DNA from: Candidatus Fimenecus excrementigallinarum
GTDB taxonomy: Bacteria; Bacillota; Clostridia; Oscillospirales; Acutalibacteraceae
Direction of reading: 5' to 3'
NCBI GenBank assembly: GCA_018714805.1
Contig: DVMW01000030.1
Span: 1,590-65,589 of the forward strand
Length of the DNA stretch: 64,000 nt
The translations under genes and the position numbers were made by a program. The stretch's first letter is position 1. Each line of letters begins with the position of its first letter. Shown here piece after piece: positions 1 to 64,000 of this stretch. Below the pieces are notes generated by a model that was given only the letters and a program-made list of their open reading frames with translations, made no database searches and was not told the DNA's origin.

Positions 1-204
1 TATAAACCAATCGACCCATCCCCCTTTTTTAGCGCCCGTGCGCCGGACTTCTGTTCATACGATACCACATCTTGCACCGCAAAACAATATGCTCGCAGCA
101 AACAGTTTGCAGGATATTTTTACAAAATGCGGCGCGTTTGGCTGTCGCCTGCCCGCGCGCGGGGGCGGGGGAACGGCCGCCTGCGCAGGAATTTTGCAAA
201 ACGC

Positions 205-233
205 TTGAAATCCGCAGGGAATTTCAGTATAAT
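205..233 (+). promoter_or_regulatory. candidate sigma-A promoter of the glycan locus
   Basis: TTGAAA 205-210, 17-nt spacer, TATAAT 228-233. AAGGAG RBS 288-293 precedes ATG 301. Confidence 0.5.
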
Positions 234-300
234 ACAATCGGAATTTTAGAAAGCAAAGCGGCCGCGGCGGCGCGGCTTTGCAAAAAAAAGGAGCAAAACT

Positions 301-1290
301 ATGGCAAACAAAGTACTGGTCACGGGGGCGGACGGCTTTATCGGCAGCCACCTGACGGAAGAACTTGTCAAGCAGGGCAAACGCGTCAAGGCGTTCGTGT
401 ATTATAATTCCTTCAATTCCTGGGGTTGGATTGACTCGCTGCCCAAAGAGATTCGGGACGAGATTGAGATTTTTGCCGGCGACATCCGCGACCCCAACGG
501 GGTGCGCGAGGCCATGACGGGCGTGGACACGGTGTTCCACCTGGCGGCGCTTATCGCCATTCCCTTCAGCTACCACTCGCCGGACTCCTATGTGGACACA
601 AACATCAAGGGCACGCTCAACGTCCTGCAGGCGGCGCGCCAGCTCGAGACGCGGCGCGTGCTTGTGACCTCTACGTCCGAGGTGTACGGCACGGCGCAGT
701 ATGTGCCGATTGACGAAAAGCACCCGTACCAGGGGCAGTCCCCGTATTCCGCGACCAAGATTGGCGCGGACCGCCTGGCTGAAAGCTTCTACCGCAGCTT
801 CAACCTGCCCGTGACCATCGTGCGGCCCTTTAACACCTACGGCCCGCGGCAGTCGGCGCGCGCGGTTATCCCGACCATCATCACCCAGCTGCTCTCCGGC
901 AAGGAGGAAATCAAGCTCGGCTCGCTGACGCCGACGCGGGATTTCAATTACGTCAAAGACACCGCCAACGGCTTTATTACGCTGTCGGAGGCGGACAACG
1001 TCATCGGCGAGGAGATTAACATCGCGACCCAGCAGGAAATTTCCATCGGCGAGCTTGCCAACGAGATTATTGCGCAGATTAATCCGAACGCGCGCATCCT
1101 CTGCGAGGAGGAGCGCCTGCGCCCCGAAAAAAGCGAGGTCAACCGGCTGCTCGGCAGCAACGAAAAGATTCGCCGCTTGACGTCCTGGGCGCCGAAATAT
1201 ACGTTTGCCGAGGGCATCCGCGAAACGATTGCCTGGTTTAAAGAGGGCAACCATATGGCGAGCTACAAGGCGGATATTTATAACGTATAA
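301..1290 (+). CDS. legB: NAD-dependent nucleotide-GlcNAc 4,6-dehydratase, LegB-like (extended SDR)
   Basis: ORF track, 329 aa. GADGFIGSH Rossmann motif and YSATK (YxxxK). The strings SARAVIPTIITQ and C-terminal YKADIYNV match what I recall from Campylobacter LegB-type dehydratases. First gene of the NulO cluster. Confidence 0.8.
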   Translation: MANKVLVTGADGFIGSHLTEELVKQGKRVKAFVYYNSFNSWGWIDSLPKEIRDEIEIFAGDIRDPNGVREAMTGVDTVFHLAALIAIPFSYHSPDSYVDTNIKGTLNVLQAARQLETRRVLVTSTSEVYGTAQYVPIDEKHPYQGQSPYSATKIGADRLAESFYRSFNLPVTIVRPFNTYGPRQSARAVIPTIITQLLSGKEEIKLGSLTPTRDFNYVKDTANGFITLSEADNVIGEEINIATQQEISIGELANEIIAQINPNARILCEEERLRPEKSEVNRLLGSNEKIRRLTSWAPKYTFAEGIRETIAWFKEGNHMASYKADIYNV

Positions 1291-1371
1291 GCGGGCGGCC
1301 GGGCTTTATGCCGGGCCGCAAGGCGATTTCAGAAAGGTGGGAAGGGGAAACGCGCGCCGTTTCCCCGCGTT

Positions 1372-2508
1372 ATGAGCAAATTTATTCCGTTGTCTGTGCC
1401 GAACCTCTGCGGCAACGAGGCGGCCTACTGCCAAAAGGCGATTGCGAGCGAATGGGTCTCCACGGGCGGCGCGTATATTACGGAGTTTGAAGAAAAAATC
1501 GCGGCCTATGTCGGCACGCCGGGCGCCGTCGCCTGCCAGAGCGGTACGGCGGGGCTGCATTTGGCGCTGCTTTCGTGCGGCGTCGGACAAAACGACGAGG
1601 TGCTTGTGCCGACGCTGACCTTCATCGCCGCCGTCAACCCCGTGAAATACGTCGGCGCCGAGCCGGTGTTCATGGACTGCGACGATACGCTGTGCATGGA
1701 TATGCAGAAGGTCGAGCGCTTCTGCGAAACCGAATGTGCAATGACGCCCGAAGGCCTTTTGGACAAGGCCACCGGGCGGTACGTCCGCGCCATGCTTGTC
1801 GTGCACGTGTTCGGCAACCTTGCCGACCTCGACAAGGCCGCGGCGCTCGCCGAAAAATATGATTTGGCCTTGATTGAGGACGCGACCGAGGCCCTGGGCA
1901 GCCGGTATTTGTCCGGCCGCTTTGCCGGGCGCTTTGCCGGCACCGTGGGCAAGGTCGGCGTCTACTCCTTCAACGGCAACAAAATCATCACGACCGGCGG
2001 TGGCGGGATGCTTGTCTCCGGGGACGAGGCGATTTTGCGCGAGGCGAAATACCTTTCGACCCAGGCCAAGGACGACACGCTGTATTTTGTCCACAACCAC
2101 ATCGGCTACAATTACCGCATGACGAACCTGCAGGCGGCGCTGGGCCTTGCGCAGCTGGAAAAGCTGGAGGATTTTATCCGCGTCAAGGCGGAAAACTACC
2201 GGGCGTATTTTGAAAACGGCATCGAGCTTTTGCCGTTCCGGGACGACATCCGCACGAACCACTGGTTCTACAGCTTCATGACGGACCGCCGCGACGAGCT
2301 TATCCGCGCGCTGTCCGAGCGCTCCATTCAGTCGCGCCCGGTCTGGCACCTCATAGCCGACCTGCCGCCCTACCAAAACTGCCGCGCATATGAGATTGCG
2401 CGCGCAAAATACTACTGGCAGCACATCGTCAACCTGCCGTGCAGCACCAACCTGACGAAGGAAGACGTCGCCGTGGTCGCAAAAGCGGTCCACGACATCT
2501 TAAAATAA
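1372..2508 (+). CDS. legC: DegT/DnrJ/EryC1-family PLP aminotransferase, LegC-like
   Basis: ORF track, 378 aa. Sugar aminotransferase pattern including the SFNGNK lysine block. Directly follows the dehydratase gene. Confidence 0.8.
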   Translation: MSKFIPLSVPNLCGNEAAYCQKAIASEWVSTGGAYITEFEEKIAAYVGTPGAVACQSGTAGLHLALLSCGVGQNDEVLVPTLTFIAAVNPVKYVGAEPVFMDCDDTLCMDMQKVERFCETECAMTPEGLLDKATGRYVRAMLVVHVFGNLADLDKAAALAEKYDLALIEDATEALGSRYLSGRFAGRFAGTVGKVGVYSFNGNKIITTGGGGMLVSGDEAILREAKYLSTQAKDDTLYFVHNHIGYNYRMTNLQAALGLAQLEKLEDFIRVKAENYRAYFENGIELLPFRDDIRTNHWFYSFMTDRRDELIRALSERSIQSRPVWHLIADLPPYQNCRAYEIARAKYYWQHIVNLPCSTNLTKEDVAVVAKAVHDILK

Positions 2509-2520
2509 ACGAGGTACGCT

Positions 2521-3570
2521 ATGGAGTTTGCGAAGTTTGTCGTTTCTCCCGACGTGACCGTCCTGCAGGCGATGGACGCCATCAACCGAAACGGCCGCGG
2601 GATAGTATACGTCTGCGACGCGCAAAAACGGCTGCTCGGCTGTGTGACGGACGGCGACGTCCGCCGGCACATCCTGCAAAACCTGCCGCTGTCGGCGCCG
2701 GTGCGCGACGCCATGAACCCGGAGCCCAAAAGCCTGTCGGTTGACCGGGCGGCCTCGGCGCATGAATTCATGCTCGAGCGCCACATTACCTCCGTGCCGC
2801 TTCTGGACCGGCACGGCTGCCTTGCCGGCGTGGATTTTCTCAACGCGCAGCAGGTGCACAAGCCCGAGCATCTCGACCTCCCCGTCGTGATTATGGCGGG
2901 CGGCAAGGGCACGCGGCTGTATCCGTACACCAAGGTGCTGCCCAAGCCCCTTATCCCGGTCGGCGACAAGACCATCATTGAGCTTATCATGGAGAAGTTT
3001 GAAAGCTTCGGCTGCGACCGGTTCAATGTCATTGTGAATTACAAGCGCAACATCATCAAATCCTTCTTTATGGACAGCGAGCAGGCGCACCGCGTGACCT
3101 TTACCGACGAGTACGAGTTTATGGGCACGGGCGGGGGGCTGAGGCTGCTCGAGGGGCAGTATGACGGCACGTTTTTCATGACGAACTGCGACGTGCTGCT
3201 CGAGGAGGATTACGGCGAGATTGTCCGGTACCACCGCGCGCAGCACAACATCCTGACCATGGTCTGCGCCATGAAAAACGTCTCCATTCCCTACGGCACG
3301 GTGGAGCTGCACGAGGACGGCAGCGTGGCGCGGCTGACGGAAAAGCCGAGCTTTTCCTTCCTGACGAACACCGGCATTTACCTGATTGAGCCGAAATTTC
3401 TGGAGTATATCCCGAAGGACCAGTTCATCCACATCACCGACGTCATTACCCGCTGCATTGAAGCGGGCGAGCACGTCGGCGCCTATCCCGTCGGGGAGCA
3501 GGCGTGGATGGATATGGGCGAGCTGCAGGAGCTCGAAAAAATGCGAAAGCGGTTGACGGATGATGGCTGA
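2521..3570 (+). CDS. CBS-pair plus sugar-1-phosphate nucleotidyltransferase (PtmE-like)
   Basis: ORF track, 349 aa. N-terminal CBS-type region of about 115 aa, then VVIMAGGKGTRLYPYTKVLPKPL (GxGTRL nucleotidyltransferase signature). Same architecture as Campylobacter PtmE, as recalled. Confidence 0.8.
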   Translation: MEFAKFVVSPDVTVLQAMDAINRNGRGIVYVCDAQKRLLGCVTDGDVRRHILQNLPLSAPVRDAMNPEPKSLSVDRAASAHEFMLERHITSVPLLDRHGCLAGVDFLNAQQVHKPEHLDLPVVIMAGGKGTRLYPYTKVLPKPLIPVGDKTIIELIMEKFESFGCDRFNVIVNYKRNIIKSFFMDSEQAHRVTFTDEYEFMGTGGGLRLLEGQYDGTFFMTNCDVLLEEDYGEIVRYHRAQHNILTMVCAMKNVSIPYGTVELHEDGSVARLTEKPSFSFLTNTGIYLIEPKFLEYIPKDQFIHITDVITRCIEAGEHVGAYPVGEQAWMDMGELQELEKMRKRLTDDG

Positions 3571-4225
3571 CGGATTGCTGCTGTTGGGCGGCGGCGGGCA
3601 CTGCTGTGCGGTGCTCGATTCGCTTTTGTCCGACCCGAACTGCCCTTACGGCAAAATCGCGGTGGTTGACGCGCCGCAAAAGCGCGGCGGGGAGCTGTTC
3701 CCCGGCGTGCCGTTTGTCGGGTCGGACGACGACCTGCCCCGCCTTCGCGCGGCGGGCTTTGCGTTTGCCTTTGTGACCGTCGGCAGCGTCGGCGACCCGT
3801 CGGCGCGCATCCGCCTGACGCAAACGGCCGAGCGGTATGGGTATGCCGTCCCGACCATTGTGGACCCGACCGCGGTCGTCGGCAAAAACGTGCGGCTCGG
3901 TTCCGGCGTCTATGTCGGCAAGCGCGCCGTGCTCAATTTCGGCTGCACGGTGGGCGACGGTTCGATTTTGAACACCGGCTGTATTGTGGAGCACCAGTGC
4001 GCCGTGGGCAGCTTCTGCCACATTGCGCCGGGCGCGGTGCTGTGCGGCGGCGTCCGCGTCGGCGACGGCGCGCATATCGGCGCGGGCAGCACGGTCCTGC
4101 AGGGCGTTTGCATCGGCGCGGGCGCGCTTGTCGGCCTTGGCAGCGCCGTCGTGCGCGATATTCCCGACTGCACGGTCGCTTACGGCAATCCCTGTACGCC
4201 CCGGCGGACGTCCCGCGCGGACTGA
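3560..4225 (+). CDS. hexapeptide-repeat sugar N-acetyltransferase, NeuD/PglD/LegH family
   Basis: ORF track, 221 aa. The ATG overlaps the upstream stop by 11 nt. LLLLGGGGHC N-terminal domain followed by left-handed beta-helix repeats (IGAGSTV, VGLGSAV). Confidence 0.75.
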   Translation: MMADGLLLLGGGGHCCAVLDSLLSDPNCPYGKIAVVDAPQKRGGELFPGVPFVGSDDDLPRLRAAGFAFAFVTVGSVGDPSARIRLTQTAERYGYAVPTIVDPTAVVGKNVRLGSGVYVGKRAVLNFGCTVGDGSILNTGCIVEHQCAVGSFCHIAPGAVLCGGVRVGDGAHIGAGSTVLQGVCIGAGALVGLGSAVVRDIPDCTVAYGNPCTPRRTSRAD

Positions 4226-4256
4226 CGCACGCGGCCAACCGAATTGGAGGGTTTTC

Positions 4257-5255
4257 ATGCAACCTTTGCTGAGCATTATTGTCCCGGCATATAATGTGGA
4301 AAAATATCTGGCGCAATGCCTGGATTCCGTTGTCCGGCAGGACAACGGGAAGCTGGAGATTGTCTTGGTCAACGACGGCTCTACCGACGGCACAGAGGCG
4401 GTTTGCCAAGCGTATGCGCAGCGCTATCCGTTTATCCGTGCCTTTTCGCAGGAAAACCTGGGCCTTTCCGCCGCGCGCAATTTCGGCATCCGCCGCGCCG
4501 CGGGGCAATACCTCAACTTCCTGGACAGCGACGACCTGCTGCCGGACGGCGCCGTCGCGGCGATTTGCGCCGCGCTGGAAGCTAAACTGCCGGACGTGCT
4601 TGTCGGGCTGTATGAACGGCTGGAGGAGGCGACCGGCGCGCGCACGCCCTGCGGGTACCGCCTGGAAAAGGAACAGGTGGATACGCTGCGCGGTGAGGCG
4701 CTGCTCAGGTACCTGATGACCGGCCGGGTCTACGACTGGTACGCGTGGCTCGTCACGGTTTCTGCCGCGTATCTGCGGCGGACGGACGCGTATTTTTGCG
4801 AGGGCGTGTATTTTGAAGACGCCCGCTGGACGCCGGGGGTGCTTCTGCGCGCCGGCTCGGTCCTGTATTTGGACGAGCCCCTGTACGTGTACCGGTGCGG
4901 GCGTGCCGGTTCCATTACGGCCACCTTTTCGGAAAAAGCGTTCGTCAACAAGCTCGAGCTGTTCTCCTTCTTTGAACAGTTTGCCGAGGCCGAGCAGCTG
5001 TCCGAGCAAACCAAGCGTCTTTTGTATACCAACATTTCGAACTCCTATGTTTCGATTTTGTTTGACAGCTGGGCGTTCCCGAAGGCCCGCCGCAAAGCGT
5101 ATCTGGAAAAAATGCGGCCGTATAAATTCATTTTGGCTTCTTCGCCGCGCGCGTATCACCGCCTGCTGGACAAGCTCTGGAGCGTCTTCGGGCTCACGTT
5201 TGTGTCTTTCCTGCTGCACCTGCGTGCAAAATGGGTCAGGAAGCGGATGCGGTAA
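4257..5255 (+). CDS. family 2 glycosyltransferase
   Basis: Internal ATG 4257 of ORF 3984-5255, with GGAGG at 4246-4250. SIIVPAYNVEKYL, VLVNDGSTDGT and LDSDD are GT-A/GT2 hallmarks. The 91 upstream codons overlap the acetyltransferase gene and are rejected. Confidence 0.8.
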   Translation: MQPLLSIIVPAYNVEKYLAQCLDSVVRQDNGKLEIVLVNDGSTDGTEAVCQAYAQRYPFIRAFSQENLGLSAARNFGIRRAAGQYLNFLDSDDLLPDGAVAAICAALEAKLPDVLVGLYERLEEATGARTPCGYRLEKEQVDTLRGEALLRYLMTGRVYDWYAWLVTVSAAYLRRTDAYFCEGVYFEDARWTPGVLLRAGSVLYLDEPLYVYRCGRAGSITATFSEKAFVNKLELFSFFEQFAEAEQLSEQTKRLLYTNISNSYVSILFDSWAFPKARRKAYLEKMRPYKFILASSPRAYHRLLDKLWSVFGLTFVSFLLHLRAKWVRKRMR

Positions 5256-5299
5256 CGCCGCCTTGGCGGCCGTTTCCTGCAAGAAAGGGTAAGGTTTTT

Positions 5300-7867
5300 A
5301 TGGGTAAGATAGAGCGATGGCTGGAAGGCCACCGGCTGACGGCTTTCTTTTTGAACCGCGATGCCTTCACGCTGATTTATGCGACGGTCTGCATCCTGTG
5401 GTTTTTTCCGCTGCTCGGGCGGGTTATGGACCCCGTCTCCAAGCTTTGCTTTATTTGGGGCGCGGCGCTGATTTTATGGGATTTCCTGACCCGGCGGCGG
5501 ATGTTCCGCTCGGTCTACTGGGCCCTGCCGCTTTTGCTCATCGCCGCCTTCGGGGTTACGATTCTCGTCAACATACGCCTGAACCTGTACATGGGCGTGA
5601 AACATATGGTCTACCTCGGCATCAGTCTGCTGCTTTTGTACGGGCAGGACCGCACGCGCAAGGCGGCCGATTTCCAAAAGCTGCTGCGCCGGCTCAACAA
5701 CGTGATAATCGGTGTTTCCTTTGTCGCGGCGCTGGTTTCCATCCTGATGTTCGTTTTCCAGATTTCGTTTGAGTTCCAGTCCGGCGACATCACGCAGCGG
5801 CAGGGCTTCCTGGAAAACCGCCTGTTCGGCGTGTATACAAGCCCCAACACCGGCGCGCTGTTCGTGGTTTTTTCGCTGGCGGCCACGCTGCTCAACGGGC
5901 TGCTCGCAAACGGCGGCAGGCTTCGGCTGCACTGGTTCTCCGTTGTCAATCTGGTGGTCCAGGGCATCTATTTTTCCCTCACGCTTTCGAACGGCGGCTT
6001 TTTGACGTATATCGCGTTCATGGTGCTGTTCGTCGCCGCGTATCTGTTCCCCAACGTCCTGAAAAAGAAGGGCGCGGGGAAGGCGGTCCTTTCCGCGCTG
6101 CTGGCGCTGGTGCTGCTTTGCGGCGGCACGTCCGTGCTCATGCTCGGCGTGCGCCGGGGTATGTCCTACATCCCGTCGCTTGTGGCGCACGTCCGGCAGC
6201 AGAGCGGGGAGGGTTCGGACGTGCCGGAGGAGGATGACGACCCCATTGCGTTTGAGCGGATTGAATCGGGCGACGATACCTCCAACGGCCGCTTCACCAT
6301 CTGGAGCGGCGGCATAAAGGCGTGGCTGCAGCAGCCGCTGTTCGGCTATGCGAATATGTGGGTCTCCGAGGGCGATACGCTGCCCTTTGAGACGGATACC
6401 TTTACCGAGGAAGAAAACACCTGGCTTTACAAGCACGCCGGCAATCTGCACAACGCGTACGTCCAGATTCTGGTCTACAGCGGCGCGGTCGGCATGGCGC
6501 TGTTTTTGGTGTTCGGCTGCCTGCTGTTCAAAAAGATTCTCCTGGCGCTTGTGCGCGGGCAAAAGGGGACGCAGTATTACGGCGTCCTCGCGGTTCTGCT
6601 CGCCATCATCGGCGCCGCCGCCGCCAACGGCATGGTGGAGGCGCACCTGCTGTACACGCGGCAGGACCCCTACGGCGCGCTGTTCTGGATTTATCTGGGC
6701 ATAGCGGCGGTGCTCGCCGACCGCAGCCGGTACGAAAACGCCGACCCCAAAACGCAGAAAACGGACGGCGCGCGCTTTGCCATGCTCGCGGACACGCCGT
6801 TCCAGACGATGAACTGCTGCAACTTTGTGCTGCAAAACGTGGCGGAAAGCGCGGGCAGCGCCGACCTGTATATTTACCACCAGTTCCGCGGCTCGCATGA
6901 GCTGGCCGAGCGCGCGCGGCAAAGCGGCGTGTTCCAGAACGTATACGACATCGAGCCGTACCGGAAATACCCCTCGCTTGTGCAGAAATTCGCGACCATC
7001 TTCCGGCTGTTTTTGCCGGAGCGCGCCGTTGAGCACATCTGCACGGAAAAGCTGCGCCTTGCGCGCAAGCGGTACGAAAAAATCTGCATCAGCTTCCCGA
7101 CGACCTTTACGCTGGGTATGCACTGGGCGTTTCAGTCCGCGGAGGTGTACCATTTGGAGGACGGGCTCGGCTCCTACGGCGGGAACATCACGACCGACTA
7201 TACCACGGGGCTGTATCAGCTTATCAACCGCTTCCTGTACCACGGCGAAATGGACATGAACCCCGCGGTCTGCTATCTGTCCGCACCGGATTTTTCCAAG
7301 AACACCATCGGCGGCGAGGTGCGCCGCCTGCCCGCCATGCAGGCCGGAAAAGGGCTTGAGACGATTGAGCGGATTTTCGGCTACCGCGCCAACGACCTGT
7401 ACCGCGGCCGCGTCGTCTATCTGTCGCAGCCGCTGTCCGAGCGGCCGATTTACCATGCGGAATGGGACGCGCAGATTGTGCAGGCGCTGCAAAAGTACCT
7501 GCCCGACCGCACGGTGGTGCGCTTGCACCCGCGGCAGAAGGATTTGGACGTCGGCAGCCTGCAAAGGGATACGTTCGGGAACCTGTGGGAGCTCGAATGC
7601 GTCCACCAGATTACGGAGGAAAACGTCCTTGTCAGCGCGTTTTCCACCGCGCAGTTCATGCCCAAAATCATGTGCGACCGCGAGCCCGCCGTTCTGTTTA
7701 CCTACCGGCTGGTGTTCGACAGCCTCGACGACCCGTTCTTAAAGGATTTTGCGGCGTTGATTGCGGATTTCAAAAAGCTCTATCGCCATCCGGAGCGCAT
7801 TTACGTGCCGGAGACGTTTGCACAGCTGGAGGCGATTTTGCAGTCGCTGCGCACAGAAAAAGCGTAA
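5300..7867 (+). CDS. fusion protein: Wzy/O-antigen-ligase-like polytopic membrane domain plus C-terminal sialyltransferase-like (GT52-like) domain
   Basis: Internal ATG 5300 of ORF 5231-7867 (855 aa). The N-terminal ~490 aa hold many hydrophobic helices and the block GNLHNAYVQILVYSGAVGMALF. The C-terminal ~350 aa are soluble and carry TPFQ, EDG (7157-7165) and HPRQ (7526-7537). Confidence 0.65.
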   Translation: MGKIERWLEGHRLTAFFLNRDAFTLIYATVCILWFFPLLGRVMDPVSKLCFIWGAALILWDFLTRRRMFRSVYWALPLLLIAAFGVTILVNIRLNLYMGVKHMVYLGISLLLLYGQDRTRKAADFQKLLRRLNNVIIGVSFVAALVSILMFVFQISFEFQSGDITQRQGFLENRLFGVYTSPNTGALFVVFSLAATLLNGLLANGGRLRLHWFSVVNLVVQGIYFSLTLSNGGFLTYIAFMVLFVAAYLFPNVLKKKGAGKAVLSALLALVLLCGGTSVLMLGVRRGMSYIPSLVAHVRQQSGEGSDVPEEDDDPIAFERIESGDDTSNGRFTIWSGGIKAWLQQPLFGYANMWVSEGDTLPFETDTFTEEENTWLYKHAGNLHNAYVQILVYSGAVGMALFLVFGCLLFKKILLALVRGQKGTQYYGVLAVLLAIIGAAAANGMVEAHLLYTRQDPYGALFWIYLGIAAVLADRSRYENADPKTQKTDGARFAMLADTPFQTMNCCNFVLQNVAESAGSADLYIYHQFRGSHELAERARQSGVFQNVYDIEPYRKYPSLVQKFATIFRLFLPERAVEHICTEKLRLARKRYEKICISFPTTFTLGMHWAFQSAEVYHLEDGLGSYGGNITTDYTTGLYQLINRFLYHGEMDMNPAVCYLSAPDFSKNTIGGEVRRLPAMQAGKGLETIERIFGYRANDLYRGRVVYLSQPLSERPIYHAEWDAQIVQALQKYLPDRTVVRLHPRQKDLDVGSLQRDTFGNLWELECVHQITEENVLVSAFSTAQFMPKIMCDREPAVLFTYRLVFDSLDDPFLKDFAALIADFKKLYRHPERIYVPETFAQLEAILQSLRTEKA

Positions 7868-7912
7868 GCCGCTTTTTGGCGTATTGTTTCGAAAGGGGTG
7901 TGAGGACCGGCG

Positions 7913-9346
7913 ATGGCAAAGCCCTCCGTGAGCCTTAAAAAGCTGCTGCTCGGAAAAAGCGCAAACCAGCTTGCGTTTTTCAATATTCTGGGGCCCGTTA
8001 TCTTAAACGGCGTCAACTTTTTCACCGTGCCGATTTTCACCCGGCTGCTCGGCGCGGAAAATTACGGCATCATCTCGCTGTATACGACCTGGGTGCAGAT
8101 TTTGACCATCCTCATGGGGCTGCAAACCTGCAGCACCATTTCGACGGCGCGCGTGCACATCCCCGAAAAGGAGCACAACGCCTATTATTCCAGCATCCTC
8201 TCGCTGTCGTGCCTGGTTTCGGCGGTCTTTACGGCGGTTATTGTGGCCTTTATCGGGCCCATTTCCGCCTTCCTGCAATTTGACAAGCTTATCGTGCTTT
8301 TGATGTTCGCGCAAAGCTTCGGCGCCTATGTGGTCAGCTTTGCGAGCATGAAGTTTATCCACCACAAGCAGGCGCACCTCAATTTCCTCGTGTCCGTCGG
8401 CGTCACGCTATTGTCCATTGGGATTGCGCTGGCGATTATCAGCGCTACAGACCGCTTCGAGGACCGCTACTGGGGCCGCATCATCGGGTATGTCGTGCCG
8501 AATGTCGGCATCGGGCTTGTGCTTGCCGTCCTGATTTTTGCCCGGGGCAAAACGGGGTATTCCAAAAAATACTGGCGGTTCTGCCTGCCGCTTTGCCTGC
8601 CGCTTGTGCTGCACAGCCTGTCGCAGATTATTTTGGCGCAGTCCGACAAGGTCATGCTGCAAAAGCTGCTCAGCGACAACGCCGCGGTCGGCATTTACAG
8701 CTTTGTGTTCAACTTCGTCCACATCCTGAACGTCATTTACAGCGCGCTCAACAACACCTGGGTGCCGCTTTACTACGACCATATGAAAAACGGCGAGGAC
8801 GCCGACATCCAGCGCCGCAGCAAGAATTACATCGCGCTGTACGCCGTGCTGACCATGGGCTTCATGCTTCTGTCGCCCGAGGTCATTAAGCTGTTCGCCT
8901 CCGAGGAATTCTGGTCGGGCACCACGCTTGTCCCCGTCATGGCCGTTTCCTTTTACATGGTCTTTCTTTACAGCTTCCCGGTCAATTTTGAATTTTACCA
9001 CAAGCAGACGCGCGTGATTGCCTTCGGGACCTGCATGGCGGCGCTCGTCAACATCGTCGCCAACTACTTCATGATTCCCGTCTGGGGCATTTTCGGCGCC
9101 GCGCTTGCAACGATGCTCTCGTACATCATGCTGTTCGTGTTCCATCAGATTATGGCGAAATACGTGGTGAAGGAAGCGGCGTACCACTACAAGCTGCGTA
9201 TTTTCCTGCCCGGGCTTATCGCGGTGTGCGCCGTCGGGGGGCTTTTCTATCCGCTGCTCGATTTCTGGTACATCCGCTGGGGCCTCGGCGCTGCGATGGG
9301 CGTGTATATGCTCGTGCGGCTCTATAAGCAGAAAAGCATTTTTTAA
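7913..9346 (+). CDS. wzx: Wzx-type oligosaccharide flippase (MOP superfamily polysaccharide biosynthesis protein)
   Basis: ORF track, 477 aa. Highly hydrophobic throughout with roughly 12-14 helices. Located inside the glycan locus. Confidence 0.75.
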   Translation: MAKPSVSLKKLLLGKSANQLAFFNILGPVILNGVNFFTVPIFTRLLGAENYGIISLYTTWVQILTILMGLQTCSTISTARVHIPEKEHNAYYSSILSLSCLVSAVFTAVIVAFIGPISAFLQFDKLIVLLMFAQSFGAYVVSFASMKFIHHKQAHLNFLVSVGVTLLSIGIALAIISATDRFEDRYWGRIIGYVVPNVGIGLVLAVLIFARGKTGYSKKYWRFCLPLCLPLVLHSLSQIILAQSDKVMLQKLLSDNAAVGIYSFVFNFVHILNVIYSALNNTWVPLYYDHMKNGEDADIQRRSKNYIALYAVLTMGFMLLSPEVIKLFASEEFWSGTTLVPVMAVSFYMVFLYSFPVNFEFYHKQTRVIAFGTCMAALVNIVANYFMIPVWGIFGAALATMLSYIMLFVFHQIMAKYVVKEAAYHYKLRIFLPGLIAVCAVGGLFYPLLDFWYIRWGLGAAMGVYMLVRLYKQKSIF

Positions 9347-9382
9347 CGCAAGCGCAATCGTGCCAAAAAGGAGTGTGGCGTT

Positions 9383-10420
9383 TTGCCGAAGTTTAGTGTA
9401 ATCATCCCCGTGTACGGTGCGGAAGCGTACCTCGCCAAATGCGTGGACAGCATCTTGACGCAGCCGTGCCGGGATTTGGAGGTTATCCTGGTCGACGACT
9501 GCTCCAAAGACGGCAGCGGCAAAATCTGCGACGACTTTGCGGCGCGCGACGCGCGCGTTCGGGTTTTGCACAAGCCGCAGAACGAAGGCCTCGGCTATGC
9601 GCGCCGCGACGGGCTGGCCGCGGCGGCGGGGGAGTGGATTCTGTTTGTGGATTCCGACGATTGGATTGAAGCGAACACCCTGCAGACCCTGTCCGACAGC
9701 ATCGAGCCGGATGTGGACATCCTGGTGTTCGGCATGACGCTCTGCTTTGAAAACGCGGCCGGCGAGACGGTCCGCACGGAGGTCATTTCGCCCGAGCGAG
9801 CCAAAGCGCACGGGGCGCGGGAGCTGGGGGATTTGCTGATGCGCCTGGACTCGCAGCGCAGCTTCCCGTATATGTGCAACAAGCTCTACCGCGCGCAGTT
9901 CCTGGCGGACGCGGCGGTCCCGTTCAATACGATTCAGAGTATGGAGGACTTCTTTTACAACATAGAGGTCTTTGAAAAGGCAGGCGGCGTGCGCGTTTTG
10001 TCCGAGCCGTTTTACTGTTACCGCAAGCCGGCGCGCGAAACGCTGGTGTCCGCCTACAACCCCGATTTCTTTGCACTGAGCAAAAGGCGCACGGCGGCGG
10101 AGCGGGCGTTTTTGCAGCGCAGCGGCGCGGACACCGAGGAAAACCTGCAAAAGCTCGACAAAATCTTTCTCAACCACCTAATCTCCTGCCTGATTAAAAA
10201 CGCGGCGTCCAACAGCCCGCTGTCGGGCAGGGAGCAGCGGCAAAGGGCGGCGGAGATGCTGCGCGACCGCGACACGCGGGCCATGCTGCGGCACATTCGC
10301 TGCGGGGGGCTTCGCTACCGGGTAATCCTGCTGATTTTCCGCCTGCGGCTGGCGTTTGCCGCCGTGTGGGTGGGGCAGCTTGCGTGCCGGCTCGGCGCGC
10401 GTTCGCTGCAGCACGGGTAA
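9383..10420 (+). CDS. family 2 glycosyltransferase
   Basis: ORF track, 345 aa. TTG start with AAGGAG at 9368-9373. FSVIIPVYGAEAYL, ILVDDCSKDGS and VDSDD motifs. Hydrophobic C-terminal tail. Confidence 0.8.
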   Translation: MPKFSVIIPVYGAEAYLAKCVDSILTQPCRDLEVILVDDCSKDGSGKICDDFAARDARVRVLHKPQNEGLGYARRDGLAAAAGEWILFVDSDDWIEANTLQTLSDSIEPDVDILVFGMTLCFENAAGETVRTEVISPERAKAHGARELGDLLMRLDSQRSFPYMCNKLYRAQFLADAAVPFNTIQSMEDFFYNIEVFEKAGGVRVLSEPFYCYRKPARETLVSAYNPDFFALSKRRTAAERAFLQRSGADTEENLQKLDKIFLNHLISCLIKNAASNSPLSGREQRQRAAEMLRDRDTRAMLRHIRCGGLRYRVILLIFRLRLAFAAVWVGQLACRLGARSLQHG

Positions 10421-10433
10421 AAGAGGGGTCAAC

Positions 10434-11450
10434 ATGACGTTTTCCGACAAGCATATTTTCATCATTGCCGAAGCGGGCGTCAACCACAACGGCAGCATGG
10501 AAACCGCGCGCCGCATGATAGACGCCGCCTGCGAAGCCGGCGTGGACGCCATCAAGTTCCAGACGTTCCGCTCGGAAAAGCTGGTTTCCCGCACGGCGCA
10601 GAAGGCGGACTACCAGAAGCGCAATACCCACAGCGACGATTCCCAGCTTTCCATGCTCAAAAAGCTGGAGCTGCGCTTCGACCAGTTTGCAGAGCTGAAG
10701 CGGTACTGCGACGAAAAGGGCGTCCTGTTTTTGTCCACGCCGTTCGATTTCGACAGCATCGCGTTTTTGGATACGCTCGCGCTGCCGGTGTTTAAGATTC
10801 CCTCCGGCGAGATTACCAACCTGCCGTATCTGCAGGCGGTCGCCGAAACGCACCGCGACGTAATCTTGTCGACCGGCATGGCGGAGCTTGCGGAGGTCGA
10901 GGCGGCGCTCTCGGCGCTGCGGCGGTACGGCGCGGGCAGCATTGCGCTGCTGCACTGCACAACGGAATATCCAACGCCGATGCGCGAGGTCAACCTGCGC
11001 GCCATGGAAACGCTGCGCAAGGCTTTCTCGCTTCCCGTCGGCTATTCCGACCACACCGCGGGCATCGAGGTCTCCGTCGCGGCGGCGGCGCTCGGCGCGT
11101 GTATTCTGGAAAAGCATTTTACGCTCGACCGCAATATGGAGGGCCCCGACCACAAGGCGAGCCTGGAGCCGGACGAGCTTGCCGCGCTGGTGCGCAGCGT
11201 CCGCAACGTGGAAGCGGCGCTCGGGGACGGCGACAAAAAACCGACGCCGTCGGAGGCGCGCAACCGGCCCGTCGCCCGCAAAAGCATTGTCGCCGCCTGC
11301 GACATCCGCGCGGGCGAGACGTTCACGACGGAAAATCTGACCGTCAAGCGTCCCGGCAGCGGCATTTCGCCCATGCGCTGGTACGAGGTGCTCGGCCAAA
11401 CGGCGCCCCGCGATTTTGCCGCGGACGAATTGATTGAACTCGGGAAGTAA
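10434..11450 (+). CDS. neuB: nonulosonic acid synthase (NeuB/LegI family)
   Basis: Internal ATG 10434 of ORF 10356-11450 (338 aa). IFIIAEAGVNHNGS N-terminus, LLHCTTEYPTP, and a C-terminal SAF-like domain (RKSIVAACDIRAGETFT). Confidence 0.9.
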   Translation: MTFSDKHIFIIAEAGVNHNGSMETARRMIDAACEAGVDAIKFQTFRSEKLVSRTAQKADYQKRNTHSDDSQLSMLKKLELRFDQFAELKRYCDEKGVLFLSTPFDFDSIAFLDTLALPVFKIPSGEITNLPYLQAVAETHRDVILSTGMAELAEVEAALSALRRYGAGSIALLHCTTEYPTPMREVNLRAMETLRKAFSLPVGYSDHTAGIEVSVAAAALGACILEKHFTLDRNMEGPDHKASLEPDELAALVRSVRNVEAALGDGDKKPTPSEARNRPVARKSIVAACDIRAGETFTTENLTVKRPGSGISPMRWYEVLGQTAPRDFAADELIELGK

Positions 11451-11463
11451 GGGGGCTTAAACG

Positions 11464-12627
11464 GTGCAGGAAATCGCAGTCGTGACCGCCACGCGGGCGG
11501 AATACGGGCTGCTGCGGCCCGTTGTGCGCGCGCTGCGGGCAAGCGGGGCGTTTCGGGTCTCGCTGCTTGTGACCGGCGCGCACCTGTCCGAAGCGTACGG
11601 CGAAACGGTTCGGGAAATTGAACGCGACGATATGCCCATTGCCGCGCGCATCCCCATTTTGTCCGGGGACGACACGCCCCGCGGCGTAAGCGGCACCATG
11701 GCGAACGCCCTAAACGGGTTTGCCGCCTATTTCGAAGCGCATCGGCCCGACGCGCTGCTGGTGCTCGGCGACCGGTATGAGATTTTGGCGGTCTGCTGCG
11801 CGGCGATGAACGCGCGCATCCCGATATTCCACCTGCACGGCGGCGAGACGACCCAGGGCGCCGTTGACGAGGCGATTCGCCATTCCATCACCAAAATGAG
11901 CCTGCTGCACTTTACCAGCAACGAGCAGCACCGCAGGCGCGTCATTCAGCTCGGCGAACAGCCCGACCGGGTGTTCAACGTCGGCGCGCCGGGTGTGGAA
12001 AACGCGCTGCACGTGCCGCTGCTGTCCAAAGAAGCGCTCGCCGAAAGCGTCGGCCTGCCGCTGCAAAAGCCCTATGCGGTCGTGACCTTCCACCCGGTTA
12101 CGCTCGAAGACGAGCCGCCCGAGCGCCAGCTTTTCGAGCTTTTCGCGGCCATGGACGCGTTTGACCTCGAATACATCATCACCAAGGCGAACGCCGACGC
12201 CGGCGGACTCGCCATCAACCGCGCCGTCGACGATTACGCCGCAAAGCGGGACAATGTCGCGGCCTTTGATTCTCTGGGCCTTGTCCGGTACTTGAGCGCC
12301 GTAAAATACTGCGCGTTCGTCGCCGGCAATTCCTCCAGCGGTATTCTGGAGGCCCCGTCCTTCGGCGTGCCGACGGTCAATATCGGCGACCGGCAAAAGG
12401 GACGTATGCAGGCCGAAAGCGTGCTGCAATGCGCGCCGGCGCGCGCGGACATTGCCCGTGCGTTTGCACAGGCGCTGACGCCGGCGTTTCAAAACAAGGC
12501 CGCGCACGCGGTTAACCCGTACGGCGACGGCGATACGAGCGGCAAGATAGTCGCCATCCTACAGCGCGTGTTTTCGGGTCCGCTGGATTTGAAAAAAACG
12601 TTTTACGACATTGATTTTACCGTTTAA
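11464..12627 (+). CDS. neuC: nucleotide-sugar 2-epimerase (hydrolysing), NeuC/LegG family
   Basis: ORF track, 387 aa, GTG start. VTATRAEYGLLRPV, GDRYEILA and HLHGGETTQGAVDE are typical of hydrolysing 2-epimerases. Confidence 0.9.
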   Translation: MQEIAVVTATRAEYGLLRPVVRALRASGAFRVSLLVTGAHLSEAYGETVREIERDDMPIAARIPILSGDDTPRGVSGTMANALNGFAAYFEAHRPDALLVLGDRYEILAVCCAAMNARIPIFHLHGGETTQGAVDEAIRHSITKMSLLHFTSNEQHRRRVIQLGEQPDRVFNVGAPGVENALHVPLLSKEALAESVGLPLQKPYAVVTFHPVTLEDEPPERQLFELFAAMDAFDLEYIITKANADAGGLAINRAVDDYAAKRDNVAAFDSLGLVRYLSAVKYCAFVAGNSSSGILEAPSFGVPTVNIGDRQKGRMQAESVLQCAPARADIARAFAQALTPAFQNKAAHAVNPYGDGDTSGKIVAILQRVFSGPLDLKKTFYDIDFTV

Positions 12628-12644
12628 AGGAAGGGAAATCCGCC

Positions 12645-13625
12645 ATGCAGATTGTGGTCGTCGGCCTTGGCTCCATGGGCAAGCGCCGTATCCGGCTTTT
12701 ACAGCAGTTTTTTCCGCAGCACACCGTCGCCGGCGTCGATGCGCAGCCGGCGCGCCGCGCGGAATGCGCCGAAGCGTTTGGCATAAAAACCTTTGCGTCG
12801 TTTGACGAGGCGGTGCAAAGCACCCGTCCGCAGGCGGCGCTGATTTGCACGTCGCCGCTGTCCCACGCTGCGCTCATTGCCGAAGCGCTGCAAAACGGGC
12901 TGCACGTGTTTACCGAAATCAACCTGGTGCCCGACCGGTACGCGGAAAACATCCGCGCCGCGCAGGAAAAGGGCCTGACGCTGTTTTTGTCCTCCACGTT
13001 TTTGTATCGGGAGGAGATTCGCCGCATCCGCGCGCTGCTGGCGGCGCAGACCCGGCCGGTCTCCTATACCTACCACGTCGGGCAGTACCTGCCGGACTGG
13101 CACCCGTGGGAAAGCTACAAGAACTTTTTCCTCGGCGACAAGCGCACCGACGGCTGCCGGGAAATTCTGACGATAGACCTGCCCTGGCTGCTCAAGACGT
13201 TCGGCCCGGTCGAAGACGTCCACGTGTTCCGTACAAAGCTCACGCAGCTGGAGATTGATTACCCCGACACGTACTGCGTCAGCCTGCGGCACCAAAACGG
13301 GTGCCTCGGCGTGTTTGTCGCGGACGTGGTGGCGCGCGCGCCGTTTCGCGAGCTGCGCGTCAGCGGGGAGGACCTGCTCATAACCTGGGACGGGACGCCG
13401 GACAGCCTGCGCCGGTTCGACATCGAAAAGAAGGCGTGGGAAACAATTCCCGTCGGCACGCGCGTGGCGCACCGCGACGGGTACGCCGCGACCATTACCG
13501 AGGACGCGTATCTTGAGGAGCTGCAGGCCTTTTTTGCGGCGGTGGAACGCGGCGAAATCCCGCCGTACACCTTTGCGGACGACTACGAAACGCTGCGGCT
13601 GATTGACAGGATTGAACAGGTATGA
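12645..13625 (+). CDS. Gfo/Idh/MocA-family oxidoreductase
   Basis: ORF track, 326 aa. N-terminal Rossmann VVVGLGSMGKRR. Shares the YLPDWHP block with the next gene. Confidence 0.7.
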   Translation: MQIVVVGLGSMGKRRIRLLQQFFPQHTVAGVDAQPARRAECAEAFGIKTFASFDEAVQSTRPQAALICTSPLSHAALIAEALQNGLHVFTEINLVPDRYAENIRAAQEKGLTLFLSSTFLYREEIRRIRALLAAQTRPVSYTYHVGQYLPDWHPWESYKNFFLGDKRTDGCREILTIDLPWLLKTFGPVEDVHVFRTKLTQLEIDYPDTYCVSLRHQNGCLGVFVADVVARAPFRELRVSGEDLLITWDGTPDSLRRFDIEKKAWETIPVGTRVAHRDGYAATITEDAYLEELQAFFAAVERGEIPPYTFADDYETLRLIDRIEQV

Positions 13626-14566
13626 AAAGATTTTGCATGGTCGGCGTCGGCTCGATTGGGACCCGGCACCTGAAAAATCTGACGGCGCTTCTGCGCGAAC
13701 GCGGCGTCGAGTTCCAAATTGATGCGCTCCGAAGCAGCGACCGTCCGCTGCCCGCCGAAACGGCGGCGCTGCTGCACCGCACCTACACGCGCGCCGAGGA
13801 CCTGCCCGGCGGCTACGACGCGGTGTTCATCACCAATCCGACGGCGCTGCATTATGCCGCCATGCAGGCCTGCATGGACAAAACGCGGCATATGTTTATC
13901 GAAAAGCCCGTGTTTGACCGGACGGACCTGGACCTTGGCGCGCTGCGCTGCAAGCCGGACGGCGTTTATTATGTCGCCTGCCCGCTGCGGTACCGCCGCG
14001 TGATTGCCTATATGAAGGAATTGACGCAGCAGCACCCCGTGTTTGCCGCCCGTGCGATTTGCTCGACCTATCTGCCCGACTGGCGGCCGGGCGTCGATTA
14101 CCGGCAGACCTACAGCGCCCGCCGCGAGCTCGGCGGCGGCGTCGGGATTGACCTTATCCACGAATGGGATTATCTGTGCTACCTGTTCGGCAGGCCGAAC
14201 CGCGTCTATGCGCTCAGCGGGACCTACTCGGACCTCGAGGTCACCAGCGACGACCTCGCGGTCTATATCGGGCAGTACGACCGGCTGCTCGTCAGCCTGC
14301 ACCTCGATTATTTCGGCCGCTTTGACCGGCGCGAGGTGGAGCTGTATCTGCCCGACGACGTGGTTGTCGGCGACCTTATCCGCAGCGAGGTCCGCTTTTT
14401 GAAAAGCGGAAAGACCGCCGCCCTGCCGGAAAGCCGGGACGACTACCAAAAGCGCGAAATCGCCTGCTTCCTCGATATGCTCGAGGGCAGGCAGGAAAAC
14501 CACAACCCGCTTGCGCTCGCCGTGGACGTGCTGAAAATCACGCGCGGCGAAACGGGTCGGGCGTAA
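13622..14566 (+). CDS. Gfo/Idh/MocA-family oxidoreductase (paralogue of the preceding gene)
   Basis: ORF track, 314 aa. ATGA overlap with the upstream stop. MVGVGSIGTRH Rossmann motif and a YLPDWRP block. Confidence 0.7.
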   Translation: MKRFCMVGVGSIGTRHLKNLTALLRERGVEFQIDALRSSDRPLPAETAALLHRTYTRAEDLPGGYDAVFITNPTALHYAAMQACMDKTRHMFIEKPVFDRTDLDLGALRCKPDGVYYVACPLRYRRVIAYMKELTQQHPVFAARAICSTYLPDWRPGVDYRQTYSARRELGGGVGIDLIHEWDYLCYLFGRPNRVYALSGTYSDLEVTSDDLAVYIGQYDRLLVSLHLDYFGRFDRREVELYLPDDVVVGDLIRSEVRFLKSGKTAALPESRDDYQKREIACFLDMLEGRQENHNPLALAVDVLKITRGETGRA

Positions 14567-14611
14567 GCCCCGCCGCGGCGCATTTTCGGCGCTTCGAAAA
14601 CCGAAAGGAGA

Positions 14612-15385
14612 ATGAACGTGCATATTTTATTTACCGTCTGCGGCCGCGCAGGCTCCAAAGGCGCAAAGGGCAAAAATGTCCGCGATTTTCTGGACTATCC
14701 GCTGGTCTACTACACCTTTTCCGTTATCGACCTCTACAAAAACCGGTATGCGTCGCCGGCCGACCGCTGCGACGTTGCCTTAAGCACCGACAGCCCGCGC
14801 TTAATCGAGCTCGCCAAAGGTGTAAAGCTCGACATCTTTACCGTGAACCGCAGCGCGGACCTCGCCGGCGATTTTGTGGCGAAGTTTGACGTGATTCGGG
14901 ACTGCACCCGGCGCGCGCAGGCGCATTACGGCGTGCAGTACGATATGGTCGTCGATTTGGACATCACCTCACCTCTGCGTAAAGTGGAGGACCTTGTCAA
15001 CGTAATCCGCAAAAAGCAGGAGCGTCCCGAGATGGATTTGGTCTTTACGGTGACGGGGGCGCGGCGCAATCCGTATTTCAACATGGTTTCCGAGCAAAAC
15101 GGCAGCTACGCGGCGGTGATTCCCAGCGCCTATGTCTCGCGCCAGCAGGCGCCGGCGGTCTATGACATGAACGCGTCCATTTACGCCTACAGCCGCGCGT
15201 ACATCGAGTCCGACAAGGACAGCAAGACCCGCACGGCGGACATTGTGATGATGCAGGATACCGCGGTGCTCGACATCGACAGCGACGGCGATTTTGAAAT
15301 GCTGCAGCTGCTTGCCGGGTATTTTTACCAAAAGGATTCCGCCTTCGCCGAGGTCCGGGACCACATCCCGCAAATCCTGCGGTAA
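14612..15385 (+). CDS. neuA: acylneuraminate cytidylyltransferase family (CMP-NulO synthetase, NeuA/LegF-like)
   Basis: ORF track, 257 aa. CGRAGSKGAKGKN P-loop-like motif of CMP-sugar synthetases. The alternative GTG 14618 is better spaced from the AAAGGAG at 14604-14610. Confidence 0.85.
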   Translation: MNVHILFTVCGRAGSKGAKGKNVRDFLDYPLVYYTFSVIDLYKNRYASPADRCDVALSTDSPRLIELAKGVKLDIFTVNRSADLAGDFVAKFDVIRDCTRRAQAHYGVQYDMVVDLDITSPLRKVEDLVNVIRKKQERPEMDLVFTVTGARRNPYFNMVSEQNGSYAAVIPSAYVSRQQAPAVYDMNASIYAYSRAYIESDKDSKTRTADIVMMQDTAVLDIDSDGDFEMLQLLAGYFYQKDSAFAEVRDHIPQILR

Positions 15386-15391
15386 CGCGTG

Positions 15392-15442
15392 CAAAAACAG
15401 AAGCGGGGCGGGCAGCTGTTTGGCTGTCCGCCCCGTTTTTTT
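15392..15442. terminator. bidirectional rho-independent terminator between the glycan locus and the sdh operon
   Basis: 13-bp stem CGGGGCGGGCAGC (15404-15416) pairs with GCTGTCCGCCCCG (15423-15435). A-run upstream and T7 run at 15436-15442. Confidence 0.8.
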
Positions 15443-15448
15443 GCCGTT

Positions 15449-16129
15449 TCACGGTTTCAACCGGTTCATCCGCGCCATGGAGGCGAGCGTGTCAATTCCC
15501 ATCGGGCAAACCTCGACGCACGACAGCGCCTTCGAGCAGCCGGCCGCAAAATGCGCGGCATAGGAATCGCGCAGCGGCCTTGCGCGGTCCGCGCTCTGCA
15601 AGGCGAGCAGCGCGGTCTCGTTGGCAAACAGCGCGCCGAAAAAGCGGTCGCCCTTTTGGTAATTCGGGCAGACCTCCAGGCAAAGCCCGCATTTCAGGCA
15701 TTTCGCCGCCGTATACATCGGCCCCGCATCCTTCGCTTTCAGCGGGCGGTAAGCGCCCAGGTACGCCTGCGCTTTTTGCAGGTTTTCCGAAATGCCGCTG
15801 CGGTCCACTATCAGGTCCGCGACGACCGGGAATTTGGACAGCGGCTCGAGCGTGACCGTCGAACCCTTTAAGTCGCGCAAAAAGGTCGCGCACGCGAGCC
15901 TCGGCACGCCGTCAATCACCATCGCGCAGGCGCCGCACATTTTTTGCGCGCAGCTGCATTCCCAGCGGATGCGGGGCGCGGGCGTCCCGTCCGCGTCAAA
16001 CAGGTCGTCGGTGTAGTTGAGCCGGTCGAGCAGCGCGCTGACCGTCATATCGGGGCCGGCCTCCACCGAAAACGTCTGCCAGTACGGCGCGCTGGTTGCA
16101 TCCGTCTGCCGTTTGATTTTTACAAGCAT
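15449..16129 (-). CDS. sdhB: succinate dehydrogenase/fumarate reductase iron-sulfur subunit
   Basis: ORF track, 226 aa. Cys clusters CSCAQKMCGACAM, CLKCGLCLEVCP and CSKALSCVEVCP. Confidence 0.8.
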   Translation of the reverse strand: MLVKIKRQTDATSAPYWQTFSVEAGPDMTVSALLDRLNYTDDLFDADGTPAPRIRWECSCAQKMCGACAMVIDGVPRLACATFLRDLKGSTVTLEPLSKFPVVADLIVDRSGISENLQKAQAYLGAYRPLKAKDAGPMYTAAKCLKCGLCLEVCPNYQKGDRFFGALFANETALLALQSADRARPLRDSYAAHFAAGCSKALSCVEVCPMGIDTLASMARMNRLKP

Positions 16130-17754
16130 AGCGCATCCTCATTTCCGTACGATACGTGCATGGCGCCGTTCGCGTAGTCAATCAGCGTGCAGGCCGCAAA
16201 CGCCTCTGCACGCTGCGGAAAATCCGTGCGGATGTGCGCCCCGCGCGTTTCCCGGCGCGCTTCGGCACAGGTGAGCACGGCGAGCCCGAGACAGAGCATC
16301 GGGCGCAGGCTGTAGGCCTGGTACGGCGAAATTTCGCTGTCGTATTTGAGCTTATCCACAATGGACAGGTAGTACTGCAAATTCCGGATTCCGTCGCGCA
16401 GCTTTTCCTCGGTGCGCACAATGCCGAGGTCGTCGTTCATGATTTTGGCAAGGTCGTTTTGTATGTATACCGCGGAAAAACGGCTTTTCGTCGCCGTGCG
16501 CGCGCAAAGCGCCTCGCGCTGTGCGCGGATATACCCGGAAAAATCCGTTTTGCACGCGGCCAGGTCCGCTTCGGCGATGTCCCTTGCCGCGGCGCGCCCG
16601 CTGTATACCGCCGCCAGCAGCGAATTGCCGCCCAGCCGGTTCGCGCCGTGGTACATCGACGCGCACTCCCCGACGGCGTACAGGTTGCGGAGGTTCGTGC
16701 GGTGCCGGGCGTCCACCGCGAGCCCGCCCATGAAGAAATGCACGGACGGCGCGACGGGAATGCTCTCCTTCGTCACATCCAGCCCGAGGTATTGCAGGCA
16801 CAGGTCATAGACCTCCCGCAGGTTCTCGAGAATTTTTTGCTTCCCCAAAAACGCAATGTCCAGATACACCTGTCCCGGCGCGTCGTAGATGTATTTTGAA
16901 ACAATATCGCGCGGCATCAGGTTGCCCTTTTCCCCGAACGCCTCCTCCATGAAATACACGCGTTTGCCGTTTTCCATGTAGTAAAGCCGCCCGCCGTCGC
17001 CGCGCGCGCCCTCGGTGATGAGCATCCGCTTCTGCGGCGTTTCAATGGTGGTGGGGTGGTATTGGATGAATTCCAGATTTTTCAGCTTCGCGCCCTGCAA
17101 AAACAGCTGCCCGGCCGCGTACCCGTCGCACAGCGCCGAGCCGGTCGTCTTCCCGAACAGGCGGTTCTGCCCGCCCGTGGCGAACACCACCGCGTCGGCG
17201 TACAGCGCTTCGAGCCGCTTTTGTGTCTCGTCGTAAAACAGCGCCCCGGCGCAAACGCCGTCGTCCAGGAGCGCCGAATGGAACTGCAGCCCGAGCCGGC
17301 GCGTCACGCGCCCGGCGCATTCCCATTTGCGCGTCTCCTGCACGAGCGCGGTCACAATCTGCTTGCCGGTGGAAGCGCCGGCATAGGCGGTGCGCTTGCG
17401 CGACTGCCCGCCGAACGCCCGCCGCGCCAGACTGCCGTCGGCTGTTCGCGTAAAGACCACGCCGAGGCTCTCGAGCCACGTAAGGATATCCGGCGCAGCC
17501 GAGCAAAGCCCCGCGACAGCCTTTTCCCCCGCAATCCGGCAGCCGCCGTCAAGGGTATCGCGGATGTGCAGCTCGACGCTGTCGTCCGTGTCCGGGCCTT
17601 GCACGACGGCGTTGATGCCGCCCGCCGCCATGACCGACTGCGCGCGCTCGGAAGGGTAGGGGGACACGAGCACCGCGTTGTTCCCGGCCTTGGCCGTCTC
17701 AATGGCGCAGGCAAGGCCCGAAATGCCGCTGCCCACAATCAGAACGCGCTTCAT
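16120..17754 (-). CDS. sdhA: succinate dehydrogenase/fumarate reductase flavoprotein subunit
   Basis: Internal ATG 17754 of ORF 16120-17919 (544 aa). VLIVGSGISGLACA FAD motif, HPTT and GGNSL blocks. The start overlaps the stop of the membrane subunit (ATGA). Confidence 0.85.
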   Translation of the reverse strand: MKRVLIVGSGISGLACAIETAKAGNNAVLVSPYPSERAQSVMAAGGINAVVQGPDTDDSVELHIRDTLDGGCRIAGEKAVAGLCSAAPDILTWLESLGVVFTRTADGSLARRAFGGQSRKRTAYAGASTGKQIVTALVQETRKWECAGRVTRRLGLQFHSALLDDGVCAGALFYDETQKRLEALYADAVVFATGGQNRLFGKTTGSALCDGYAAGQLFLQGAKLKNLEFIQYHPTTIETPQKRMLITEGARGDGGRLYYMENGKRVYFMEEAFGEKGNLMPRDIVSKYIYDAPGQVYLDIAFLGKQKILENLREVYDLCLQYLGLDVTKESIPVAPSVHFFMGGLAVDARHRTNLRNLYAVGECASMYHGANRLGGNSLLAAVYSGRAAARDIAEADLAACKTDFSGYIRAQREALCARTATKSRFSAVYIQNDLAKIMNDDLGIVRTEEKLRDGIRNLQYYLSIVDKLKYDSEISPYQAYSLRPMLCLGLAVLTCAEARRETRGAHIRTDFPQRAEAFAACTLIDYANGAMHVSYGNEDALCL

Positions 17755-18302
17755 ACGAGCCCTCCCAAGAAAAAGCGCAGCACGGCGAACAGCGCCGCCG
17801 CGGCCAGCAGCCCGAAAAGCGCGTACAGCACCGCGTCCAGCCGCTTTGCCGCCTGCATGGAGCGGACAATGCCAAGCGTGACAAACGCCTTGCCGCACGA
17901 CGCCGCCGTGTGGGCGCACACCGCAAGGATGTAGACGCTTTCCGTGATTGCCCGGAAGACCGATTCCCCGGCGGTCAGCGCTTCGCCCGTCGCCATGTGC
18001 GCGTATGCCGCCATGTGCGTGTGGAGAAGCAGGAGCATAAGCAGGGCCGTGACGCGCTGGACCCAGACGCGCGCGTTTTGCCGGGCATAGCGCGGGCTTG
18101 CGCCGTCATGCGCAAAAAAGAAAATGCAAAGGCTCGTCAGCACGTGCAGCGCCAGCAGCCCGGCCGCGGCGTGCGCAAAGCCCTTGCAAAGCGCGAGCGA
18201 GTACCAGCCCGTCAGCAGCGATACGACCATTGTCCCCGCGTGGCACAAAAGCGCGGCGATAACGCCGAGCCCCAGGACTGCGTTTCCCTTTTTCAGCTTC
18301 AT
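17751..18302 (-). CDS. putative membrane (cytochrome b-like) anchor subunit of the Sdh/Frd complex
   Basis: Internal ATG 18302 of ORF 17751-18326 (183 aa). About five hydrophobic helices with several His residues. First gene of the C-A-B order. Confidence 0.55.
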   Translation of the reverse strand: MKLKKGNAVLGLGVIAALLCHAGTMVVSLLTGWYSLALCKGFAHAAAGLLALHVLTSLCIFFFAHDGASPRYARQNARVWVQRVTALLMLLLLHTHMAAYAHMATGEALTAGESVFRAITESVYILAVCAHTAASCGKAFVTLGIVRSMQAAKRLDAVLYALFGLLAAAALFAVLRFFLGGLV

Positions 18303-18424
18303 TCTGCACCTCAACCAAGCGGCCAAAGCCCGGCCGCGTTTTTCCTTCTGCCTAAATTTTACGCGCCCGAGCGCATAAAGTCAAGCGGCGAACGACTGCA
18401 AGCGTCGCTTTGCCGCGTTCCCTA

Positions 18425-18453
18425 TTGACGCGGCCTGGGTTTTTGCGCATAAT
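18425..18453 (+). promoter_or_regulatory. candidate promoter for the PNPOx-family gene
   Basis: TTGACG 18425-18430, 17-nt spacer, CATAAT 18448-18453. Confidence 0.45.
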
Positions 18454-18516
18454 AAAAGCAGACAAGCAGCCGTGCCGCGGCAAAACAGCCGCGCAAAGCA
18501 CAGGAGGGAGCATCTT

Positions 18517-18909
18517 ATGCAGCGTGTTTATGATTTTTTGAAAAAAGCGGAGACGTATTACCTTGCCACAATCGACGGCGACCAGCCGCGGGTCCGCCCG
18601 TTTGGGACGATTCATGCGTTTGAGGGCCGGCTGTATATCCAGACCGGCAAAGCAAAGCCCGTCAGCCGCCAGATTGCCGCAAATCCGAAGGTCGAGCTCT
18701 GCGCCTTTCGGGACGGGACGTGGCTGCGCGTCGCCTGCGAGCTGGTCGAGGACGACCGCGCAGAAGCGCGCAAGGCGATGCTCGACGCGTACCCGGACCT
18801 GCGCGCGATGTATGACGAAAACGACGGCAACACGCAGGTGTTCTATATGCAAAATGCGACGGCGACCATCAGCTCGTTCACAAGCGCCCCCGTCGTCATT
18901 CGGTTTTAA
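18517..18909 (+). CDS. pyridoxamine 5'-phosphate oxidase-family (FMN-binding split barrel) protein
   Basis: Internal ATG 18517 (AGGAGGGAG RBS) of ORF 18472-18909 (130 aa). YYLATIDGDQPRVRPFG and VELCAF are typical of the family. Confidence 0.7.
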   Translation: MQRVYDFLKKAETYYLATIDGDQPRVRPFGTIHAFEGRLYIQTGKAKPVSRQIAANPKVELCAFRDGTWLRVACELVEDDRAEARKAMLDAYPDLRAMYDENDGNTQVFYMQNATATISSFTSAPVVIRF

Positions 18910-18914
18910 CGGCG

Positions 18915-18962
18915 ATGATAAAAATCCTGTTCGTCTGCCACGGCAATATCTGCCGCAGCCCG
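18915..18962 (+). pseudogene. 16-codon N-terminal fragment of a low-molecular-weight phosphatase (LMW-PTP/ArsC-type)
   Basis: ATG 18915 reads MIKILFVCHGNICRSP, the C-X5-R-S P-loop N-terminus. Similarity ends at 18962 and the frame stops about 33 codons later. Confidence 0.5.
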
Positions 18963-19204
18963 TGGACTGCCCCTCTGAAAGAGGGCGCAACTATACACCG
19001 GTCGAGCCGGTGCGTTGCGTCCTGCCGGAAGCCCCTTGCAGGGAGCAGATGATTTCCGCAGATTTTCAATCTGTTCCAATCCTCACAGGGGAAGCTACAC
19101 TTCCCCTGCGCTGGCTGCCGCCAGCTACCCCTTTGTGGACTTGCCGCCCGGAAACACCTTGCGCTGCAAGCTGTTCCCGTTCAGCAAGTTTACAATTTAT
19201 CTAT

Positions 19205-19232
19205 TTCAAAGCAAGGCTGCTCGTAGTATAAT
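19205..19232 (+). promoter_or_regulatory. promoter of the AT-rich cassette
   Basis: TTCAAA 19205-19210, 16-nt spacer, TATAAT 19227-19232. AAGGAG RBS before ATG 19270. Confidence 0.5.
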
Positions 19233-19269
19233 AAAGTCAATGACGAACACTATCTAAGGAGATGTTTTT

Positions 19270-19623
19270 ATGTATGGATTGCTTGTTTTGAATTTCATCA
19301 TACCTTTTGTAATGGTTTTTGTAGGATATATCTTAAAGAAGCACCCGGTAAAAGATATGACATCAGGTAACGGATACAATACGCCTACATCCCGGAAATC
19401 ACAAGAGCATTGGGATTATGCACAAAGCATAGCGCCTAATATTTTTATTGGTACTGGCAAAACATTAGGTTTGGTAGAAATCGTTTTGTGTATATCCTTA
19501 CTTCTTCTTAATATTTCCGCACAGTTTACCGTATTCGCAGGAGTAGTCGTTGGAATTATTTTTCTGATTTTTGGGTTTTATAAAACAGAAACAGGGATTA
19601 CAAGTAAATTTGCGAACAAATAG
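19270..19623 (+). CDS. small four-helix membrane protein, SdpI/YhfL-like (immunity-protein family)
   Basis: ORF track, 117 aa, in a visibly AT-rich region. The GNGYNTPTSRKSQEHWDYAQ loop resembles the SdpI-family N..G.RT..S..S.E.W motif (recalled). Confidence 0.55.
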   Translation: MYGLLVLNFIIPFVMVFVGYILKKHPVKDMTSGNGYNTPTSRKSQEHWDYAQSIAPNIFIGTGKTLGLVEIVLCISLLLLNISAQFTVFAGVVVGIIFLIFGFYKTETGITSKFANK

Positions 19624-19695
19624 CTTTCCATCTTCGGGCCAACATGACCCGAACTTTCAAAACTGAATACCCGCCGCTCACACAGCGGCACACCG

Positions 19696-19732
19696 AGCAG
19701 GAAATCATGGAACGGTTTCCTGCTTTTTCTTT
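19696..19732 (+). terminator. rho-independent terminator after the SdpI-like gene
   Basis: 9-bp stem AGCAGGAAA (19696-19704) pairs with TTTCCTGCT (19716-19724). 11-nt loop, then TTTTCTTT. Confidence 0.6.
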
Positions 19733-19768
19733 GCCCGGACGCCGGGAGAAAGGAGGCCACAATCCGTC

Positions 19769-19951
19769 ATGCCACCATGCCCGCACTTTGACTTAAAAAT
19801 CGTCCAGCGCAGCAAGCGCCAGTCAGCCGTCGCTGCCGCCGCCTACCAGAGCGGGGAACGGCTGTTTTCCGAATACGACCGGAAACAGAAATACTATTCC
19901 CATAAAAGCGAAATCGTCCATACCGAAATCATGCTGCCGCCCCGCGCCCCG
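19769..19951 (+). pseudogene. truncated MobA/MobL (MOBQ) relaxase, N-terminal ~61 codons only
   Basis: ORF 19769-20125 begins ..HFDLKIVQRSKRQSAVAAAAYQSGERLFSEYDRKQKYYSHKSEIVHTEIMLPPRAP, the conserved relaxase N-terminus. The remainder is Pro/Arg-rich nonsense and lacks the His-triad motif. Confidence 0.6.
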
Positions 19952-20130
19952 CCCGCGCCGCACAATTTACCGCTCCCGGCGCGATGCTTGTTCGCTCCGG
20001 GGAAGCCGTCCGCCTGTAACCCGCCGTTTCGCACGCCTTGCAAAAAAACGTCCGCGCCCCTTGCGGTCCCCGGGGGATACCACCCGAGCGTTCCGAATCG
20101 CACCTTCGAAACCACACGTTCATAAAACCA

Positions 20131-20172
20131 AAACCTCCTTTGGTACGTCGACGGTATCGCAGGAGGTTTTTT
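20131..20172 (+). terminator. hairpin plus T-run
   Basis: AAACCTCCT (20131-20139) pairs with AGGAGGTTT (20161-20169), followed by TTT. The 21-nt loop is large. Confidence 0.45.
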
Positions 20173-20284
20173 GCGCGGCGTTTCACCCAATTTTTCCGGA
20201 AAGCGGCAGGTTTGGGTAGATTTTCCGCGGGGGCTATGGTACAATAACAAAAAGCCCGCCTGTCAAAAAAACATCGGAAAGGGG

Positions 20285-21931
20285 ATGGACGCCATGCTGA
20301 AAAAAGGATTGGCCGCCGCGCTGGCGCTTACGTGCCTGCTGCTGTCCCTTTCCGGCTGCCTGGGACAAATGCAGGCGGACGCCGCCTTTTCCATTGCGAT
20401 TACCGACGAGCCCGACAGCCTCGACCCGCAAATCGCTGACAGCGACGCCGAGCGGCTCGCGGCGGTCAACTGCTACGAGGGGCTGATGGCGGTCGATGAA
20501 AACGGCGCGTTGCTGCCGGGCGTGGCCGAGAGCTATACGGTCTCTCCCGACGGGCTTGTCTATACGTTCAAGCTGCGGCAGGATACGCATTGGGCGATGT
20601 TTTCCGGCCATGAGGACCTGCTCGGGGAAAATTTCCGGGACAGCTATGACAGCACCGTCTGCGCCGCCGACTTTGTGTTCGGCCTGCGGCGCGCGGTCGA
20701 CCCGCAGACCGGCGCGCCGGACGCGTACCTGCTCACGGCCATTGCCGGCGCGCAGGAGATTCTGGCGGGACGCGCCGCGGTGTCCACACTCGGCGTGGAA
20801 GCGCCGGACGCCTTTACCGTGCGCATCACGCTCGCGCAGAAGGACGACAATTTCCTGTATGCGCTGACCTCTCCCGCCGCCATGCCGTGCGACGAGGAAT
20901 TTTTCGTCCTGACCGGCGGACGGTACGGCCTGGAACCCGGCCTGACGCTCTGCAACGGCCCGTTCCATGTTTCCCGCTGGACGCAGGAAACCTCCATCCG
21001 CCTGACGCGCAACGACGACTATGTCGGCGCGCGGGAGGTCAAGCCCGCCACGGTGACGCTGTCCTTCCTTGCGGACTTGCAGGAGCTTCCGACACGCATG
21101 GAAAACGGCAGCTACGACGCCGCCTTCCTGACGCAGGCGCAGTTTGCCGCCCTGGAGGACACCTCGGCGCTGACGTCGCAGCCGCTCGAAAACATCACGC
21201 TGGCGTTTTTGTTCAACCGTTCCTCCGGCGCGCTGCAAAACGAAAATCTGCGCAAGGCGCTGGCGCTCTCCCTTTCGCCCGACCGCGTTTCGGCGCTTGC
21301 GGCGGACGCAGCGCCCGCCGCGGGGATTGTCCCGCCGTACTGCGCCATCGGGGAGAACGCGTACCGGACGGCGCGCGGCGCGGCGTCCGCCTTAGGCTAT
21401 GACGAAAGCGCGGCGCGCGCGTGCTTTGACGAGGCGCTTTTGGAGCTCGGCGCTTCCTCGGTGGAGCTGGAAATTTTGTGCGACGAGGCCTATGCCGAAT
21501 TTGCGCGGCAGGTCGTCCAGGGCTGGCAGCGCGCGCTGGGGGTCAAGTTTGTCGCCACGGTCCGCGCGGAAGACGGCGCGATGTTCGAAGCGGCTTACCG
21601 GGACGGCAACTACACCGTTGCGCTGTACCCGATTCACGCGTCCTCCGCGTCGACCGCCGGCTTTTTGGAAAGCTTCCGGGACAGCGCCCTGCTCGGCGGC
21701 GTGACGGATACGGCCTACAACGCGCTTTTGGACCGCGTCCACGCGAGCGCCGGCGATTTTTCCGCGCTGCAAACCGCCGCGGCGGCGGCCGAGGATTATC
21801 TGCTGCAGCACGCCGTCTTGCTGCCGGTCACCTATTTGCAAAGCTGCTTTGTGACGAACGCGGACACGTCCGGCATCTATTTTTATTCATCGGAAAGCTA
21901 TGTGTACTTTATCAACGCGCTTAAAAAATAA
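20285..21931 (+). CDS. ABC transporter substrate-binding lipoprotein, family 5 (peptide/nickel type)
   Basis: Internal ATG 20285 of ORF 20171-21931 (548 aa). Lipobox LLLSLSGC. Family-5 SBP features such as TDEPDSLDPQ and VTLSFL. Confidence 0.8.
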   Translation: MDAMLKKGLAAALALTCLLLSLSGCLGQMQADAAFSIAITDEPDSLDPQIADSDAERLAAVNCYEGLMAVDENGALLPGVAESYTVSPDGLVYTFKLRQDTHWAMFSGHEDLLGENFRDSYDSTVCAADFVFGLRRAVDPQTGAPDAYLLTAIAGAQEILAGRAAVSTLGVEAPDAFTVRITLAQKDDNFLYALTSPAAMPCDEEFFVLTGGRYGLEPGLTLCNGPFHVSRWTQETSIRLTRNDDYVGAREVKPATVTLSFLADLQELPTRMENGSYDAAFLTQAQFAALEDTSALTSQPLENITLAFLFNRSSGALQNENLRKALALSLSPDRVSALAADAAPAAGIVPPYCAIGENAYRTARGAASALGYDESAARACFDEALLELGASSVELEILCDEAYAEFARQVVQGWQRALGVKFVATVRAEDGAMFEAAYRDGNYTVALYPIHASSASTAGFLESFRDSALLGGVTDTAYNALLDRVHASAGDFSALQTAAAAAEDYLLQHAVLLPVTYLQSCFVTNADTSGIYFYSSESYVYFINALKK

Positions 21932-22376
21932 ACGGTTTTGGGTGCTGCTTGTCTCCTGGGCGGCGGCAGCCGCGTGCGCCGCCGTTATTTTCTCCCTGTC
22001 CGGCGAGACCGCCGAGCTGTCCTCGGCGCGCAGCAGCGGGGTGCTCGCTTTGCTGCTGGAGCGGTTCGGGCTGGAGCTTTCCTCCCATTTTGTTCGCAAA
22101 ACGGCGCACGCGCTGGAATACTGCGGGCTTGCCCTGCTGCTTTCCAACGCCTATTTTCAGACCTTTTGCGCGCAGAAGCCGCTGCTCGCCTTCCTGTCTG
22201 CGGCGCTGTATGCGTGTACAGATGAAATACACCAGTATTTTGTCGCCGGGCGCGCCTGCCTGCTGCGCGACGTCGCCGTCGATGCGCTCGGTGCGGCGGC
22301 CGGGGTGCTTTGCGCGGCGGTTCTGATTTTCGTTTGTCGGCAAATTCGAATTCGATATATGGAAAAGCGAGGATAA
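21900..22376 (+). CDS. VanZ-family membrane protein
   Basis: ORF track, 158 aa. HFVRKTAHALEYCGLALLL and DEIHQYFVAGR blocks are typical of VanZ-like proteins. The start is uncertain because it overlaps the SBP 3' end. Confidence 0.65.
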   Translation: MCTLSTRLKNKRFWVLLVSWAAAAACAAVIFSLSGETAELSSARSSGVLALLLERFGLELSSHFVRKTAHALEYCGLALLLSNAYFQTFCAQKPLLAFLSAALYACTDEIHQYFVAGRACLLRDVAVDALGAAAGVLCAAVLIFVCRQIRIRYMEKRG

Positions 22377-22379
22377 ACT

Positions 22380-23627
22380 ATGGCAGTTTTCAAACCCTTT
22401 CGTGCCTATCGCCCGACGGCGGCATATGCCGACAAGGTTGCGGCGCTTCCCTACGACGTGATGAATTCCGACGAAGCCCGCCGCGCCGCGTTCGGCAATC
22501 CCTATTCCTTCCTGCACGTGGACAAAGCGGAGATTGACCTGCCCAAAACCGTCGGCCTTTACGACGACCGCGTTTACGAAAAGGCGGCGGAAAATCTCAG
22601 CAAGCTCATTTCCGCCGACGTGCTGGTGCAGGATGCAAAGCCCTGCTTCTACATTTACGCGCAAACGCGGCTCGGCCGGGTGCAGACCGGGCTTGTCGGC
22701 TGCGCCTCGGTCGACGATTACCTGCAAAACGTCATCAAAAAGCACGAGCTCACGCGCGCGGACAAGGAGGCGGACCGCATCCGCCACGTCGACACGCTCG
22801 ACGCGAACACGGGGCCCATTTTCCTGACCTACCGCGGCGTTCCCGCCGTTACCGAAATGCTGGAGGCTTACAAGCAGGCGCACGATGCGGTCTATGATTT
22901 CACGGCCGACGGCGTCCGCCAGCAGGTCTGGGTTGTGGCGGACGACGCCGTGACGGACGCGCTCGCCGCGCAGCTTGCCGCCGTGCCCGCGCTGTATATC
23001 GCCGACGGGCACCACCGCGCCGCCTCTGCGGTCCGGGTTGCCGAAATGCGCCGCGAGGCGCACCCGGATTACACCGGGCGCGAGGAATTCAATTTCTTTC
23101 TGTCTGTTCTGTTCCCGGCCGAGGAGCTGGAGATTCTCGATTATAACCGCGTCATCCGCGACCTCGGCGGCCTTTCGCCGGCGGCGTTTCTGGAAAAGCT
23201 GGAGGCGGATTTCACGGTGGAAAAAGCGCCCGCCGACAGCCCCGCGCCGCCGCGCCGCCACACCTTCAGCCTGTATCTTGCGGGCACGTGGTACGCGCTT
23301 GCCCTCAAGGACGGCCGAGCGGATGAGGCCGACCCCGTTCAGGCGCTGGACGTGTCGATTCTGCAAAACCTGGTCATCGGGCCGGTTCTGGGCATCGACG
23401 ACCCGCGTCGCAGCGACCGGATTGATTTCGTCGGCGGCATTCGCGGCCTTTCGGAGCTTGCGCGCCGCGTCGACGGCGGGGAAGCGGCGGCGTTCGCCAT
23501 GTTCCCGACTTCGCTTACGGAATTGCTCGCCATTGCCGATGCGGGCCGGATTATGCCGCCGAAATCCACCTGGTTCGAGCCGAAGCTCTTAAGCGGGCTG
23601 TTCATCCATAAGCTGTCCGACCGGTAA
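22380..23627 (+). CDS. DUF1015-family protein
   Basis: ORF track, 415 aa. FKPFRAYRP N-terminus and YIADGHHR block are characteristic of DUF1015. Confidence 0.8.
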   Translation: MAVFKPFRAYRPTAAYADKVAALPYDVMNSDEARRAAFGNPYSFLHVDKAEIDLPKTVGLYDDRVYEKAAENLSKLISADVLVQDAKPCFYIYAQTRLGRVQTGLVGCASVDDYLQNVIKKHELTRADKEADRIRHVDTLDANTGPIFLTYRGVPAVTEMLEAYKQAHDAVYDFTADGVRQQVWVVADDAVTDALAAQLAAVPALYIADGHHRAASAVRVAEMRREAHPDYTGREEFNFFLSVLFPAEELEILDYNRVIRDLGGLSPAAFLEKLEADFTVEKAPADSPAPPRRHTFSLYLAGTWYALALKDGRADEADPVQALDVSILQNLVIGPVLGIDDPRRSDRIDFVGGIRGLSELARRVDGGEAAAFAMFPTSLTELLAIADAGRIMPPKSTWFEPKLLSGLFIHKLSDR

Positions 23628-23731
23628 ATCGCGCAGGCAGGCCGCAAAAATGTGATTATTCAGCACAATTTCACATCTCGCGTGTATTATCGATTATAAT
23701 GACCGTATAGTACATAGCGAGGGTGAACGCC

Positions 23732-24130
23732 ATGATGAAGAATCCTGAGCTCGCGCGGCAGATGCGTGCGCTTCGCACAATTAACCATTACACGCAGCAG
23801 CAGATTGCCGACCTTTTGAATATCGACCGAACCACGTACACGTCCTATGAGATTTCCAAAAATACGCCGGACGTCATGCTGCTCGACGCGTTCGCCCGCA
23901 TTTTCCATGTGGACGTGGATTTCATTCTCCATGCCGACACGCAGAACGTGGAAAAGCTGCGCGACGCGGTAGAGACCTACGGCGAGGAGCATAAAACGTG
24001 CTCGATTGTTTCGCAGCTTGAAAAGGATGAGCGGCTGCTGATTGCGAACTACCGCCTTTTGTCCGAGGAGGACAAGGCGAAGGTGCGCGCCCTGGCGGAA
24101 AGCTGCAATCCGATGCAGGATGCAAAATAG
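23732..24130 (+). CDS. XRE-family helix-turn-helix transcriptional regulator
   Basis: ORF track 23723-24130 uses a GTG start. ATG 23732 is better spaced from GAGGG at 23718-22. YTQQQIADLLNIDRTTYTSYE is a Cro/C1 HTH. Confidence 0.75.
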   Translation: MMKNPELARQMRALRTINHYTQQQIADLLNIDRTTYTSYEISKNTPDVMLLDAFARIFHVDVDFILHADTQNVEKLRDAVETYGEEHKTCSIVSQLEKDERLLIANYRLLSEEDKAKVRALAESCNPMQDAK

Positions 24131-24146
24131 ACTGGGTTCCAAGCAG

Positions 24147-24174
24147 GCGGCCGGTGCTCCGGCCGCTTTTTTTT
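24147..24174 (+). terminator. rho-independent terminator
   Basis: GCGGCCGG (24147-54), TGCT loop, CCGGCCGC (24159-66), T8 run. Confidence 0.8.
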
Positions 24175-24197
24175 GCGGCTTTGCGGCCGCCTTCCGG

Positions 24198-24226
24198 TTG
24201 ACACTGCGGCGGGAAATGGGTACAAT
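24198..24226 (+). promoter_or_regulatory. candidate promoter of the flavoprotein pair
   Basis: TTGACA 24198-24203, 17-nt spacer, TACAAT 24221-24226. Confidence 0.55.
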
Positions 24227-24255
24227 AAACGCAAAAAGGAAAAGGGGGCAGCGGT

Positions 24256-25494
24256 ATGCGAAAAATCGCCGTCGTCGGGGGCGGTGCGTCCGGCTTTGCG
24301 GCCGCCATTGCGGCGGCGCGCGTCGGGGGCGTGCGCGTCACAATATACGAACGGCTCCAAAAGCCGCTGAAAAAGCTGCTGGCGACCGGCAACGGCCGCT
24401 GCAACCTGACCAACCGCATCGCGGCCCCGGACGCGTACCGCGGCGACGCGCGCTTTGCGGCGCCTGCGCTGCGCCGGTTTCCGCCGGAGGATACGCTGGC
24501 GTTTTTTTACTCGATGGGCCTTTGCACCAAAACCGAGGCGCTCGGGCGTGTCTATCCGCTGTCCGGGCAGGCTTCCTCTGTGCGCGACGTGCTGCTTGAG
24601 GAGGCGCGGCGTCTTTCCGTCGAGGTCGTGACCGACTGCGAGGTGACGCGCGTCCGCCCGGAAAACGGCGGCTTTTTGCTCAATGAAGCCTATCGCTGCG
24701 ACGCGCTCGTGCTTGCGGTGGGCGGAAGCGCCGCCCCGCAGCACGGGACCGACGGCGGGGCGTTCCGGCTGCTGCGCGCGCTCGGCCTGCCGGTGGTCGA
24801 GCCGCAGCCCGCGCTGACGGCGCTTGTGTGCCGCAATTTCCCCAAAAATGTAAAGGGCGTGCGCTGTGACTGTGGTGTGCGGCTGTTTGCCGGCGGGCGG
24901 CTGCTGTATGAGACCGCGGGCGAGGTGCAGTTTACGGAATACGGCCTGTCCGGCATCCCCGTTTTCTCGCTGTCCCGGTACGTGCCCGCAAAGCAGGAGG
25001 CGGTCGTCGCGCTCAACTGCGTGCCGGCGCTGTCCCGGGAGGCCCTGCTCGCCTTCCTGCGCGCCGCCGCGCAAAATACGCCACAAAAGCCCGCGGGCCT
25101 GCTCGCCGCGGGCCTGGTGCCGCAGGCGCTCGGGGACTTCCTGCTTTTGCAAAGCGGGATTCGCAAGGACGAGCCCGTAGGCGCGCTGCACGAGAGCCGG
25201 CTTTTGCGGCTTGCAAAAACGCTGCAGGACGCGCGGTTTACGGTCGAACGTCCGCGCGGGTTCGATTTTGCCCAGGTCACGGCGGGCGGCGCGGACTGCG
25301 CCGCGTTCTCGCCGGAAACGATGGAAGCGAAGCGATATGCGCATTTGTATGTCTGCGGCGAAACGCTCAATGTGGACGGCGACTGCGGCGGCTATAACCT
25401 GCAATGGGCCTGGTCGTCCGGCCGCGCGGCGGGCGAGGCGGCCGCAAACGCGATGAAAAAGGAGGGGTCGGCGTGCTGCGCATCCGGGAACTGA
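24256..25494 (+). CDS. HI0933/BaiN-like NAD(P)/FAD-dependent oxidoreductase
   Basis: ORF track, 412 aa. IAVVGGGASGFAAAI dinucleotide motif, KLLATGNGRCN, and C-terminal GETLNVDGDCGGYNLQWAW, typical of the HI0933 family. Confidence 0.75.
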   Translation: MRKIAVVGGGASGFAAAIAAARVGGVRVTIYERLQKPLKKLLATGNGRCNLTNRIAAPDAYRGDARFAAPALRRFPPEDTLAFFYSMGLCTKTEALGRVYPLSGQASSVRDVLLEEARRLSVEVVTDCEVTRVRPENGGFLLNEAYRCDALVLAVGGSAAPQHGTDGGAFRLLRALGLPVVEPQPALTALVCRNFPKNVKGVRCDCGVRLFAGGRLLYETAGEVQFTEYGLSGIPVFSLSRYVPAKQEAVVALNCVPALSREALLAFLRAAAQNTPQKPAGLLAAGLVPQALGDFLLLQSGIRKDEPVGALHESRLLRLAKTLQDARFTVERPRGFDFAQVTAGGADCAAFSPETMEAKRYAHLYVCGETLNVDGDCGGYNLQWAWSSGRAAGEAAANAMKKEGSACCASGN

Positions 25495-27071
25495 AGCTGC
25501 CGCTCGAGGCGGACGAACACGACCTGCCGCGTCTGGCGGCCAAAATTCTGCGCGTGCCGGCCGCGGATATCCGGCAGCTTTCCGTTTTCCGAAAATCCCT
25601 TGACTGCCGCAAAAAAGAGAATATCCAATTTATCTATACCGTCGACGTCGAGGTGGACGGCGACGAGGAACGGCTGCTTTCCAGGCTCCACACGAACCGC
25701 GTCGAGCGGGCCGTGCCCTATTCGTACACATTGCCCGAAAACCGGCGGCATACGGACCTGCGGCCGGTCGTGGCGGGCTTTGGCCCGGCGGGGATGTTCG
25801 CCGCGCTTTTCTTAGCGCGCGCCGGGCTGCGGCCCATTGTTCTCGAGCGCGGCAAATGCGTGGAAAAGCGGCAGCACAGCGTGCAGACCTTTTGGCAGAC
25901 GCGCGTGCTGGACCCCAACTCCAACGTCCAGTTCGGCGAGGGCGGCGCCGGGACTTTTTCCGACGGCAAGCTCAACACCGGCACCAAGGATACCCGCCAG
26001 CGCGAGGTGCTGCGGCAGTTTGTCCTGCATGGCGCGCCGCAGGAAATTTTAATCGACGCCAAGCCCCACATCGGCACCGACAGGCTGCCCGGCGTGGTGC
26101 GCGCTTTCCGCGAGGAGATTTTGGCCTTGGGCGGCGAAGTCCGCTTTGAAACGCGGTTCGACGACCTCATCGTTTACAACGGCGCGCTGCAGGGGGTGCG
26201 CGCGACGGACAAAACCGGCCGGTGCCTGGATTTGGAAACCGACGCTTTGGTGCTCGCCGTCGGTCATTCCGCGCGCGACACGGTCGAAATGCTGTACCGG
26301 CGCAAAATCCCCATACAGCAAAAGGCGTTTTCCATCGGCGCGCGCATCGAGCACCGGCAGGAGATGATTGACCGCGCCCAGTACGGCCGCCTTGCCGGCC
26401 ACCCGAAGCTGCGCGCGGCGGATTACAAGCTTGCCTGCCACCCGCCCGGGGGCAGGGGCGCGTATACCTTTTGTATGTGCCCGGGCGGCACGGTCGTCTG
26501 CGCCTCCAGCGAGCCGGGCACGGTCGTGACCAACGGGATGAGCCCCTATCTGCGCGACGGCGAAAACGCAAACGCGGCGCTGCTCGTCGGCGTCGAACCC
26601 GACCAGTTCCCCGGCGACCATCCGCTGGACGGGATGTATTTGCAGCTCGCCATAGAGCAGAACGCCTTCCGGCTCGGCGGCGGCGACTATACCGCGCCGG
26701 CGATGCTCGTCGGCGATTTCCTGCGGGGCAGCCCCTCTGTGCGCCTCGGCGCGGTTACGCCGACCTGCCCGACCGGCGTGCGGCTTGCGGACCTCTCTGC
26801 GCTGCTGCCCGCGCGCGTGACGGAGACGATGCGCGCGGCCATTGTCAAAATGGACCGGATGCTGGAGGGCTTTGCCTTCCCCGAGGCGGTCCTGACCGCT
26901 CCGGAAACGCGCTCCTCCTCCCCGGTGCGCATTGTCCGCGACGAATTTTTCCAAAGCACCGTAAACGGCCTGTTCCCCTGCGGCGAGGGCGCGGGGTACG
27001 CGGGCGGCATTGTCTCCGCCGCTGTCGACGGCATCAAATGCGCCGAGGCGGTCCTGCGCGACGAACATTGA
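25473..27071 (+). CDS. FAD-dependent protein (COG2509-like)
   Basis: GTG 25473 follows AAAAAGGAGGGG, inside ORF 25404-27071 (532 aa). VAGFGPAGMFAAL FAD motif, FCMCPGG, CGEGAGYAGGI. Overlaps the upstream gene by 22 nt. Confidence 0.7.
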   Translation: MLRIRELKLPLEADEHDLPRLAAKILRVPAADIRQLSVFRKSLDCRKKENIQFIYTVDVEVDGDEERLLSRLHTNRVERAVPYSYTLPENRRHTDLRPVVAGFGPAGMFAALFLARAGLRPIVLERGKCVEKRQHSVQTFWQTRVLDPNSNVQFGEGGAGTFSDGKLNTGTKDTRQREVLRQFVLHGAPQEILIDAKPHIGTDRLPGVVRAFREEILALGGEVRFETRFDDLIVYNGALQGVRATDKTGRCLDLETDALVLAVGHSARDTVEMLYRRKIPIQQKAFSIGARIEHRQEMIDRAQYGRLAGHPKLRAADYKLACHPPGGRGAYTFCMCPGGTVVCASSEPGTVVTNGMSPYLRDGENANAALLVGVEPDQFPGDHPLDGMYLQLAIEQNAFRLGGGDYTAPAMLVGDFLRGSPSVRLGAVTPTCPTGVRLADLSALLPARVTETMRAAIVKMDRMLEGFAFPEAVLTAPETRSSSPVRIVRDEFFQSTVNGLFPCGEGAGYAGGIVSAAVDGIKCAEAVLRDEH

Positions 27072-27085
27072 AGCCGAAAATCGAA

Positions 27086-27124
27086 CCGGCCGGTATGCCC
27101 TGCAAGGCATACCGGCCGGCTTTT
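27086..27124. terminator. bidirectional terminator
   Basis: 14-bp stem CCGGCCGGTATGCC (27086-99) pairs with GGCATACCGGCCGG (27106-19), followed by CTTTT. Confidence 0.7.
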
Positions 27125-27131
27125 GCGCTTG

Positions 27132-27884
27132 TTAAACATAGAGCTGCACCTGCGCGCGCAGCTTGCCTTTTTTCGTTTCGCGCAGAACCCCGTCATAGCG
27201 GAACCGCCCGCCCCCGCGCACGGATATGCGCTGCCCGGGCGCGGGCTGGAAATCCGGCCGCAGCACGGCGGCGCTGTCCACGAATACGCGTTCCGCCGCA
27301 ATCAGCTTTTGCGCGTCTGCGCGGGAAAGGTGAAAGACCGCCGCAACCAGCGCGTCGAGCCGTTCGGAGGCGATGACCGTCTCGCGCGGCTCCAAAGTCA
27401 AAACGGCGCCGTCCGGCAGTGCGGCGGCTTTTGTGACGCGCACACTCGTGCGGCGCACGCGCGTCAGCTCGTTTTCCAGGACCTGCGCAGCCTGCGGCTT
27501 GCAGAATATGTACGCGCGGTTTTCATGCACCAGAATGTCTCCGAGCATTTCCCGGCGCAGACCCAGGTGCATGACGCCGCCTAAAAAATCGCGGTGCGTA
27601 AGCTCGTCTGCAAATTTCGGGTTCACCGGCGCAACCTCCAAAAGGGAAAGGCACGCGGCCGTCCGCGCTTGGGTTGTGTCGCTTGCGCCAAAGCAGGCGA
27701 TTTGCCGCTCCGCCCCGTCAAAGCCGCCGAACAGCGTGAACACCGCCGACCGGGGCAGGGCGCTTAGCAGGCTCTGCTCATGGAGGTTGAGAAAGTCCGA
27801 GCACACGACCTTCCCGCTGACGGCGGCGCGGTCCGCGAGCTCGGTAAAGCGGCGGAAAAGCCGGGCGTCCTCCGGCGTCTGCAT
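27132..27884 (-). CDS. ylmH: YlmH-like RNA-binding protein (S4 domain)
   Basis: Internal ATG 27884 (GGAGG RBS) of ORF 27132-27953 (250 aa). FLNLHEQ and a C-terminal S4-like region RLDALVAAVFHLSRADAQKLI. Confidence 0.65.
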   Translation of the reverse strand: MQTPEDARLFRRFTELADRAAVSGKVVCSDFLNLHEQSLLSALPRSAVFTLFGGFDGAERQIACFGASDTTQARTAACLSLLEVAPVNPKFADELTHRDFLGGVMHLGLRREMLGDILVHENRAYIFCKPQAAQVLENELTRVRRTSVRVTKAAALPDGAVLTLEPRETVIASERLDALVAAVFHLSRADAQKLIAAERVFVDSAAVLRPDFQPAPGQRISVRGGGRFRYDGVLRETKKGKLRAQVQLYV

Positions 27885-27897
27885 AAGAAGGCCTCCT

Positions 27898-28587
27898 TTA
27901 CGGCGTTTTGTCCCCGTGCCTGCGGTCGTAAAAGGTTTTGGCGACAAACCCAATCGCGGCGGCGGGCAGGGCTATGAGGATGAGGATTACAATCAGGCGT
28001 ATCGGGATATAGTCGTACGCCGCGTCGCCCAGCAGCGTAAACAGAATCACGCGCGGCGCGATGCCGACGACCGACAGCGGCAGATACCGCCAGAACCCGA
28101 AGCGGCTCGCCCCCAAAAAGAGGCTGACAAAGTCAATCGGAAAAACCGGCAGCAGCCGCATGCCGAAAACGGAGGCGGCGCCGGCCTTTCTGGCTTGAAA
28201 ATCCAGAATTTTGCGCCCGCCTTTTTTCTTTTCCAGCATCGCGCGCACCTTGTCCCCGCCCAGAAAACGGCCGAACAGGTACGAGACCGTGACCTCCAGC
28301 GCGACGCCCGCAAGGTTGACGGCGACGGCGACGCCCGGTGAAAACGCCATGCCGACCGGCACGTATAAAAGCGCCGCCGGGATAACGAACACAAGCCCCT
28401 TGAGGATATAGACGCAAAGCACCACCGCCGCCGCCGCGAAAACGGAGGGCGCAGCGGCGGCCAACGCGCGTACATCCAGGTGCGTCAAATCGTGATAATA
28501 CCGCAGAACGACGGCGAACAGGGTGAGGGAGACGGCGACCTTGAAAAGCAGCCACAGCGTCTCGCGGGTTTTGTTTTGCATATGCAT
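27898..28587 (-). CDS. TVP38/TMEM64 (DedA-related) family membrane protein
   Basis: ORF track, 229 aa, multi-helix. RLLPVFPIDFVSLFLGASR block. ATG 28581 is an alternative start. Confidence 0.65.
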   Translation of the reverse strand: MHMQNKTRETLWLLFKVAVSLTLFAVVLRYYHDLTHLDVRALAAAAPSVFAAAAVVLCVYILKGLVFVIPAALLYVPVGMAFSPGVAVAVNLAGVALEVTVSYLFGRFLGGDKVRAMLEKKKGGRKILDFQARKAGAASVFGMRLLPVFPIDFVSLFLGASRFGFWRYLPLSVVGIAPRVILFTLLGDAAYDYIPIRLIVILILIALPAAAIGFVAKTFYDRRHGDKTP

Positions 28588-28663
28588 CCTTTCAAGGGGT
28601 TTTCAAATCATCGGTTCTGTGCTAAAATGCCCCATAGAAGTTTTGGCGAAAAGAGGAAAAAGT

Positions 28664-29578
28664 ATGCGATACGGTGTGATTGGCGCGGGCGCGGTCGGCG
28701 GCGCGCTTGCGGCGTACCTGCTGCGCGCGGGACTTTGCTGCGATGTTGTCGCCCGCGGGCGGACGCTTGCGGCGCTGCGTGACAAGGGCATTCGCCTGCA
28801 GCCGGAAAGCAAAAAAGCTTTACACGTCCCGTGCGGCGTTGTGGAAGACCCGGAGCGGTACGCGGGAAGGCCGGACGTCGTTTTCCTGACGGTCAAAGGG
28901 TACGCGCTGCCCTCCGTTTTGCCGCTTTTGCGGCGCATCTGCACGGCGCAGACCGTGGTTATCCCGCTTTTAAACATCTACGGCACGGGGGAGGCGCTGC
29001 AAAAGGAACTGCCGCTGCCGCTTGTGACCGACGGCTGCGTCTATATCGCCGCCTCTGCGCCGCGCCCGGGCGAGGTAGAGCTGCAGGGCGACATTTTCCG
29101 GGTGGTTTTCGGCGCGCGAAAGCCCGTGGACGCGCGCCCCGTGCTTGCGCTTGTCGCCGAGGACCTGCGATGCGCGGGGATAGAACCGCTGCTGTCCGAG
29201 CACATCCGCCGAGACACGCTTAAAAAGTACGCCTATACGTCGCCGATGGCCTCCGCGGGACTGTATTTTGATGCGGATGCGGGCCGGTTTCAGCGCGAGG
29301 GCCCCGAACGCGCGCTGTTCATTTCGCTCATGCGGGAAATAGACGCGCTCGCGTCTGCAATGGGCACGCCGTTCGACGTCGATATTGTACGGACAAACCT
29401 TGCTATCCTCGATGCGCTCGCCCCGGACGCCTCGACCTCCATGCAGCGGGACATCCGCCTGGGGCGTCCCTCCGAGATGGACGGCCTGCTGTTTGCGCCC
29501 GTGCGGCTCGGGGAACGATACGGCGTGCCGACGCCGCAGTACCGTGCGATTGCCGCACGTTTTGGCTTTACCGGCTGA
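28664..29578 (+). CDS. 2-dehydropantoate 2-reductase family (PanE/ApbA)
   Basis: Internal ATG 28664 of ORF 28523-29578 (304 aa). YGVIGAGAVGGALAAYL Rossmann motif and SMQRDIRLGRPSEMD block. Confidence 0.75.
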   Translation: MRYGVIGAGAVGGALAAYLLRAGLCCDVVARGRTLAALRDKGIRLQPESKKALHVPCGVVEDPERYAGRPDVVFLTVKGYALPSVLPLLRRICTAQTVVIPLLNIYGTGEALQKELPLPLVTDGCVYIAASAPRPGEVELQGDIFRVVFGARKPVDARPVLALVAEDLRCAGIEPLLSEHIRRDTLKKYAYTSPMASAGLYFDADAGRFQREGPERALFISLMREIDALASAMGTPFDVDIVRTNLAILDALAPDASTSMQRDIRLGRPSEMDGLLFAPVRLGERYGVPTPQYRAIAARFGFTG

Positions 29579-29589
29579 GTACCGACTCC

Positions 29590-29623
29590 AAAAACGCTTC
29601 CCGCTGTCGGGAAGCGTTTTTTT
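29590..29623. terminator. bidirectional terminator
   Basis: A5 run, ACGCTTCCCG, CTGT loop, CGGGAAGCGT, T7 run. Confidence 0.85.
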
Positions 29624-29631
29624 GCGCAGCG

Positions 29632-30717
29632 TCAGCCGTTGACGGCCGCTGCGCCCGTTGTGGGCTTTTGCGCCGCTGTGCTTGCCGGCGCAGTCGTCTG
29701 CGAAGCGGGATTTGTCGTTGCAGGCGCAGTTGTCGGCACGGTTGTCGGTACGGTCGTCGGCGGCTCGGTCGGCTTCGGCGCGGCCTTCTGCAAAACGACC
29801 GCCTGCCGGCCGAGCGCGTTGTACGCGGCGGTTACGGCGCTTTTGGAATAGTAGAAGCCCTTGCTTTGCAGCGGGTCGTTGAAGAAATAGCCGCTGCTGT
29901 TGTAGCCGACCAGGACCAGGCAATGCATCGGGCTTTTCCAGGTGAAGGTCTCCGACGTGCCGGAAATGTACCAGGTCCGGTTGTCGCGCGCGCGGGCCAT
30001 GTTGGCCGTCGCCCAGAACAGGACCGGGATGCCCTTGTCAATATATTGCTGGCACAGCGCGTCCGGCGACAGACCGTACACGGCCTCGACCGCAAATTTA
30101 TCGTGGTCGATATACTTGTTCATGGCGGTTACAATGACCGGCGCATAGCAGCCCCAGCCCGCCTCGCTGTACGGATTGCCCAAAAAGACCTTGCGCGGGT
30201 CGTCGCCGAAATAGGTGTTGGTGCTGTCGTGAAACGGCGCGCGGCCCTTGGGCAGCAGGTTGTCGATGAAATATTCCGGGGAGATGTTCATCCCGTAGTA
30301 GCGCATGACCATCACCGCGGATACGCTTTCGCAGCCGGTGGGGTATTTGTCGCGCTGGTTGATGTACGGCACGTCCAGCAGGACGTCCGCCGTCTGCTTC
30401 GGCTTGCTGCGCTTAGGCGGCTTGGTTTCGCCGCGCGTGTCCTCCACCGTTGTGCCGACGGGCTTGGGCGCTTCGGTTGTCTCCGGCGCGGTCGTCGGCG
30501 CGGTGGTCGGCGCCGTTGTCAGGGCGGTTGTCGCCGGCACGGTCGCCGTGAGCTCCGCCTGCGCCGCTTCGTTTGCCTGGTGCCGGCGGACGGCGGCAAA
30601 GGTCACAACGCCGCACAAAAGCAGCAGAACAAGCCCGGCCGCAAGCACGGCGGCGCGCTTTTTCCGATTCTGCCACAGCTGTCGCAGGACTTGCCGCAGC
30701 TTTCCCCCGTTTTTCAT
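29632..30717 (-). CDS. membrane-anchored C39-like (papain-fold) peptidase domain protein with Thr/Pro-rich linkers
   Basis: ORF track, 361 aa. N-terminal TM helix. DVPYINQRDKYPTGCESVSAVMVMRYYG resembles the peptidase_C39_2 Cys block. TTAP/TTVP repeats lie on both sides. Confidence 0.6.
   Translation of the reverse strand: MKNGGKLRQVLRQLWQNRKKRAAVLAAGLVLLLLCGVVTFAAVRRHQANEAAQAELTATVPATTALTTAPTTAPTTAPETTEAPKPVGTTVEDTRGETKPPKRSKPKQTADVLLDVPYINQRDKYPTGCESVSAVMVMRYYGMNISPEYFIDNLLPKGRAPFHDSTNTYFGDDPRKVFLGNPYSEAGWGCYAPVIVTAMNKYIDHDKFAVEAVYGLSPDALCQQYIDKGIPVLFWATANMARARDNRTWYISGTSETFTWKSPMHCLVLVGYNSSGYFFNDPLQSKGFYYSKSAVTAAYNALGRQAVVLQKAAPKPTEPPTTVPTTVPTTAPATTNPASQTTAPASTAAQKPTTGAAAVNG
29723..29770 (-). 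repeat. four imperfect 12-nt tandem units encoding (P-T-T-V/A)n
   Basis: The units GGCGCAGTTGTC, GGCACGGTTGTC, GGTACGGTCGTC and GGCGGCTCGGTC read directly from the sequence. Confidence 0.8.
30485..30544 (-). repeat. five imperfect 12-nt tandem units encoding (T-T-A-P)n
   Basis: The units GGCGCGGTCGTC, GGCGCGGTGGTC, GGCGCCGTTGTC, AGGGCGGTTGTC and GCCGGCACGGTC. Confidence 0.8.
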
Positions 30718-30741
30718 AGGCGAACCTCCGTTGTATGCGGC

Positions 30742-31950
30742 TCAGGCATTTTGCAGGCTGTCCGCGATGGCGCCGGCCAGAGCGTCTATATCCGGCAAGT
30801 TATTTTCCTTTACAGTAGAACGCAGGGAGACGGTTTCCTCCAGCAGCGTGTTCCCCGGCATGGCGGCCAGCAGCTCGCGCATTTTCTTGCCGCTCTGCGG
30901 CGCCCAGGAGCCGTTCTCCATGGTGGCGACGGTGCGGTTTTTCAGCGCGTGCGCCTGCAAATCCAAAAGCAGCGTCTCCATCGGGGTGAAAATGGCGTTG
31001 TTGTAGGTAGACGCGGCAAAGACCAGGTGGCTGTACCGGAACGCCTCGGCGACAAGGTAGGAGAGGTCGGTGGCCGAAACGTCATAGACGGCCAGGTTCG
31101 TTACGCCGCGGTCGGCAAGGCGCGACGCCAAAATTTCGGCGGCGTTCTGCGTCCCGCCGTAAATCGAGCCGTACACAATAAGCACGCCCGCCTCCTCCGG
31201 CGCATACGACGCCCAGGTTCGGTAGGCGCCGACGAGCCGGTCGAGGTCGCGCCGCCAAACGGGTCCGTGCAGCGGGCAAATCAGGCGGATATCGAGCGCT
31301 TCGGCTTTTTTGAGCAGCGCGAGCACCTGCGGGCCGTATTTCCCGACGATGTTCGTATAGTACCGCCGCGCCTCCGAAAAAGCCGCGCCGTCAAAGCCGG
31401 TTTCGTCGGCAAACAGCGCGCCGCCGAGCGCGCCGAACGTGCCGAACGCGTCGGCCGAAAACAGCACGCGGTCGCACGCGTCGTAGGTGACCATGACCTC
31501 CGGCCAATGGACCATGGGCGCGGTGTAAAAGGAGAGCGTATGGCGGCCGAGTGCCAGCGTGTCGCCGTCCTTTACGGTTATGCAGCGGCTTGCGAGCGCT
31601 TCGTCAAAAAACTGCGCGATAAGCGCCGCGGCCTTGGCGGTGCAGACAATCTGCAAGGACGGGTAGCGCGCGCAAAGCGCGCCGAGCGACGCGCAATGGT
31701 CCGGCTCCATGTGGTTCACAATCACATAATCCGGCGTGCGGCCCTGCAAAAGGAACGCGATGTTTTCCAGGTACCGTTCCTCTACGGCGCGGTCGACCGT
31801 ATCGAGAATCGCAATCTTTTCGTCGTCCAGAAAATACGCGTTGTACGAAACGCCGTTCGGCAGCGGGTACATATTTTCAAAGCGGGCGAGCCTGCGGTCG
31901 CTGCCGCCGATGTAGATAAGGTCTTCTGTCAGTTTGCGCGTGCAGTGCAT
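30742..31950 (-). CDS. fprA: FprA-family A-type flavodiiron protein (metallo-beta-lactamase plus flavodoxin domains)
   Basis: ORF track, 402 aa. VNHMEPDH di-iron motif and a C-terminal flavodoxin-like VLIVYGSIYGGT. AGGAGG RBS. Confidence 0.8.
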   Translation of the reverse strand: MHCTRKLTEDLIYIGGSDRRLARFENMYPLPNGVSYNAYFLDDEKIAILDTVDRAVEERYLENIAFLLQGRTPDYVIVNHMEPDHCASLGALCARYPSLQIVCTAKAAALIAQFFDEALASRCITVKDGDTLALGRHTLSFYTAPMVHWPEVMVTYDACDRVLFSADAFGTFGALGGALFADETGFDGAAFSEARRYYTNIVGKYGPQVLALLKKAEALDIRLICPLHGPVWRRDLDRLVGAYRTWASYAPEEAGVLIVYGSIYGGTQNAAEILASRLADRGVTNLAVYDVSATDLSYLVAEAFRYSHLVFAASTYNNAIFTPMETLLLDLQAHALKNRTVATMENGSWAPQSGKKMRELLAAMPGNTLLEETVSLRSTVKENNLPDIDALAGAIADSLQNA

Positions 31951-32111
31951 ATTTCGATTCCTCCTGAGCTGAACACAATAGGGCTTCGGGCGTTTTTTGC
32001 GCGGGCAGCGTTACAGCTTTTCCATGGGGAGAAAAGCTGCAAGCTTGCGCCTTGCCCGCGTCCCGTCGCCGGTGCGTTTGCGGCATATCGGGCGCACTTT
32101 CCCCGAACAGT

Positions 32112-32141
32112 ATTGTAGCATATTTTTTGCGGAAATGCTAC
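32112..32141 (-). promoter_or_regulatory. extended -10 promoter of fprA, bracketed by a 7-bp inverted repeat (candidate operator)
   Basis: The minus strand reads TGCTACAAT (TGn plus -10; the -10 is plus-strand 32112-32117). GTAGCAT (32115-21) and ATGCTAC (32135-41) form a perfect inverted repeat with a 13-nt spacer. Confidence 0.4.
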
Positions 32142-32191
32142 GGCAAAAGAAAGAAACGGCAAAGCGCTGGCTCTGCCGTTTTTCGTCGTCG

Positions 32192-32821
32192 TTATTTTTG
32201 TTTGTTTTCGCCGTTTTCCGCGTCCGCCTTCGGCTTGAAAAAGCTTGCGACGAGCCAGTAGTAAAGCGGGATGAGCAAAAACAGGAGCCACGCCGGGTGC
32301 CACAGGTGCAGCAGGAAGCCCAGCAGCAGATAGAGCAGCAGCACCGCCTCCGGCACGGGCATCGCCAAAAGCCGCGCCTTGGGCTTTTGTACCTTCAGCG
32401 CCCCGGCCAAATGGTAGTAGATGGGGACAAGCAGGCCCAAAAGCCAGGTCGGGTGCCAAAGGTTCCCGATAAACCCGAGCGCCAGGTACAGGATGACCAC
32501 CAGCAGCGGAAACGGGAATTTGAACATCGCGCCCGCCTTTTTCTGCAAAGCGGTCTCGGACGGCTTTTCCGCGGCCTTTTCGGCGTCCTGCGCCTTTTCG
32601 CCGGGCACGGGCGCGCCGGTTTCGGCGCTGAGCAGGTCGTCCAGCGTTATGCCGTAAAGCTGCGCGAGCGCCATCAGGTTGTCGGTGTCGGGCGAGGCCT
32701 CCGCGCGCTCCCATTTGGAGATGGCCTGACGGCTGAGGCCGAGCTTTTCGGCCAGCGCCTCCTGCGACAGGCCGTTGGCCTTGCGCAGCGCGACCAGGCG
32801 GTTCGCTATGGCGATGTTCAT
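32192..32821 (-). CDS. XRE-family HTH protein with C-terminal transmembrane helices
   Basis: Internal ATG 32821 of ORF 32192-32899 (209 aa). LSQEALAEKLGLSRQAISKWE HTH, followed by four hydrophobic segments with repeated LWHP(T/A)WLL. Confidence 0.65.
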   Translation of the reverse strand: MNIAIANRLVALRKANGLSQEALAEKLGLSRQAISKWERAEASPDTDNLMALAQLYGITLDDLLSAETGAPVPGEKAQDAEKAAEKPSETALQKKAGAMFKFPFPLLVVILYLALGFIGNLWHPTWLLGLLVPIYYHLAGALKVQKPKARLLAMPVPEAVLLLYLLLGFLLHLWHPAWLLFLLIPLYYWLVASFFKPKADAENGENKQK

Positions 32822-32846
32822 GCTTTCCACTTCCTTTGCGTCTGTG

Positions 32847-33731
32847 TCAATAGCCCATTTCCGCACAGTTCTTCTGGTGCTCCTCATACGTCGCGGCAAA
32901 GCGCGATTCGTACGGGGGCTCGGTGTCTATCACGAAAAATTTGTAGTCCGTGTCGGCCGGGTCAAGCGCCGCGTTGATGGACGACAGCCCCGGGTTGCAG
33001 ATGGGCCCGGCGGGCAGCGCGTCGCAGCGGTACGTGTTGTAGTAGTATTTGTAGTGGTCAATCTGGTCGGGGTATTGCAGCTCGATAACGCCGGTGCAGT
33101 ATTTGACGGTCACGTCGCATTGCAGCGGGTCCCCGTCCTTTAAGCGGTTATAGAGCACCGAGGCAATCAGCGTGCGCTGCTCGGCGGTGAACGCTTCCTT
33201 TTCAATAATGGAGGCGACGGTCAAAATCTCGTGCATGGAGTAGCCCATGGCCTTCGCCTTTTGCTGCATACTGTCCGTCAGGCGCGCCTCGCTCGCATCG
33301 AGCATCGCGTCGAGCACGGCCTTGGGGTCGGTGTTTTTCTCGAATTCATAGGTCGCGGGGAACAAATATCCCTCGAGCTTGAAGCAGACGTTGTCGGCCG
33401 CGCGCACGCCGGCAAGCAGCGGCCGGCTCGACAGGTCGTAGCTTTGCGCCGCTTCCAAAAACGCGTCGCCCGAGCAGACGCCCTTTTCCTCCAAAAGCCA
33501 GGAAATGCGCACAAGCGTATACCCTTCGGGAACGGTGACGGAAATGAGATTGGACTGCTGCACGGGGCTTGTCTGCGGAGCGTCGGTGCCGTCGGCATAT
33601 ACGCCGCCGGAAAACCGCGTCGTGCCGTAGGGACTTGTGCCGTCCGACGGCGCATCCGCGTCGGTCCCGCAGGCCGTAAGCAGAAGCAAAAGCCCCGCCA
33701 AGGCTATGCAAAAGAACGATTTGCGCTTCAT
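32847..33731 (-). CDS. mltG: endolytic murein transglycosylase MltG (YceG-like)
   Basis: Internal ATG 33731 of ORF 32847-33821 (294 aa). Lipobox LLLTACG. ASIIEKE, VLYNRL and LQCD blocks of the YceG family. Confidence 0.8.
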   Translation of the reverse strand: MKRKSFFCIALAGLLLLLTACGTDADAPSDGTSPYGTTRFSGGVYADGTDAPQTSPVQQSNLISVTVPEGYTLVRISWLLEEKGVCSGDAFLEAAQSYDLSSRPLLAGVRAADNVCFKLEGYLFPATYEFEKNTDPKAVLDAMLDASEARLTDSMQQKAKAMGYSMHEILTVASIIEKEAFTAEQRTLIASVLYNRLKDGDPLQCDVTVKYCTGVIELQYPDQIDHYKYYYNTYRCDALPAGPICNPGLSSINAALDPADTDYKFFVIDTEPPYESRFAATYEEHQKNCAEMGY

Positions 33732-33854
33732 GTTTCTTTCTCCTGTAGGTCTGCGGACGCACGCCCGCCGTTGTGTGTGCGGAATACACGTTATTTTAGC
33801 AGATTTTCGCACGCATTGCAACTTTCCCGCGAAAAAAAGGCGAGACTTTTCCCG

Positions 33855-34964
33855 TCATCCCCGCGCCGCAAAGCTGCCGGTCAGACGGGCCCTTACGGCG
33901 GCAAATTCCGGCGCGCAGGCCGAAAAAAAGGCTTGGTACGCCGCGCAGTAATCGGCGCTTTCCCGCGTGCGGCGGCAGCCGCCCGCCCGGCACAGCCGGA
34001 AATGGGGGCAGTCTTTGCAGCGCCCGGGCGTTTCGGGGAACGAGGCGTAGAACCGTCTTGCGGGCTCGCTTTGCGCCAGCGTTTGAAAATCCGACGTCAA
34101 AATGTTCCCGAGCCGGTATTCGTCCGTGCAGTAAAAGTCGCACGGATAGACGTCGCCGTTGCTTTCCGCGACGAACTGCGGTGAGCAGCGCCCCGCCATG
34201 CCGCATTGCTCCGGCGCACCGCCCAGGTCCATGCGCACCCAGTTGTCAAATTCCCGCACGCTGATATAGTCGCCCGCAAGCAAATCCGCCGCGTACAGCC
34301 GGAACACGCGCACAAGGAAGTCCGCATACTGCGCGTTCGTCATGTAGAGGTCGCTTTTCTCCGCCGAGCCGAACGGCCGCAGACAGGGGATGAACTGCAA
34401 ATAGCGAAACCCCTGCTTTTTGAAAAAGCGGTAGATGCGCTCGCCGTTTTCGGCCGTGTGCCCCGTGAGCACCGTTACAATGTTGAAGTCCGCCCCGGCT
34501 TTTTTAAGCTGGGAAGCGGCGCCGCTTATTTTATGGAACGCGTTTTTCCCGTCGGGCGTTTTCCGAAAGCGGTTGCCGTCAAAATCGCCGTCGAGGCTGA
34601 GGCCCACAAGGAACCCGTGCTTTTTGCAAAACCGGGCGAACGCCGGCGTCATGGTCGTGCCGTTGGTCTGCAGGGCGTACTGCACCGGGCTTCGCTTTTC
34701 GTTTTTCTGCTCTGCCGTGCGCACGAAATGCGCAAAATAGGGGAGCCCCGCGAGCGTAGGCTCGCCGCCCTGAAAAACGAACGAAACGCCCGCGCCGTCG
34801 GCGTAGGCAAACGCCTTTTCCACAAGAGCCTCGGTCGTTTCTGGCTGCATGACGCCGAAGCCGAGGTGCTCGCGGTGCTCGGAAACATCCCGATAAAAGC
34901 AGTATTCGCAGCTTAAATTGCAAAGGGAAGAGGCGGGCTTAATCATCAAAGAAATTGCGGGCAT
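33855..34964 (-). CDS. radical SAM/SPASM maturase, anaerobic sulfatase-maturase-like
   Basis: ORF track, 369 aa. CNLSCEYCFY radical-SAM cluster and a Cys-rich C-terminal SPASM region (CGMAGRC, CDFYC, CKDCPHFRLCRAGGC). AAGGAG RBS. Confidence 0.7.
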   Translation of the reverse strand: MPAISLMIKPASSLCNLSCEYCFYRDVSEHREHLGFGVMQPETTEALVEKAFAYADGAGVSFVFQGGEPTLAGLPYFAHFVRTAEQKNEKRSPVQYALQTNGTTMTPAFARFCKKHGFLVGLSLDGDFDGNRFRKTPDGKNAFHKISGAASQLKKAGADFNIVTVLTGHTAENGERIYRFFKKQGFRYLQFIPCLRPFGSAEKSDLYMTNAQYADFLVRVFRLYAADLLAGDYISVREFDNWVRMDLGGAPEQCGMAGRCSPQFVAESNGDVYPCDFYCTDEYRLGNILTSDFQTLAQSEPARRFYASFPETPGRCKDCPHFRLCRAGGCRRTRESADYCAAYQAFFSACAPEFAAVRARLTGSFAARG

Positions 34965-34976
34965 GGTTCCGGCTCC

Positions 34977-35576
34977 TTACGCGTTCGGGTCAAACAGCGG
35001 GTAGCGGTTTTTATCCGCCCCTGTAATTTCACGCACCACGCGGCAGGGCACGCCCACGGCGACGACGTTTGCGGGGATGTCCCTGGTCACCACGCTGCCC
35101 GCGCCGATAACCGCGTTGTCCCCAATCGTCACGCCCGCGAGCACCGTCGAGCCCGCGCCAATCCAGACGTTGTTCCCAACGGTGATGGGCTTTGCAATCT
35201 CGAGCCCCGCCATGCGCTGCGCCGGGTCGGTCGGGTGCTCGGCGGTCGTAAAGCAGCAGTTGGGGGCGATGAACACATGGTCGCCGAAGGTAACCCTCGC
35301 CCCGTCGGTGATGACCAGGTTGTGGTTCGCATAGAACCAGTCGCCGACCGTGATGTTGTAGCCGTAGTCGCACCAAAACGGCGGGGTAAAGATGACCTCC
35401 TTCCCCATTTTCCCGAGCAGCGTTTGCAGGATTTCGGCCTGCGCTTCCCGGTCGTTGGGGTTGAGCTTGTTAAAGGCGTAGCACTTGTCCTTTGCCTTTT
35501 GGATTTCCGCCTCAAATGCGGGGTTGTAGCAGCCCTGGAACAGGCAGTACAGCGGAACTTCGGGTCTGTTTTCCAT
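34977..35576 (-). CDS. sugar O-acetyltransferase (maltose/galactoside acetyltransferase family)
   Basis: Internal ATG 35576 of ORF 34977-35891 (199 aa). Mac N-terminal region, then hexapeptide repeats. NVWIGAGSTVLAGVTIGDNAVIGAGSVV. Confidence 0.8.
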   Translation of the reverse strand: MENRPEVPLYCLFQGCYNPAFEAEIQKAKDKCYAFNKLNPNDREAQAEILQTLLGKMGKEVIFTPPFWCDYGYNITVGDWFYANHNLVITDGARVTFGDHVFIAPNCCFTTAEHPTDPAQRMAGLEIAKPITVGNNVWIGAGSTVLAGVTIGDNAVIGAGSVVTRDIPANVVAVGVPCRVVREITGADKNRYPLFDPNA

Positions 35577-35592
35577 GCCGGTTTTCTCCTGT

Positions 35593-35626
35593 AAAAAAGG
35601 AAGCGCGCCCGGCCGGACGCGCCTCC
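35593..35626 (-). terminator. rho-independent terminator after hydA
   Basis: The minus strand reads GGAGGCGCG, 9-nt loop, CGCGCTTCC, TTTTTT. Confidence 0.6.
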
Positions 35627-35631
35627 AAACG

Positions 35632-37374
35632 TCAGTTGTACTTTTTGCGCGCGATGTAGGAGGTGTGCAGAACCTCGTGTGCCTTGTGGCTCCCGGGTTC
35701 GCCCAAAAACTCTGCGTAGAGCTTCTGGACGGCCTCGTTTTCATGCGACTTGCGCTTCTTGCTCTGCGCGTCCGAATCGTACAGCGCCGCCGCGCGGCGG
35801 GCCTTGAGGTCCACAAAGTTGCGCACGACCGCGTGCTGGATAGGCTGGCCGCCGCCGTTGATGCAGCCGCCCGGGCAGCCCATGATTTCAATGAACTGGT
35901 AATCCGCCGTGCCGTCCTTGATTTTGTCCAGCAGCACCTTGGCGTTCTTTGTGCCGCTGGCGACGGCGACCTTGATTTTGGTCCCCGCCACGTCGTATTC
36001 GGCTTCCTTGATTGCCTGCATCCCGCGGACTTCCTTGAAATCGACGCTCGGCAGCTCCTCGCCGGTCAGCGTCTCAACCGCGGTGCGCAGCGCCGCCTCC
36101 ATCACGCCGCCGGTCGCGCCGAAAATGGTGCCCGCGCCGGTGGATTCGCCGAACGGGATGTCAAAGCTCTCGTCGGGCAGGTGCTTGAAGAAAATGCCCG
36201 CGCTCTCAATCATGCGCGCAAGCTCGCGCGTGGTGATGGCAATGTCCACATCCGGATAGCCGGAGGCCGCCTGGTCCGGGCGCTTGGTCTCGAACTTCTT
36301 GGCGGTGCAGGGCATAACGCCGACAACGACCATATCCTTCGGGTCCATGCCCATTTTCTGCGCATAATAGGTTTTCATCGTCGCGCCGAACATCTGCTGC
36401 GGCGACTTGCAGGTGGACAGGTGCGGGATAAGCTCCGGGTAATAGTGCTCGCAGTACTTAATCCAGCCCGGCGAGCAGGAGGTAATCATCGGCAGCACGC
36501 CGCCGTTTTGGACGCGGTCGAGGAATTCGTGCGCCTCCTCCATAATGGTCAGGTCGGCGGCAAAGTCCGTGTCAAAGACGCGGTCAAAGCCGAGCCTGCG
36601 CAGCGCCGCGACCATCTTGCCCTCGACGTTCGTGCCGATATGCATCCCGAACGCCTCGCCGAGCGTCGCACGGATAGAGGGCGCGGTGTTGACAATCACG
36701 AACTTTGTGGGGTCATTGATGGCGGCCAGAACCTTGTCGGTATCGTCCTTTTCCACAATGGCGCCGGTCGGGCAGTTGACAATGCACTGCCCGCAGGAGA
36801 TGCAGGAGACCTCCGCCAGGTCCTTGTCGAACGCCGAGCTGATGTGCGTGTCAAACCCGCGGGCGTTCGCGCCAATCACCGAAATACCCTGCGCGTCGCA
36901 GGCGGCGACGCACCGGCGGCAGAGGATGCACTTGTTGTTGTCGCGCACCATGTGCGCGGCGGAGTCGTCGAAATCGTAATGGATGGTTTCGCCCGCGAAC
37001 GCGTTTTCGTCGTCCACGCCGAATTCCTTGCAAAGCGCCTGCAGCTCGCACGTCCCGCTGCGCACGCACGACAGGCATTTCTTGTCGTGCGTCGAAAGGA
37101 TGAGCTCCAGCGTCGTTTTGCGCGAATGGCGCACGCGCTCGGTGTTGGTAAAGACCTCCATCCCCTCGTTTACGGGATAGACGCACGCCGTGACCAGGTT
37201 GCGCGCGCCCTTAACCTCGACCATGCAGATGCGGCAGGCGCCGATTTCATTCATGCCCTTGAGGTAGCAGAGCGTCGGGATTTCAATGCCGGCGAAGCGC
37301 GCGGCCTCCAAAATGGAGATACCCTTGGGCACGCTTAAAGGCATACCGTTGATTTTCATGTTGACAGTTTCCAT
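35632..37374 (-). CDS. hydA: [FeFe]-hydrogenase catalytic subunit, HydA of a HydABC-type NADH/ferredoxin-dependent enzyme
   Basis: ORF track, 580 aa. N-terminal 2Fe-2S and 4Fe-4S Cys motifs. H-cluster motifs TSCSPGW, MPCTAKKFE and EIMGCPGGCINGGGQP. Confidence 0.9.
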   Translation of the reverse strand: METVNMKINGMPLSVPKGISILEAARFAGIEIPTLCYLKGMNEIGACRICMVEVKGARNLVTACVYPVNEGMEVFTNTERVRHSRKTTLELILSTHDKKCLSCVRSGTCELQALCKEFGVDDENAFAGETIHYDFDDSAAHMVRDNNKCILCRRCVAACDAQGISVIGANARGFDTHISSAFDKDLAEVSCISCGQCIVNCPTGAIVEKDDTDKVLAAINDPTKFVIVNTAPSIRATLGEAFGMHIGTNVEGKMVAALRRLGFDRVFDTDFAADLTIMEEAHEFLDRVQNGGVLPMITSCSPGWIKYCEHYYPELIPHLSTCKSPQQMFGATMKTYYAQKMGMDPKDMVVVGVMPCTAKKFETKRPDQAASGYPDVDIAITTRELARMIESAGIFFKHLPDESFDIPFGESTGAGTIFGATGGVMEAALRTAVETLTGEELPSVDFKEVRGMQAIKEAEYDVAGTKIKVAVASGTKNAKVLLDKIKDGTADYQFIEIMGCPGGCINGGGQPIQHAVVRNFVDLKARRAAALYDSDAQSKKRKSHENEAVQKLYAEFLGEPGSHKAHEVLHTSYIARKKYN

Positions 37375-37386
37375 GGGGGCACCTCC

Positions 37387-39174
37387 TTATCTTTTCACAA
37401 CCGCGCCGAATTTGCACGTATCCATGCAAACGCCGCACTTGATGCACTTGTTCGGGTCAATCGAGTGGACCTCCTTGACCTTGCCGGAAATGGCGCCGAC
37501 CGGGCATTTGCGCGCGCAGGCCGTGCAGCCGCGGCACTTGTCCGCGTCAATGGCGTAAACCAGAAGCGCCTTGCACACGCCGGCGGGGCAGTGCTTGTCG
37601 CGGATGTGCGCGACGTATTCCTCACGGAAGAATTTCAGTGTGGCGAGCACGGGGTTGGGCGCCGTCTGCCCGAGGCCGCACAGGGAATTCGCCTTGATGT
37701 AGTTGCAAAGGTCCTCCAGCTTGTCGAGGTCCTCCATCGTCGCCTTGCCGTCGGTAATCTTATCGAGCATTTCCAACAGCCGTTTCGTGCCGACGCGGCA
37801 GGGCGTGCACTTGCCGCAGGATTCGTCCACCGTGAAGTTCAAAAAGAACTTCGCGATGTCCACCATGCAGTTGTCCTCGTCCATGACGATAAGGCCGCCC
37901 GAGCCCATCATACAGCCGATGGCGGTCAGGTTGTCGTAGTCGATGGGCGTGTCCATGAGCGACGCCGGGATGCAGCCGCCGGAGGGGCCGCCCGTCTGCG
38001 CCGCCTTGAATTTCTTGCCGTTCGGAATGCCGCCGCCAATCTCTTCAATGATTTCCCGCAGCGTCGTGCCCATCGGAATTTCCACAAGACCCGTGTTGTG
38101 AATCTTGCCGCCGAGCGCAAAGACCTTGGTGCCCTTGGAACGCTCGGTGCCCATGGAGGCGAACCAGTCCGCGCCCTTTAAGATAATCTGCGGAATGTTC
38201 GCAAAGGTTTCGACGTTGTTTTCCGTCGTGGGCTTGCCGAACAGCCCCTTGACCGCCGGGTACGGCGGCCGCGGCCGCGGCTCGCCGCGGTTGCCCTCAA
38301 TGGAGGTCATCAGCGCGGTCTCCTCGCCGCAGACGAACGCGCCGGCGCCCAGGCGCACGTGGATGTCAAAATCGAACCCGGAATCAAAAATGTTCTTGCC
38401 CAAAAGCCCGTATTCGCGCGCCTGTGCAATCGCCTTCTGCAAGCGCTTGACGGCAATGGGATATTCCGCGCGCACATAGACATAGCCTTCGCTCGCGCCC
38501 GTCGCGTAGCCGCAAATGGCCATGGCCTCCACAATGCAGTGCGGGTCGCCCTCCAAAACGGAACGGTCCATAAACGCGCCGGGGTCGCCCTCGTCCGCGT
38601 TGCAGACGACGTACTTCTGGTCGGCCTGGTTCGCCGCGGTAAAGCTCCACTTCTTGCCCGTCGGGAACCCGCCGCCGCCGCGACCGCGCAGGCCGGAGTC
38701 CGAAACGATTTGGATAACCTCCTGCGGCGTATATTCCTTCAGGCACTTTGCAAGCGCCATATAGCCGTCGTACGCGATGTATTCCTCAATGTTTTCCGGG
38801 TCGATAACGCCGCAGTTGCGCAGCGCAACGCGGTGCTGCTTTTTGTAGAAATCCGTTTCCTGCAGGGATTTGACGTCGTCCATCGTGACGGTCTCATCGT
38901 AAAGCAGCCGTTTTACGATGCGCCCCTTTAAAAGGTGCTCCTCGACGATTTCGGGCACATCCGAAACCTTGACCTGGCTGTAAAAGCAGCCCTCGGGATA
39001 GACAATCATAATCGGGCCTAAGGCGCAAAGCCCAAAGCAGCCCGTGCGGACGACCTTGATTTCGTCGGCGAGCCCCTTCGCGGCAATCTCCTTTTCGAGC
39101 GCCTCAATGATGGCGGGGCTGTTCGACGAGGTGCAGCCGGTACCGCCGCAGACCAGAACGTGGGAACGATACAT
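37387..39174 (-). CDS. NuoF-like flavoprotein subunit (HydB)
   Basis: ORF track, 595 aa. GRGGGGFPTGKKW FMN/NADH block and C-terminal 2x[4Fe-4S] (CRGCTACARKCP, CIKCGVCMDTC). Confidence 0.9.
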   Translation of the reverse strand: MYRSHVLVCGGTGCTSSNSPAIIEALEKEIAAKGLADEIKVVRTGCFGLCALGPIMIVYPEGCFYSQVKVSDVPEIVEEHLLKGRIVKRLLYDETVTMDDVKSLQETDFYKKQHRVALRNCGVIDPENIEEYIAYDGYMALAKCLKEYTPQEVIQIVSDSGLRGRGGGGFPTGKKWSFTAANQADQKYVVCNADEGDPGAFMDRSVLEGDPHCIVEAMAICGYATGASEGYVYVRAEYPIAVKRLQKAIAQAREYGLLGKNIFDSGFDFDIHVRLGAGAFVCGEETALMTSIEGNRGEPRPRPPYPAVKGLFGKPTTENNVETFANIPQIILKGADWFASMGTERSKGTKVFALGGKIHNTGLVEIPMGTTLREIIEEIGGGIPNGKKFKAAQTGGPSGGCIPASLMDTPIDYDNLTAIGCMMGSGGLIVMDEDNCMVDIAKFFLNFTVDESCGKCTPCRVGTKRLLEMLDKITDGKATMEDLDKLEDLCNYIKANSLCGLGQTAPNPVLATLKFFREEYVAHIRDKHCPAGVCKALLVYAIDADKCRGCTACARKCPVGAISGKVKEVHSIDPNKCIKCGVCMDTCKFGAVVKR

Positions 39175-39185
39175 GGGCTTCCTCC

Positions 39186-39560
39186 TTACTTCGTCGCGGC
39201 GCCGACCGTGAAGTCCACAATCGGGTTGCCGTTGACCAGATGTTCGTTAACGACCTTGACCGCCTTTTCCGGGGTCATTTTGACATAGGTGACCTTTTCC
39301 TTGCCGGGCTCCATCACTTCCACAATGGGCTCGTACTGGCACATCCCGATGCAGCCGGTCTGCGAGACCATGACGTTTTGCAGGCCGCGCTTTGCGACCT
39401 CGTCCACAAAGGCGTTGAGCACCGGCCGCGCGCCCGCCGCAATGCCGCAGGTCGCCATGCCCACGACCACGCGCGTGCATTCCTCGCCGGACTCCTCGCG
39501 CACGGTCATCCGTTTTTTCGCATTTTCGCGAATGGCCATCAATTCTTCAATCGTTTTCAT
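39186..39560 (-). CDS. (2Fe-2S) thioredoxin-like ferredoxin domain protein
   Basis: Internal ATG 39560 of ORF 39186-39704 (124 aa). VVGMATCGIAAGA and TGCIGMCQYEP Cys motifs. Confidence 0.7.
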   Translation of the reverse strand: MKTIEELMAIRENAKKRMTVREESGEECTRVVVGMATCGIAAGARPVLNAFVDEVAKRGLQNVMVSQTGCIGMCQYEPIVEVMEPGKEKVTYVKMTPEKAVKVVNEHLVNGNPIVDFTVGAATK

Positions 39561-40110
39561 CGTTTTCTCCTTTATACAGGCTTTCCATATGCTCTTGCAA
39601 ATACGCGCGCAGCCATTGCGCCACCGCCGGGTCCGAAAACGGAACGCCGTCCAAGACCGCCGCAAGCTCCGCCGTGTCCAGCGCAAATTCCCGCGCGTCC
39701 ACACGCTGCCGGTACAGGAACTGCCGGTCCGGGTGCATCGTAATCAGCGTGCACAGCGTCGACGCCATATCCCCGAGCGGCGCGCAGTCCACGCTGTCCG
39801 TATGGAAAACGGCGCGCACGTTTGTGCCGATGCCGACTTTCGAGGTAACGGCGAGCGACCCGCCCGTCTGCTCGGCGGCCAGCCGGAACAGCGGAACCCC
39901 CAAGCCGACCTTGCGGGTGGTGCGCGTCGTGTAAAACGGGTCGAGCACCTTTTCTATCTGCTCGTCGGTCATGCCGCAGCCATTGTCGTAAATGCCGATG
40001 GTCAGCGTCTTGGCCGCGGTGTCCTCCAGCACCTCTATGCGGATGCAGGCGGCGTTCGCCGCGACGGAATTTTCGGCAATGTCCAGCACGTTCAGCGACA
40101 GCTCGCGCAT
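39547..40110 (-). CDS. GHKL (histidine-kinase-like) ATPase domain protein
   Basis: Internal ATG 40110 of ORF 39547-40341 (187 aa). NVLDIAENS (N-box), DNGCGM (G1) and GLGVPLF (G2). Shares 1 nt with the hydC stop and overlaps the ferredoxin gene. Confidence 0.65.
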   Translation of the reverse strand: MRELSLNVLDIAENSVAANAACIRIEVLEDTAAKTLTIGIYDNGCGMTDEQIEKVLDPFYTTRTTRKVGLGVPLFRLAAEQTGGSLAVTSKVGIGTNVRAVFHTDSVDCAPLGDMASTLCTLITMHPDRQFLYRQRVDAREFALDTAELAAVLDGVPFSDPAVAQWLRAYLQEHMESLYKGENDEND

Positions 40111-40607
40111 CAGGCTCTGTATTTGGCGAGAATGCCCGCCACGTCGTCTTCGGTGATTTTGCCGTAGACCTCGTCGTTGACCGTCATGACCGGCGCAAGG
40201 CCGCACGCGCCGATGCACCGGCACGCCTCCAGCGAAAACGCGCCGTCCTCGGTGCATTCGCCCGCGCCGATTCCCAACAGCTCGGAAAGCTTGTCGAGAA
40301 TTTGCTGCGAGCCCTTGACGTAGCACGCCGTGCCCAGGCACACCGAAATGTTCGTCTCGCCCTTCGGCGACAGGGAGAACTGCGCGTAGAAGGTGGAGAC
40401 GCCGTAGACCTTTTCCAGCGGGACGTCCATCCCTTCGGCAATCATCACCTGGACCTCATAGGGCAGGTAGCCGTAAATCTCCTGCGCCTCCTGCATGACG
40501 TGCATCAGCTGGCTCTTGTCGTCCTTGCACGCCGCAATCACCGCCTGCAGCCGCTTTTCCTGCTCGGGCGTGCCGCGGAAGGGGACCGTACTGATTTTTT
40601 TGAGCAT
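40110..40607 (-). CDS. NuoE-like 2Fe-2S subunit (HydC)
   Basis: Internal ATG 40607 (AGGAGG RBS) of ORF 40110-40688 (165 aa). CLGTACYVKG and CRCIGACGLAPV motifs. Confidence 0.85.
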   Translation of the reverse strand: MLKKISTVPFRGTPEQEKRLQAVIAACKDDKSQLMHVMQEAQEIYGYLPYEVQVMIAEGMDVPLEKVYGVSTFYAQFSLSPKGETNISVCLGTACYVKGSQQILDKLSELLGIGAGECTEDGAFSLEACRCIGACGLAPVMTVNDEVYGKITEDDVAGILAKYRA

Positions 40608-40690
40608 TTCCTGACTTTCCTCCTTTGCAAAAGCCGCGCGCGCCGCACCGCTTGTGCATACGGGCGCACAACTTTCGCGTATACGCATCC

Positions 40691-40696
40691 ATTATA
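40691..40696 (-). promoter_or_regulatory. possible -10 box of the hydrogenase operon promoter
   Basis: TATAAT on the minus strand, in the only AT-rich stretch upstream of hydC. No convincing -35. Confidence 0.3.
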
Positions 40697-40751
40697 GCAG
40701 AAAGAGTGTTAAAAATCTATCATTTTTTACAAAAAGTTTATCAGTATTTTT

Positions 40752-42116
40752 CTACTGGTTTGGAGGCTTTTCCAGATTTTGTGCGCCGTCTGCGGAAAAC
40801 ACGGCGGCAAGCGTCCGTGCGGCGCGTTCAAAATGCGCCGTCTGCACGCCCGAGCACGTCAGCGACAGCACGCACCGCCCCGCCGCGTCGTTTTCGGCGC
40901 GCAGGGCGACGCTCGCCCGCCTTGCGGCGCGTTCGGCCGTCCCTGCAAGCATTGCCTTGCGCAGGCGCACCTCCACGGCAAAGCCGGTCTCGCGCAGGGC
41001 GACGTCGGCCGTTTCCCCGAACGCGGCCGCCGCCGCGCTTTCCAAAAGCTGGGCCTTTTTTGTATAGAGCCTGCGGACCTTGCGAATCTGGCTGGAAAGG
41101 TGGCCGTCGCGGATAAACTGGCACAGCGCAATCTGCTCGACCTTGGAGGCGGTCTGGTTGTAAAGCGGCGCAACCGTCCTGTAGCGCGTAAGCAGGTCGT
41201 CCGGCAGCACCAGGAAGCTTAAGCGGATGGACGGCAGCAAAAGCCTGGAAAACGTTCCGATGTATACGACGTGCCGCCCGCCGTCGAGCCCCTGCAGCGC
41301 CGGAGCGGGGCGGTCAAAGTAGCAGAACTCATTGTCGTAGTCGTCCTCGATAAGCAGCGCCCCGCGCTCGAGCGTGCGCTTGAGCAGCGCAATGCGCGCG
41401 GGCGTGGAGAGCACGTCGCCGCGCCGGTTCATGTGCGACGGCGAGACATACAGCACCTGCGCGTCCGCCTCTTTTGCGCAGATGGTGAAGCCGTGGTCCT
41501 GAAATATCGCGTGGCCCTGCAAAAACGCAGGGTCGCAAAATGCGACGGTTCTGCGGTCGTGCAGCACCGCGCACAGCAGGTGCAGCAGGCTTTGGACGCC
41601 CGCGCCGATGACGATGGAGTCCGCCCGGCACACGACGTTGCGCTTTTCGGACAGATACAGCGCGAGCGCCTCGCGCAGGTCGCGCTCGCCCTGCACCTCG
41701 CCGTAGGAAAGCAGCCGCCCGTCCTGGCGCAGCGCGCTTTTCAGGTAGCGCCGCCAAAGGTCAAAGTCAAAGCTCTCCCGGTCGGCGGACAGCGACGCAA
41801 AATCGTAAACGGGCGCTTCGAGACGCGCCGCCTGCGGCGTGCGGGCCGGGGCGGGCGCGCGGAAATACAGGTCGGTTACAAAATACCCGCTTTTCGGGCG
41901 GGAAAGGATGTAGCCGTCCGCACACAGCTGCAAATACGCGCCCTCGGCGGTCGTGCGGCTGACGCCGAGGGTTTCGGCGCAGCGGCGCAGCGACGGAAGC
42001 TTTGCGTTGGGCGGCAGCTTGCCGGACAAAATCAAATCCCTGTAATAGTTGTATACCTGCATATACAGCGGCGTGTCCGTGTCGAGCAGCGGTGAAAAGG
42101 CGGGATGGTTTTGCAT
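40752..42116 (-). CDS. MocR/PdxR-type regulator (GntR wHTH fused to an aminotransferase-like domain)
   Basis: ORF track, 454 aa. LYMQVYNYYRDLILSGKL..LPSLRRCAETLGVSRTTAEGAYLQL is a GntR HTH, followed by a fold-type-I PLP domain. Divergent from the pyridoxal kinase gene. Confidence 0.75.
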   Translation of the reverse strand: MQNHPAFSPLLDTDTPLYMQVYNYYRDLILSGKLPPNAKLPSLRRCAETLGVSRTTAEGAYLQLCADGYILSRPKSGYFVTDLYFRAPAPARTPQAARLEAPVYDFASLSADRESFDFDLWRRYLKSALRQDGRLLSYGEVQGERDLREALALYLSEKRNVVCRADSIVIGAGVQSLLHLLCAVLHDRRTVAFCDPAFLQGHAIFQDHGFTICAKEADAQVLYVSPSHMNRRGDVLSTPARIALLKRTLERGALLIEDDYDNEFCYFDRPAPALQGLDGGRHVVYIGTFSRLLLPSIRLSFLVLPDDLLTRYRTVAPLYNQTASKVEQIALCQFIRDGHLSSQIRKVRRLYTKKAQLLESAAAAAFGETADVALRETGFAVEVRLRKAMLAGTAERAARRASVALRAENDAAGRCVLSLTCSGVQTAHFERAARTLAAVFSADGAQNLEKPPNQ

Positions 42117-42225
42117 AATCTGTCCCCTAAAAAATATTTGTTTTTGTGTATTTTCTTAACGACAGTTTTGTTCTATTATAAAGCAGAAGCCAAAAAGAAG
42201 CAAGAGGAAAAAGGAGGGAGCCCGC

Positions 42226-43056
42226 ATGAAGCGTGTGGCGGTGGTCAACGATTTGTCCGGCCTCGGGCGCTGTTCGCTGACGGCGGCGCTGCCGGTGCTG
42301 TCGGCCATGGGGCTCGAATGCTGCCCGCTGCCGACGGCGGTCCTCTCGAACCAGACCGGCTATGACAGCTTTTTCTGCTGTGATTTGACGGACAGCTTGG
42401 ACGCCTATCTTGCCGAGTGGGAAAAGCGCGGCGTGCGCTTTGACGGCGTTTTGACCGGCTATCTCGCAAGCGTCCGGCAGGCGCGGCAAATCGAAACGCT
42501 GCTCGACGCGTTCCGGACGCCGCAGACCGTTTTCGTCTGCGACCCCGTCATGGGGGACGACGGCCGGGTGTACGATACGTATGACGACACGCTTTGCCGC
42601 GCGGTCATGCGGCTTGCGCGCCGCGCAAACGTCCTGACGCCGAATTTGTCGGAGCTGTGCTTTTTGTGCGGCGCCTCTTACGGTGAGCTGTGCGCGCTGC
42701 CCGGCCGGGAAGCGGTGCTTCGCCGCGTCGAATCGCTGGCGCGCACGCTGCTGTCCGACACGCTGCACACCGTGGTTGTCACGGGGCTGCGCAGCGGCGC
42801 GGAGATTTCCTCTCTGCTTGTGACCGCGGCGGGCGGCGTGTGCGTGACCGGGCCCTGCTACGGCGGCAGCTATTCGGGCACCGGCGATTTGTTTGCCGCG
42901 GTGCTCACGGGCGAGCTCGTCCGCGGCACAGATGCCGAAACGGCCGTCCGAAAAGCCATGCGGTTTTTGGAGGCCTCCATTGCGGACAGCTTCCGTGCGG
43001 GGACCGACCGCAACGACGGCGTCGATTTTCAAACGCATTTGGGGATGCTGCTATGA
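42226..43056 (+). CDS. pdxK: pyridoxal/pyridoxamine kinase
   Basis: ORF track, 276 aa. VAVVNDLSGLGRCSLTAALPVLSAMG and DPVMGDDG are typical of Firmicute pyridoxamine kinases. Confidence 0.85.
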   Translation: MKRVAVVNDLSGLGRCSLTAALPVLSAMGLECCPLPTAVLSNQTGYDSFFCCDLTDSLDAYLAEWEKRGVRFDGVLTGYLASVRQARQIETLLDAFRTPQTVFVCDPVMGDDGRVYDTYDDTLCRAVMRLARRANVLTPNLSELCFLCGASYGELCALPGREAVLRRVESLARTLLSDTLHTVVVTGLRSGAEISSLLVTAAGGVCVTGPCYGGSYSGTGDLFAAVLTGELVRGTDAETAVRKAMRFLEASIADSFRAGTDRNDGVDFQTHLGMLL

Positions 43057-43595
43057 GGAAAAACAAAGCGTTTTCGGCGCTGTACAATTTGATTTTAAGC
43101 GCGCTGTTTGCGGCGCTTATCGCCGTGTTTACGGCGTTTGTCAGCATAAAGACCGGTATCAACGACGGTTATCTGCATTTCGGCGACAGCCTCGTTTACC
43201 TCGCCGCCTGCATGCTGCCGCTTCCCTATGCGCCGGCCGCGGCGGCGGTCGGCGGCGCGCTTGCGGATGTGCTCGGCGGCGCGGCGGTCTGGGCGCCGTT
43301 TTCCGCCGTCATCAAGGCGCTCAACACCCTGCCGTTCGCCTTTGTGTATGCCTGCCGTCTGACCAAAAGCCCGCAGCGTATCCTCAACAAAGCAACGGCG
43401 TGGATGCCGCTTGCTTCCGGGCTTATCACCATCCTCGGCTATTTTTTAGTGGAGGGGCTTCTGTATTCGTTCCCGACCGCGGCGGTCTCGTGCCTTGCAA
43501 GCCTGGTCCAGGCGGCGGGCAGCGCGGTTCTGTACTACGCCGCCGCTGCGGCGCTCGACCGCGTGCAAATAAAAAAACGCCTGCACTTGCCGTAA
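43053..43595 (+). CDS. ECF-transporter S component-like membrane protein (vitamin B6-related by context)
   Basis: Internal ATG 43053 of ORF 42690-43595 (180 aa), an ATGA overlap with the pdxK stop. About six hydrophobic helices. No adjacent ATPase or T component. Confidence 0.55.
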   Translation: MRKNKAFSALYNLILSALFAALIAVFTAFVSIKTGINDGYLHFGDSLVYLAACMLPLPYAPAAAAVGGALADVLGGAAVWAPFSAVIKALNTLPFAFVYACRLTKSPQRILNKATAWMPLASGLITILGYFLVEGLLYSFPTAAVSCLASLVQAAGSAVLYYAAAAALDRVQIKKRLHLP

Positions 43596-43627
43596 CAGGC
43601 GGTTTTCCGAAAAAAGGAGTTTTGACT

Positions 43628-44233
43628 ATGACGGACATTGTATACACCTATGCCGGCAAGGTTTATCTGAACCTGACGAACGCCTGCCCGTGCCGCTGCA
43701 AATTCTGCATCCGGCAAAACGGCGACGCCGTCGGCGAGGCGCAGACCCTCTGGTTCTCGGCGCACAGCCCGACGTTTGAAGAAATCCGCGCGGCTGTTGA
43801 CGCCTGGGATTTTACGGGCTACAGGGACGAGGTTGTGTTCTGCGGCTACGGCGAGCCGACCTGCGCGTATGAAAACCTGCTTAAAACGGCGGCGTATCTG
43901 AAGGAAAAGGGCTTGAAGCTGCGCCTGAACACCAACGGCCTTTCCGACCTTATCAACAAAACGCCGACCGCGAAGGCGCTTTGCCGGTATTTTGACACGG
44001 TTTCCGTCTCTCTGAACGCGCCGACCGCCGAAAAATACAAGGACCTCTGCGCGCCGTCGTTCGGGATGCGGGCGTTCGACGCCATTTTGCAGTTTGCGCG
44101 CGAATGCAAGGCGTGCGGCGCCAACGTCAAGTTTACGGTCGTGGACGTCATCTCCGAAGCGGACATCGCCGCCTGCCAAAAGCTTGCGGATGAAATGGGC
44201 ATCCCGCTGCGCGTGCGCGCCTACACGGCATAA
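43628..44233 (+). CDS. small radical SAM protein
   Basis: Internal ATG 43628 (AAAGGAG RBS) of ORF 42893-44233 (201 aa). NACPCRCKFC is a CxxxCxxC cluster. GYGEP block. Confidence 0.7.
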   Translation: MTDIVYTYAGKVYLNLTNACPCRCKFCIRQNGDAVGEAQTLWFSAHSPTFEEIRAAVDAWDFTGYRDEVVFCGYGEPTCAYENLLKTAAYLKEKGLKLRLNTNGLSDLINKTPTAKALCRYFDTVSVSLNAPTAEKYKDLCAPSFGMRAFDAILQFARECKACGANVKFTVVDVISEADIAACQKLADEMGIPLRVRAYTA

Positions 44234-44251
44234 AAAACAGAACAGCAAAAA

Positions 44252-44289
44252 GCAAGACGGCGCGGGAAAAGCCTCCCGCGCCGTCTTGC
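44252..44289 (-). terminator. terminator of the small minus-strand gene
   Basis: 16-bp stem GCAAGACGGCGCGGGA pairs with TCCCGCGCCGTCTTGC with a 6-nt loop. A T-rich tail is present only on the minus strand. Confidence 0.65.
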
Positions 44290-44322
44290 CGTGTGAAAGA
44301 AAAAAATAGGAGAAAACCGATG

Positions 44323-44568
44323 TCAAGCGACGTGTACGCTGCCGCCGGAAGCCTTTTTGGGGCTGCCGCCCTCGTACACGCGGAACGCACGCGCCTTTTG
44401 CATTTTGGCGTACAGCTTTTTGCGCTTGTAGCGGCGGTAGTTGACAAAGAGAATGCGATAAATCCGCCGCTCAAAGGCGATGATTTTGTCCTCCTTGAGG
44501 AACCCGTAAAGCAGCAATCCGATAAAAGCAAGCTCCAAAACAGAGCGAATCGCCAAAGCAGCCGTCAT
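44323..44568 (-). CDS. hypothetical small membrane protein with a basic tail
   Basis: ORF track, 81 aa. One hydrophobic helix, then a Lys/Arg-rich tail. AAGGAGG RBS, two strong promoters upstream and a terminator downstream. Confidence 0.45.
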   Translation of the reverse strand: MTAALAIRSVLELAFIGLLLYGFLKEDKIIAFERRIYRILFVNYRRYKRKKLYAKMQKARAFRVYEGGSPKKASGGSVHVA

Positions 44569-44613
44569 GTCATTTGCCTCCTTAGGAACATTTGTTCTTT
44601 CCTTCTGTTCCCT

Positions 44614-44641
44614 ATTATAGCAGGGTTTTTGCGTTTGTCAA
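44614..44641 (-). promoter_or_regulatory. near-consensus promoter P1 for the small gene
   Basis: Minus strand: TTGACA (44636-41), 16-nt spacer, TATAAT (44614-19). Confidence 0.6.
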
Positions 44642-44725
44642 TACAAATGTTCGATTTTTCTTTTATAAAGTCCCAAAAAACGGACTTTTACAGAGAATTT
44701 TTCCAATCTTTCTCAATGCAGCCTT

Positions 44726-44754
44726 ATAATACCACAAGATATAGTGTTTGTCAA
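44726..44754 (-). promoter_or_regulatory. second promoter-like element, P2
   Basis: Minus strand: TTGACA (44749-54), 17-nt spacer, TATTAT (44726-31). Shares the 11-nt string TATTGACAAAC with P1. Confidence 0.45.
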
Positions 44755-44842
44755 TAATGCAGATACAATTTGTGTGGCCCTCAAGAAATCTTTCTTTTTT
44801 CCGCTTTTTTTCCGCGCGTCTCTTTATCTTTACCGCAGAGTT

Positions 44843-44851
44843 TGTTATAAT
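44843..44851 (+). promoter_or_regulatory. extended -10 element upstream of obg
   Basis: TGTTATAAT (TGnTATAAT), 46 nt before ATG 44897. Confidence 0.4.
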
Positions 44852-44896
44852 ACCTATAATTGACCCGGCGTACACCCAACCAAAGGGGGCAGGCTT

Positions 44897-46168
44897 ATGT
44901 TCGTAGATATTGCGAAGATTAAAATCAAGGCCGGCGACGGCGGCGACGGCGCGGTTGCCTTTCACCGTGAAAAATACGTGGCGGCCGGCGGCCCGGACGG
45001 CGGCGACGGCGGCCGCGGCGGCAACGTCGTATTTGTCGCCGACGACAGCCTTTCCACGCTTGCGGATTTTCGCTATAAGCGCAAGTATACCGCGCAAAAC
45101 GGCCAAAACGGCCGCGGCGCGCGCTGCAACGGCAAAAAAGGGGAGGACCTTGTTATCCGCGTCCCGCGCGGCACCGTGATTCGCGAGGCCGAAAGCGGCG
45201 CGGTCATGGCGGACCTTTCCTCGGACGAGCCGTTTGTTGCGGCCCGCGGCGGCAAGGGGGGCTTTGGCAACCGGCATTTTGCCACGCCCACGCGCCAGAC
45301 CCCGCGCTTTGCCAAAAGCGGCGCGCCGGGCGAGGCGTGGGAGGTCACGCTGGAGCTCAAGCTTATTGCCGACGTCGGGCTTTTGGGCTTTCCGAACGTC
45401 GGAAAATCCTCGCTTTTGTCTGTGGTCAGCGAGGCGAAGCCGGCTGTGGGCGACTACCATTTTACGACGCTGACCCCTGTGCTCGGCGTGGTGCGCATGG
45501 GCGAGGGGCAGAGCTTCGTTATGGCGGACATCCCCGGCCTTATCGAAGGCGCGGCGGACGGCGTGGGGCTCGGGCACGATTTCCTGCGCCACGTCGAGCG
45601 CTGCCGGATGCTTGTGCACCTGGTGGACGTCGCGGGCAGCGAGGGGCGCGACCCCGTGGAGGATTTCGAGAAAATCAACGCAGAGCTTCGCAATTTCAAC
45701 GCGCAGCTTGCCGAACTGCCGCAGATTGTCGCGGGCAATAAAATCGATTTGGCCGAGGACGCGCAGCGCGAACGCTTCCGCGCCTATATCGAAAAGCAGG
45801 GCCTGTCGTATTTCGAGATTGTCGCGCCCATTCGCCATGGCACAAAGGAACTCATCGACGCCGTGGCGGCGAAGCTTGCGTCGCTCCCGCCCGTCCGGCA
45901 GTACGCGCCCGAGCCGGTTCCCCTGCAGGTGCCGCAAAAAGGCGCAAAAAACAATTTCACCGTTACCGTGCGCGACGGCGTGTATATCGTCGAGGCCGAC
46001 TGGCTTTACAAAATCCTGCTGCGCACCGATATGGACGACTATGAATCCCTGCAATATTTCCAGACCGTTCTGCAAACCAGCGGCATTTTGGACGCGCTGG
46101 TTTCACAGGGGATTCAGGAGGGCGACACGGTCAGCATTTACGATTTTGAATTCGACTATGTGCCGTAA
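44897..46168 (+). CDS. obg: GTPase Obg/CgtA
   Basis: ORF track, 423 aa. MFVDIAKIKIKAGDGGDG Obg fold, GFPNVGKSSLL G1, DIPGLIEGA, and a C-terminal TGS-like domain. Confidence 0.95.
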   Translation: MFVDIAKIKIKAGDGGDGAVAFHREKYVAAGGPDGGDGGRGGNVVFVADDSLSTLADFRYKRKYTAQNGQNGRGARCNGKKGEDLVIRVPRGTVIREAESGAVMADLSSDEPFVAARGGKGGFGNRHFATPTRQTPRFAKSGAPGEAWEVTLELKLIADVGLLGFPNVGKSSLLSVVSEAKPAVGDYHFTTLTPVLGVVRMGEGQSFVMADIPGLIEGAADGVGLGHDFLRHVERCRMLVHLVDVAGSEGRDPVEDFEKINAELRNFNAQLAELPQIVAGNKIDLAEDAQRERFRAYIEKQGLSYFEIVAPIRHGTKELIDAVAAKLASLPPVRQYAPEPVPLQVPQKGAKNNFTVTVRDGVYIVEADWLYKILLRTDMDDYESLQYFQTVLQTSGILDALVSQGIQEGDTVSIYDFEFDYVP

Positions 46169-46186
46169 CGGATAAACGGAGGACTT

Positions 46187-46597
46187 ATGGCGCACAATAC
46201 CAATATGTACGGTCCGCTGTCGCTGGCCTTCCTTGGCGACGCGGTTTTCGGCCTTCTCGTGCGCGAGCGCCTGCTGCTGACGGCGGAACGCCCCGTGGGG
46301 CGGCTACATACCCTTTCGACGAAGCTCGTCAACGCCGCCGCGCAGGCCGATGCAGCCAGGCTTTTGCAGCCGCTTTTGACCGAGGCCGAGCGCGACGTGT
46401 ACCGGCGCGGGCGCAACGCCCACCCGGGGCACACGCCCAAGAACCAGTCGGAGGGCGATTACCACAGCGCCACGGGACTGGAGGCCTTGTTCGGCTGGCT
46501 CTACCTGCGCGGGGAGCACGACCGCCTGCGGACGCTGTTTGACGCAGTCTGGCAGGACGGGGAGAGCATTGCAAGACAGGAAAAAACAGACCCATAA
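46187..46597 (+). CDS. mrnC: mini-ribonuclease 3
   Basis: ORF track, 136 aa. LSLAFLGDAVFGLLVRERL RNase III-like signature. Confidence 0.85.
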   Translation: MAHNTNMYGPLSLAFLGDAVFGLLVRERLLLTAERPVGRLHTLSTKLVNAAAQADAARLLQPLLTEAERDVYRRGRNAHPGHTPKNQSEGDYHSATGLEALFGWLYLRGEHDRLRTLFDAVWQDGESIARQEKTDP

Positions 46598-47447
46598 CGC
46601 GCAGCAGACCGTTTTGGACCTGCTCGCCTACGCGGCGGGCGGGGCGCTGTATGCTGCGGCGGTCCGCGTGTTTTTGGCGCCGAACGACATTCTGCTCGGC
46701 GGCTTTACCGGCATTTCCACGGTGCTGCACCACCTGTTCGGCACGCCGATTGGGACGGTGGTGTTCCTGCTGAACATCCCGCTTCTGGTTTTGGCGTGCC
46801 GCAAATTCGGCGCCGCGTTTTTGCTGCGCACGGGGCTTGCCACGCTGCTTTCCTCGGCGTTCATGGACCTGTTCGCGCTGTTCCTGCCCGTCTACACGGG
46901 CGACCGGCTGCTCGGCGCGCTGTTCGGCGGAATTTTGGGCGGTGCGGGGCTCGGGCTTGTGTTCCTGCGCGGGGCGACCACGGGCGGCGCCGACATTCTT
47001 TCCAAGCTTTTGCGCCTGAAGTTCCCGCAAATGTCCATGGGGCGTCTGATTTTGCTGCTGGATTTGGCGGTCGTGCTTTTGTCCTTCGCCGTGTACCGAA
47101 GCTTCGAGGCGGTGCTGTATTCGCTCGTCGCCATTTACGTAAGCGCCCAGGCCGTGGACCTTGCGCAGACGGGGCTGTCGCACGACAAGCTGTTGTTTAT
47201 CGTGACCGAAAAAGGGGAGACGGCCGTGCGCGAAATTGTCGAAACGCTTGACCGCGGCGTGAGCGTGCTCGACGTGCGCGGCGGATACACGGGGGAAAAG
47301 CGGCAAATGCTGTTCTGCGCCGTGCGCGCAAGCGACGCGGCGCGCCTTGCAAAAGCCGTCCGCGCGCTGGACGACAGCGCGTTTATCGTGATATCGGACA
47401 TTTCCGACGTCCTCGGCGAGGGCTTCAAGAGCCGCACGGCGGTGTAA
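46539..47447 (+). CDS. YitT-family membrane protein with a C-terminal DUF2179 domain
   Basis: ORF track, 302 aa. The start is uncertain because it overlaps mrnC. In-frame TTG 46614 is an alternative. Confidence 0.75.
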   Translation: MTQSGRTGRALQDRKKQTHNAQQTVLDLLAYAAGGALYAAAVRVFLAPNDILLGGFTGISTVLHHLFGTPIGTVVFLLNIPLLVLACRKFGAAFLLRTGLATLLSSAFMDLFALFLPVYTGDRLLGALFGGILGGAGLGLVFLRGATTGGADILSKLLRLKFPQMSMGRLILLLDLAVVLLSFAVYRSFEAVLYSLVAIYVSAQAVDLAQTGLSHDKLLFIVTEKGETAVREIVETLDRGVSVLDVRGGYTGEKRQMLFCAVRASDAARLAKAVRALDDSAFIVISDISDVLGEGFKSRTAV

Positions 47448-47473
47448 ACAAGCCGGATGAAAAGGAGGCGCGT

Positions 47474-48223
47474 ATGCGCGTTACCAAAAAGAGCGGCGGC
47501 GGCCCGATTGCCGTCGTGCTCCTGCTGCCGGCAATCGGCGCTGTTCTCGGGCTTGTTCTGGTTGGCCTCGGCATCCGCGAAGCGGCGCGCGACACGACGC
47601 GCGGCTATCTCGAGGTCACGGGCTATTTGACCGATTATGCCTTGCAGGAGGCGGGCGGCTACGACCCGCAGCGCAGCACCGAAACGGCGGATACATACCG
47701 GCTCGTTTACCGCTATAACGTAGACGGCCGGGCGTATACGCTCGTCACCGATTACAGCACGTCCTTTCTCCCGTCGCGCGGGAGCGAGGCGACCATCCTC
47801 TACGACCCCGCCAATCCCGCCGCGTCCGCGCTCGACGGCCCGAACCGGTCGGAAAACCACCTGGCCTTTATCGGTATGTTTTTCCTTTTGGGCTCGCTTG
47901 TCTTTTTCCTCCCGTTTCTGCCGGAGAAAAAGCAGCGAAAACGCGGGGGAAAGCCCTCCAAATGCACGGCGGCCGACCGGGTCGGCGTGTGTATCGGGCT
48001 TCTGTTCCTCGGCGTCAGCTACGGCGCGCTCGCCGTCATTTGCAATTCCTATTCGCCGCTCGGCATCGCGCGGTATTACATTCATTCGTTTCACTTCATG
48101 CTGCTTGTCCCGCTTTTGATGCTTGCGGCGGGGGCGGCGATGCTTGTAAAAAGCCTGCCGCACAGAAAAAAACAGAAACCAAAGCCCACGGATTTCCCGG
48201 CGCACCGGGACGAAACGCCGTGA
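47474..48223 (+). CDS. DUF3592-like membrane protein
   Basis: ORF track, 249 aa. N-terminal TM helix, a beta-rich middle region (YRLVYRYNVDGRAYT) and C-terminal TM helices. Confidence 0.55.
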   Translation: MRVTKKSGGGPIAVVLLLPAIGAVLGLVLVGLGIREAARDTTRGYLEVTGYLTDYALQEAGGYDPQRSTETADTYRLVYRYNVDGRAYTLVTDYSTSFLPSRGSEATILYDPANPAASALDGPNRSENHLAFIGMFFLLGSLVFFLPFLPEKKQRKRGGKPSKCTAADRVGVCIGLLFLGVSYGALAVICNSYSPLGIARYYIHSFHFMLLVPLLMLAAGAAMLVKSLPHRKKQKPKPTDFPAHRDETP

Positions 48224-48244
48224 GCTTCCCATACAGAGGTGCCT

Positions 48245-50042
<1,798 letters not shown>

Positions 50043-50050
<8 letters not shown>

Positions 50051-50531
50051 CCGGGAAGCAATTTTGGAAAGGCTCCGTGCGCTGGGAATTTCCTATGAAC
50101 TGGTCGAGCACGCCCCGGCGTTTACCATGGACGAGTACAACGCGCTGGGGTTTAATCCGAACGACGAAATCTGCAAAAACCTGTTTCTGCGCGATTACAA
50201 AGGCAAGCGGCATATGCTGGTCGTCCTAAAGGGCAGCAAGCACGCCGATTTGCGGCTCATACAAGCCGAGGTCGAGTCGTCCAAGCTGAGCTTCGCCTCC
50301 GACGAGCGGCTCAAGAAATACCTGGACGTGCAAAAGGGCTCCGTCTCGCCCTTCGGCCTGCTGTTCGACACAGAGGCGGCGGTCGAGGTCTATTTTGACG
50401 AGGATTTGCAAAATGCCCCGCGCCTGGGCTTCCACCCGAACGACAACACCGCGACGGTGTTCCTGTCCTTTGCGGATGTGCGGCGGTACATAGAAAGCAC
50501 CGGCCACACCCTCCGCTTTTTGCGCGTATGA
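50043..50531 (+). CDS. YbaK/prolyl-tRNA-synthetase-associated (aminoacyl-tRNA deacylase-like) domain protein
   Basis: ORF track, 162 aa. [18 protein letters not shown] and GSVSPFGL blocks. The start overlaps the lepA stop. Confidence 0.75.
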
Positions 50532-51649
50532 GCGCAAAAGCCCCAATCGGGCTGTATCTGCACGTGCCGTTCTGCCGCTCGAAGTGCCCGTACTGCGATT
50601 TTTATTCGATGCGCGGGACGCCGGACGAAATGGACGCGTATTGTGCGGCAATGCAGTGGAAAATTCCGGAAAGCGCCGCAGCCTTACAGCGTAAAGCCGA
50701 TACACTTTACATCGGCGGCGGCACGCCCTCCGTCCTGGGCGCAGAACGCCTGAAAACCTTGCTGTTACAAGCGAAAACGGAGTTCCTGACCGAGGGCGCC
50801 GAGGTGACCGTCGAGTGCAATCCCTACGGTCTTGCGGACGATTTTTTTCCGGCGCTGGCCGAAAGCGGGGCGAACCGCATCTCCCTCGGGCTGCAATCCG
50901 CCGTGGACGGCGAGCGGCGCGCGCTGGGCAGACTTTCGGACGCGGCGGGCGTGCACCGGGCCGTGACCGCGGCAAAGCGGGCGGGATTTCAAAACGTGTC
51001 GCTCGACGTCATGCTCGGCATTCCCGGCCAGACCGCCGCAACGCTGCGGGAAACGCTGGATTTTTGCCTGTCCCTTTCGGTCGGGCACGTCAGCGCCTAT
51101 ATTTTGAAGCTCGAGCCCGGCACGCCGTTTTACGCCCGGCGCGAAACGCTGCGGCTTCCGGACGACGACCAAACGGCGGACCTCTATTTGCAACTGTGCG
51201 AAACGCTCGAGGCAAACGGGCTTTTGCAATATGAGATTTCCAATTTCGCGCGCCCCGGGTGCGAGAGCCGCCACAACCTCAAGTACTGGCATTGCGAAGA
51301 GTACCTGGGCCTCGGCCCCGCCGCCCATTCGTTTTTGGACGGCCGGCGCTTTTATTTCGCGCGCAGCCTGCCGGGCTTTTTGCAGGACGAGAAGCCCCTG
51401 GAGGACGGCCCCGGTGGCGATTTTGCGGAATACGCCATGCTGGCGCTGCGTCTTACGGAGGGTCTTTCGGAAAGCCGGGTGCAGCTGCGCTTCGGCCACG
51501 GCATCCCGGCCTCCCTCCGCCGCCGCGCAGAACCGCTCGCGCGGTACGGGCTTTTGGAGACGGATTCCCGCGGCGTTCGCCTGACGCGCCGGGGATTTCT
51601 GGTTTCGAACGCCGTGCTCGCCGAATTGCTTGATTGGGAAGAGACATAA
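50528..51649 (+). CDS. hemW: radical SAM heme chaperone HemW (HemN-like)
   Basis: ORF track, 373 aa. LYLHVPFCRSKCPYCDF and GGGTPS motifs. ATGA overlap with the upstream gene. Confidence 0.9.
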   Translation: MSAKAPIGLYLHVPFCRSKCPYCDFYSMRGTPDEMDAYCAAMQWKIPESAAALQRKADTLYIGGGTPSVLGAERLKTLLLQAKTEFLTEGAEVTVECNPYGLADDFFPALAESGANRISLGLQSAVDGERRALGRLSDAAGVHRAVTAAKRAGFQNVSLDVMLGIPGQTAATLRETLDFCLSLSVGHVSAYILKLEPGTPFYARRETLRLPDDDQTADLYLQLCETLEANGLLQYEISNFARPGCESRHNLKYWHCEEYLGLGPAAHSFLDGRRFYFARSLPGFLQDEKPLEDGPGGDFAEYAMLALRLTEGLSESRVQLRFGHGIPASLRRRAEPLARYGLLETDSRGVRLTRRGFLVSNAVLAELLDWEET

Positions 51650-51693
51650 AAGATGACCGCAGAAGACAAACACGGACGAAAGGAGGGGCAGCC

Positions 51694-52986
51694 TTGTCCA
51701 AACCAAAACAGGAAAAACAGTGGGCGGACAAGCCCTGGTTCCGGCTGGACAACGCCGCCCTGATTTTCCCGGGGCAGAATTCGGAGCAATGGTCCAACGT
51801 CATCCGCATTTCCGTGGATTTGACCGTGCCGATTGAGCCGCAGCGGTTAAAGCAGGCGCTTTGCGATATTTTGCCGCGGTTCCCGACCATGGCGGTGCAG
51901 CTGAAAAAAGGCTTTTTCTGGTATTATTTTGAAAAAAACGAAAACGAGCCGGTCGTGCGCCCGGACAGCAACAACCAGGGCGTCCGCATCCAGTACCACG
52001 AAAACAACCGGTTTTTGTTCCGCGTGTTTTATTACCGGAACCGCATCGCGCTGGAGGCGTTCCACGCCCTGACCGACGGGTACGGCTGCGCGGTGTTTTT
52101 AAGCACGCTTGCCGCGCAGTACCTGAGGCTGTGCGGGCACGAAATTTCCTGCGGCGGCATGGTGCTGGACCTTTCTGAAAAGCCGAAGCCGGAGGAGCTG
52201 GAGGACGCCTTCATCCGCAACGCGACCCCCGGCGCGACGCTGCCGCGCGGGACGCATAAGGTGTACCACAAAACCGGCGTTTCCCTGCCCACCCATACGT
52301 TCCATATTATCACCGGCAATATGCCCGTAGACAGGGTCAAACAGCGCGCCGCCGCCCGGGGCGCGACGGTGACCGAATATTTCACCGCCGTGCTTTTGAA
52401 GATTTATCTGGATTTCCAAAAGCAGGAGGCGGGCAGGCAGAGGGAAGTCGTGATTCAGGTGCCGGTCAACGGCCGCAAGGCCTTCGGCGCAAAGACGCTT
52501 CGCAATATGTCCGTCTGCTACACCGTCGGCGCCGACCCGAACCTGGGGACGTATACCTTTGAGGAACTGGTGCGGCAAACGTCGCTGTGGCTGCGGTACG
52601 TCAACAACAAAAAAACGCTGGGCGCGATGTTCAACAGCAACGTGCAGCTGCAAACGTCGCCGCTTTTGCGCCGCATTCCGCTGTTTATCAAGGATTTCGG
52701 TATCCGCCTCTCCTTCCACTTCACGGCGGAAAAAACCAACACCGCCCTGTTTACGAACCTCGGGGTGATTGACTTGCCGGCGGATATGCGCCCCTTTGTG
52801 GAAAGCTATATTTTCATGCCGTCCGTCGGCAAGCTCAACGGCGGGCGCATGGGCGCGGTCTCGTTCGGCAGTACGCTGTCCGTCACCGTGGCGAACCGAT
52901 ACCGCGAAACGGACGTGGAACGCGCGTTTTTCCGCTTCCTGATTCAAGACGGCGTCCCGGTCAAAATCATCAGCAATTTTACCTGA
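51694..52986 (+). CDS. HxxxD-motif acyltransferase (alcohol acetyltransferase / condensation-domain-like)
   Basis: TTG 51694 lies 7 nt after AGGAGGGG, inside ORF 51634-52986 (430 aa). FHALTDGYG (52063-52080) is an HxxxDG catalytic motif. Confidence 0.55.
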   Translation: MSKPKQEKQWADKPWFRLDNAALIFPGQNSEQWSNVIRISVDLTVPIEPQRLKQALCDILPRFPTMAVQLKKGFFWYYFEKNENEPVVRPDSNNQGVRIQYHENNRFLFRVFYYRNRIALEAFHALTDGYGCAVFLSTLAAQYLRLCGHEISCGGMVLDLSEKPKPEELEDAFIRNATPGATLPRGTHKVYHKTGVSLPTHTFHIITGNMPVDRVKQRAAARGATVTEYFTAVLLKIYLDFQKQEAGRQREVVIQVPVNGRKAFGAKTLRNMSVCYTVGADPNLGTYTFEELVRQTSLWLRYVNNKKTLGAMFNSNVQLQTSPLLRRIPLFIKDFGIRLSFHFTAEKTNTALFTNLGVIDLPADMRPFVESYIFMPSVGKLNGGRMGAVSFGSTLSVTVANRYRETDVERAFFRFLIQDGVPVKIISNFT

Positions 52987-53019
52987 CGCCGGAAAAGCCT
53001 ACCCGAAGGAGGTCCCATT

Positions 53020-53730
53020 ATGTCCTATTGCGTCAACTGCGGCGTGGAGCTGGACGATTCGGCATCCGTCTGCGCCCTGTGCCAAACGCCGGTCGTCCAT
53101 CCCAACAAGCCGGAAAAAGCCGCCGAGCCTCCCTATCCGCAAATTGTGGTGATGCCCGAGGAGCGCAAGCGCTACAGCGCGATTGTCGCAAGCCTCGTGA
53201 TGCTGCTGCCGATACTCGTCTGCATCCCGATTAACCATTTCATCACGCCCGGCACATACTGGTCGGTGTATCTTGCGGCAACGCTTATCCTGCTGTGGAT
53301 TTATTTTGTCACGCCCTTCCTCATTCGCCACAAGCTGCCCCATTCGCCGTATATCTCGCTGGTTTTAGACGGCGCAATCACGGCGGCGTATATTTACGTG
53401 ATGTACCATTACAACAGCTCCGGCAGCTGGTTTTACCGGATTGCCCTGCCCATGATTGGCGTCTTTGTGCTGCTCGGCTGCGTTCTGATTCGCTATCTGA
53501 CCAAAAAGAAAAAGCCGTCCACCATGCGCAGGATTGCGTTTGCCCTCGCCATGGTCGCCTTGTACGCGGCGGCGGCGGAATGCATTTTCCTTATCAGTAT
53601 GCCGAGCCTGATTGTGGACTGTGTGGCGCTGAGCGTGTTTTTCACCGCCACGGTGCTGGCGGTTTTCCTGCGCCTCGCCTCCGACAGCAAACGCTTCCGC
53701 GCCTGGCTGTCCCGCAAATTTTTCACATAA
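53020..53730 (+). CDS. zinc-ribbon plus polytopic membrane protein (DUF6320-like)
   Basis: ORF track, 236 aa. N-terminal CVNCG..CALC ribbon, then about five hydrophobic helices. Confidence 0.5.
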   Translation: MSYCVNCGVELDDSASVCALCQTPVVHPNKPEKAAEPPYPQIVVMPEERKRYSAIVASLVMLLPILVCIPINHFITPGTYWSVYLAATLILLWIYFVTPFLIRHKLPHSPYISLVLDGAITAAYIYVMYHYNSSGSWFYRIALPMIGVFVLLGCVLIRYLTKKKKPSTMRRIAFALAMVALYAAAAECIFLISMPSLIVDCVALSVFFTATVLAVFLRLASDSKRFRAWLSRKFFT

Positions 53731-53771
53731 GGCGGCGAAAAGGGGACGTCGGAAAGTCTTTGTACGCATAT

Positions 53772-53811
53772 AAAAAGCAGCGCATCCAAAAAAGGGATGC
53801 GCTGCTTTTTT
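53772..53811. terminator. bidirectional terminator
   Basis: A5 run, AGCAGCGCATCC (53776-87), 7-nt loop, GGATGCGCTGCT (53795-806), T6 run. Confidence 0.8.
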
Positions 53812-54022
53812 ACGGGAACATCTCCCGCGCCGCGCGCCACGCGTCCGACACGAACGCTTTTACGTCCGCCGCGTCCAGGACGTCCGTGCTGCGCCCCGTG
53901 CGCATCCGGTCGGAGTTTTCGCCCGCGCGCACAATGCCGAAGGCAAGCGTAAACGCCAGCGCCAAAAGGCAGAGCGCCAACAGGTACCGGCGCAGCGCCG
54001 TGTTTTTCGGCCGTTTTTGCAT
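53810..54022 (-). CDS. hypothetical small membrane-anchored protein
   Basis: Internal ATG 54022 (AAAAGGAG RBS) of ORF 53810-54160 (70 aa). One TM helix. Lies 15 nt downstream of spoIIP. Confidence 0.4.
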   Translation of the reverse strand: MQKRPKNTALRRYLLALCLLALAFTLAFGIVRAGENSDRMRTGRSTDVLDAADVKAFVSDAWRAAREMFP

Positions 54023-54036
54023 AGTTTTACTCCTTT

Positions 54037-55206
54037 TTATTCCGCCTGCGGCATATAGCGCGCCAAAAGCTCCGCAATGACCGTGCCGATGAGCCGGCCC
54101 GCGTAGACCGCCTCCTCTAAGGTGTTCGAATCGCTTCCCATTTCCAAAAGCACCGAGCACGGCGTTATATCCATGTTGTACTTGCGCGCGGAAAACAGGA
54201 TGGGCCGCATAAGCCCGGGATATTTGGTTTCCGCCGTCTGCTGCAGCTGCAAGGCGAAGGTCAGGTTCTCCTCCCAGGTCGGGAAATTGGTGACCTTGCC
54301 GTCCTCACACCCGGCGATAATCATGATTTGCGCCGCCTTTTTGCCGTCAATCGTCGCGACGGGCTTGACGCGCGTGCCGTCCTGCTGCTGAATGGCGTCG
54401 CGGTGCACGTCCAGAACGACCTGAATCGACGGGTTCGCCTTTAAAATTTCGTCAATGGTTTCGCGCGAGTGGTCATACGCGCCGGTGTATTTCGCGTCGT
54501 GGATTTCCGTGTCGTGGATATAGGCGATGCCCGCCTTTTCCAGCTGCTCGCAGATTGCGTCGCCCACGCGCACCATGTTGCGCGCTTTGTCGTCGGTGCG
54601 GGTGATGTAGTTCGTCGCGTACCAGTTCCGGTCCAAAAGCTCGTAGCATTCGGTCGTGTGCGTGTGGAAAATCAGCACCAGCGGCGCGTCGGGGTCGGTA
54701 ATGTGCAGGCTTGCGGATTTTCCGACGCTTGCGGCGATGTCAATCCCGTGCGAGGGCGTCGTGTTGCGCACCGTGATGTTTTCCCAAATGTCCGTCGCGC
54801 TCGATTCCCCGTACTGCTTTTCCACAATCGCCCCGGCGCGCGTCGTGTTCGGCGCGTCCGCCTCGGCTTCCCGCATCATCCGAAGGATGTCGTCCGGCGT
54901 GTCGGTCAGGCGCTCCGGCTCGGGCTCCGGCTCGGCCACCGCCGGTTCTGCGGCGGGGGCGGGGGAGGCCGCGGCGGTCGTTTCCTCGCGCGTCCACTCC
55001 TCCTGCAGCGTTTGCGCCGCGCCCTGCGGCATGGCGAGCGACGCGCTGAATACGGCGACCCGCGAGACCGGCGCGCCGAAGCGCAGGCCCAAAAACCAGG
55101 CCGCCGCCGTCATGGCGAAAAGCAAAAGCAAAAGCGCGGCGGGGCGCGGTTCCCCCCTGCTTGCGGCTGCATTTGTGCGGCGTCTGTTTGCGTGCGGCTG
55201 CGGCAC
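54037..55206 (-). CDS. spoIIP: stage II sporulation protein P
   Basis: ORF 54037-55302. The likely start is GTG 55206, 6 nt after GGGAGGG. TM helix, then an amidase-like core LIFHTHTTE, VLDVHRD, GSDSNTLEEA. Confidence 0.75.
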   Translation of the reverse strand: MPQPHANRRRTNAAASRGEPRPAALLLLLFAMTAAAWFLGLRFGAPVSRVAVFSASLAMPQGAAQTLQEEWTREETTAAASPAPAAEPAVAEPEPEPERLTDTPDDILRMMREAEADAPNTTRAGAIVEKQYGESSATDIWENITVRNTTPSHGIDIAASVGKSASLHITDPDAPLVLIFHTHTTECYELLDRNWYATNYITRTDDKARNMVRVGDAICEQLEKAGIAYIHDTEIHDAKYTGAYDHSRETIDEILKANPSIQVVLDVHRDAIQQQDGTRVKPVATIDGKKAAQIMIIAGCEDGKVTNFPTWEENLTFALQLQQTAETKYPGLMRPILFSARKYNMDITPCSVLLEMGSDSNTLEEAVYAGRLIGTVIAELLARYMPQAE

Positions 55207-55270
55207 AGGCTGTCCCTCCCGACGAACAGGTTCATGAAAAGCATATGCGCCGCGCCTTGAAAATAGACGT

Positions 55271-56140
55271 CTACACAATGTGCAGCAGCAGCTCCGGGTC
55301 AAGCGCGGGCTGCAGCGCGCAGTTGAGCGCGAGCGACAAAAACCGCGACGCGCGCTGAATCAGCGTGTCCACCTCGCGCGGGGTCACCATCATCGCCTGC
55401 GCCTCGTCTTCCCGGTCCGGCTTCGGGCCTTTGCCGTCCGTCAGGTCAAAAATCAGCGTCGACGCATCCACAACGGTCGGGACGCCTACCGCAATCACCG
55501 GCACGCCGAGCGTCGTGCGGTCAATCCGCGCGCGGCAGTTGCCCACGCCCGACCCGGGATTAATGCCCGTATCGGTGAGCTGTACGGTCCGCCCCAGGCG
55601 CGAAAGGCTGCGGGAGGCGAGCGCGTCCACCGCGACGACCGCCGCCGGCCGGATGGTCCGCACAAGCCCCGCGAGCGCCTCGGCGGATTCCAGCCCCGTC
55701 TGCCCGAGCACGCCGAAGCTGACGGCGGAAACCTCGCGCAGCGCCGGAAAGCCGAGTTTTTGCGCCAGCGCCTGCCCGATGTGCCGCGTCGCAAATATGC
55801 CGTGCGCCGTGCGCGGGCCCAAGGCGTCGGGCGTAATATCCTCGTTGCCAAGGCCCGCCACAAGCACGCCGCCCGTTTTCGGCAGCAGCGCGCGCAGCTC
55901 CTCGGTCATGGCGCAAAGCCGCCCGTCCAAAAGCTCGCTGTCGTGGGAAAATTCCGGGACCTCCAGCGTGATATAGCGCCCCGCGGGCTTGCCGAGCTCC
56001 CGCGCGCCCTCTGTGCCGCAGACCGTAATCTCGGTGACCTGCGCCGCCCCGCGCTGCCGTTTTCGCACCCGCACGTGCCCGCCGGCGCGCTCCTTCAAAA
56101 TGGCGTGCCGCTCCAGCGCAAGGTCCGTTCGAATTGACAT
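55271..56140 (-). CDS. gpr: GPR germination protease (spore endopeptidase)
   Basis: ORF track, 289 aa. MSIRTDLALE N-terminus and VAGLGNEDITPDALGP block. Confidence 0.9.
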   Translation of the reverse strand: MSIRTDLALERHAILKERAGGHVRVRKRQRGAAQVTEITVCGTEGARELGKPAGRYITLEVPEFSHDSELLDGRLCAMTEELRALLPKTGGVLVAGLGNEDITPDALGPRTAHGIFATRHIGQALAQKLGFPALREVSAVSFGVLGQTGLESAEALAGLVRTIRPAAVVAVDALASRSLSRLGRTVQLTDTGINPGSGVGNCRARIDRTTLGVPVIAVGVPTVVDASTLIFDLTDGKGPKPDREDEAQAMMVTPREVDTLIQRASRFLSLALNCALQPALDPELLLHIV

Positions 56141-56209
56141 CCCGCTCCCTCCAGTCGGGATTAGTATGGTCCTTTGGCGGAAAAACTATCGGGGATTTTG
56201 AAAAAAAAC

Positions 56210-56238
56210 TTGCTTTTTTCTGAAAACAATGGTAAGAT
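56210..56238 (+). promoter_or_regulatory. candidate rpsT promoter
   Basis: TTGCTT 56210-15, 17-nt spacer, TAAGAT 56233-38. Confidence 0.4.
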
Positions 56239-56269
56239 ATAGTCCGCTATTGCAAGGGAGGTGTGACCG

Positions 56270-56527
56270 ATGCCGAACATCAAGTCCGCGAAAAAGCGCG
56301 TGATTGTGAACAACAAGCGCGCCCAGCGCAACAAGTCCATGAACTCTGCGCTCAAGACCGCCATCAAAAAGGCGAATGTCGCAATCGAGGCCGGCGCCGC
56401 CGACAAAGAGGCGCTCGTGACCGCCGCCGTTAAAAAGATTGACCAGGCGACCGCGAAGGGGCTTCTGCACAAGAACAACGCCGCCCGCAAAAAGTCCGCC
56501 CTCGTTACGAAGCTCAACAAAGCGTAA
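56270..56527 (+). CDS. rpsT: 30S ribosomal protein S20
   Basis: ORF track, 85 aa. [12 protein letters not shown]-terminus. Confidence 0.95.
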
Positions 56528-56550
56528 CGAAGCACATTTGCAGGATAAAT

Positions 56551-56587
56551 GCCGCAGACCGCAAGGTCCGCGGCGTTTCGCGTTTTT
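56551..56587 (+). terminator. rpsT terminator
   Basis: GCCGCAGACC, GCAA loop, GGTCCGCGGC (one mismatch), followed by a T-rich tail. Confidence 0.5.
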
Positions 56588-56604
56588 ACGGGAAAAGCGC
56601 AAAA

Positions 56605-56638
56605 GAAAAACGCGGGGAGCAGCGGCTCTCCGCGTTTT
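56605..56638. terminator. bidirectional terminator (proC side)
   Basis: A-run, ACGCGGGGAGC, AGCG loop, GCTCTCCGCGT, TTTT. Confidence 0.7.
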
Positions 56639-56648
56639 GCCTTTGTTT

Positions 56649-57446
56649 TCAGATGCGGCTGTCCTTTTCGAGCGCCGCGTCCACCGCGCGCGCCACGGCG
56701 GCGTCGAACGCGTCCGCCTGCAAAGAGGTGACGCCCTCAATGGTCGTCCCGCCGGGCGAACAGACGCGGTCAATAAGCTCCCAGGGGTGCGCGCCGCTTT
56801 CCAAAATCTGCTTTGCGCTGCCCAAAACGGTCTGCGCCGCAATGTGCAGGGCGTCCGCCTTCGGCATCCCGTGCTTGACGCCCGCGCGCGCCAGGGCATC
56901 GATGAACTGGAAGCTGAACGCCGGCGCGCAGCCCGCCAGAACGCCGAACAGCGGGAACGCGCTTTCCGACAGCGCCATGACCTCGCCGAACGCGCCGCAC
57001 ATGGCTTCCACCAGCGCCCTGTGCTCGTCCGTGACCCGGCCGCTGCAGCAGTACGCGCTCATCGCTTCGCCCACCGTCGCGTTGAGGTTCGGCATGACGC
57101 GCACAACCGGCGCGTCGTAGCCCAAAAGGTCCTCGATGTACGCAATCGTCTTGCCCGCCGCGATGGAAACCATCAGCGGGTCGCGCTGCCTTGCGGCGGC
57201 GCCAAGCTGCGGCAGAAGCGCAGGGAACACATTCGGCTTTACGGCGAGCACCACGGCGTCGCAGGCCGCAAGCAGCGCCTCGGCGCTGTCGGCAGCCTGT
57301 ATGCCCAGCTCGCCTGCGAGCGCGGCCGTTTTTTCGCCCTGCGTGTCAAAGGCGAAAAGCGTGGCCGGCGCAAATTTGCCGGAACGCACCATGCCGCGCA
57401 GAATGGCGCTTGCCATGTTGCCGGCGCCGATGAATCCAATCTGCAT
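56649..57446 (-). CDS. proC: pyrroline-5-carboxylate reductase
   Basis: ORF track, 265 aa. IGFIGAGNMASAI and SPGGTTIEG motifs. Confidence 0.9.
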   Translation of the reverse strand: MQIGFIGAGNMASAILRGMVRSGKFAPATLFAFDTQGEKTAALAGELGIQAADSAEALLAACDAVVLAVKPNVFPALLPQLGAAARQRDPLMVSIAAGKTIAYIEDLLGYDAPVVRVMPNLNATVGEAMSAYCCSGRVTDEHRALVEAMCGAFGEVMALSESAFPLFGVLAGCAPAFSFQFIDALARAGVKHGMPKADALHIAAQTVLGSAKQILESGAHPWELIDRVCSPGGTTIEGVTSLQADAFDAAVARAVDAALEKDSRI

Positions 57447-57451
57447 GGGAA

Positions 57452-57964
57452 TTAGCCTTCTTTCAATTCAGACGTGCAATGCGGGCAGCGCGTTGCCTCC
57501 ACGGCAATCTCCGAGCGGCAGAAGGGGCAGACCTTGGTCGTCGGGGCCGCGGCGGCCTCCTCCTGCTTTTCGCGCTTGACCTTGCTCGACAGCGCGTTGA
57601 TGCCCTTGATAAACAGGAAAATGACGAACGCCATGATAAGGAAATCCAGCGCGGTGCCCAAAAACGTCCCGAAATTCAGCGTCGCGACGCCCGCCGCCTT
57701 GGCTTCCTCCACCGTGGCGAAGTCGCCCTCGCCGAGCGTCAAAAACCAGTTGTTGAAGTTAATGCCGCCGGTTGCAAGGCTGATAAGCGGCATGACGATG
57801 TCGTTGACCAGCGAGTTGACGATTTTCTGGAACGCGCCGCCGATGATAACGCCGACGGCCAGGTCCATCACGTTGCCGCGCGCGATGAAGGTGCGGAACT
57901 CCCCGAAAAATTTCCCGCCCTTTTTGCCGAGCTTGCGGACCTCGTCCGTTGCTTTCTTTGCCAT
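57452..57964 (-). CDS. mscL: large-conductance mechanosensitive channel MscL with a C-terminal CxxC..CxxC extension
   Basis: Internal ATG 57964 (GGAGG RBS) of ORF 57452-58006 (170 aa). FIARGNVMDLAVGVIIGGAF MscL signature. The tail reads CPFCRSEIAVEATRCPHC. Confidence 0.85.
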   Translation of the reverse strand: MAKKATDEVRKLGKKGGKFFGEFRTFIARGNVMDLAVGVIIGGAFQKIVNSLVNDIVMPLISLATGGINFNNWFLTLGEGDFATVEEAKAAGVATLNFGTFLGTALDFLIMAFVIFLFIKGINALSSKVKREKQEEAAAAPTTKVCPFCRSEIAVEATRCPHCTSELKEG

Positions 57965-58031
57965 GTGAACACCTCCGATAAAGCTCCGATTTGTCTGCTT
58001 TTTCAACAGTATAGCATATTTTAGGAAAAAA

Positions 58032-58910
58032 TCAAACCCCCGTCAGGTCGAACGCCGGGGTAAAGCGGGCGTCGGCGGAATCGCGCGCCTGCATAAAGCC
58101 GTTGTGCAGCCCCAGATTGAAAAATACGCGCAAAACCCGGTCGTATTCCGCCGTGGTCAGCCGGCGGTTGAGCGCCTTATGCGTATAGGTACGGTCGCCC
58201 GGCGTGTACTGGCACATGAGGCTGACATAGGTGTCCTTGGAAAGATTTTCCGCAATCCAGCGCAGAATCTCCGCCGAATCCTTAGTCCCCTGCGGCAGCA
58301 CAAGGTGCCGCACGAGAAGCCCCGAAAGCATCCGTCCGTCGTCGGCAAAGCGGTCGCGCGTCTGCCGGCGCATTTCCAAAAGCGCCGCCTTTGCGCGTTC
58401 GGGATAGTCGGGCGCGGCGGAATACCGGCGCGCGAGCGTCTCCGACATATACTTGAAATCGGGCAGGTAGATGTCCACAAGCCCCGAAAGGCTTTTGAGC
58501 GTCTCCACCGTGTCGTACCCGCCGGTGTTGTAGACGACCGGCACGCGCGGCTTGTAGCGCGTGAGCGCCTCTTGCAGAAACGGCGCGAAATGCGTGGGGT
58601 TCACAAGGTCGATGTTCTGCGCGCCCGCCGCCTCCAGCGCCTTCAGTATCTCGATAAAGCGGTCTATGGTTACGGGCTTCCCGAAATTTTCGTGGCTTAT
58701 GGCGTGGTTCTGGCAAAATACGCACCGCAGCGAGCAGCCCGAAAAAAAGACGGCGCCCGCCCCGCCGTGCGCGCTTAAGGGCGGCTCCTCCCAATGGTGC
58801 AGCGCCGCGCGCGCCAAAACGGCGTTGTACGGCATTTTGCAAAAGCCCGCCGAGGGCGTGTTTTCCGTCCGCTCGGCGCCGCATTGCCGCGGACAGGCGT
58901 AACAGCGCAT
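58032..58910 (-). CDS. radical SAM protein (activase-like, PflX-type)
   Basis: Internal ATG 58910 of ORF 58032-58940 (292 aa). N-terminal CYACPRQC and FFSGCSLRCVFCQN cluster. Confidence 0.7.
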   Translation of the reverse strand: MRCYACPRQCGAERTENTPSAGFCKMPYNAVLARAALHHWEEPPLSAHGGAGAVFFSGCSLRCVFCQNHAISHENFGKPVTIDRFIEILKALEAAGAQNIDLVNPTHFAPFLQEALTRYKPRVPVVYNTGGYDTVETLKSLSGLVDIYLPDFKYMSETLARRYSAAPDYPERAKAALLEMRRQTRDRFADDGRMLSGLLVRHLVLPQGTKDSAEILRWIAENLSKDTYVSLMCQYTPGDRTYTHKALNRRLTTAEYDRVLRVFFNLGLHNGFMQARDSADARFTPAFDLTGV

Positions 58911-59177
58911 ACGCCGCACTCCTTTCCCATGTAAAGCCAAAAGCCCTTACACAACATTCGGCCCGGCAAGCCGGACTCCCGCCGGGCAGGAACCAGTATA
59001 ATGCGAAGGCGGCGCTTTGTCAATCCGGCGAAACCGCCGTTTCCCGCTTGCGAAGCGGCAGGGGACATGGTACAATACAAGCGGAAGGCGGAAAAAAGGA
59101 GCGCTTCCATACAAAACGGACGGCAGGACTTTAAACCCCTTGGCCCGGCAGCTTAGCGTAAAATGTAAGGAGTTCCC

Positions 59178-60017
59178 ATGCAAATCCCCCATATCGCGTC
59201 GGAATGGCGCACGCTTTTCCACCCGCGGCGGTTTGGCCGCTACGTCAACGACCACACGCTGTACTTTGACGGCAAATGGCACCTCATCGGCATCACGAGC
59301 CGTGCCGGCAAGCCGAACAAGGAGCGCTATTTTGTTCACGCCGTGGGCGACAGCCTGCAGCGCCCCATGCGCGAATGGTGCAAGGTTATCGATACCGGCA
59401 CGCTCGCGTGGGCGCCGTGCGTCATAGAGCACGGCGGGCTGTACTATATGTTTTACGGCCCCTCGCCGACTAAGCTCGCCGTTTCGTTCGATTCGGGCGA
59501 CTGGTTCGGGCAGGAGGTGTTCCTGCGGGGCAACCCGCCCATGGCCTGCCACCGTGACCATTTCGTGCTGCGGCGGCCGGGCGGGGGCTTCGTCATGTAT
59601 GTGTCGGGCGTGCACGCGGGCAAAAGCGCGATTTCCTGCCTTGTGTCCGACGACCTTCTCCACTGGGATTTCCACGGCTTTGCGCTGACCAGCGGGGAGG
59701 CCGCGCCGCTCAACCCCTCCTGGGGCGCGTTTGAATCCCCGTTTGTCGTGGAAAAGGACGGCGTGTTCTATCTGTTCACGACGTATACGGACTGCTCGAA
59801 GCCGACCTACCACGACACGCTGGTTTTTGCAGGCGGCGACCCGCTTTCCTTCGGCTGCTACGGCGCGCCGGGCGGAGCGCAGCCCGTGACGCGCCTGCGC
59901 TGCCACGCGCCCGAGGTCGTGCGGGAAAACGGGAACTGGTACATCACCACCTGCGGCTGGCGCGGCTCGTCTTTCGCAAAGGGCGAGGTGCAAATCGCCG
60001 CGCTGGACTGGAAATAA
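59178..60017 (+). CDS. five-bladed beta-propeller glycoside hydrolase-like protein (GH32/GH43 clan)
   Basis: ORF track, 279 aa. VNDHTLYFDGKWHL (compare GH32 NDPNG..Y.G.YHL), HRDHF (RDP-like), FESPFV (EC/ESP-like). No beta-sandwich domain. Confidence 0.45.
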   Translation: MQIPHIASEWRTLFHPRRFGRYVNDHTLYFDGKWHLIGITSRAGKPNKERYFVHAVGDSLQRPMREWCKVIDTGTLAWAPCVIEHGGLYYMFYGPSPTKLAVSFDSGDWFGQEVFLRGNPPMACHRDHFVLRRPGGGFVMYVSGVHAGKSAISCLVSDDLLHWDFHGFALTSGEAAPLNPSWGAFESPFVVEKDGVFYLFTTYTDCSKPTYHDTLVFAGGDPLSFGCYGAPGGAQPVTRLRCHAPEVVRENGNWYITTCGWRGSSFAKGEVQIAALDWK

Positions 60018-60031
60018 CCCGCAACGATAAA

Positions 60032-60076
60032 AATAGGCTATGCGTAGACGATGAGTAGTACGCGTAGCCTATTTTT
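60032..60076 (+). terminator. rho-independent terminator
   Basis: 15-bp stem AATAGGCTATGCGTA pairs with TACGCGTAGCCTATT (one G-T pair). 12-nt loop and a T5 run. Confidence 0.8.
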
Positions 60077-60126
60077 CATATGGATTTTCGGTATCCTAAT
60101 GGCAGAAAAGCTTCGGAGGTGCTGCC

Positions 60127-60369
60127 ATGGATACCGTTACCGCCGTGCGGGACCGCATTTTGGAATTGTGCGGCGAACACAATATCACCATCAACAAGTT
60201 AGCTGACCTTGCCGGCCTGCCGCCTTCGTCCGTCAAAAATATTCTGTATGGCAAAAGCCGGAATCCGAAGATTTTGACCATCAAAATTCTTTGCGACGGC
60301 TTAAACATCACACTCGGGGAATTTTTCTCGACGCCCGCCTTTGACGCGCTCGAGCAGGAGATGCAATAA
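60127..60369 (+). CDS. small XRE-family HTH protein (paralogue 1)
   Basis: ORF track, 80 aa. ITINKLADLAGLPPSSVKNIL HTH. GGAGG RBS. Confidence 0.75.
   Translation: MDTVTAVRDRILELCGEHNITINKLADLAGLPPSSVKNILYGKSRNPKILTIKILCDGLNITLGEFFSTPAFDALEQEMQ
60292..60362 (+). repeat. 71-nt direct repeat, copy 1 (3' end of paralogue 1)
   Basis: Identical to 60607-60677 except A60303 versus G60618. Period 315 nt. Confidence 0.95.
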
Positions 60370-60382
60370 TAAAGCAAACATA

Positions 60383-60404
60383 CGCACGCGCGTATACGCG
60401 TGCG
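60383..60404 (+). other. GC-rich hairpin/palindrome between the XRE paralogues
   Basis: CGCACGCG (60383-90), CGTATA loop, CGCGTGCG (60397-404). No T-run follows. Confidence 0.6.
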
Positions 60405-60441
60405 CGCAGAATCCGCTACACTCATGCTGAGGTGAATCGGA

Positions 60442-60684
60442 ATGGGTGTAAAGGATGCGGTTGCCGACCGCGTGCGCGAGCTCTGCGCACAGCGCGGCAT
60501 GGCTTACAATGCGCTGGCGGTGCAGGCGGGCGTAACGCCGTCTACCGTATACAGTCTGCTGGATGAAACCCGACGCGACGTATCGGTCGTTACGGTCAAA
60601 AAGCTCTGCGACGGCTTGAACATCACACTCGGGGAATTTTTCTCGACGCCCGCCTTTGACGCGCTCGAGCAGGAGATTCGTTGA
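60442..60684 (+). CDS. small XRE-family HTH protein (paralogue 2)
   Basis: ORF track, 80 aa. MAYNALAVQAGVTPSTVYSLL HTH. The last 24 of residues 55-78 are identical to paralogue 1. Confidence 0.75.
   Translation: MGVKDAVADRVRELCAQRGMAYNALAVQAGVTPSTVYSLLDETRRDVSVVTVKKLCDGLNITLGEFFSTPAFDALEQEIR
60607..60677 (+). repeat. 71-nt direct repeat, copy 2 (3' end of paralogue 2)
   Basis: See copy 1. 70/71 nt are identical. Confidence 0.95.
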
Positions 60685-61418
60685 CCGCGCAGCTTTGGGA
60701 CCGGCTCCTGTGCGCGTTTTTCCCGCGCCGGTGCCGGTACTGCGGCGCGCTTATCGTGCCCGAACGCACCGTCTGCGAGACGTGCGAAACGGCCTTGCCG
60801 CGCATCGCGCCGCCCGCCTGCCCGGACTGCGGCCACGCAAAGGCCGACTGCGTCTGCAAGCACAAAAAGCAGAAATTCGACGCGGTCTGCGCGCCGTTTT
60901 ACTACACGGACGTTATCCGCCGCGCGGTGCACCGCTTCAAGTTCGAGGGGCGCACCTACCTTGCCGAAAGCTACGGCGCGGACGTTGCGAACGCCGTCCG
61001 GCTGCACTTTGCCGGGCGTTCGTTTGACGCGGTCGCCTTTGTCCCGTTTACAAAGCGCCAGCGGCGAAAACGCGCGTACAATCCCGGCGAGCTGCTTGCC
61101 GGCGCGGCCGCAAAGGCGCTGGGCGTGCCCTGCCTGCCGCTGCTCGAAAAGCTGTACGAGACCGAGACCCAGCACGCGCTGCCCGCCTCCCGGCGGACGG
61201 GCAACGTTTTCGGCGTTTACGAGGTCGCGCCGGACGCCGACGTAAAAAACAAGCGCATTTTGCTTGTCGACGACATCAAAACCACCGGCGCGACGCTGTC
61301 GGAGTGCGCCAAGGTGCTCAAGCTCGCGGGCGCTTCGTCCGTACACGCCGCCGTATTCGCGATTGCCCGCCGCAGAAAGCCCGGGGCGCAAACGCCGGAG
61401 AACGCCTCCGGCGCTTGA
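60681..61418 (+). CDS. comFC: ComF-family protein (ComFC-like phosphoribosyltransferase with an N-terminal zinc finger)
   Basis: ORF track, 245 aa. The TTG start overlaps the stop of paralogue 2. CRYCG..CETC..CPDCG Cys pairs and the PRTase loop ILLVDDIKTTGATL. Confidence 0.8.
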   Translation: MTAQLWDRLLCAFFPRRCRYCGALIVPERTVCETCETALPRIAPPACPDCGHAKADCVCKHKKQKFDAVCAPFYYTDVIRRAVHRFKFEGRTYLAESYGADVANAVRLHFAGRSFDAVAFVPFTKRQRRKRAYNPGELLAGAAAKALGVPCLPLLEKLYETETQHALPASRRTGNVFGVYEVAPDADVKNKRILLVDDIKTTGATLSECAKVLKLAGASSVHAAVFAIARRRKPGAQTPENASGA

Positions 61419-61443
61419 CAAATCTGCCGGATGCTGGTATCCT
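61415..61443 (+). promoter_or_regulatory. candidate valS promoter
   Basis: TTGACA 61415-20 (overlaps the comFC stop), 17-nt spacer, TATCCT 61438-43. Confidence 0.45.
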
Positions 61444-61445
61444 AA

Positions 61446-61693
61446 TTGCAATATAAGAAACGCCATGACGAAGAATCAGGCGGACAAACCCCGCAAAGAG
61501 AGCTGCCGGCCGGTGCAAGGCAGAGGGGGACCCGCCCGCGTCGCTTCCGAGCGGTCCCGCCGAACGGCATAAGCCCTCAAGCGGGAACGGCCCCCGCCGT
61601 TACCGGGCAATGAGCGGCCGCAAAAGCGGCAAAGTGAGTGGTACCGCGGAATTTTCGCCTCACACGGGACATCCCCGTGCGGGGCGTTTTTTG
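61446..61693 (+). promoter_or_regulatory. T-box leader (tRNA-sensing transcription attenuator) of valS
   Basis: Stem I motifs occur in the right order: ATGACGAAG (K-turn-like), AGAGAG 61497-502, GGTGCAA 61512-18. T-box core AGTGAGTGGTACCGCGG at 61633-49 includes the UGGU bulge. Terminator 61657-85 plus a T6 run at 61687-92. Confidence 0.8.
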
Positions 61694-61712
61694 ATAGGGA
61701 AAAGGAGTCGTT

Positions 61713-64000
<2,288 letters not shown>

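Follow-up and report, generated by a model that had tools for sequence, protein, structure and literature searches.

A conserved protein family in which a Wzy_C-type membrane domain is fused to a predicted CMP-nonulosonate transferase

The window, the whole stretch of 64,000 nucleotides analysed here from Candidatus Fimenecus excrementigallinarum (contig DVMW01000030.1), carries a gene cluster of the legionaminic acid type (Table 1). LegB and LegC exceed their NCBIfam cut-offs (TIGR04180, 522 bits against 475, and TIGR04181, 444 bits against 420); the NeuD/PglB-type acetyltransferase matches TIGR03570 (192 bits), the NeuB-family synthase TIGR03569 (513 bits), the hydrolysing 2-epimerase TIGR03568 (456 bits) and the CMP-sugar synthetase PF02348. 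Between the two halves of this pathway lies the fusion gene, with a GT2 glycosyltransferase gene on one side and a Wzx-type flippase gene on the other. A previous, sequence-only reading had placed it inside a nonulosonic acid (NulO) locus and had taken its product for the missing transferase; indeed, the locus is of the legionaminic acid type and the fusion is the sole sialyltransferase-like candidate within it. In the first 20 kb of the window and at the related loci L004, L006 and L007, no polytopic proteins occur apart from the fusion and Wzx; in the window and at these three loci the fusion is also the sole Wzy-type candidate next to Wzx. Neither the window nor the upstream flanks of L007 and L010 showed a chain-length regulator, an LCP ligase or an initiating transferase, and the fusion locus has no kps-type genes such as those of the kps/neu locus of E. 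coli UTI89.

Table 1. Features of the fusion gene and its locus (window positions; residues numbered from the start at 5300)
Feature	Position	Strand	Residues	Remarks
Legionaminic acid pathway, first half	301-4225	+
LegB dehydratase	301-1290	+
LegC aminotransferase	1372-2508	+
CBS-nucleotidyltransferase	2521-3570	+
NeuD/PglB-type acetyltransferase	3560-4225	+
GT2 glycosyltransferase	4257-5255	+		directly upstream of fusion; PF00535 E 3e-34; GGAGG before ATG 4257
Fusion gene	5300-7867	+	1-855	855 codons + stop; Wzy_C-type membrane domain joined to GT38/GT52-like GT-B domain
Membrane domain	5300-6736	+	1-479 (about 480)	12 TM helices (DSSP of AlphaFold model): 20-34, 37-63, 75-90, 92-114, 122-152, 182-203, 212-228, 231-257, 259-288, 386-419, 425-444, 457-479
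Large acidic loop, helices 9-10 (predicted extracytoplasmic)	6164-6454	+	289-385	5 Lys/Arg vs 18 Asp/Glu
Loop arginine	6257-6259	+	R320	invariant (alignment of 35 homologues)
Loop arginine	6290-6292	+	R331	invariant (same alignment)
Loop histidine	6449-6451	+	H384	invariant (same alignment)
Helix 10 glycine	6482-6484	+	G395
Linker, helix 12 to soluble domain	6737-6775	+	480-492	NADPKTQKTDGAR; pLDDT low at 482-488
GT-B domain (predicted cytoplasmic)	6776-7864	+	493-855	predicted CMP-nonulosonate transferase
T-P-x-Q	6794-6805	+	T499 P500 F501 Q502	after first beta-strand of GT-B domain
D/E-D/E-G	7157-7165	+	E620 D621 G622	predicted catalytic-base loop
Q-P	7427-7432	+	Q710 P711	start of C-terminal Rossmann half
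R-x-H-P-R	7520-7534	+	R741, H743, P744, R745	HP motif; predicted CMP-phosphate stabiliser
W-E-L-E	7586-7597	+	W763 to E766	candidate ribose-binding glutamate
S-T pair	7643-7648	+	S782 T783	candidate phosphate-binding residues; invariant
Wzx-type flippase	7913-9346	+		directly downstream of fusion; PF01943 97.7 bits
Second GT2 glycosyltransferase	9383-10420	+		PF00535 E 1e-35
Pathway, second half	10434-15385	+
NeuB-family synthase	10434-11450	+
Hydrolysing 2-epimerase	11464-12627	+
GFO/IDH/MocA oxidoreductases (two)	12645-14566	+
CMP-sugar synthetase	14612-15385	+

Translation of the fusion gene gave 855 codons and then a stop, with no internal stops, confirming the single uninterrupted frame reported before; the strings TPFQ, EDG and RLHPR, and HAGNLHNAYVQILVYSG around H384, which had been quoted from it, are all in place. 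A mechanically called reading frame begins at the ATG at 5231 (878 aa), a codon that overlaps the upstream GT2 gene, whose stop is at 5255. The start at 5300 is the likely one, because a database twin (P0001; 100% identity, 855 aa) begins there. An antisense frame (710 aa, 5474-7606, minus strand) was rejected as a shadow of the 61% G+C gene, since family matches and homologues were found for the plus-strand product only. In the AlphaFold model of the whole protein (pLDDT 86.1, pTM 0.77) the soluble domain begins with residue 493, close to the position near nt 6770 proposed from the sequence. The linker that precedes it varies in length among homologues, and it is here that the split relatives described below have their gene boundary.

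The N-terminal half had been described as Wzy/O-antigen-ligase-like, and both profile and structure comparisons bear this out: residues 218-403 match PF04932 (Wzy_C) with 61.7 bits (cut-off 31.7; E 9e-17), all 35 of the 35 aligned fused homologues match the same profile, and the top Foldseek match of the membrane half is the ligase WaaL (7tpg; E 4.6e-6, TM 0.51). A profile search against the PDB returned, for this half, an oligosaccharyltransferase (9rmk, E 0.047) and, again, 7tpg (E 0.18); a marginal match to a GT25 chain (8xc8, E 0.098 over 70 residues) was treated as chance. The WaaL fold has ~12 TM helices, with a long extracytoplasmic loop ahead of the last three (PMC10920833). WaaL/Wzy/PglL-type enzymes (Wzy_C; CAZy GT121 and neighbours) share with the fusion the 12 helices and a large outward-facing loop that separates helices 9 and 10, whereas only the fusion bears a 360-residue C-terminal cytoplasmic transferase. 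Profile alignment to 7tpg_B, with an overall E of only 0.18, pairs R331 with WaaL R265 and H384 with WaaL H313, while no counterpart of WaaL R191 was identified in the fusion protein; G395, ten residues past H384, gives an H-x10-G spacing and sits in helix 10, just outside the loop. Among the conserved WaaL residues, Arg serves in diphosphate binding and His in acceptor activation (PMC10920833). The Lys/Arg-rich loops alternate as an N-in/C-in topology predicts, consistently over 35 homologues. From the 12 modelled helices and the positive-inside rule, both termini are predicted to be cytoplasmic, with the transferase domain inside and the Wzy_C catalytic loop outside. The arrangement had been thought mechanistically odd, but a WaaL-type 12-helix fold ends in the cytoplasm and the Brucella protein WadA is a published precedent (PMC9938171); since the C-terminus is placed inside, the two activities would work on opposite faces, in sequence, and there is no topological puzzle.

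The C-terminal half, modelled alone (pLDDT 94.9, pTM 0.93), has a GT-B fold, and its four best Foldseek matches in the PDB are all bacterial sialyltransferases, as the motifs had led the sequence-only reading to expect. The first two are chains of the GT38 enzyme MhPST (5wcn_A, E 4.1e-11, and 5wc6_A, E 3.5e-10; TM 0.57-0.60), to which the domain is about 12% identical; the next are the GT52 enzyme NST (2yk4 and 2yk6, E 8e-8, TM-score 0.43-0.47). Motif resemblances to GT52 enzymes had been pointed out, but GT38 is the nearer family. PF07388 (GT38) scores 17.3 bits with the full protein and 20.2 bits with the domain alone, in both cases below its 23.3-bit cut-off, and PF07922 (GT52) gives no match to the window protein at E <= 1. 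Among relatives, PF07388 is matched by 13 of 35 fused proteins (E <= 0.1) and 25 of 53 mostly stand-alone ones (E <= 0.01), and PF07922 by 1/35 (E 0.017) and 5/53 (best E 2.2e-9), respectively. The window protein has no NCBIfam match, and PDB sequence searches with the fusion protein returned no sialyltransferase. From fold and motifs we infer that this half is a nonulosonate transferase.

The D/E-D/E-G motif followed by HP is common to the bacterial sialyltransferases of families GT38, GT52 and GT80 (Freiberger 2007, PMC2169525), and the function of H278/P279 in NmB-polyST and of H291 in MhPST has been proven experimentally (PMC2169525, PMC5517516). The two motifs lie 122 residues apart in the fusion, compared with 125 in NmB-polyST and 138 in MhPST (PMC2169525, PMC5517516), and in the models EDG sits between a strand and a helix, like in MhPST (PMC5517516). 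An hhalign comparison with single-sequence NeuS of E. coli K1 pairs EDG with 'IEEGTGTY' and HP with 'PHPKE', at E 0.002-0.003 and a probability of only 10-12%. The conservation of EDG and HP is evident in the relatives: both are (near-)invariant in 35 fused homologues and in 51-53 stand-alone relatives (19-39% identity), with the exception of L016, which has HL for HP, and their occurrence by chance is therefore unlikely. In the 35 homologues G622, P500, Q502, Q710, W763, E764 and all four of R741, H743, P744 and R745 are invariant, and E620, T499, P711 and E766 nearly so; T-P-x-Q, E-D-G, Q-P, H-P-R, W-E-L-E and S-T remain (near-)invariant down to ~20% identity. The split forms have TP/Q-x-Q/H at the first of these motifs, all retain Q-P, keep E764 and carry S782-T783 as S-T-A in every case. 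In MhPST, S339/T340 coordinate the CMP phosphate and E323 binds the CMP ribose (PMC5517516); E766 and S782 are 16 residues apart, a spacing identical to that from E323 to S339 (PMC5517516), and E764 or E766 is the candidate ribose-binding glutamate. The residues of T-P-x-Q may be the counterparts of MhPST Q41/Q44, near the catalytic base (PMC5517516).

The survey of relatives recovered both fused and naturally split forms. There are 43 full-length homologues (~850 aa, 35-100% identity) from independent assemblies, all with the same fused architecture; among genome assemblies, the fusion was found at 12 loci, in Clostridia, Christensenellaceae, Ruminococcaceae and Dorea. Of the best 150 relatives of the C-terminal domain in a library of 1.84 billion proteins, 37 are fused, 106 stand alone and 7 are of another kind. 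In some loci the two genes are adjacent in the order of the fusion, overlapping by 4 nt (L016 and L029) or separated by 48 nt (L017); in Aerococcus kribbianus (L014) and Atopococcus (L013) the order is reversed, and their stand-alone transferases exceed the PF07388 cut-off (32 and 45.7 bits). The A. kribbianus YH-aer221 pair (L014 9812-10894 and 10906-12372) thus holds both protein families as separate genes, and NCBI names the Aerococcus stand-alone relative a 'polysialyltransferase family glycosyltransferase'. Like the fusion locus, the adjacent pairs of Lactobacillales and Clostridia come with Wzx, GT2, NeuB and CMP-synthetase genes; unlike the fusion, they occur in either gene order, and they are 21-28% identical to the window protein. 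Relatives whose two genes overlap by 4 nt exist, and one wrong base might in theory turn such a pair into a single frame; however, the 43 homologues, obtained from independent samples with different assemblers, all have the frame fused and linkers similar in length, and fused loci occur 12 times in genome assemblies, so that an error of sequencing or assembly, be it a missing stop codon or a shifted frame, is an exceedingly improbable origin. The fusion is a conserved family, hitherto undescribed, and not an artefact; our literature search found no paper on this Wzy_C-sialyltransferase pairing.

The transferase domain travels with nonulosonate genes: NeuB or CMP-synthetase homologues flank 13 of 16 loci with the domain, against 1 of 30 with a Wzy-like relative only (Fisher p 7e-8). 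In almost every related locus the gene after the fusion encodes a Wzx homologue, whose conservation (51-79% identity) exceeds that of the fusion itself (36-62%). Other loci of the family carry pseudaminic-acid-type cassettes (L006, L010) or a minimal NeuB/CMP-synthetase cassette (L001, L004, L005), and, because these cassettes differ, the donor sugar is not the same across family members. The Dorea locus L012 has, ahead of the fusion, an initiating phosphoglycosyl transferase (PF02397) as well as two more transferases. A large surface protein adjoins L007, and the distant stand-alone relative P0115 (L052) adjoins Kdo-like genes (KpsF-like and KdsC-like).

Three known systems invite comparison. 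(i) Brucella WadA unites a GT25 glycosyltransferase and a GT121 O-antigen ligase in one bifunctional protein (PMC9938171, PMC10920833). As in the fusion, a cytoplasmic nucleotide-sugar transferase and a WaaL-type polytopic domain with an outward catalytic loop form one polypeptide, and the terminal sugar needed for the reaction of the membrane domain is put on by the soluble domain of WadA. However, the WadA transferase is N-terminal, has a GT-A fold (GT25) instead of the GT-B, GT38/GT52-like one, uses glucose and not a nonulosonic acid, and serves a Gram-negative alphaproteobacterium with LPS; the GT25-first layout is absent here, and the two proteins are alike in design but do not belong to one family. 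(ii) The GT38 polysialyltransferases (E. coli NeuS, N. meningitidis SiaD and M. haemolytica PST; PF07388) resemble the C-terminal domain in their GT-B fold, the best structural match, in the similar spacing of D/E-D/E-G and HP, in the Glu and S-T pair after HP and in being tethered to the membrane for action at the inner face, as is predicted for the fusion. In contrast to the fusion, with its Wzx-dependent context, they belong to ABC-transporter (kps) systems, and they polymerise, whereas the fusion is expected to add a single unit from predicted CMP-legionaminic acid. (iii) The GT52 enzymes (Neisseria Lst/NST and streptococcal CpsK; PF07922) are the second-best structural match and have the same two motifs (PMC2169525). 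Unlike the fusion, the characterised Lst/NST and CpsK are stand-alone proteins. CpsK adds the terminal sialic acid in a Gram-positive Wzx/Wzy capsule pathway.

We propose that the fusion works in a Wzx-dependent surface-glycan pathway of this Gram-positive gut Clostridia bacterium. The locus would produce CMP-legionaminic acid, and helix 12 would hold the GT-B domain at the inner face of the membrane, where it would transfer the nonulosonic acid from its CMP donor to an undecaprenyl-diphosphate-linked oligosaccharide made by the neighbouring GT2 enzymes. The chemistry would be of the inverting sialyltransferase type, with D621/E620 as base, the CMP phosphate stabilised by H743 and the nucleotide held by S782/T783 and one of the WELE glutamates. 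The capped unit would then be flipped to the outer face by the adjacent Wzx, and the N-terminal Wzy_C domain, whose loop bears R320, R331 and H384, would move the lipid-linked glycan en bloc. We favour repeat-unit polymerisation for this last step, with the freshly capped unit as acceptor; by analogy with the logic of WadA, the protein would first make the acceptor end and later use it. We give this scheme in its entirety, with the membrane half read as a polymerase, an even chance of being correct. Its core, a nonulosonate transferase in the cytoplasm coupled to an Und-PP-glycan transferase that acts outside, is by itself probable. That both halves act on one sugar, the cytoplasmically added nonulosonic acid being the acceptor or an obligatory recognition element outside, is a tentative and rather doubtful idea.

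The membrane half had been called a repeat-unit polymerase, which stands as one possible reading; a role as ligase or O-oligosaccharyltransferase, passing a short capped glycan on to protein, lipid or a polymer of the cell wall, is about equally compatible with the data. A cytoplasmic nonulosonate transferase joined to such a ligase is a serious possibility, if not the one we expect. The nearest solved relatives of the membrane half are WaaL and the oligosaccharyltransferase 9rmk, although the PDB matches included no Wzy structure, which biases this structural preference; R331, H384 and the H-x10-G spacing fit the WaaL catalytic set and polymerase families of the same clan mostly have Asp/Glu where the His stands, but the conserved His also occurs in one inverting polymerase clan (PMC10920833). 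WadA, too, pairs a ligase with the transferase responsible for the final sugar (PMC9938171). The compactness of the loci, where neither the window nor the two upstream flanks showed a chain-length regulator, and the surface protein beside L007 could suit a ligase; against this, most loci have no separate polymerase candidate and Dorea L012 resembles a standard Wzx/Wzy locus with its initiating transferase. Furthermore, in Gram-positive bacteria the attachment of glycans to peptidoglycan is normally the task of LCP enzymes.

Alternatively, the C-terminal domain could be a processive, GT38-like nonulosonate polymeriser or could use another donor such as CMP-Kdo, and its nearest family consists of polymerases (PMC5517516), the window protein falls under the PF07388 cut-off and P0115 has Kdo-like neighbours. 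We consider this unlikely: the adjacent Wzx and the Und-PP-type machinery suit short units and not long cytoplasmic polymers, true GT38 systems rely on ABC transporters (PMC5517516; E. coli UTI89 kps locus), the GT52 mono-sialyltransferases are almost equally close in fold, and the domain is strongly associated with NeuB and CMP-synthetase genes. It is more improbable still that the membrane half is inert and merely anchors the transferase beside Wzx. GT38 enzymes do require membrane association through an N-terminal anchor (PMC5517516), and the majority of the transferase-domain relatives stand alone; however, R320, R331, H384, G395 and many other loop residues are invariant in 35 homologues down to 35% identity, which is unexpected for a mere anchor, and every one of these homologues matches the full Wzy_C profile.

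If both halves do act on one sugar, the fusion would hard-wire across the membrane a specificity check in which an acceptor is made and then used, and might work as a relay with Wzx, with which it is tightly co-conserved. Alongside WadA, it would suggest that enzymes assembling glycans on two sides of a membrane follow a general principle of design. The proteins would also represent a widespread family of legionaminic/pseudaminic acid transferases in gut Firmicutes. The family supplies candidates for the little-known enzymes by which legionaminic-type sugars are attached.

The fusion, a single polypeptide that joins a Wzy_C membrane domain (residues 1-480) to a GT-B domain (residues 493-855), combines two known kinds of enzyme in a way not described before; it is conserved in gut Clostridia and has a published conceptual precedent. 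The sequence-only reading, which had proposed a Wzy/O-antigen-ligase-like domain fused to a sialyltransferase-motif domain within a nonulosonate locus, was largely right: the finding is real, while the activity and donor of the fusion, like the reaction catalysed by its membrane half, are predictions. The frame is uninterrupted on translation, the three motif strings named in that reading lie exactly where it had placed them, and a public collection holds an identical 855-residue protein (P0001) whose start corresponds to position 5300. An assembly artefact was rejected as the source of the fusion, since there are 43 independent fused homologues of 774-891 residues, which align with the query over at least 89% of its length and are 35-100% identical to it. 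Also rejected as a real gene was the long antisense ORF, a shadow frame typical of 61% G+C coding DNA; the window has several more such ORFs, none backed by evidence.

Positions of the fusion gene, its motifs and associated features in the window and in related fetched loci (L numbers)
Feature	Locus	Position	Remarks
Fusion gene	Window	5300-7867 (+)	855 residues, 0 internal stops; G+C 61%
Mechanical ORF of the fusion	Window	starts at ATG 5231	runs over the stop (5255) of the gene upstream
Motif T-P-x-Q	Window	residues 499-502	TPFQ, 6794-6805
Motif E-D-G	Window	residues 620-622	EDG, 7157-7165
Motif Q-P	Window	residues 710-711	
Motif R-x-H-P-R	Window	residues 741-745	RLHPR, 7520-7534
Motif W-E-L-E	Window	residues 763-766	
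Motif S-T	Window	residues 782-783	
Antisense ORF	Window	5474-7606 (-)	710 aa; spans most of the fusion gene
Upstream GT2	Window	3984-5255	mechanical ORF, overlaps its neighbour; better start ATG 4257 after GGAGG
Wzx	Window	7913-9346	
NeuB-family synthase	Window	10356-11450	mechanical ORF, overlaps its neighbour; better start ATG 10434 after AGAGGGG
Tandem GFO/IDH/MocA genes	Window	12645-14566	between 2-epimerase and CMP-synthetase
ORF at cluster end	Window	15389-15871	160 aa; no Pfam match; 81% identity in L002
Long CMP-sugar synthetase	L004	4901-6535	544 aa; also in L001 and L005
Repeat protein	L007	175-6624	2149 aa; Listeria-Bacteroides repeats and Big_2 domains
Arylsulfotransferase (PF05935)	L013	6928-8646	
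Arylsulfotransferase (PF05935)	L014	6618-8342	
Surroundings of P0115	L052	1-1157, 8001-10673	

In a genome scan with one genome per species, 12 fused loci were found in uncultured Clostridia, Christensenellaceae, Ruminococcaceae and Dorea, the nearest being that of an uncultured 'Eubacteriales' MAG (L002, 95% identity). The two halves are also encoded by separate genes, in the same order at three loci (L016 and L029 with a 4-base overlap, L017 with a 48-base gap) and in reverse order in Atopococcus (L013) and the cultured Aerococcus kribbianus (L014), where a transferase of 360-368 residues lies directly upstream of the Wzy-like gene. Both of these stand-alone transferases exceed the cut-off of PF07388 (GT38 polysialyltransferase), and NCBI names the Aerococcus protein 'polysialyltransferase family glycosyltransferase'. 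These two Lactobacillales loci carry an arylsulfotransferase gene directly upstream of the sialyltransferase-like gene, and from this gene content sulfation of the glycan is a possibility there. An exhaustive search of 1.84 billion representatives returned 1,188 relatives of the C-terminal domain at E <= 1e-3. They comprise both fused and stand-alone proteins and come for the most part from uncultured Clostridia of the gut and rumen; the split form has at least one cultured host (A. kribbianus). The best 150 of these 1,188 include 106 stand-alone proteins, 37 that also contain the membrane domain and a few with a GT2- or GT4-like partner. By sequence inspection, the N-terminus of one related protein (P0091, 653 aa) reads like a GT2 enzyme and is followed by one hydrophobic segment and then the sialyltransferase-like domain; that of another (P0180, 1074 aa) reads like a GT4/GT1 enzyme before the same domain, after which there is extra C-terminal sequence. 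The database members checked are unnamed, save one called 'O-antigen ligase'.

The fold matches and the motif conservation of the C-terminal domain identify it as a divergent relative of the GT38 and GT52 sialyltransferases with a putatively complete set of catalytic motifs; by the Pfam criterion it falls outside GT38, PF07388 giving a sub-threshold 17.3 bits against 23.3. The same profile matches 13 of the 35 fused homologues (best E 6.8e-9) and, among 53 relatives that mostly stand alone, 25, of which five also match the GT52 profile PF07922 (best E 2.2e-9); an NCBIfam scan gave no match for the fusion. Modelled on its own, the domain adopts a GT-B fold (pLDDT 94.9, pTM 0.93) whose two best PDB matches are structures of the Mannheimia haemolytica polysialyltransferase MhPST, a GT38 enzyme (5wcn, E 4e-11; 5wc6, E 3.5e-10; TM 0.59), followed by two of the Neisseria LOS sialyltransferase of GT52 (2yk4, E 8e-8; 2yk6, E 3e-7), with generic GT-B enzymes and 2-epimerases at lower ranks. 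This link to solved sialyltransferases came from fold comparison only: sequence searches of the PDB found none, whether the query was the domain by itself, the stand-alone protein of Atopococcus or either of two profiles.

Six motifs (Table) vary little or not at all among the fused homologues, and they are retained by split and stand-alone relatives that share 19-39% identity. In the Neisseria polysialyltransferase NmB-polyST, E153/G154 and H278/P279 are essential or important, and both motifs are common to GT38, GT52 and GT80 (Freiberger et al., PMC2169525); in MhPST, the residues assigned to base, acid, ribose and phosphate are E153, H291, E323 and S339/T340, respectively (Lizak et al., PMC5517516). 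The EDG-to-HP spacing is 122 residues in the fusion versus 125 in NmB-polyST and 138 in MhPST, and the 16 residues from E766 to S782 equal the E323-S339 spacing of MhPST. When the family profile was aligned by hhalign with Escherichia coli K1 NeuS (sequence from the UTI89 kps locus), EDGLGSY fell on EEGTGTY and LHPRQ on PHPKE at E 0.002-0.003, with a probability of only 10-12%; in a BLASTP comparison of NeuS with the Atopococcus protein, the EDG region alone could be aligned (E 0.013).

As for the membrane half, PF04932 (Wzy_C) matches residues 218-403 of the fusion at 61.7 bits (cut-off 31.7) and all 35 aligned homologues. In an AlphaFold model whose input alignment held 35 homologues (pLDDT 86.1, pTM 0.77), the fusion has 12 transmembrane helices; helix 5 is followed by a beta-hairpin, and helices 9 and 10 are separated by a 97-residue loop (289-385). 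Helix boundaries were taken from the model and complemented by charge counts, a simple hydropathy scan having given too few helices. The top membrane-protein match of this model in the PDB is the O-antigen ligase WaaL (7tpg, E 4.6e-6, TM 0.51); a weak profile match to a GT25 chain, 8xc8, was rejected as meaningless. Profile alignment with 7tpg sets R331 on WaaL R265, one of two arginines that bind the diphosphate, and H384 on WaaL H313, the histidine that activates the acceptor (PMC10920833); R320, R331, H384 and G395 (H-x10-G) are invariant in the homologues.

Having twelve helices, the fusion has its N and C termini on the same side. In the window protein, and likewise on average in 35 homologues, every loop assigned to the cytoplasm has 2-4 Lys/Arg. 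The short outer loops have 0-1, with the exception of the 5-6 loop, which averages two to three, the invariant R174 among them. Acidic residues prevail in the large loop (18 Asp/Glu versus 5 Lys/Arg). The model and this charge bias predict that the Wzy_C loop lies outside and the transferase domain inside, and with this arrangement the paradox raised by the sequence-only reading, of a cytoplasmic transferase joined to a Wzy enzyme of the outer face, does not arise. CMP-sugars are located in the cytoplasm. It is there that GT38 enzymes act (PMC5517516).

The first 15.4 kb of the window form a single co-directional cluster, in the order LegB (TIGR04180, 522 bits, cut-off 475), LegC (TIGR04181, 444 bits, cut-off 420), CBS-nucleotidyltransferase, NeuD/PglB-type acetyltransferase, GT2, fusion, Wzx, GT2, NeuB-family synthase, hydrolysing 2-epimerase, two GFO/IDH/MocA oxidoreductases and CMP-sugar synthetase. 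The GT2 neighbours, ordinary PF00535 proteins, were rejected as the nonulosonate transferase. The tandem oxidoreductase genes keep their position in L012, L016 and L002 (48-97% identity). Among the fetched loci, and within their available flanks, a NeuB or CMP-synthetase homologue is present in 13 of 16 with the transferase domain, fused or adjacent, versus 1 of 30 with only a Wzy-like relative, chiefly loci of Enterococcus and Oscillospiraceae (Fisher p 7e-8). The cassettes differ, being of legionaminic type in the window, L002, L007, L012 and L016, of pseudaminic type (PseB, PseF, PseI, a GNAT protein and PseC) in L006 and L010, and minimal, with a synthase and a long CMP-synthetase, in L001, L004 and L005, so the donor probably varies across the family. 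No LegB/C/G or PseB/C homologue was found near the minimal cassette, in whose long synthetase PF02348 covers the first ~180 residues only, the remaining 300-plus (L004) having no Pfam match. A distant stand-alone relative (P0115, in L052) adjoins Wzx and a 513-aa protein without a Pfam match; KpsF-like and KdsC-like genes in the same locus raise the possibility that Kdo-type or other ulosonic acids are the substrates of part of the family. Wzx follows the fusion almost everywhere and is the better conserved of the two (L001-L012), with 79% identity versus 60-62% for the fusion in L008 and 71% versus 41-50% in L005, which hints at a flippase specific for a nonulosonate-capped unit.

The best-supported reading of the fusion is a two-sided enzyme with predicted activities: the cytoplasmic domain would cap a lipid-linked oligosaccharide with a nonulosonic acid, Wzx would flip the capped oligosaccharide, and the outward-facing domain would transfer the lipid-linked glycan. 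For the membrane half we slightly favour a predicted polymerase, because most loci have no other Wzy candidate, the fusion and Wzx being the sole polytopic proteins in the first 20 kb of the window and in L004, L006 and L007, and because the Dorea locus (L012) has the classical layout, with an initiating phosphoglycosyl transferase, a DUF4422 transferase and a GT2 upstream of the fusion. Nearly as likely is a predicted ligase or oligosaccharyltransferase, in that the closest solved relatives of the membrane half are of these two kinds, its catalytic set is Arg/His like that of WaaL, the loci are compact and no chain-length regulator was found in them, and the sole characterised two-sided precedent, WadA, is a ligase. 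No initiating transferase, chain-length regulator or LCP ligase was found in L007 and L010, where there are surface proteins, a peptidase and sugar-modifying enzymes instead. The large repeat protein just upstream of the fused genes in L007, a Ruminococcaceae MAG, could be a glycosylation target.

In WadA, from Brucella, an O-antigen ligase domain is linked to a cytoplasmic GT25 domain that attaches the final sugar of the core (PMC9938171), and a coupled GT25-GT121 clade has been remarked by the CAZy curators (PMC10920833). The fusion family resembles WadA in its two-sided design; however, it differs in (i) the opposite order of the domains, (ii) its GT-B sialyltransferase-like domain, (iii) its Gram-positive hosts and (iv) the nonulosonic acid. 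The literature searched yielded no account of a sialyltransferase-like domain in fusion with a Wzy- or ligase-type one, although a paper may have escaped us.

Both domains of the fusion come from known superfamilies, and new chemistry is not called for. Knowledge of legionaminic and pseudaminic acid transferases is scarce (PMC5420450), and no legionaminic acid transferase had been reported at the time of a further paper (PMC7439481); the fused and stand-alone family, with about 1,200 cluster representatives, offers concrete candidates for both. That the genes occur in fused, split and reversed states is evidence from the genomes for joint action of the transferase and the Wzy-type enzyme and can guide the reconstitution of nonulosonate-containing glycans; an independent fusion, with another soluble fold and a reversed domain order relative to WadA, would show that the two-sided design arose more than once.
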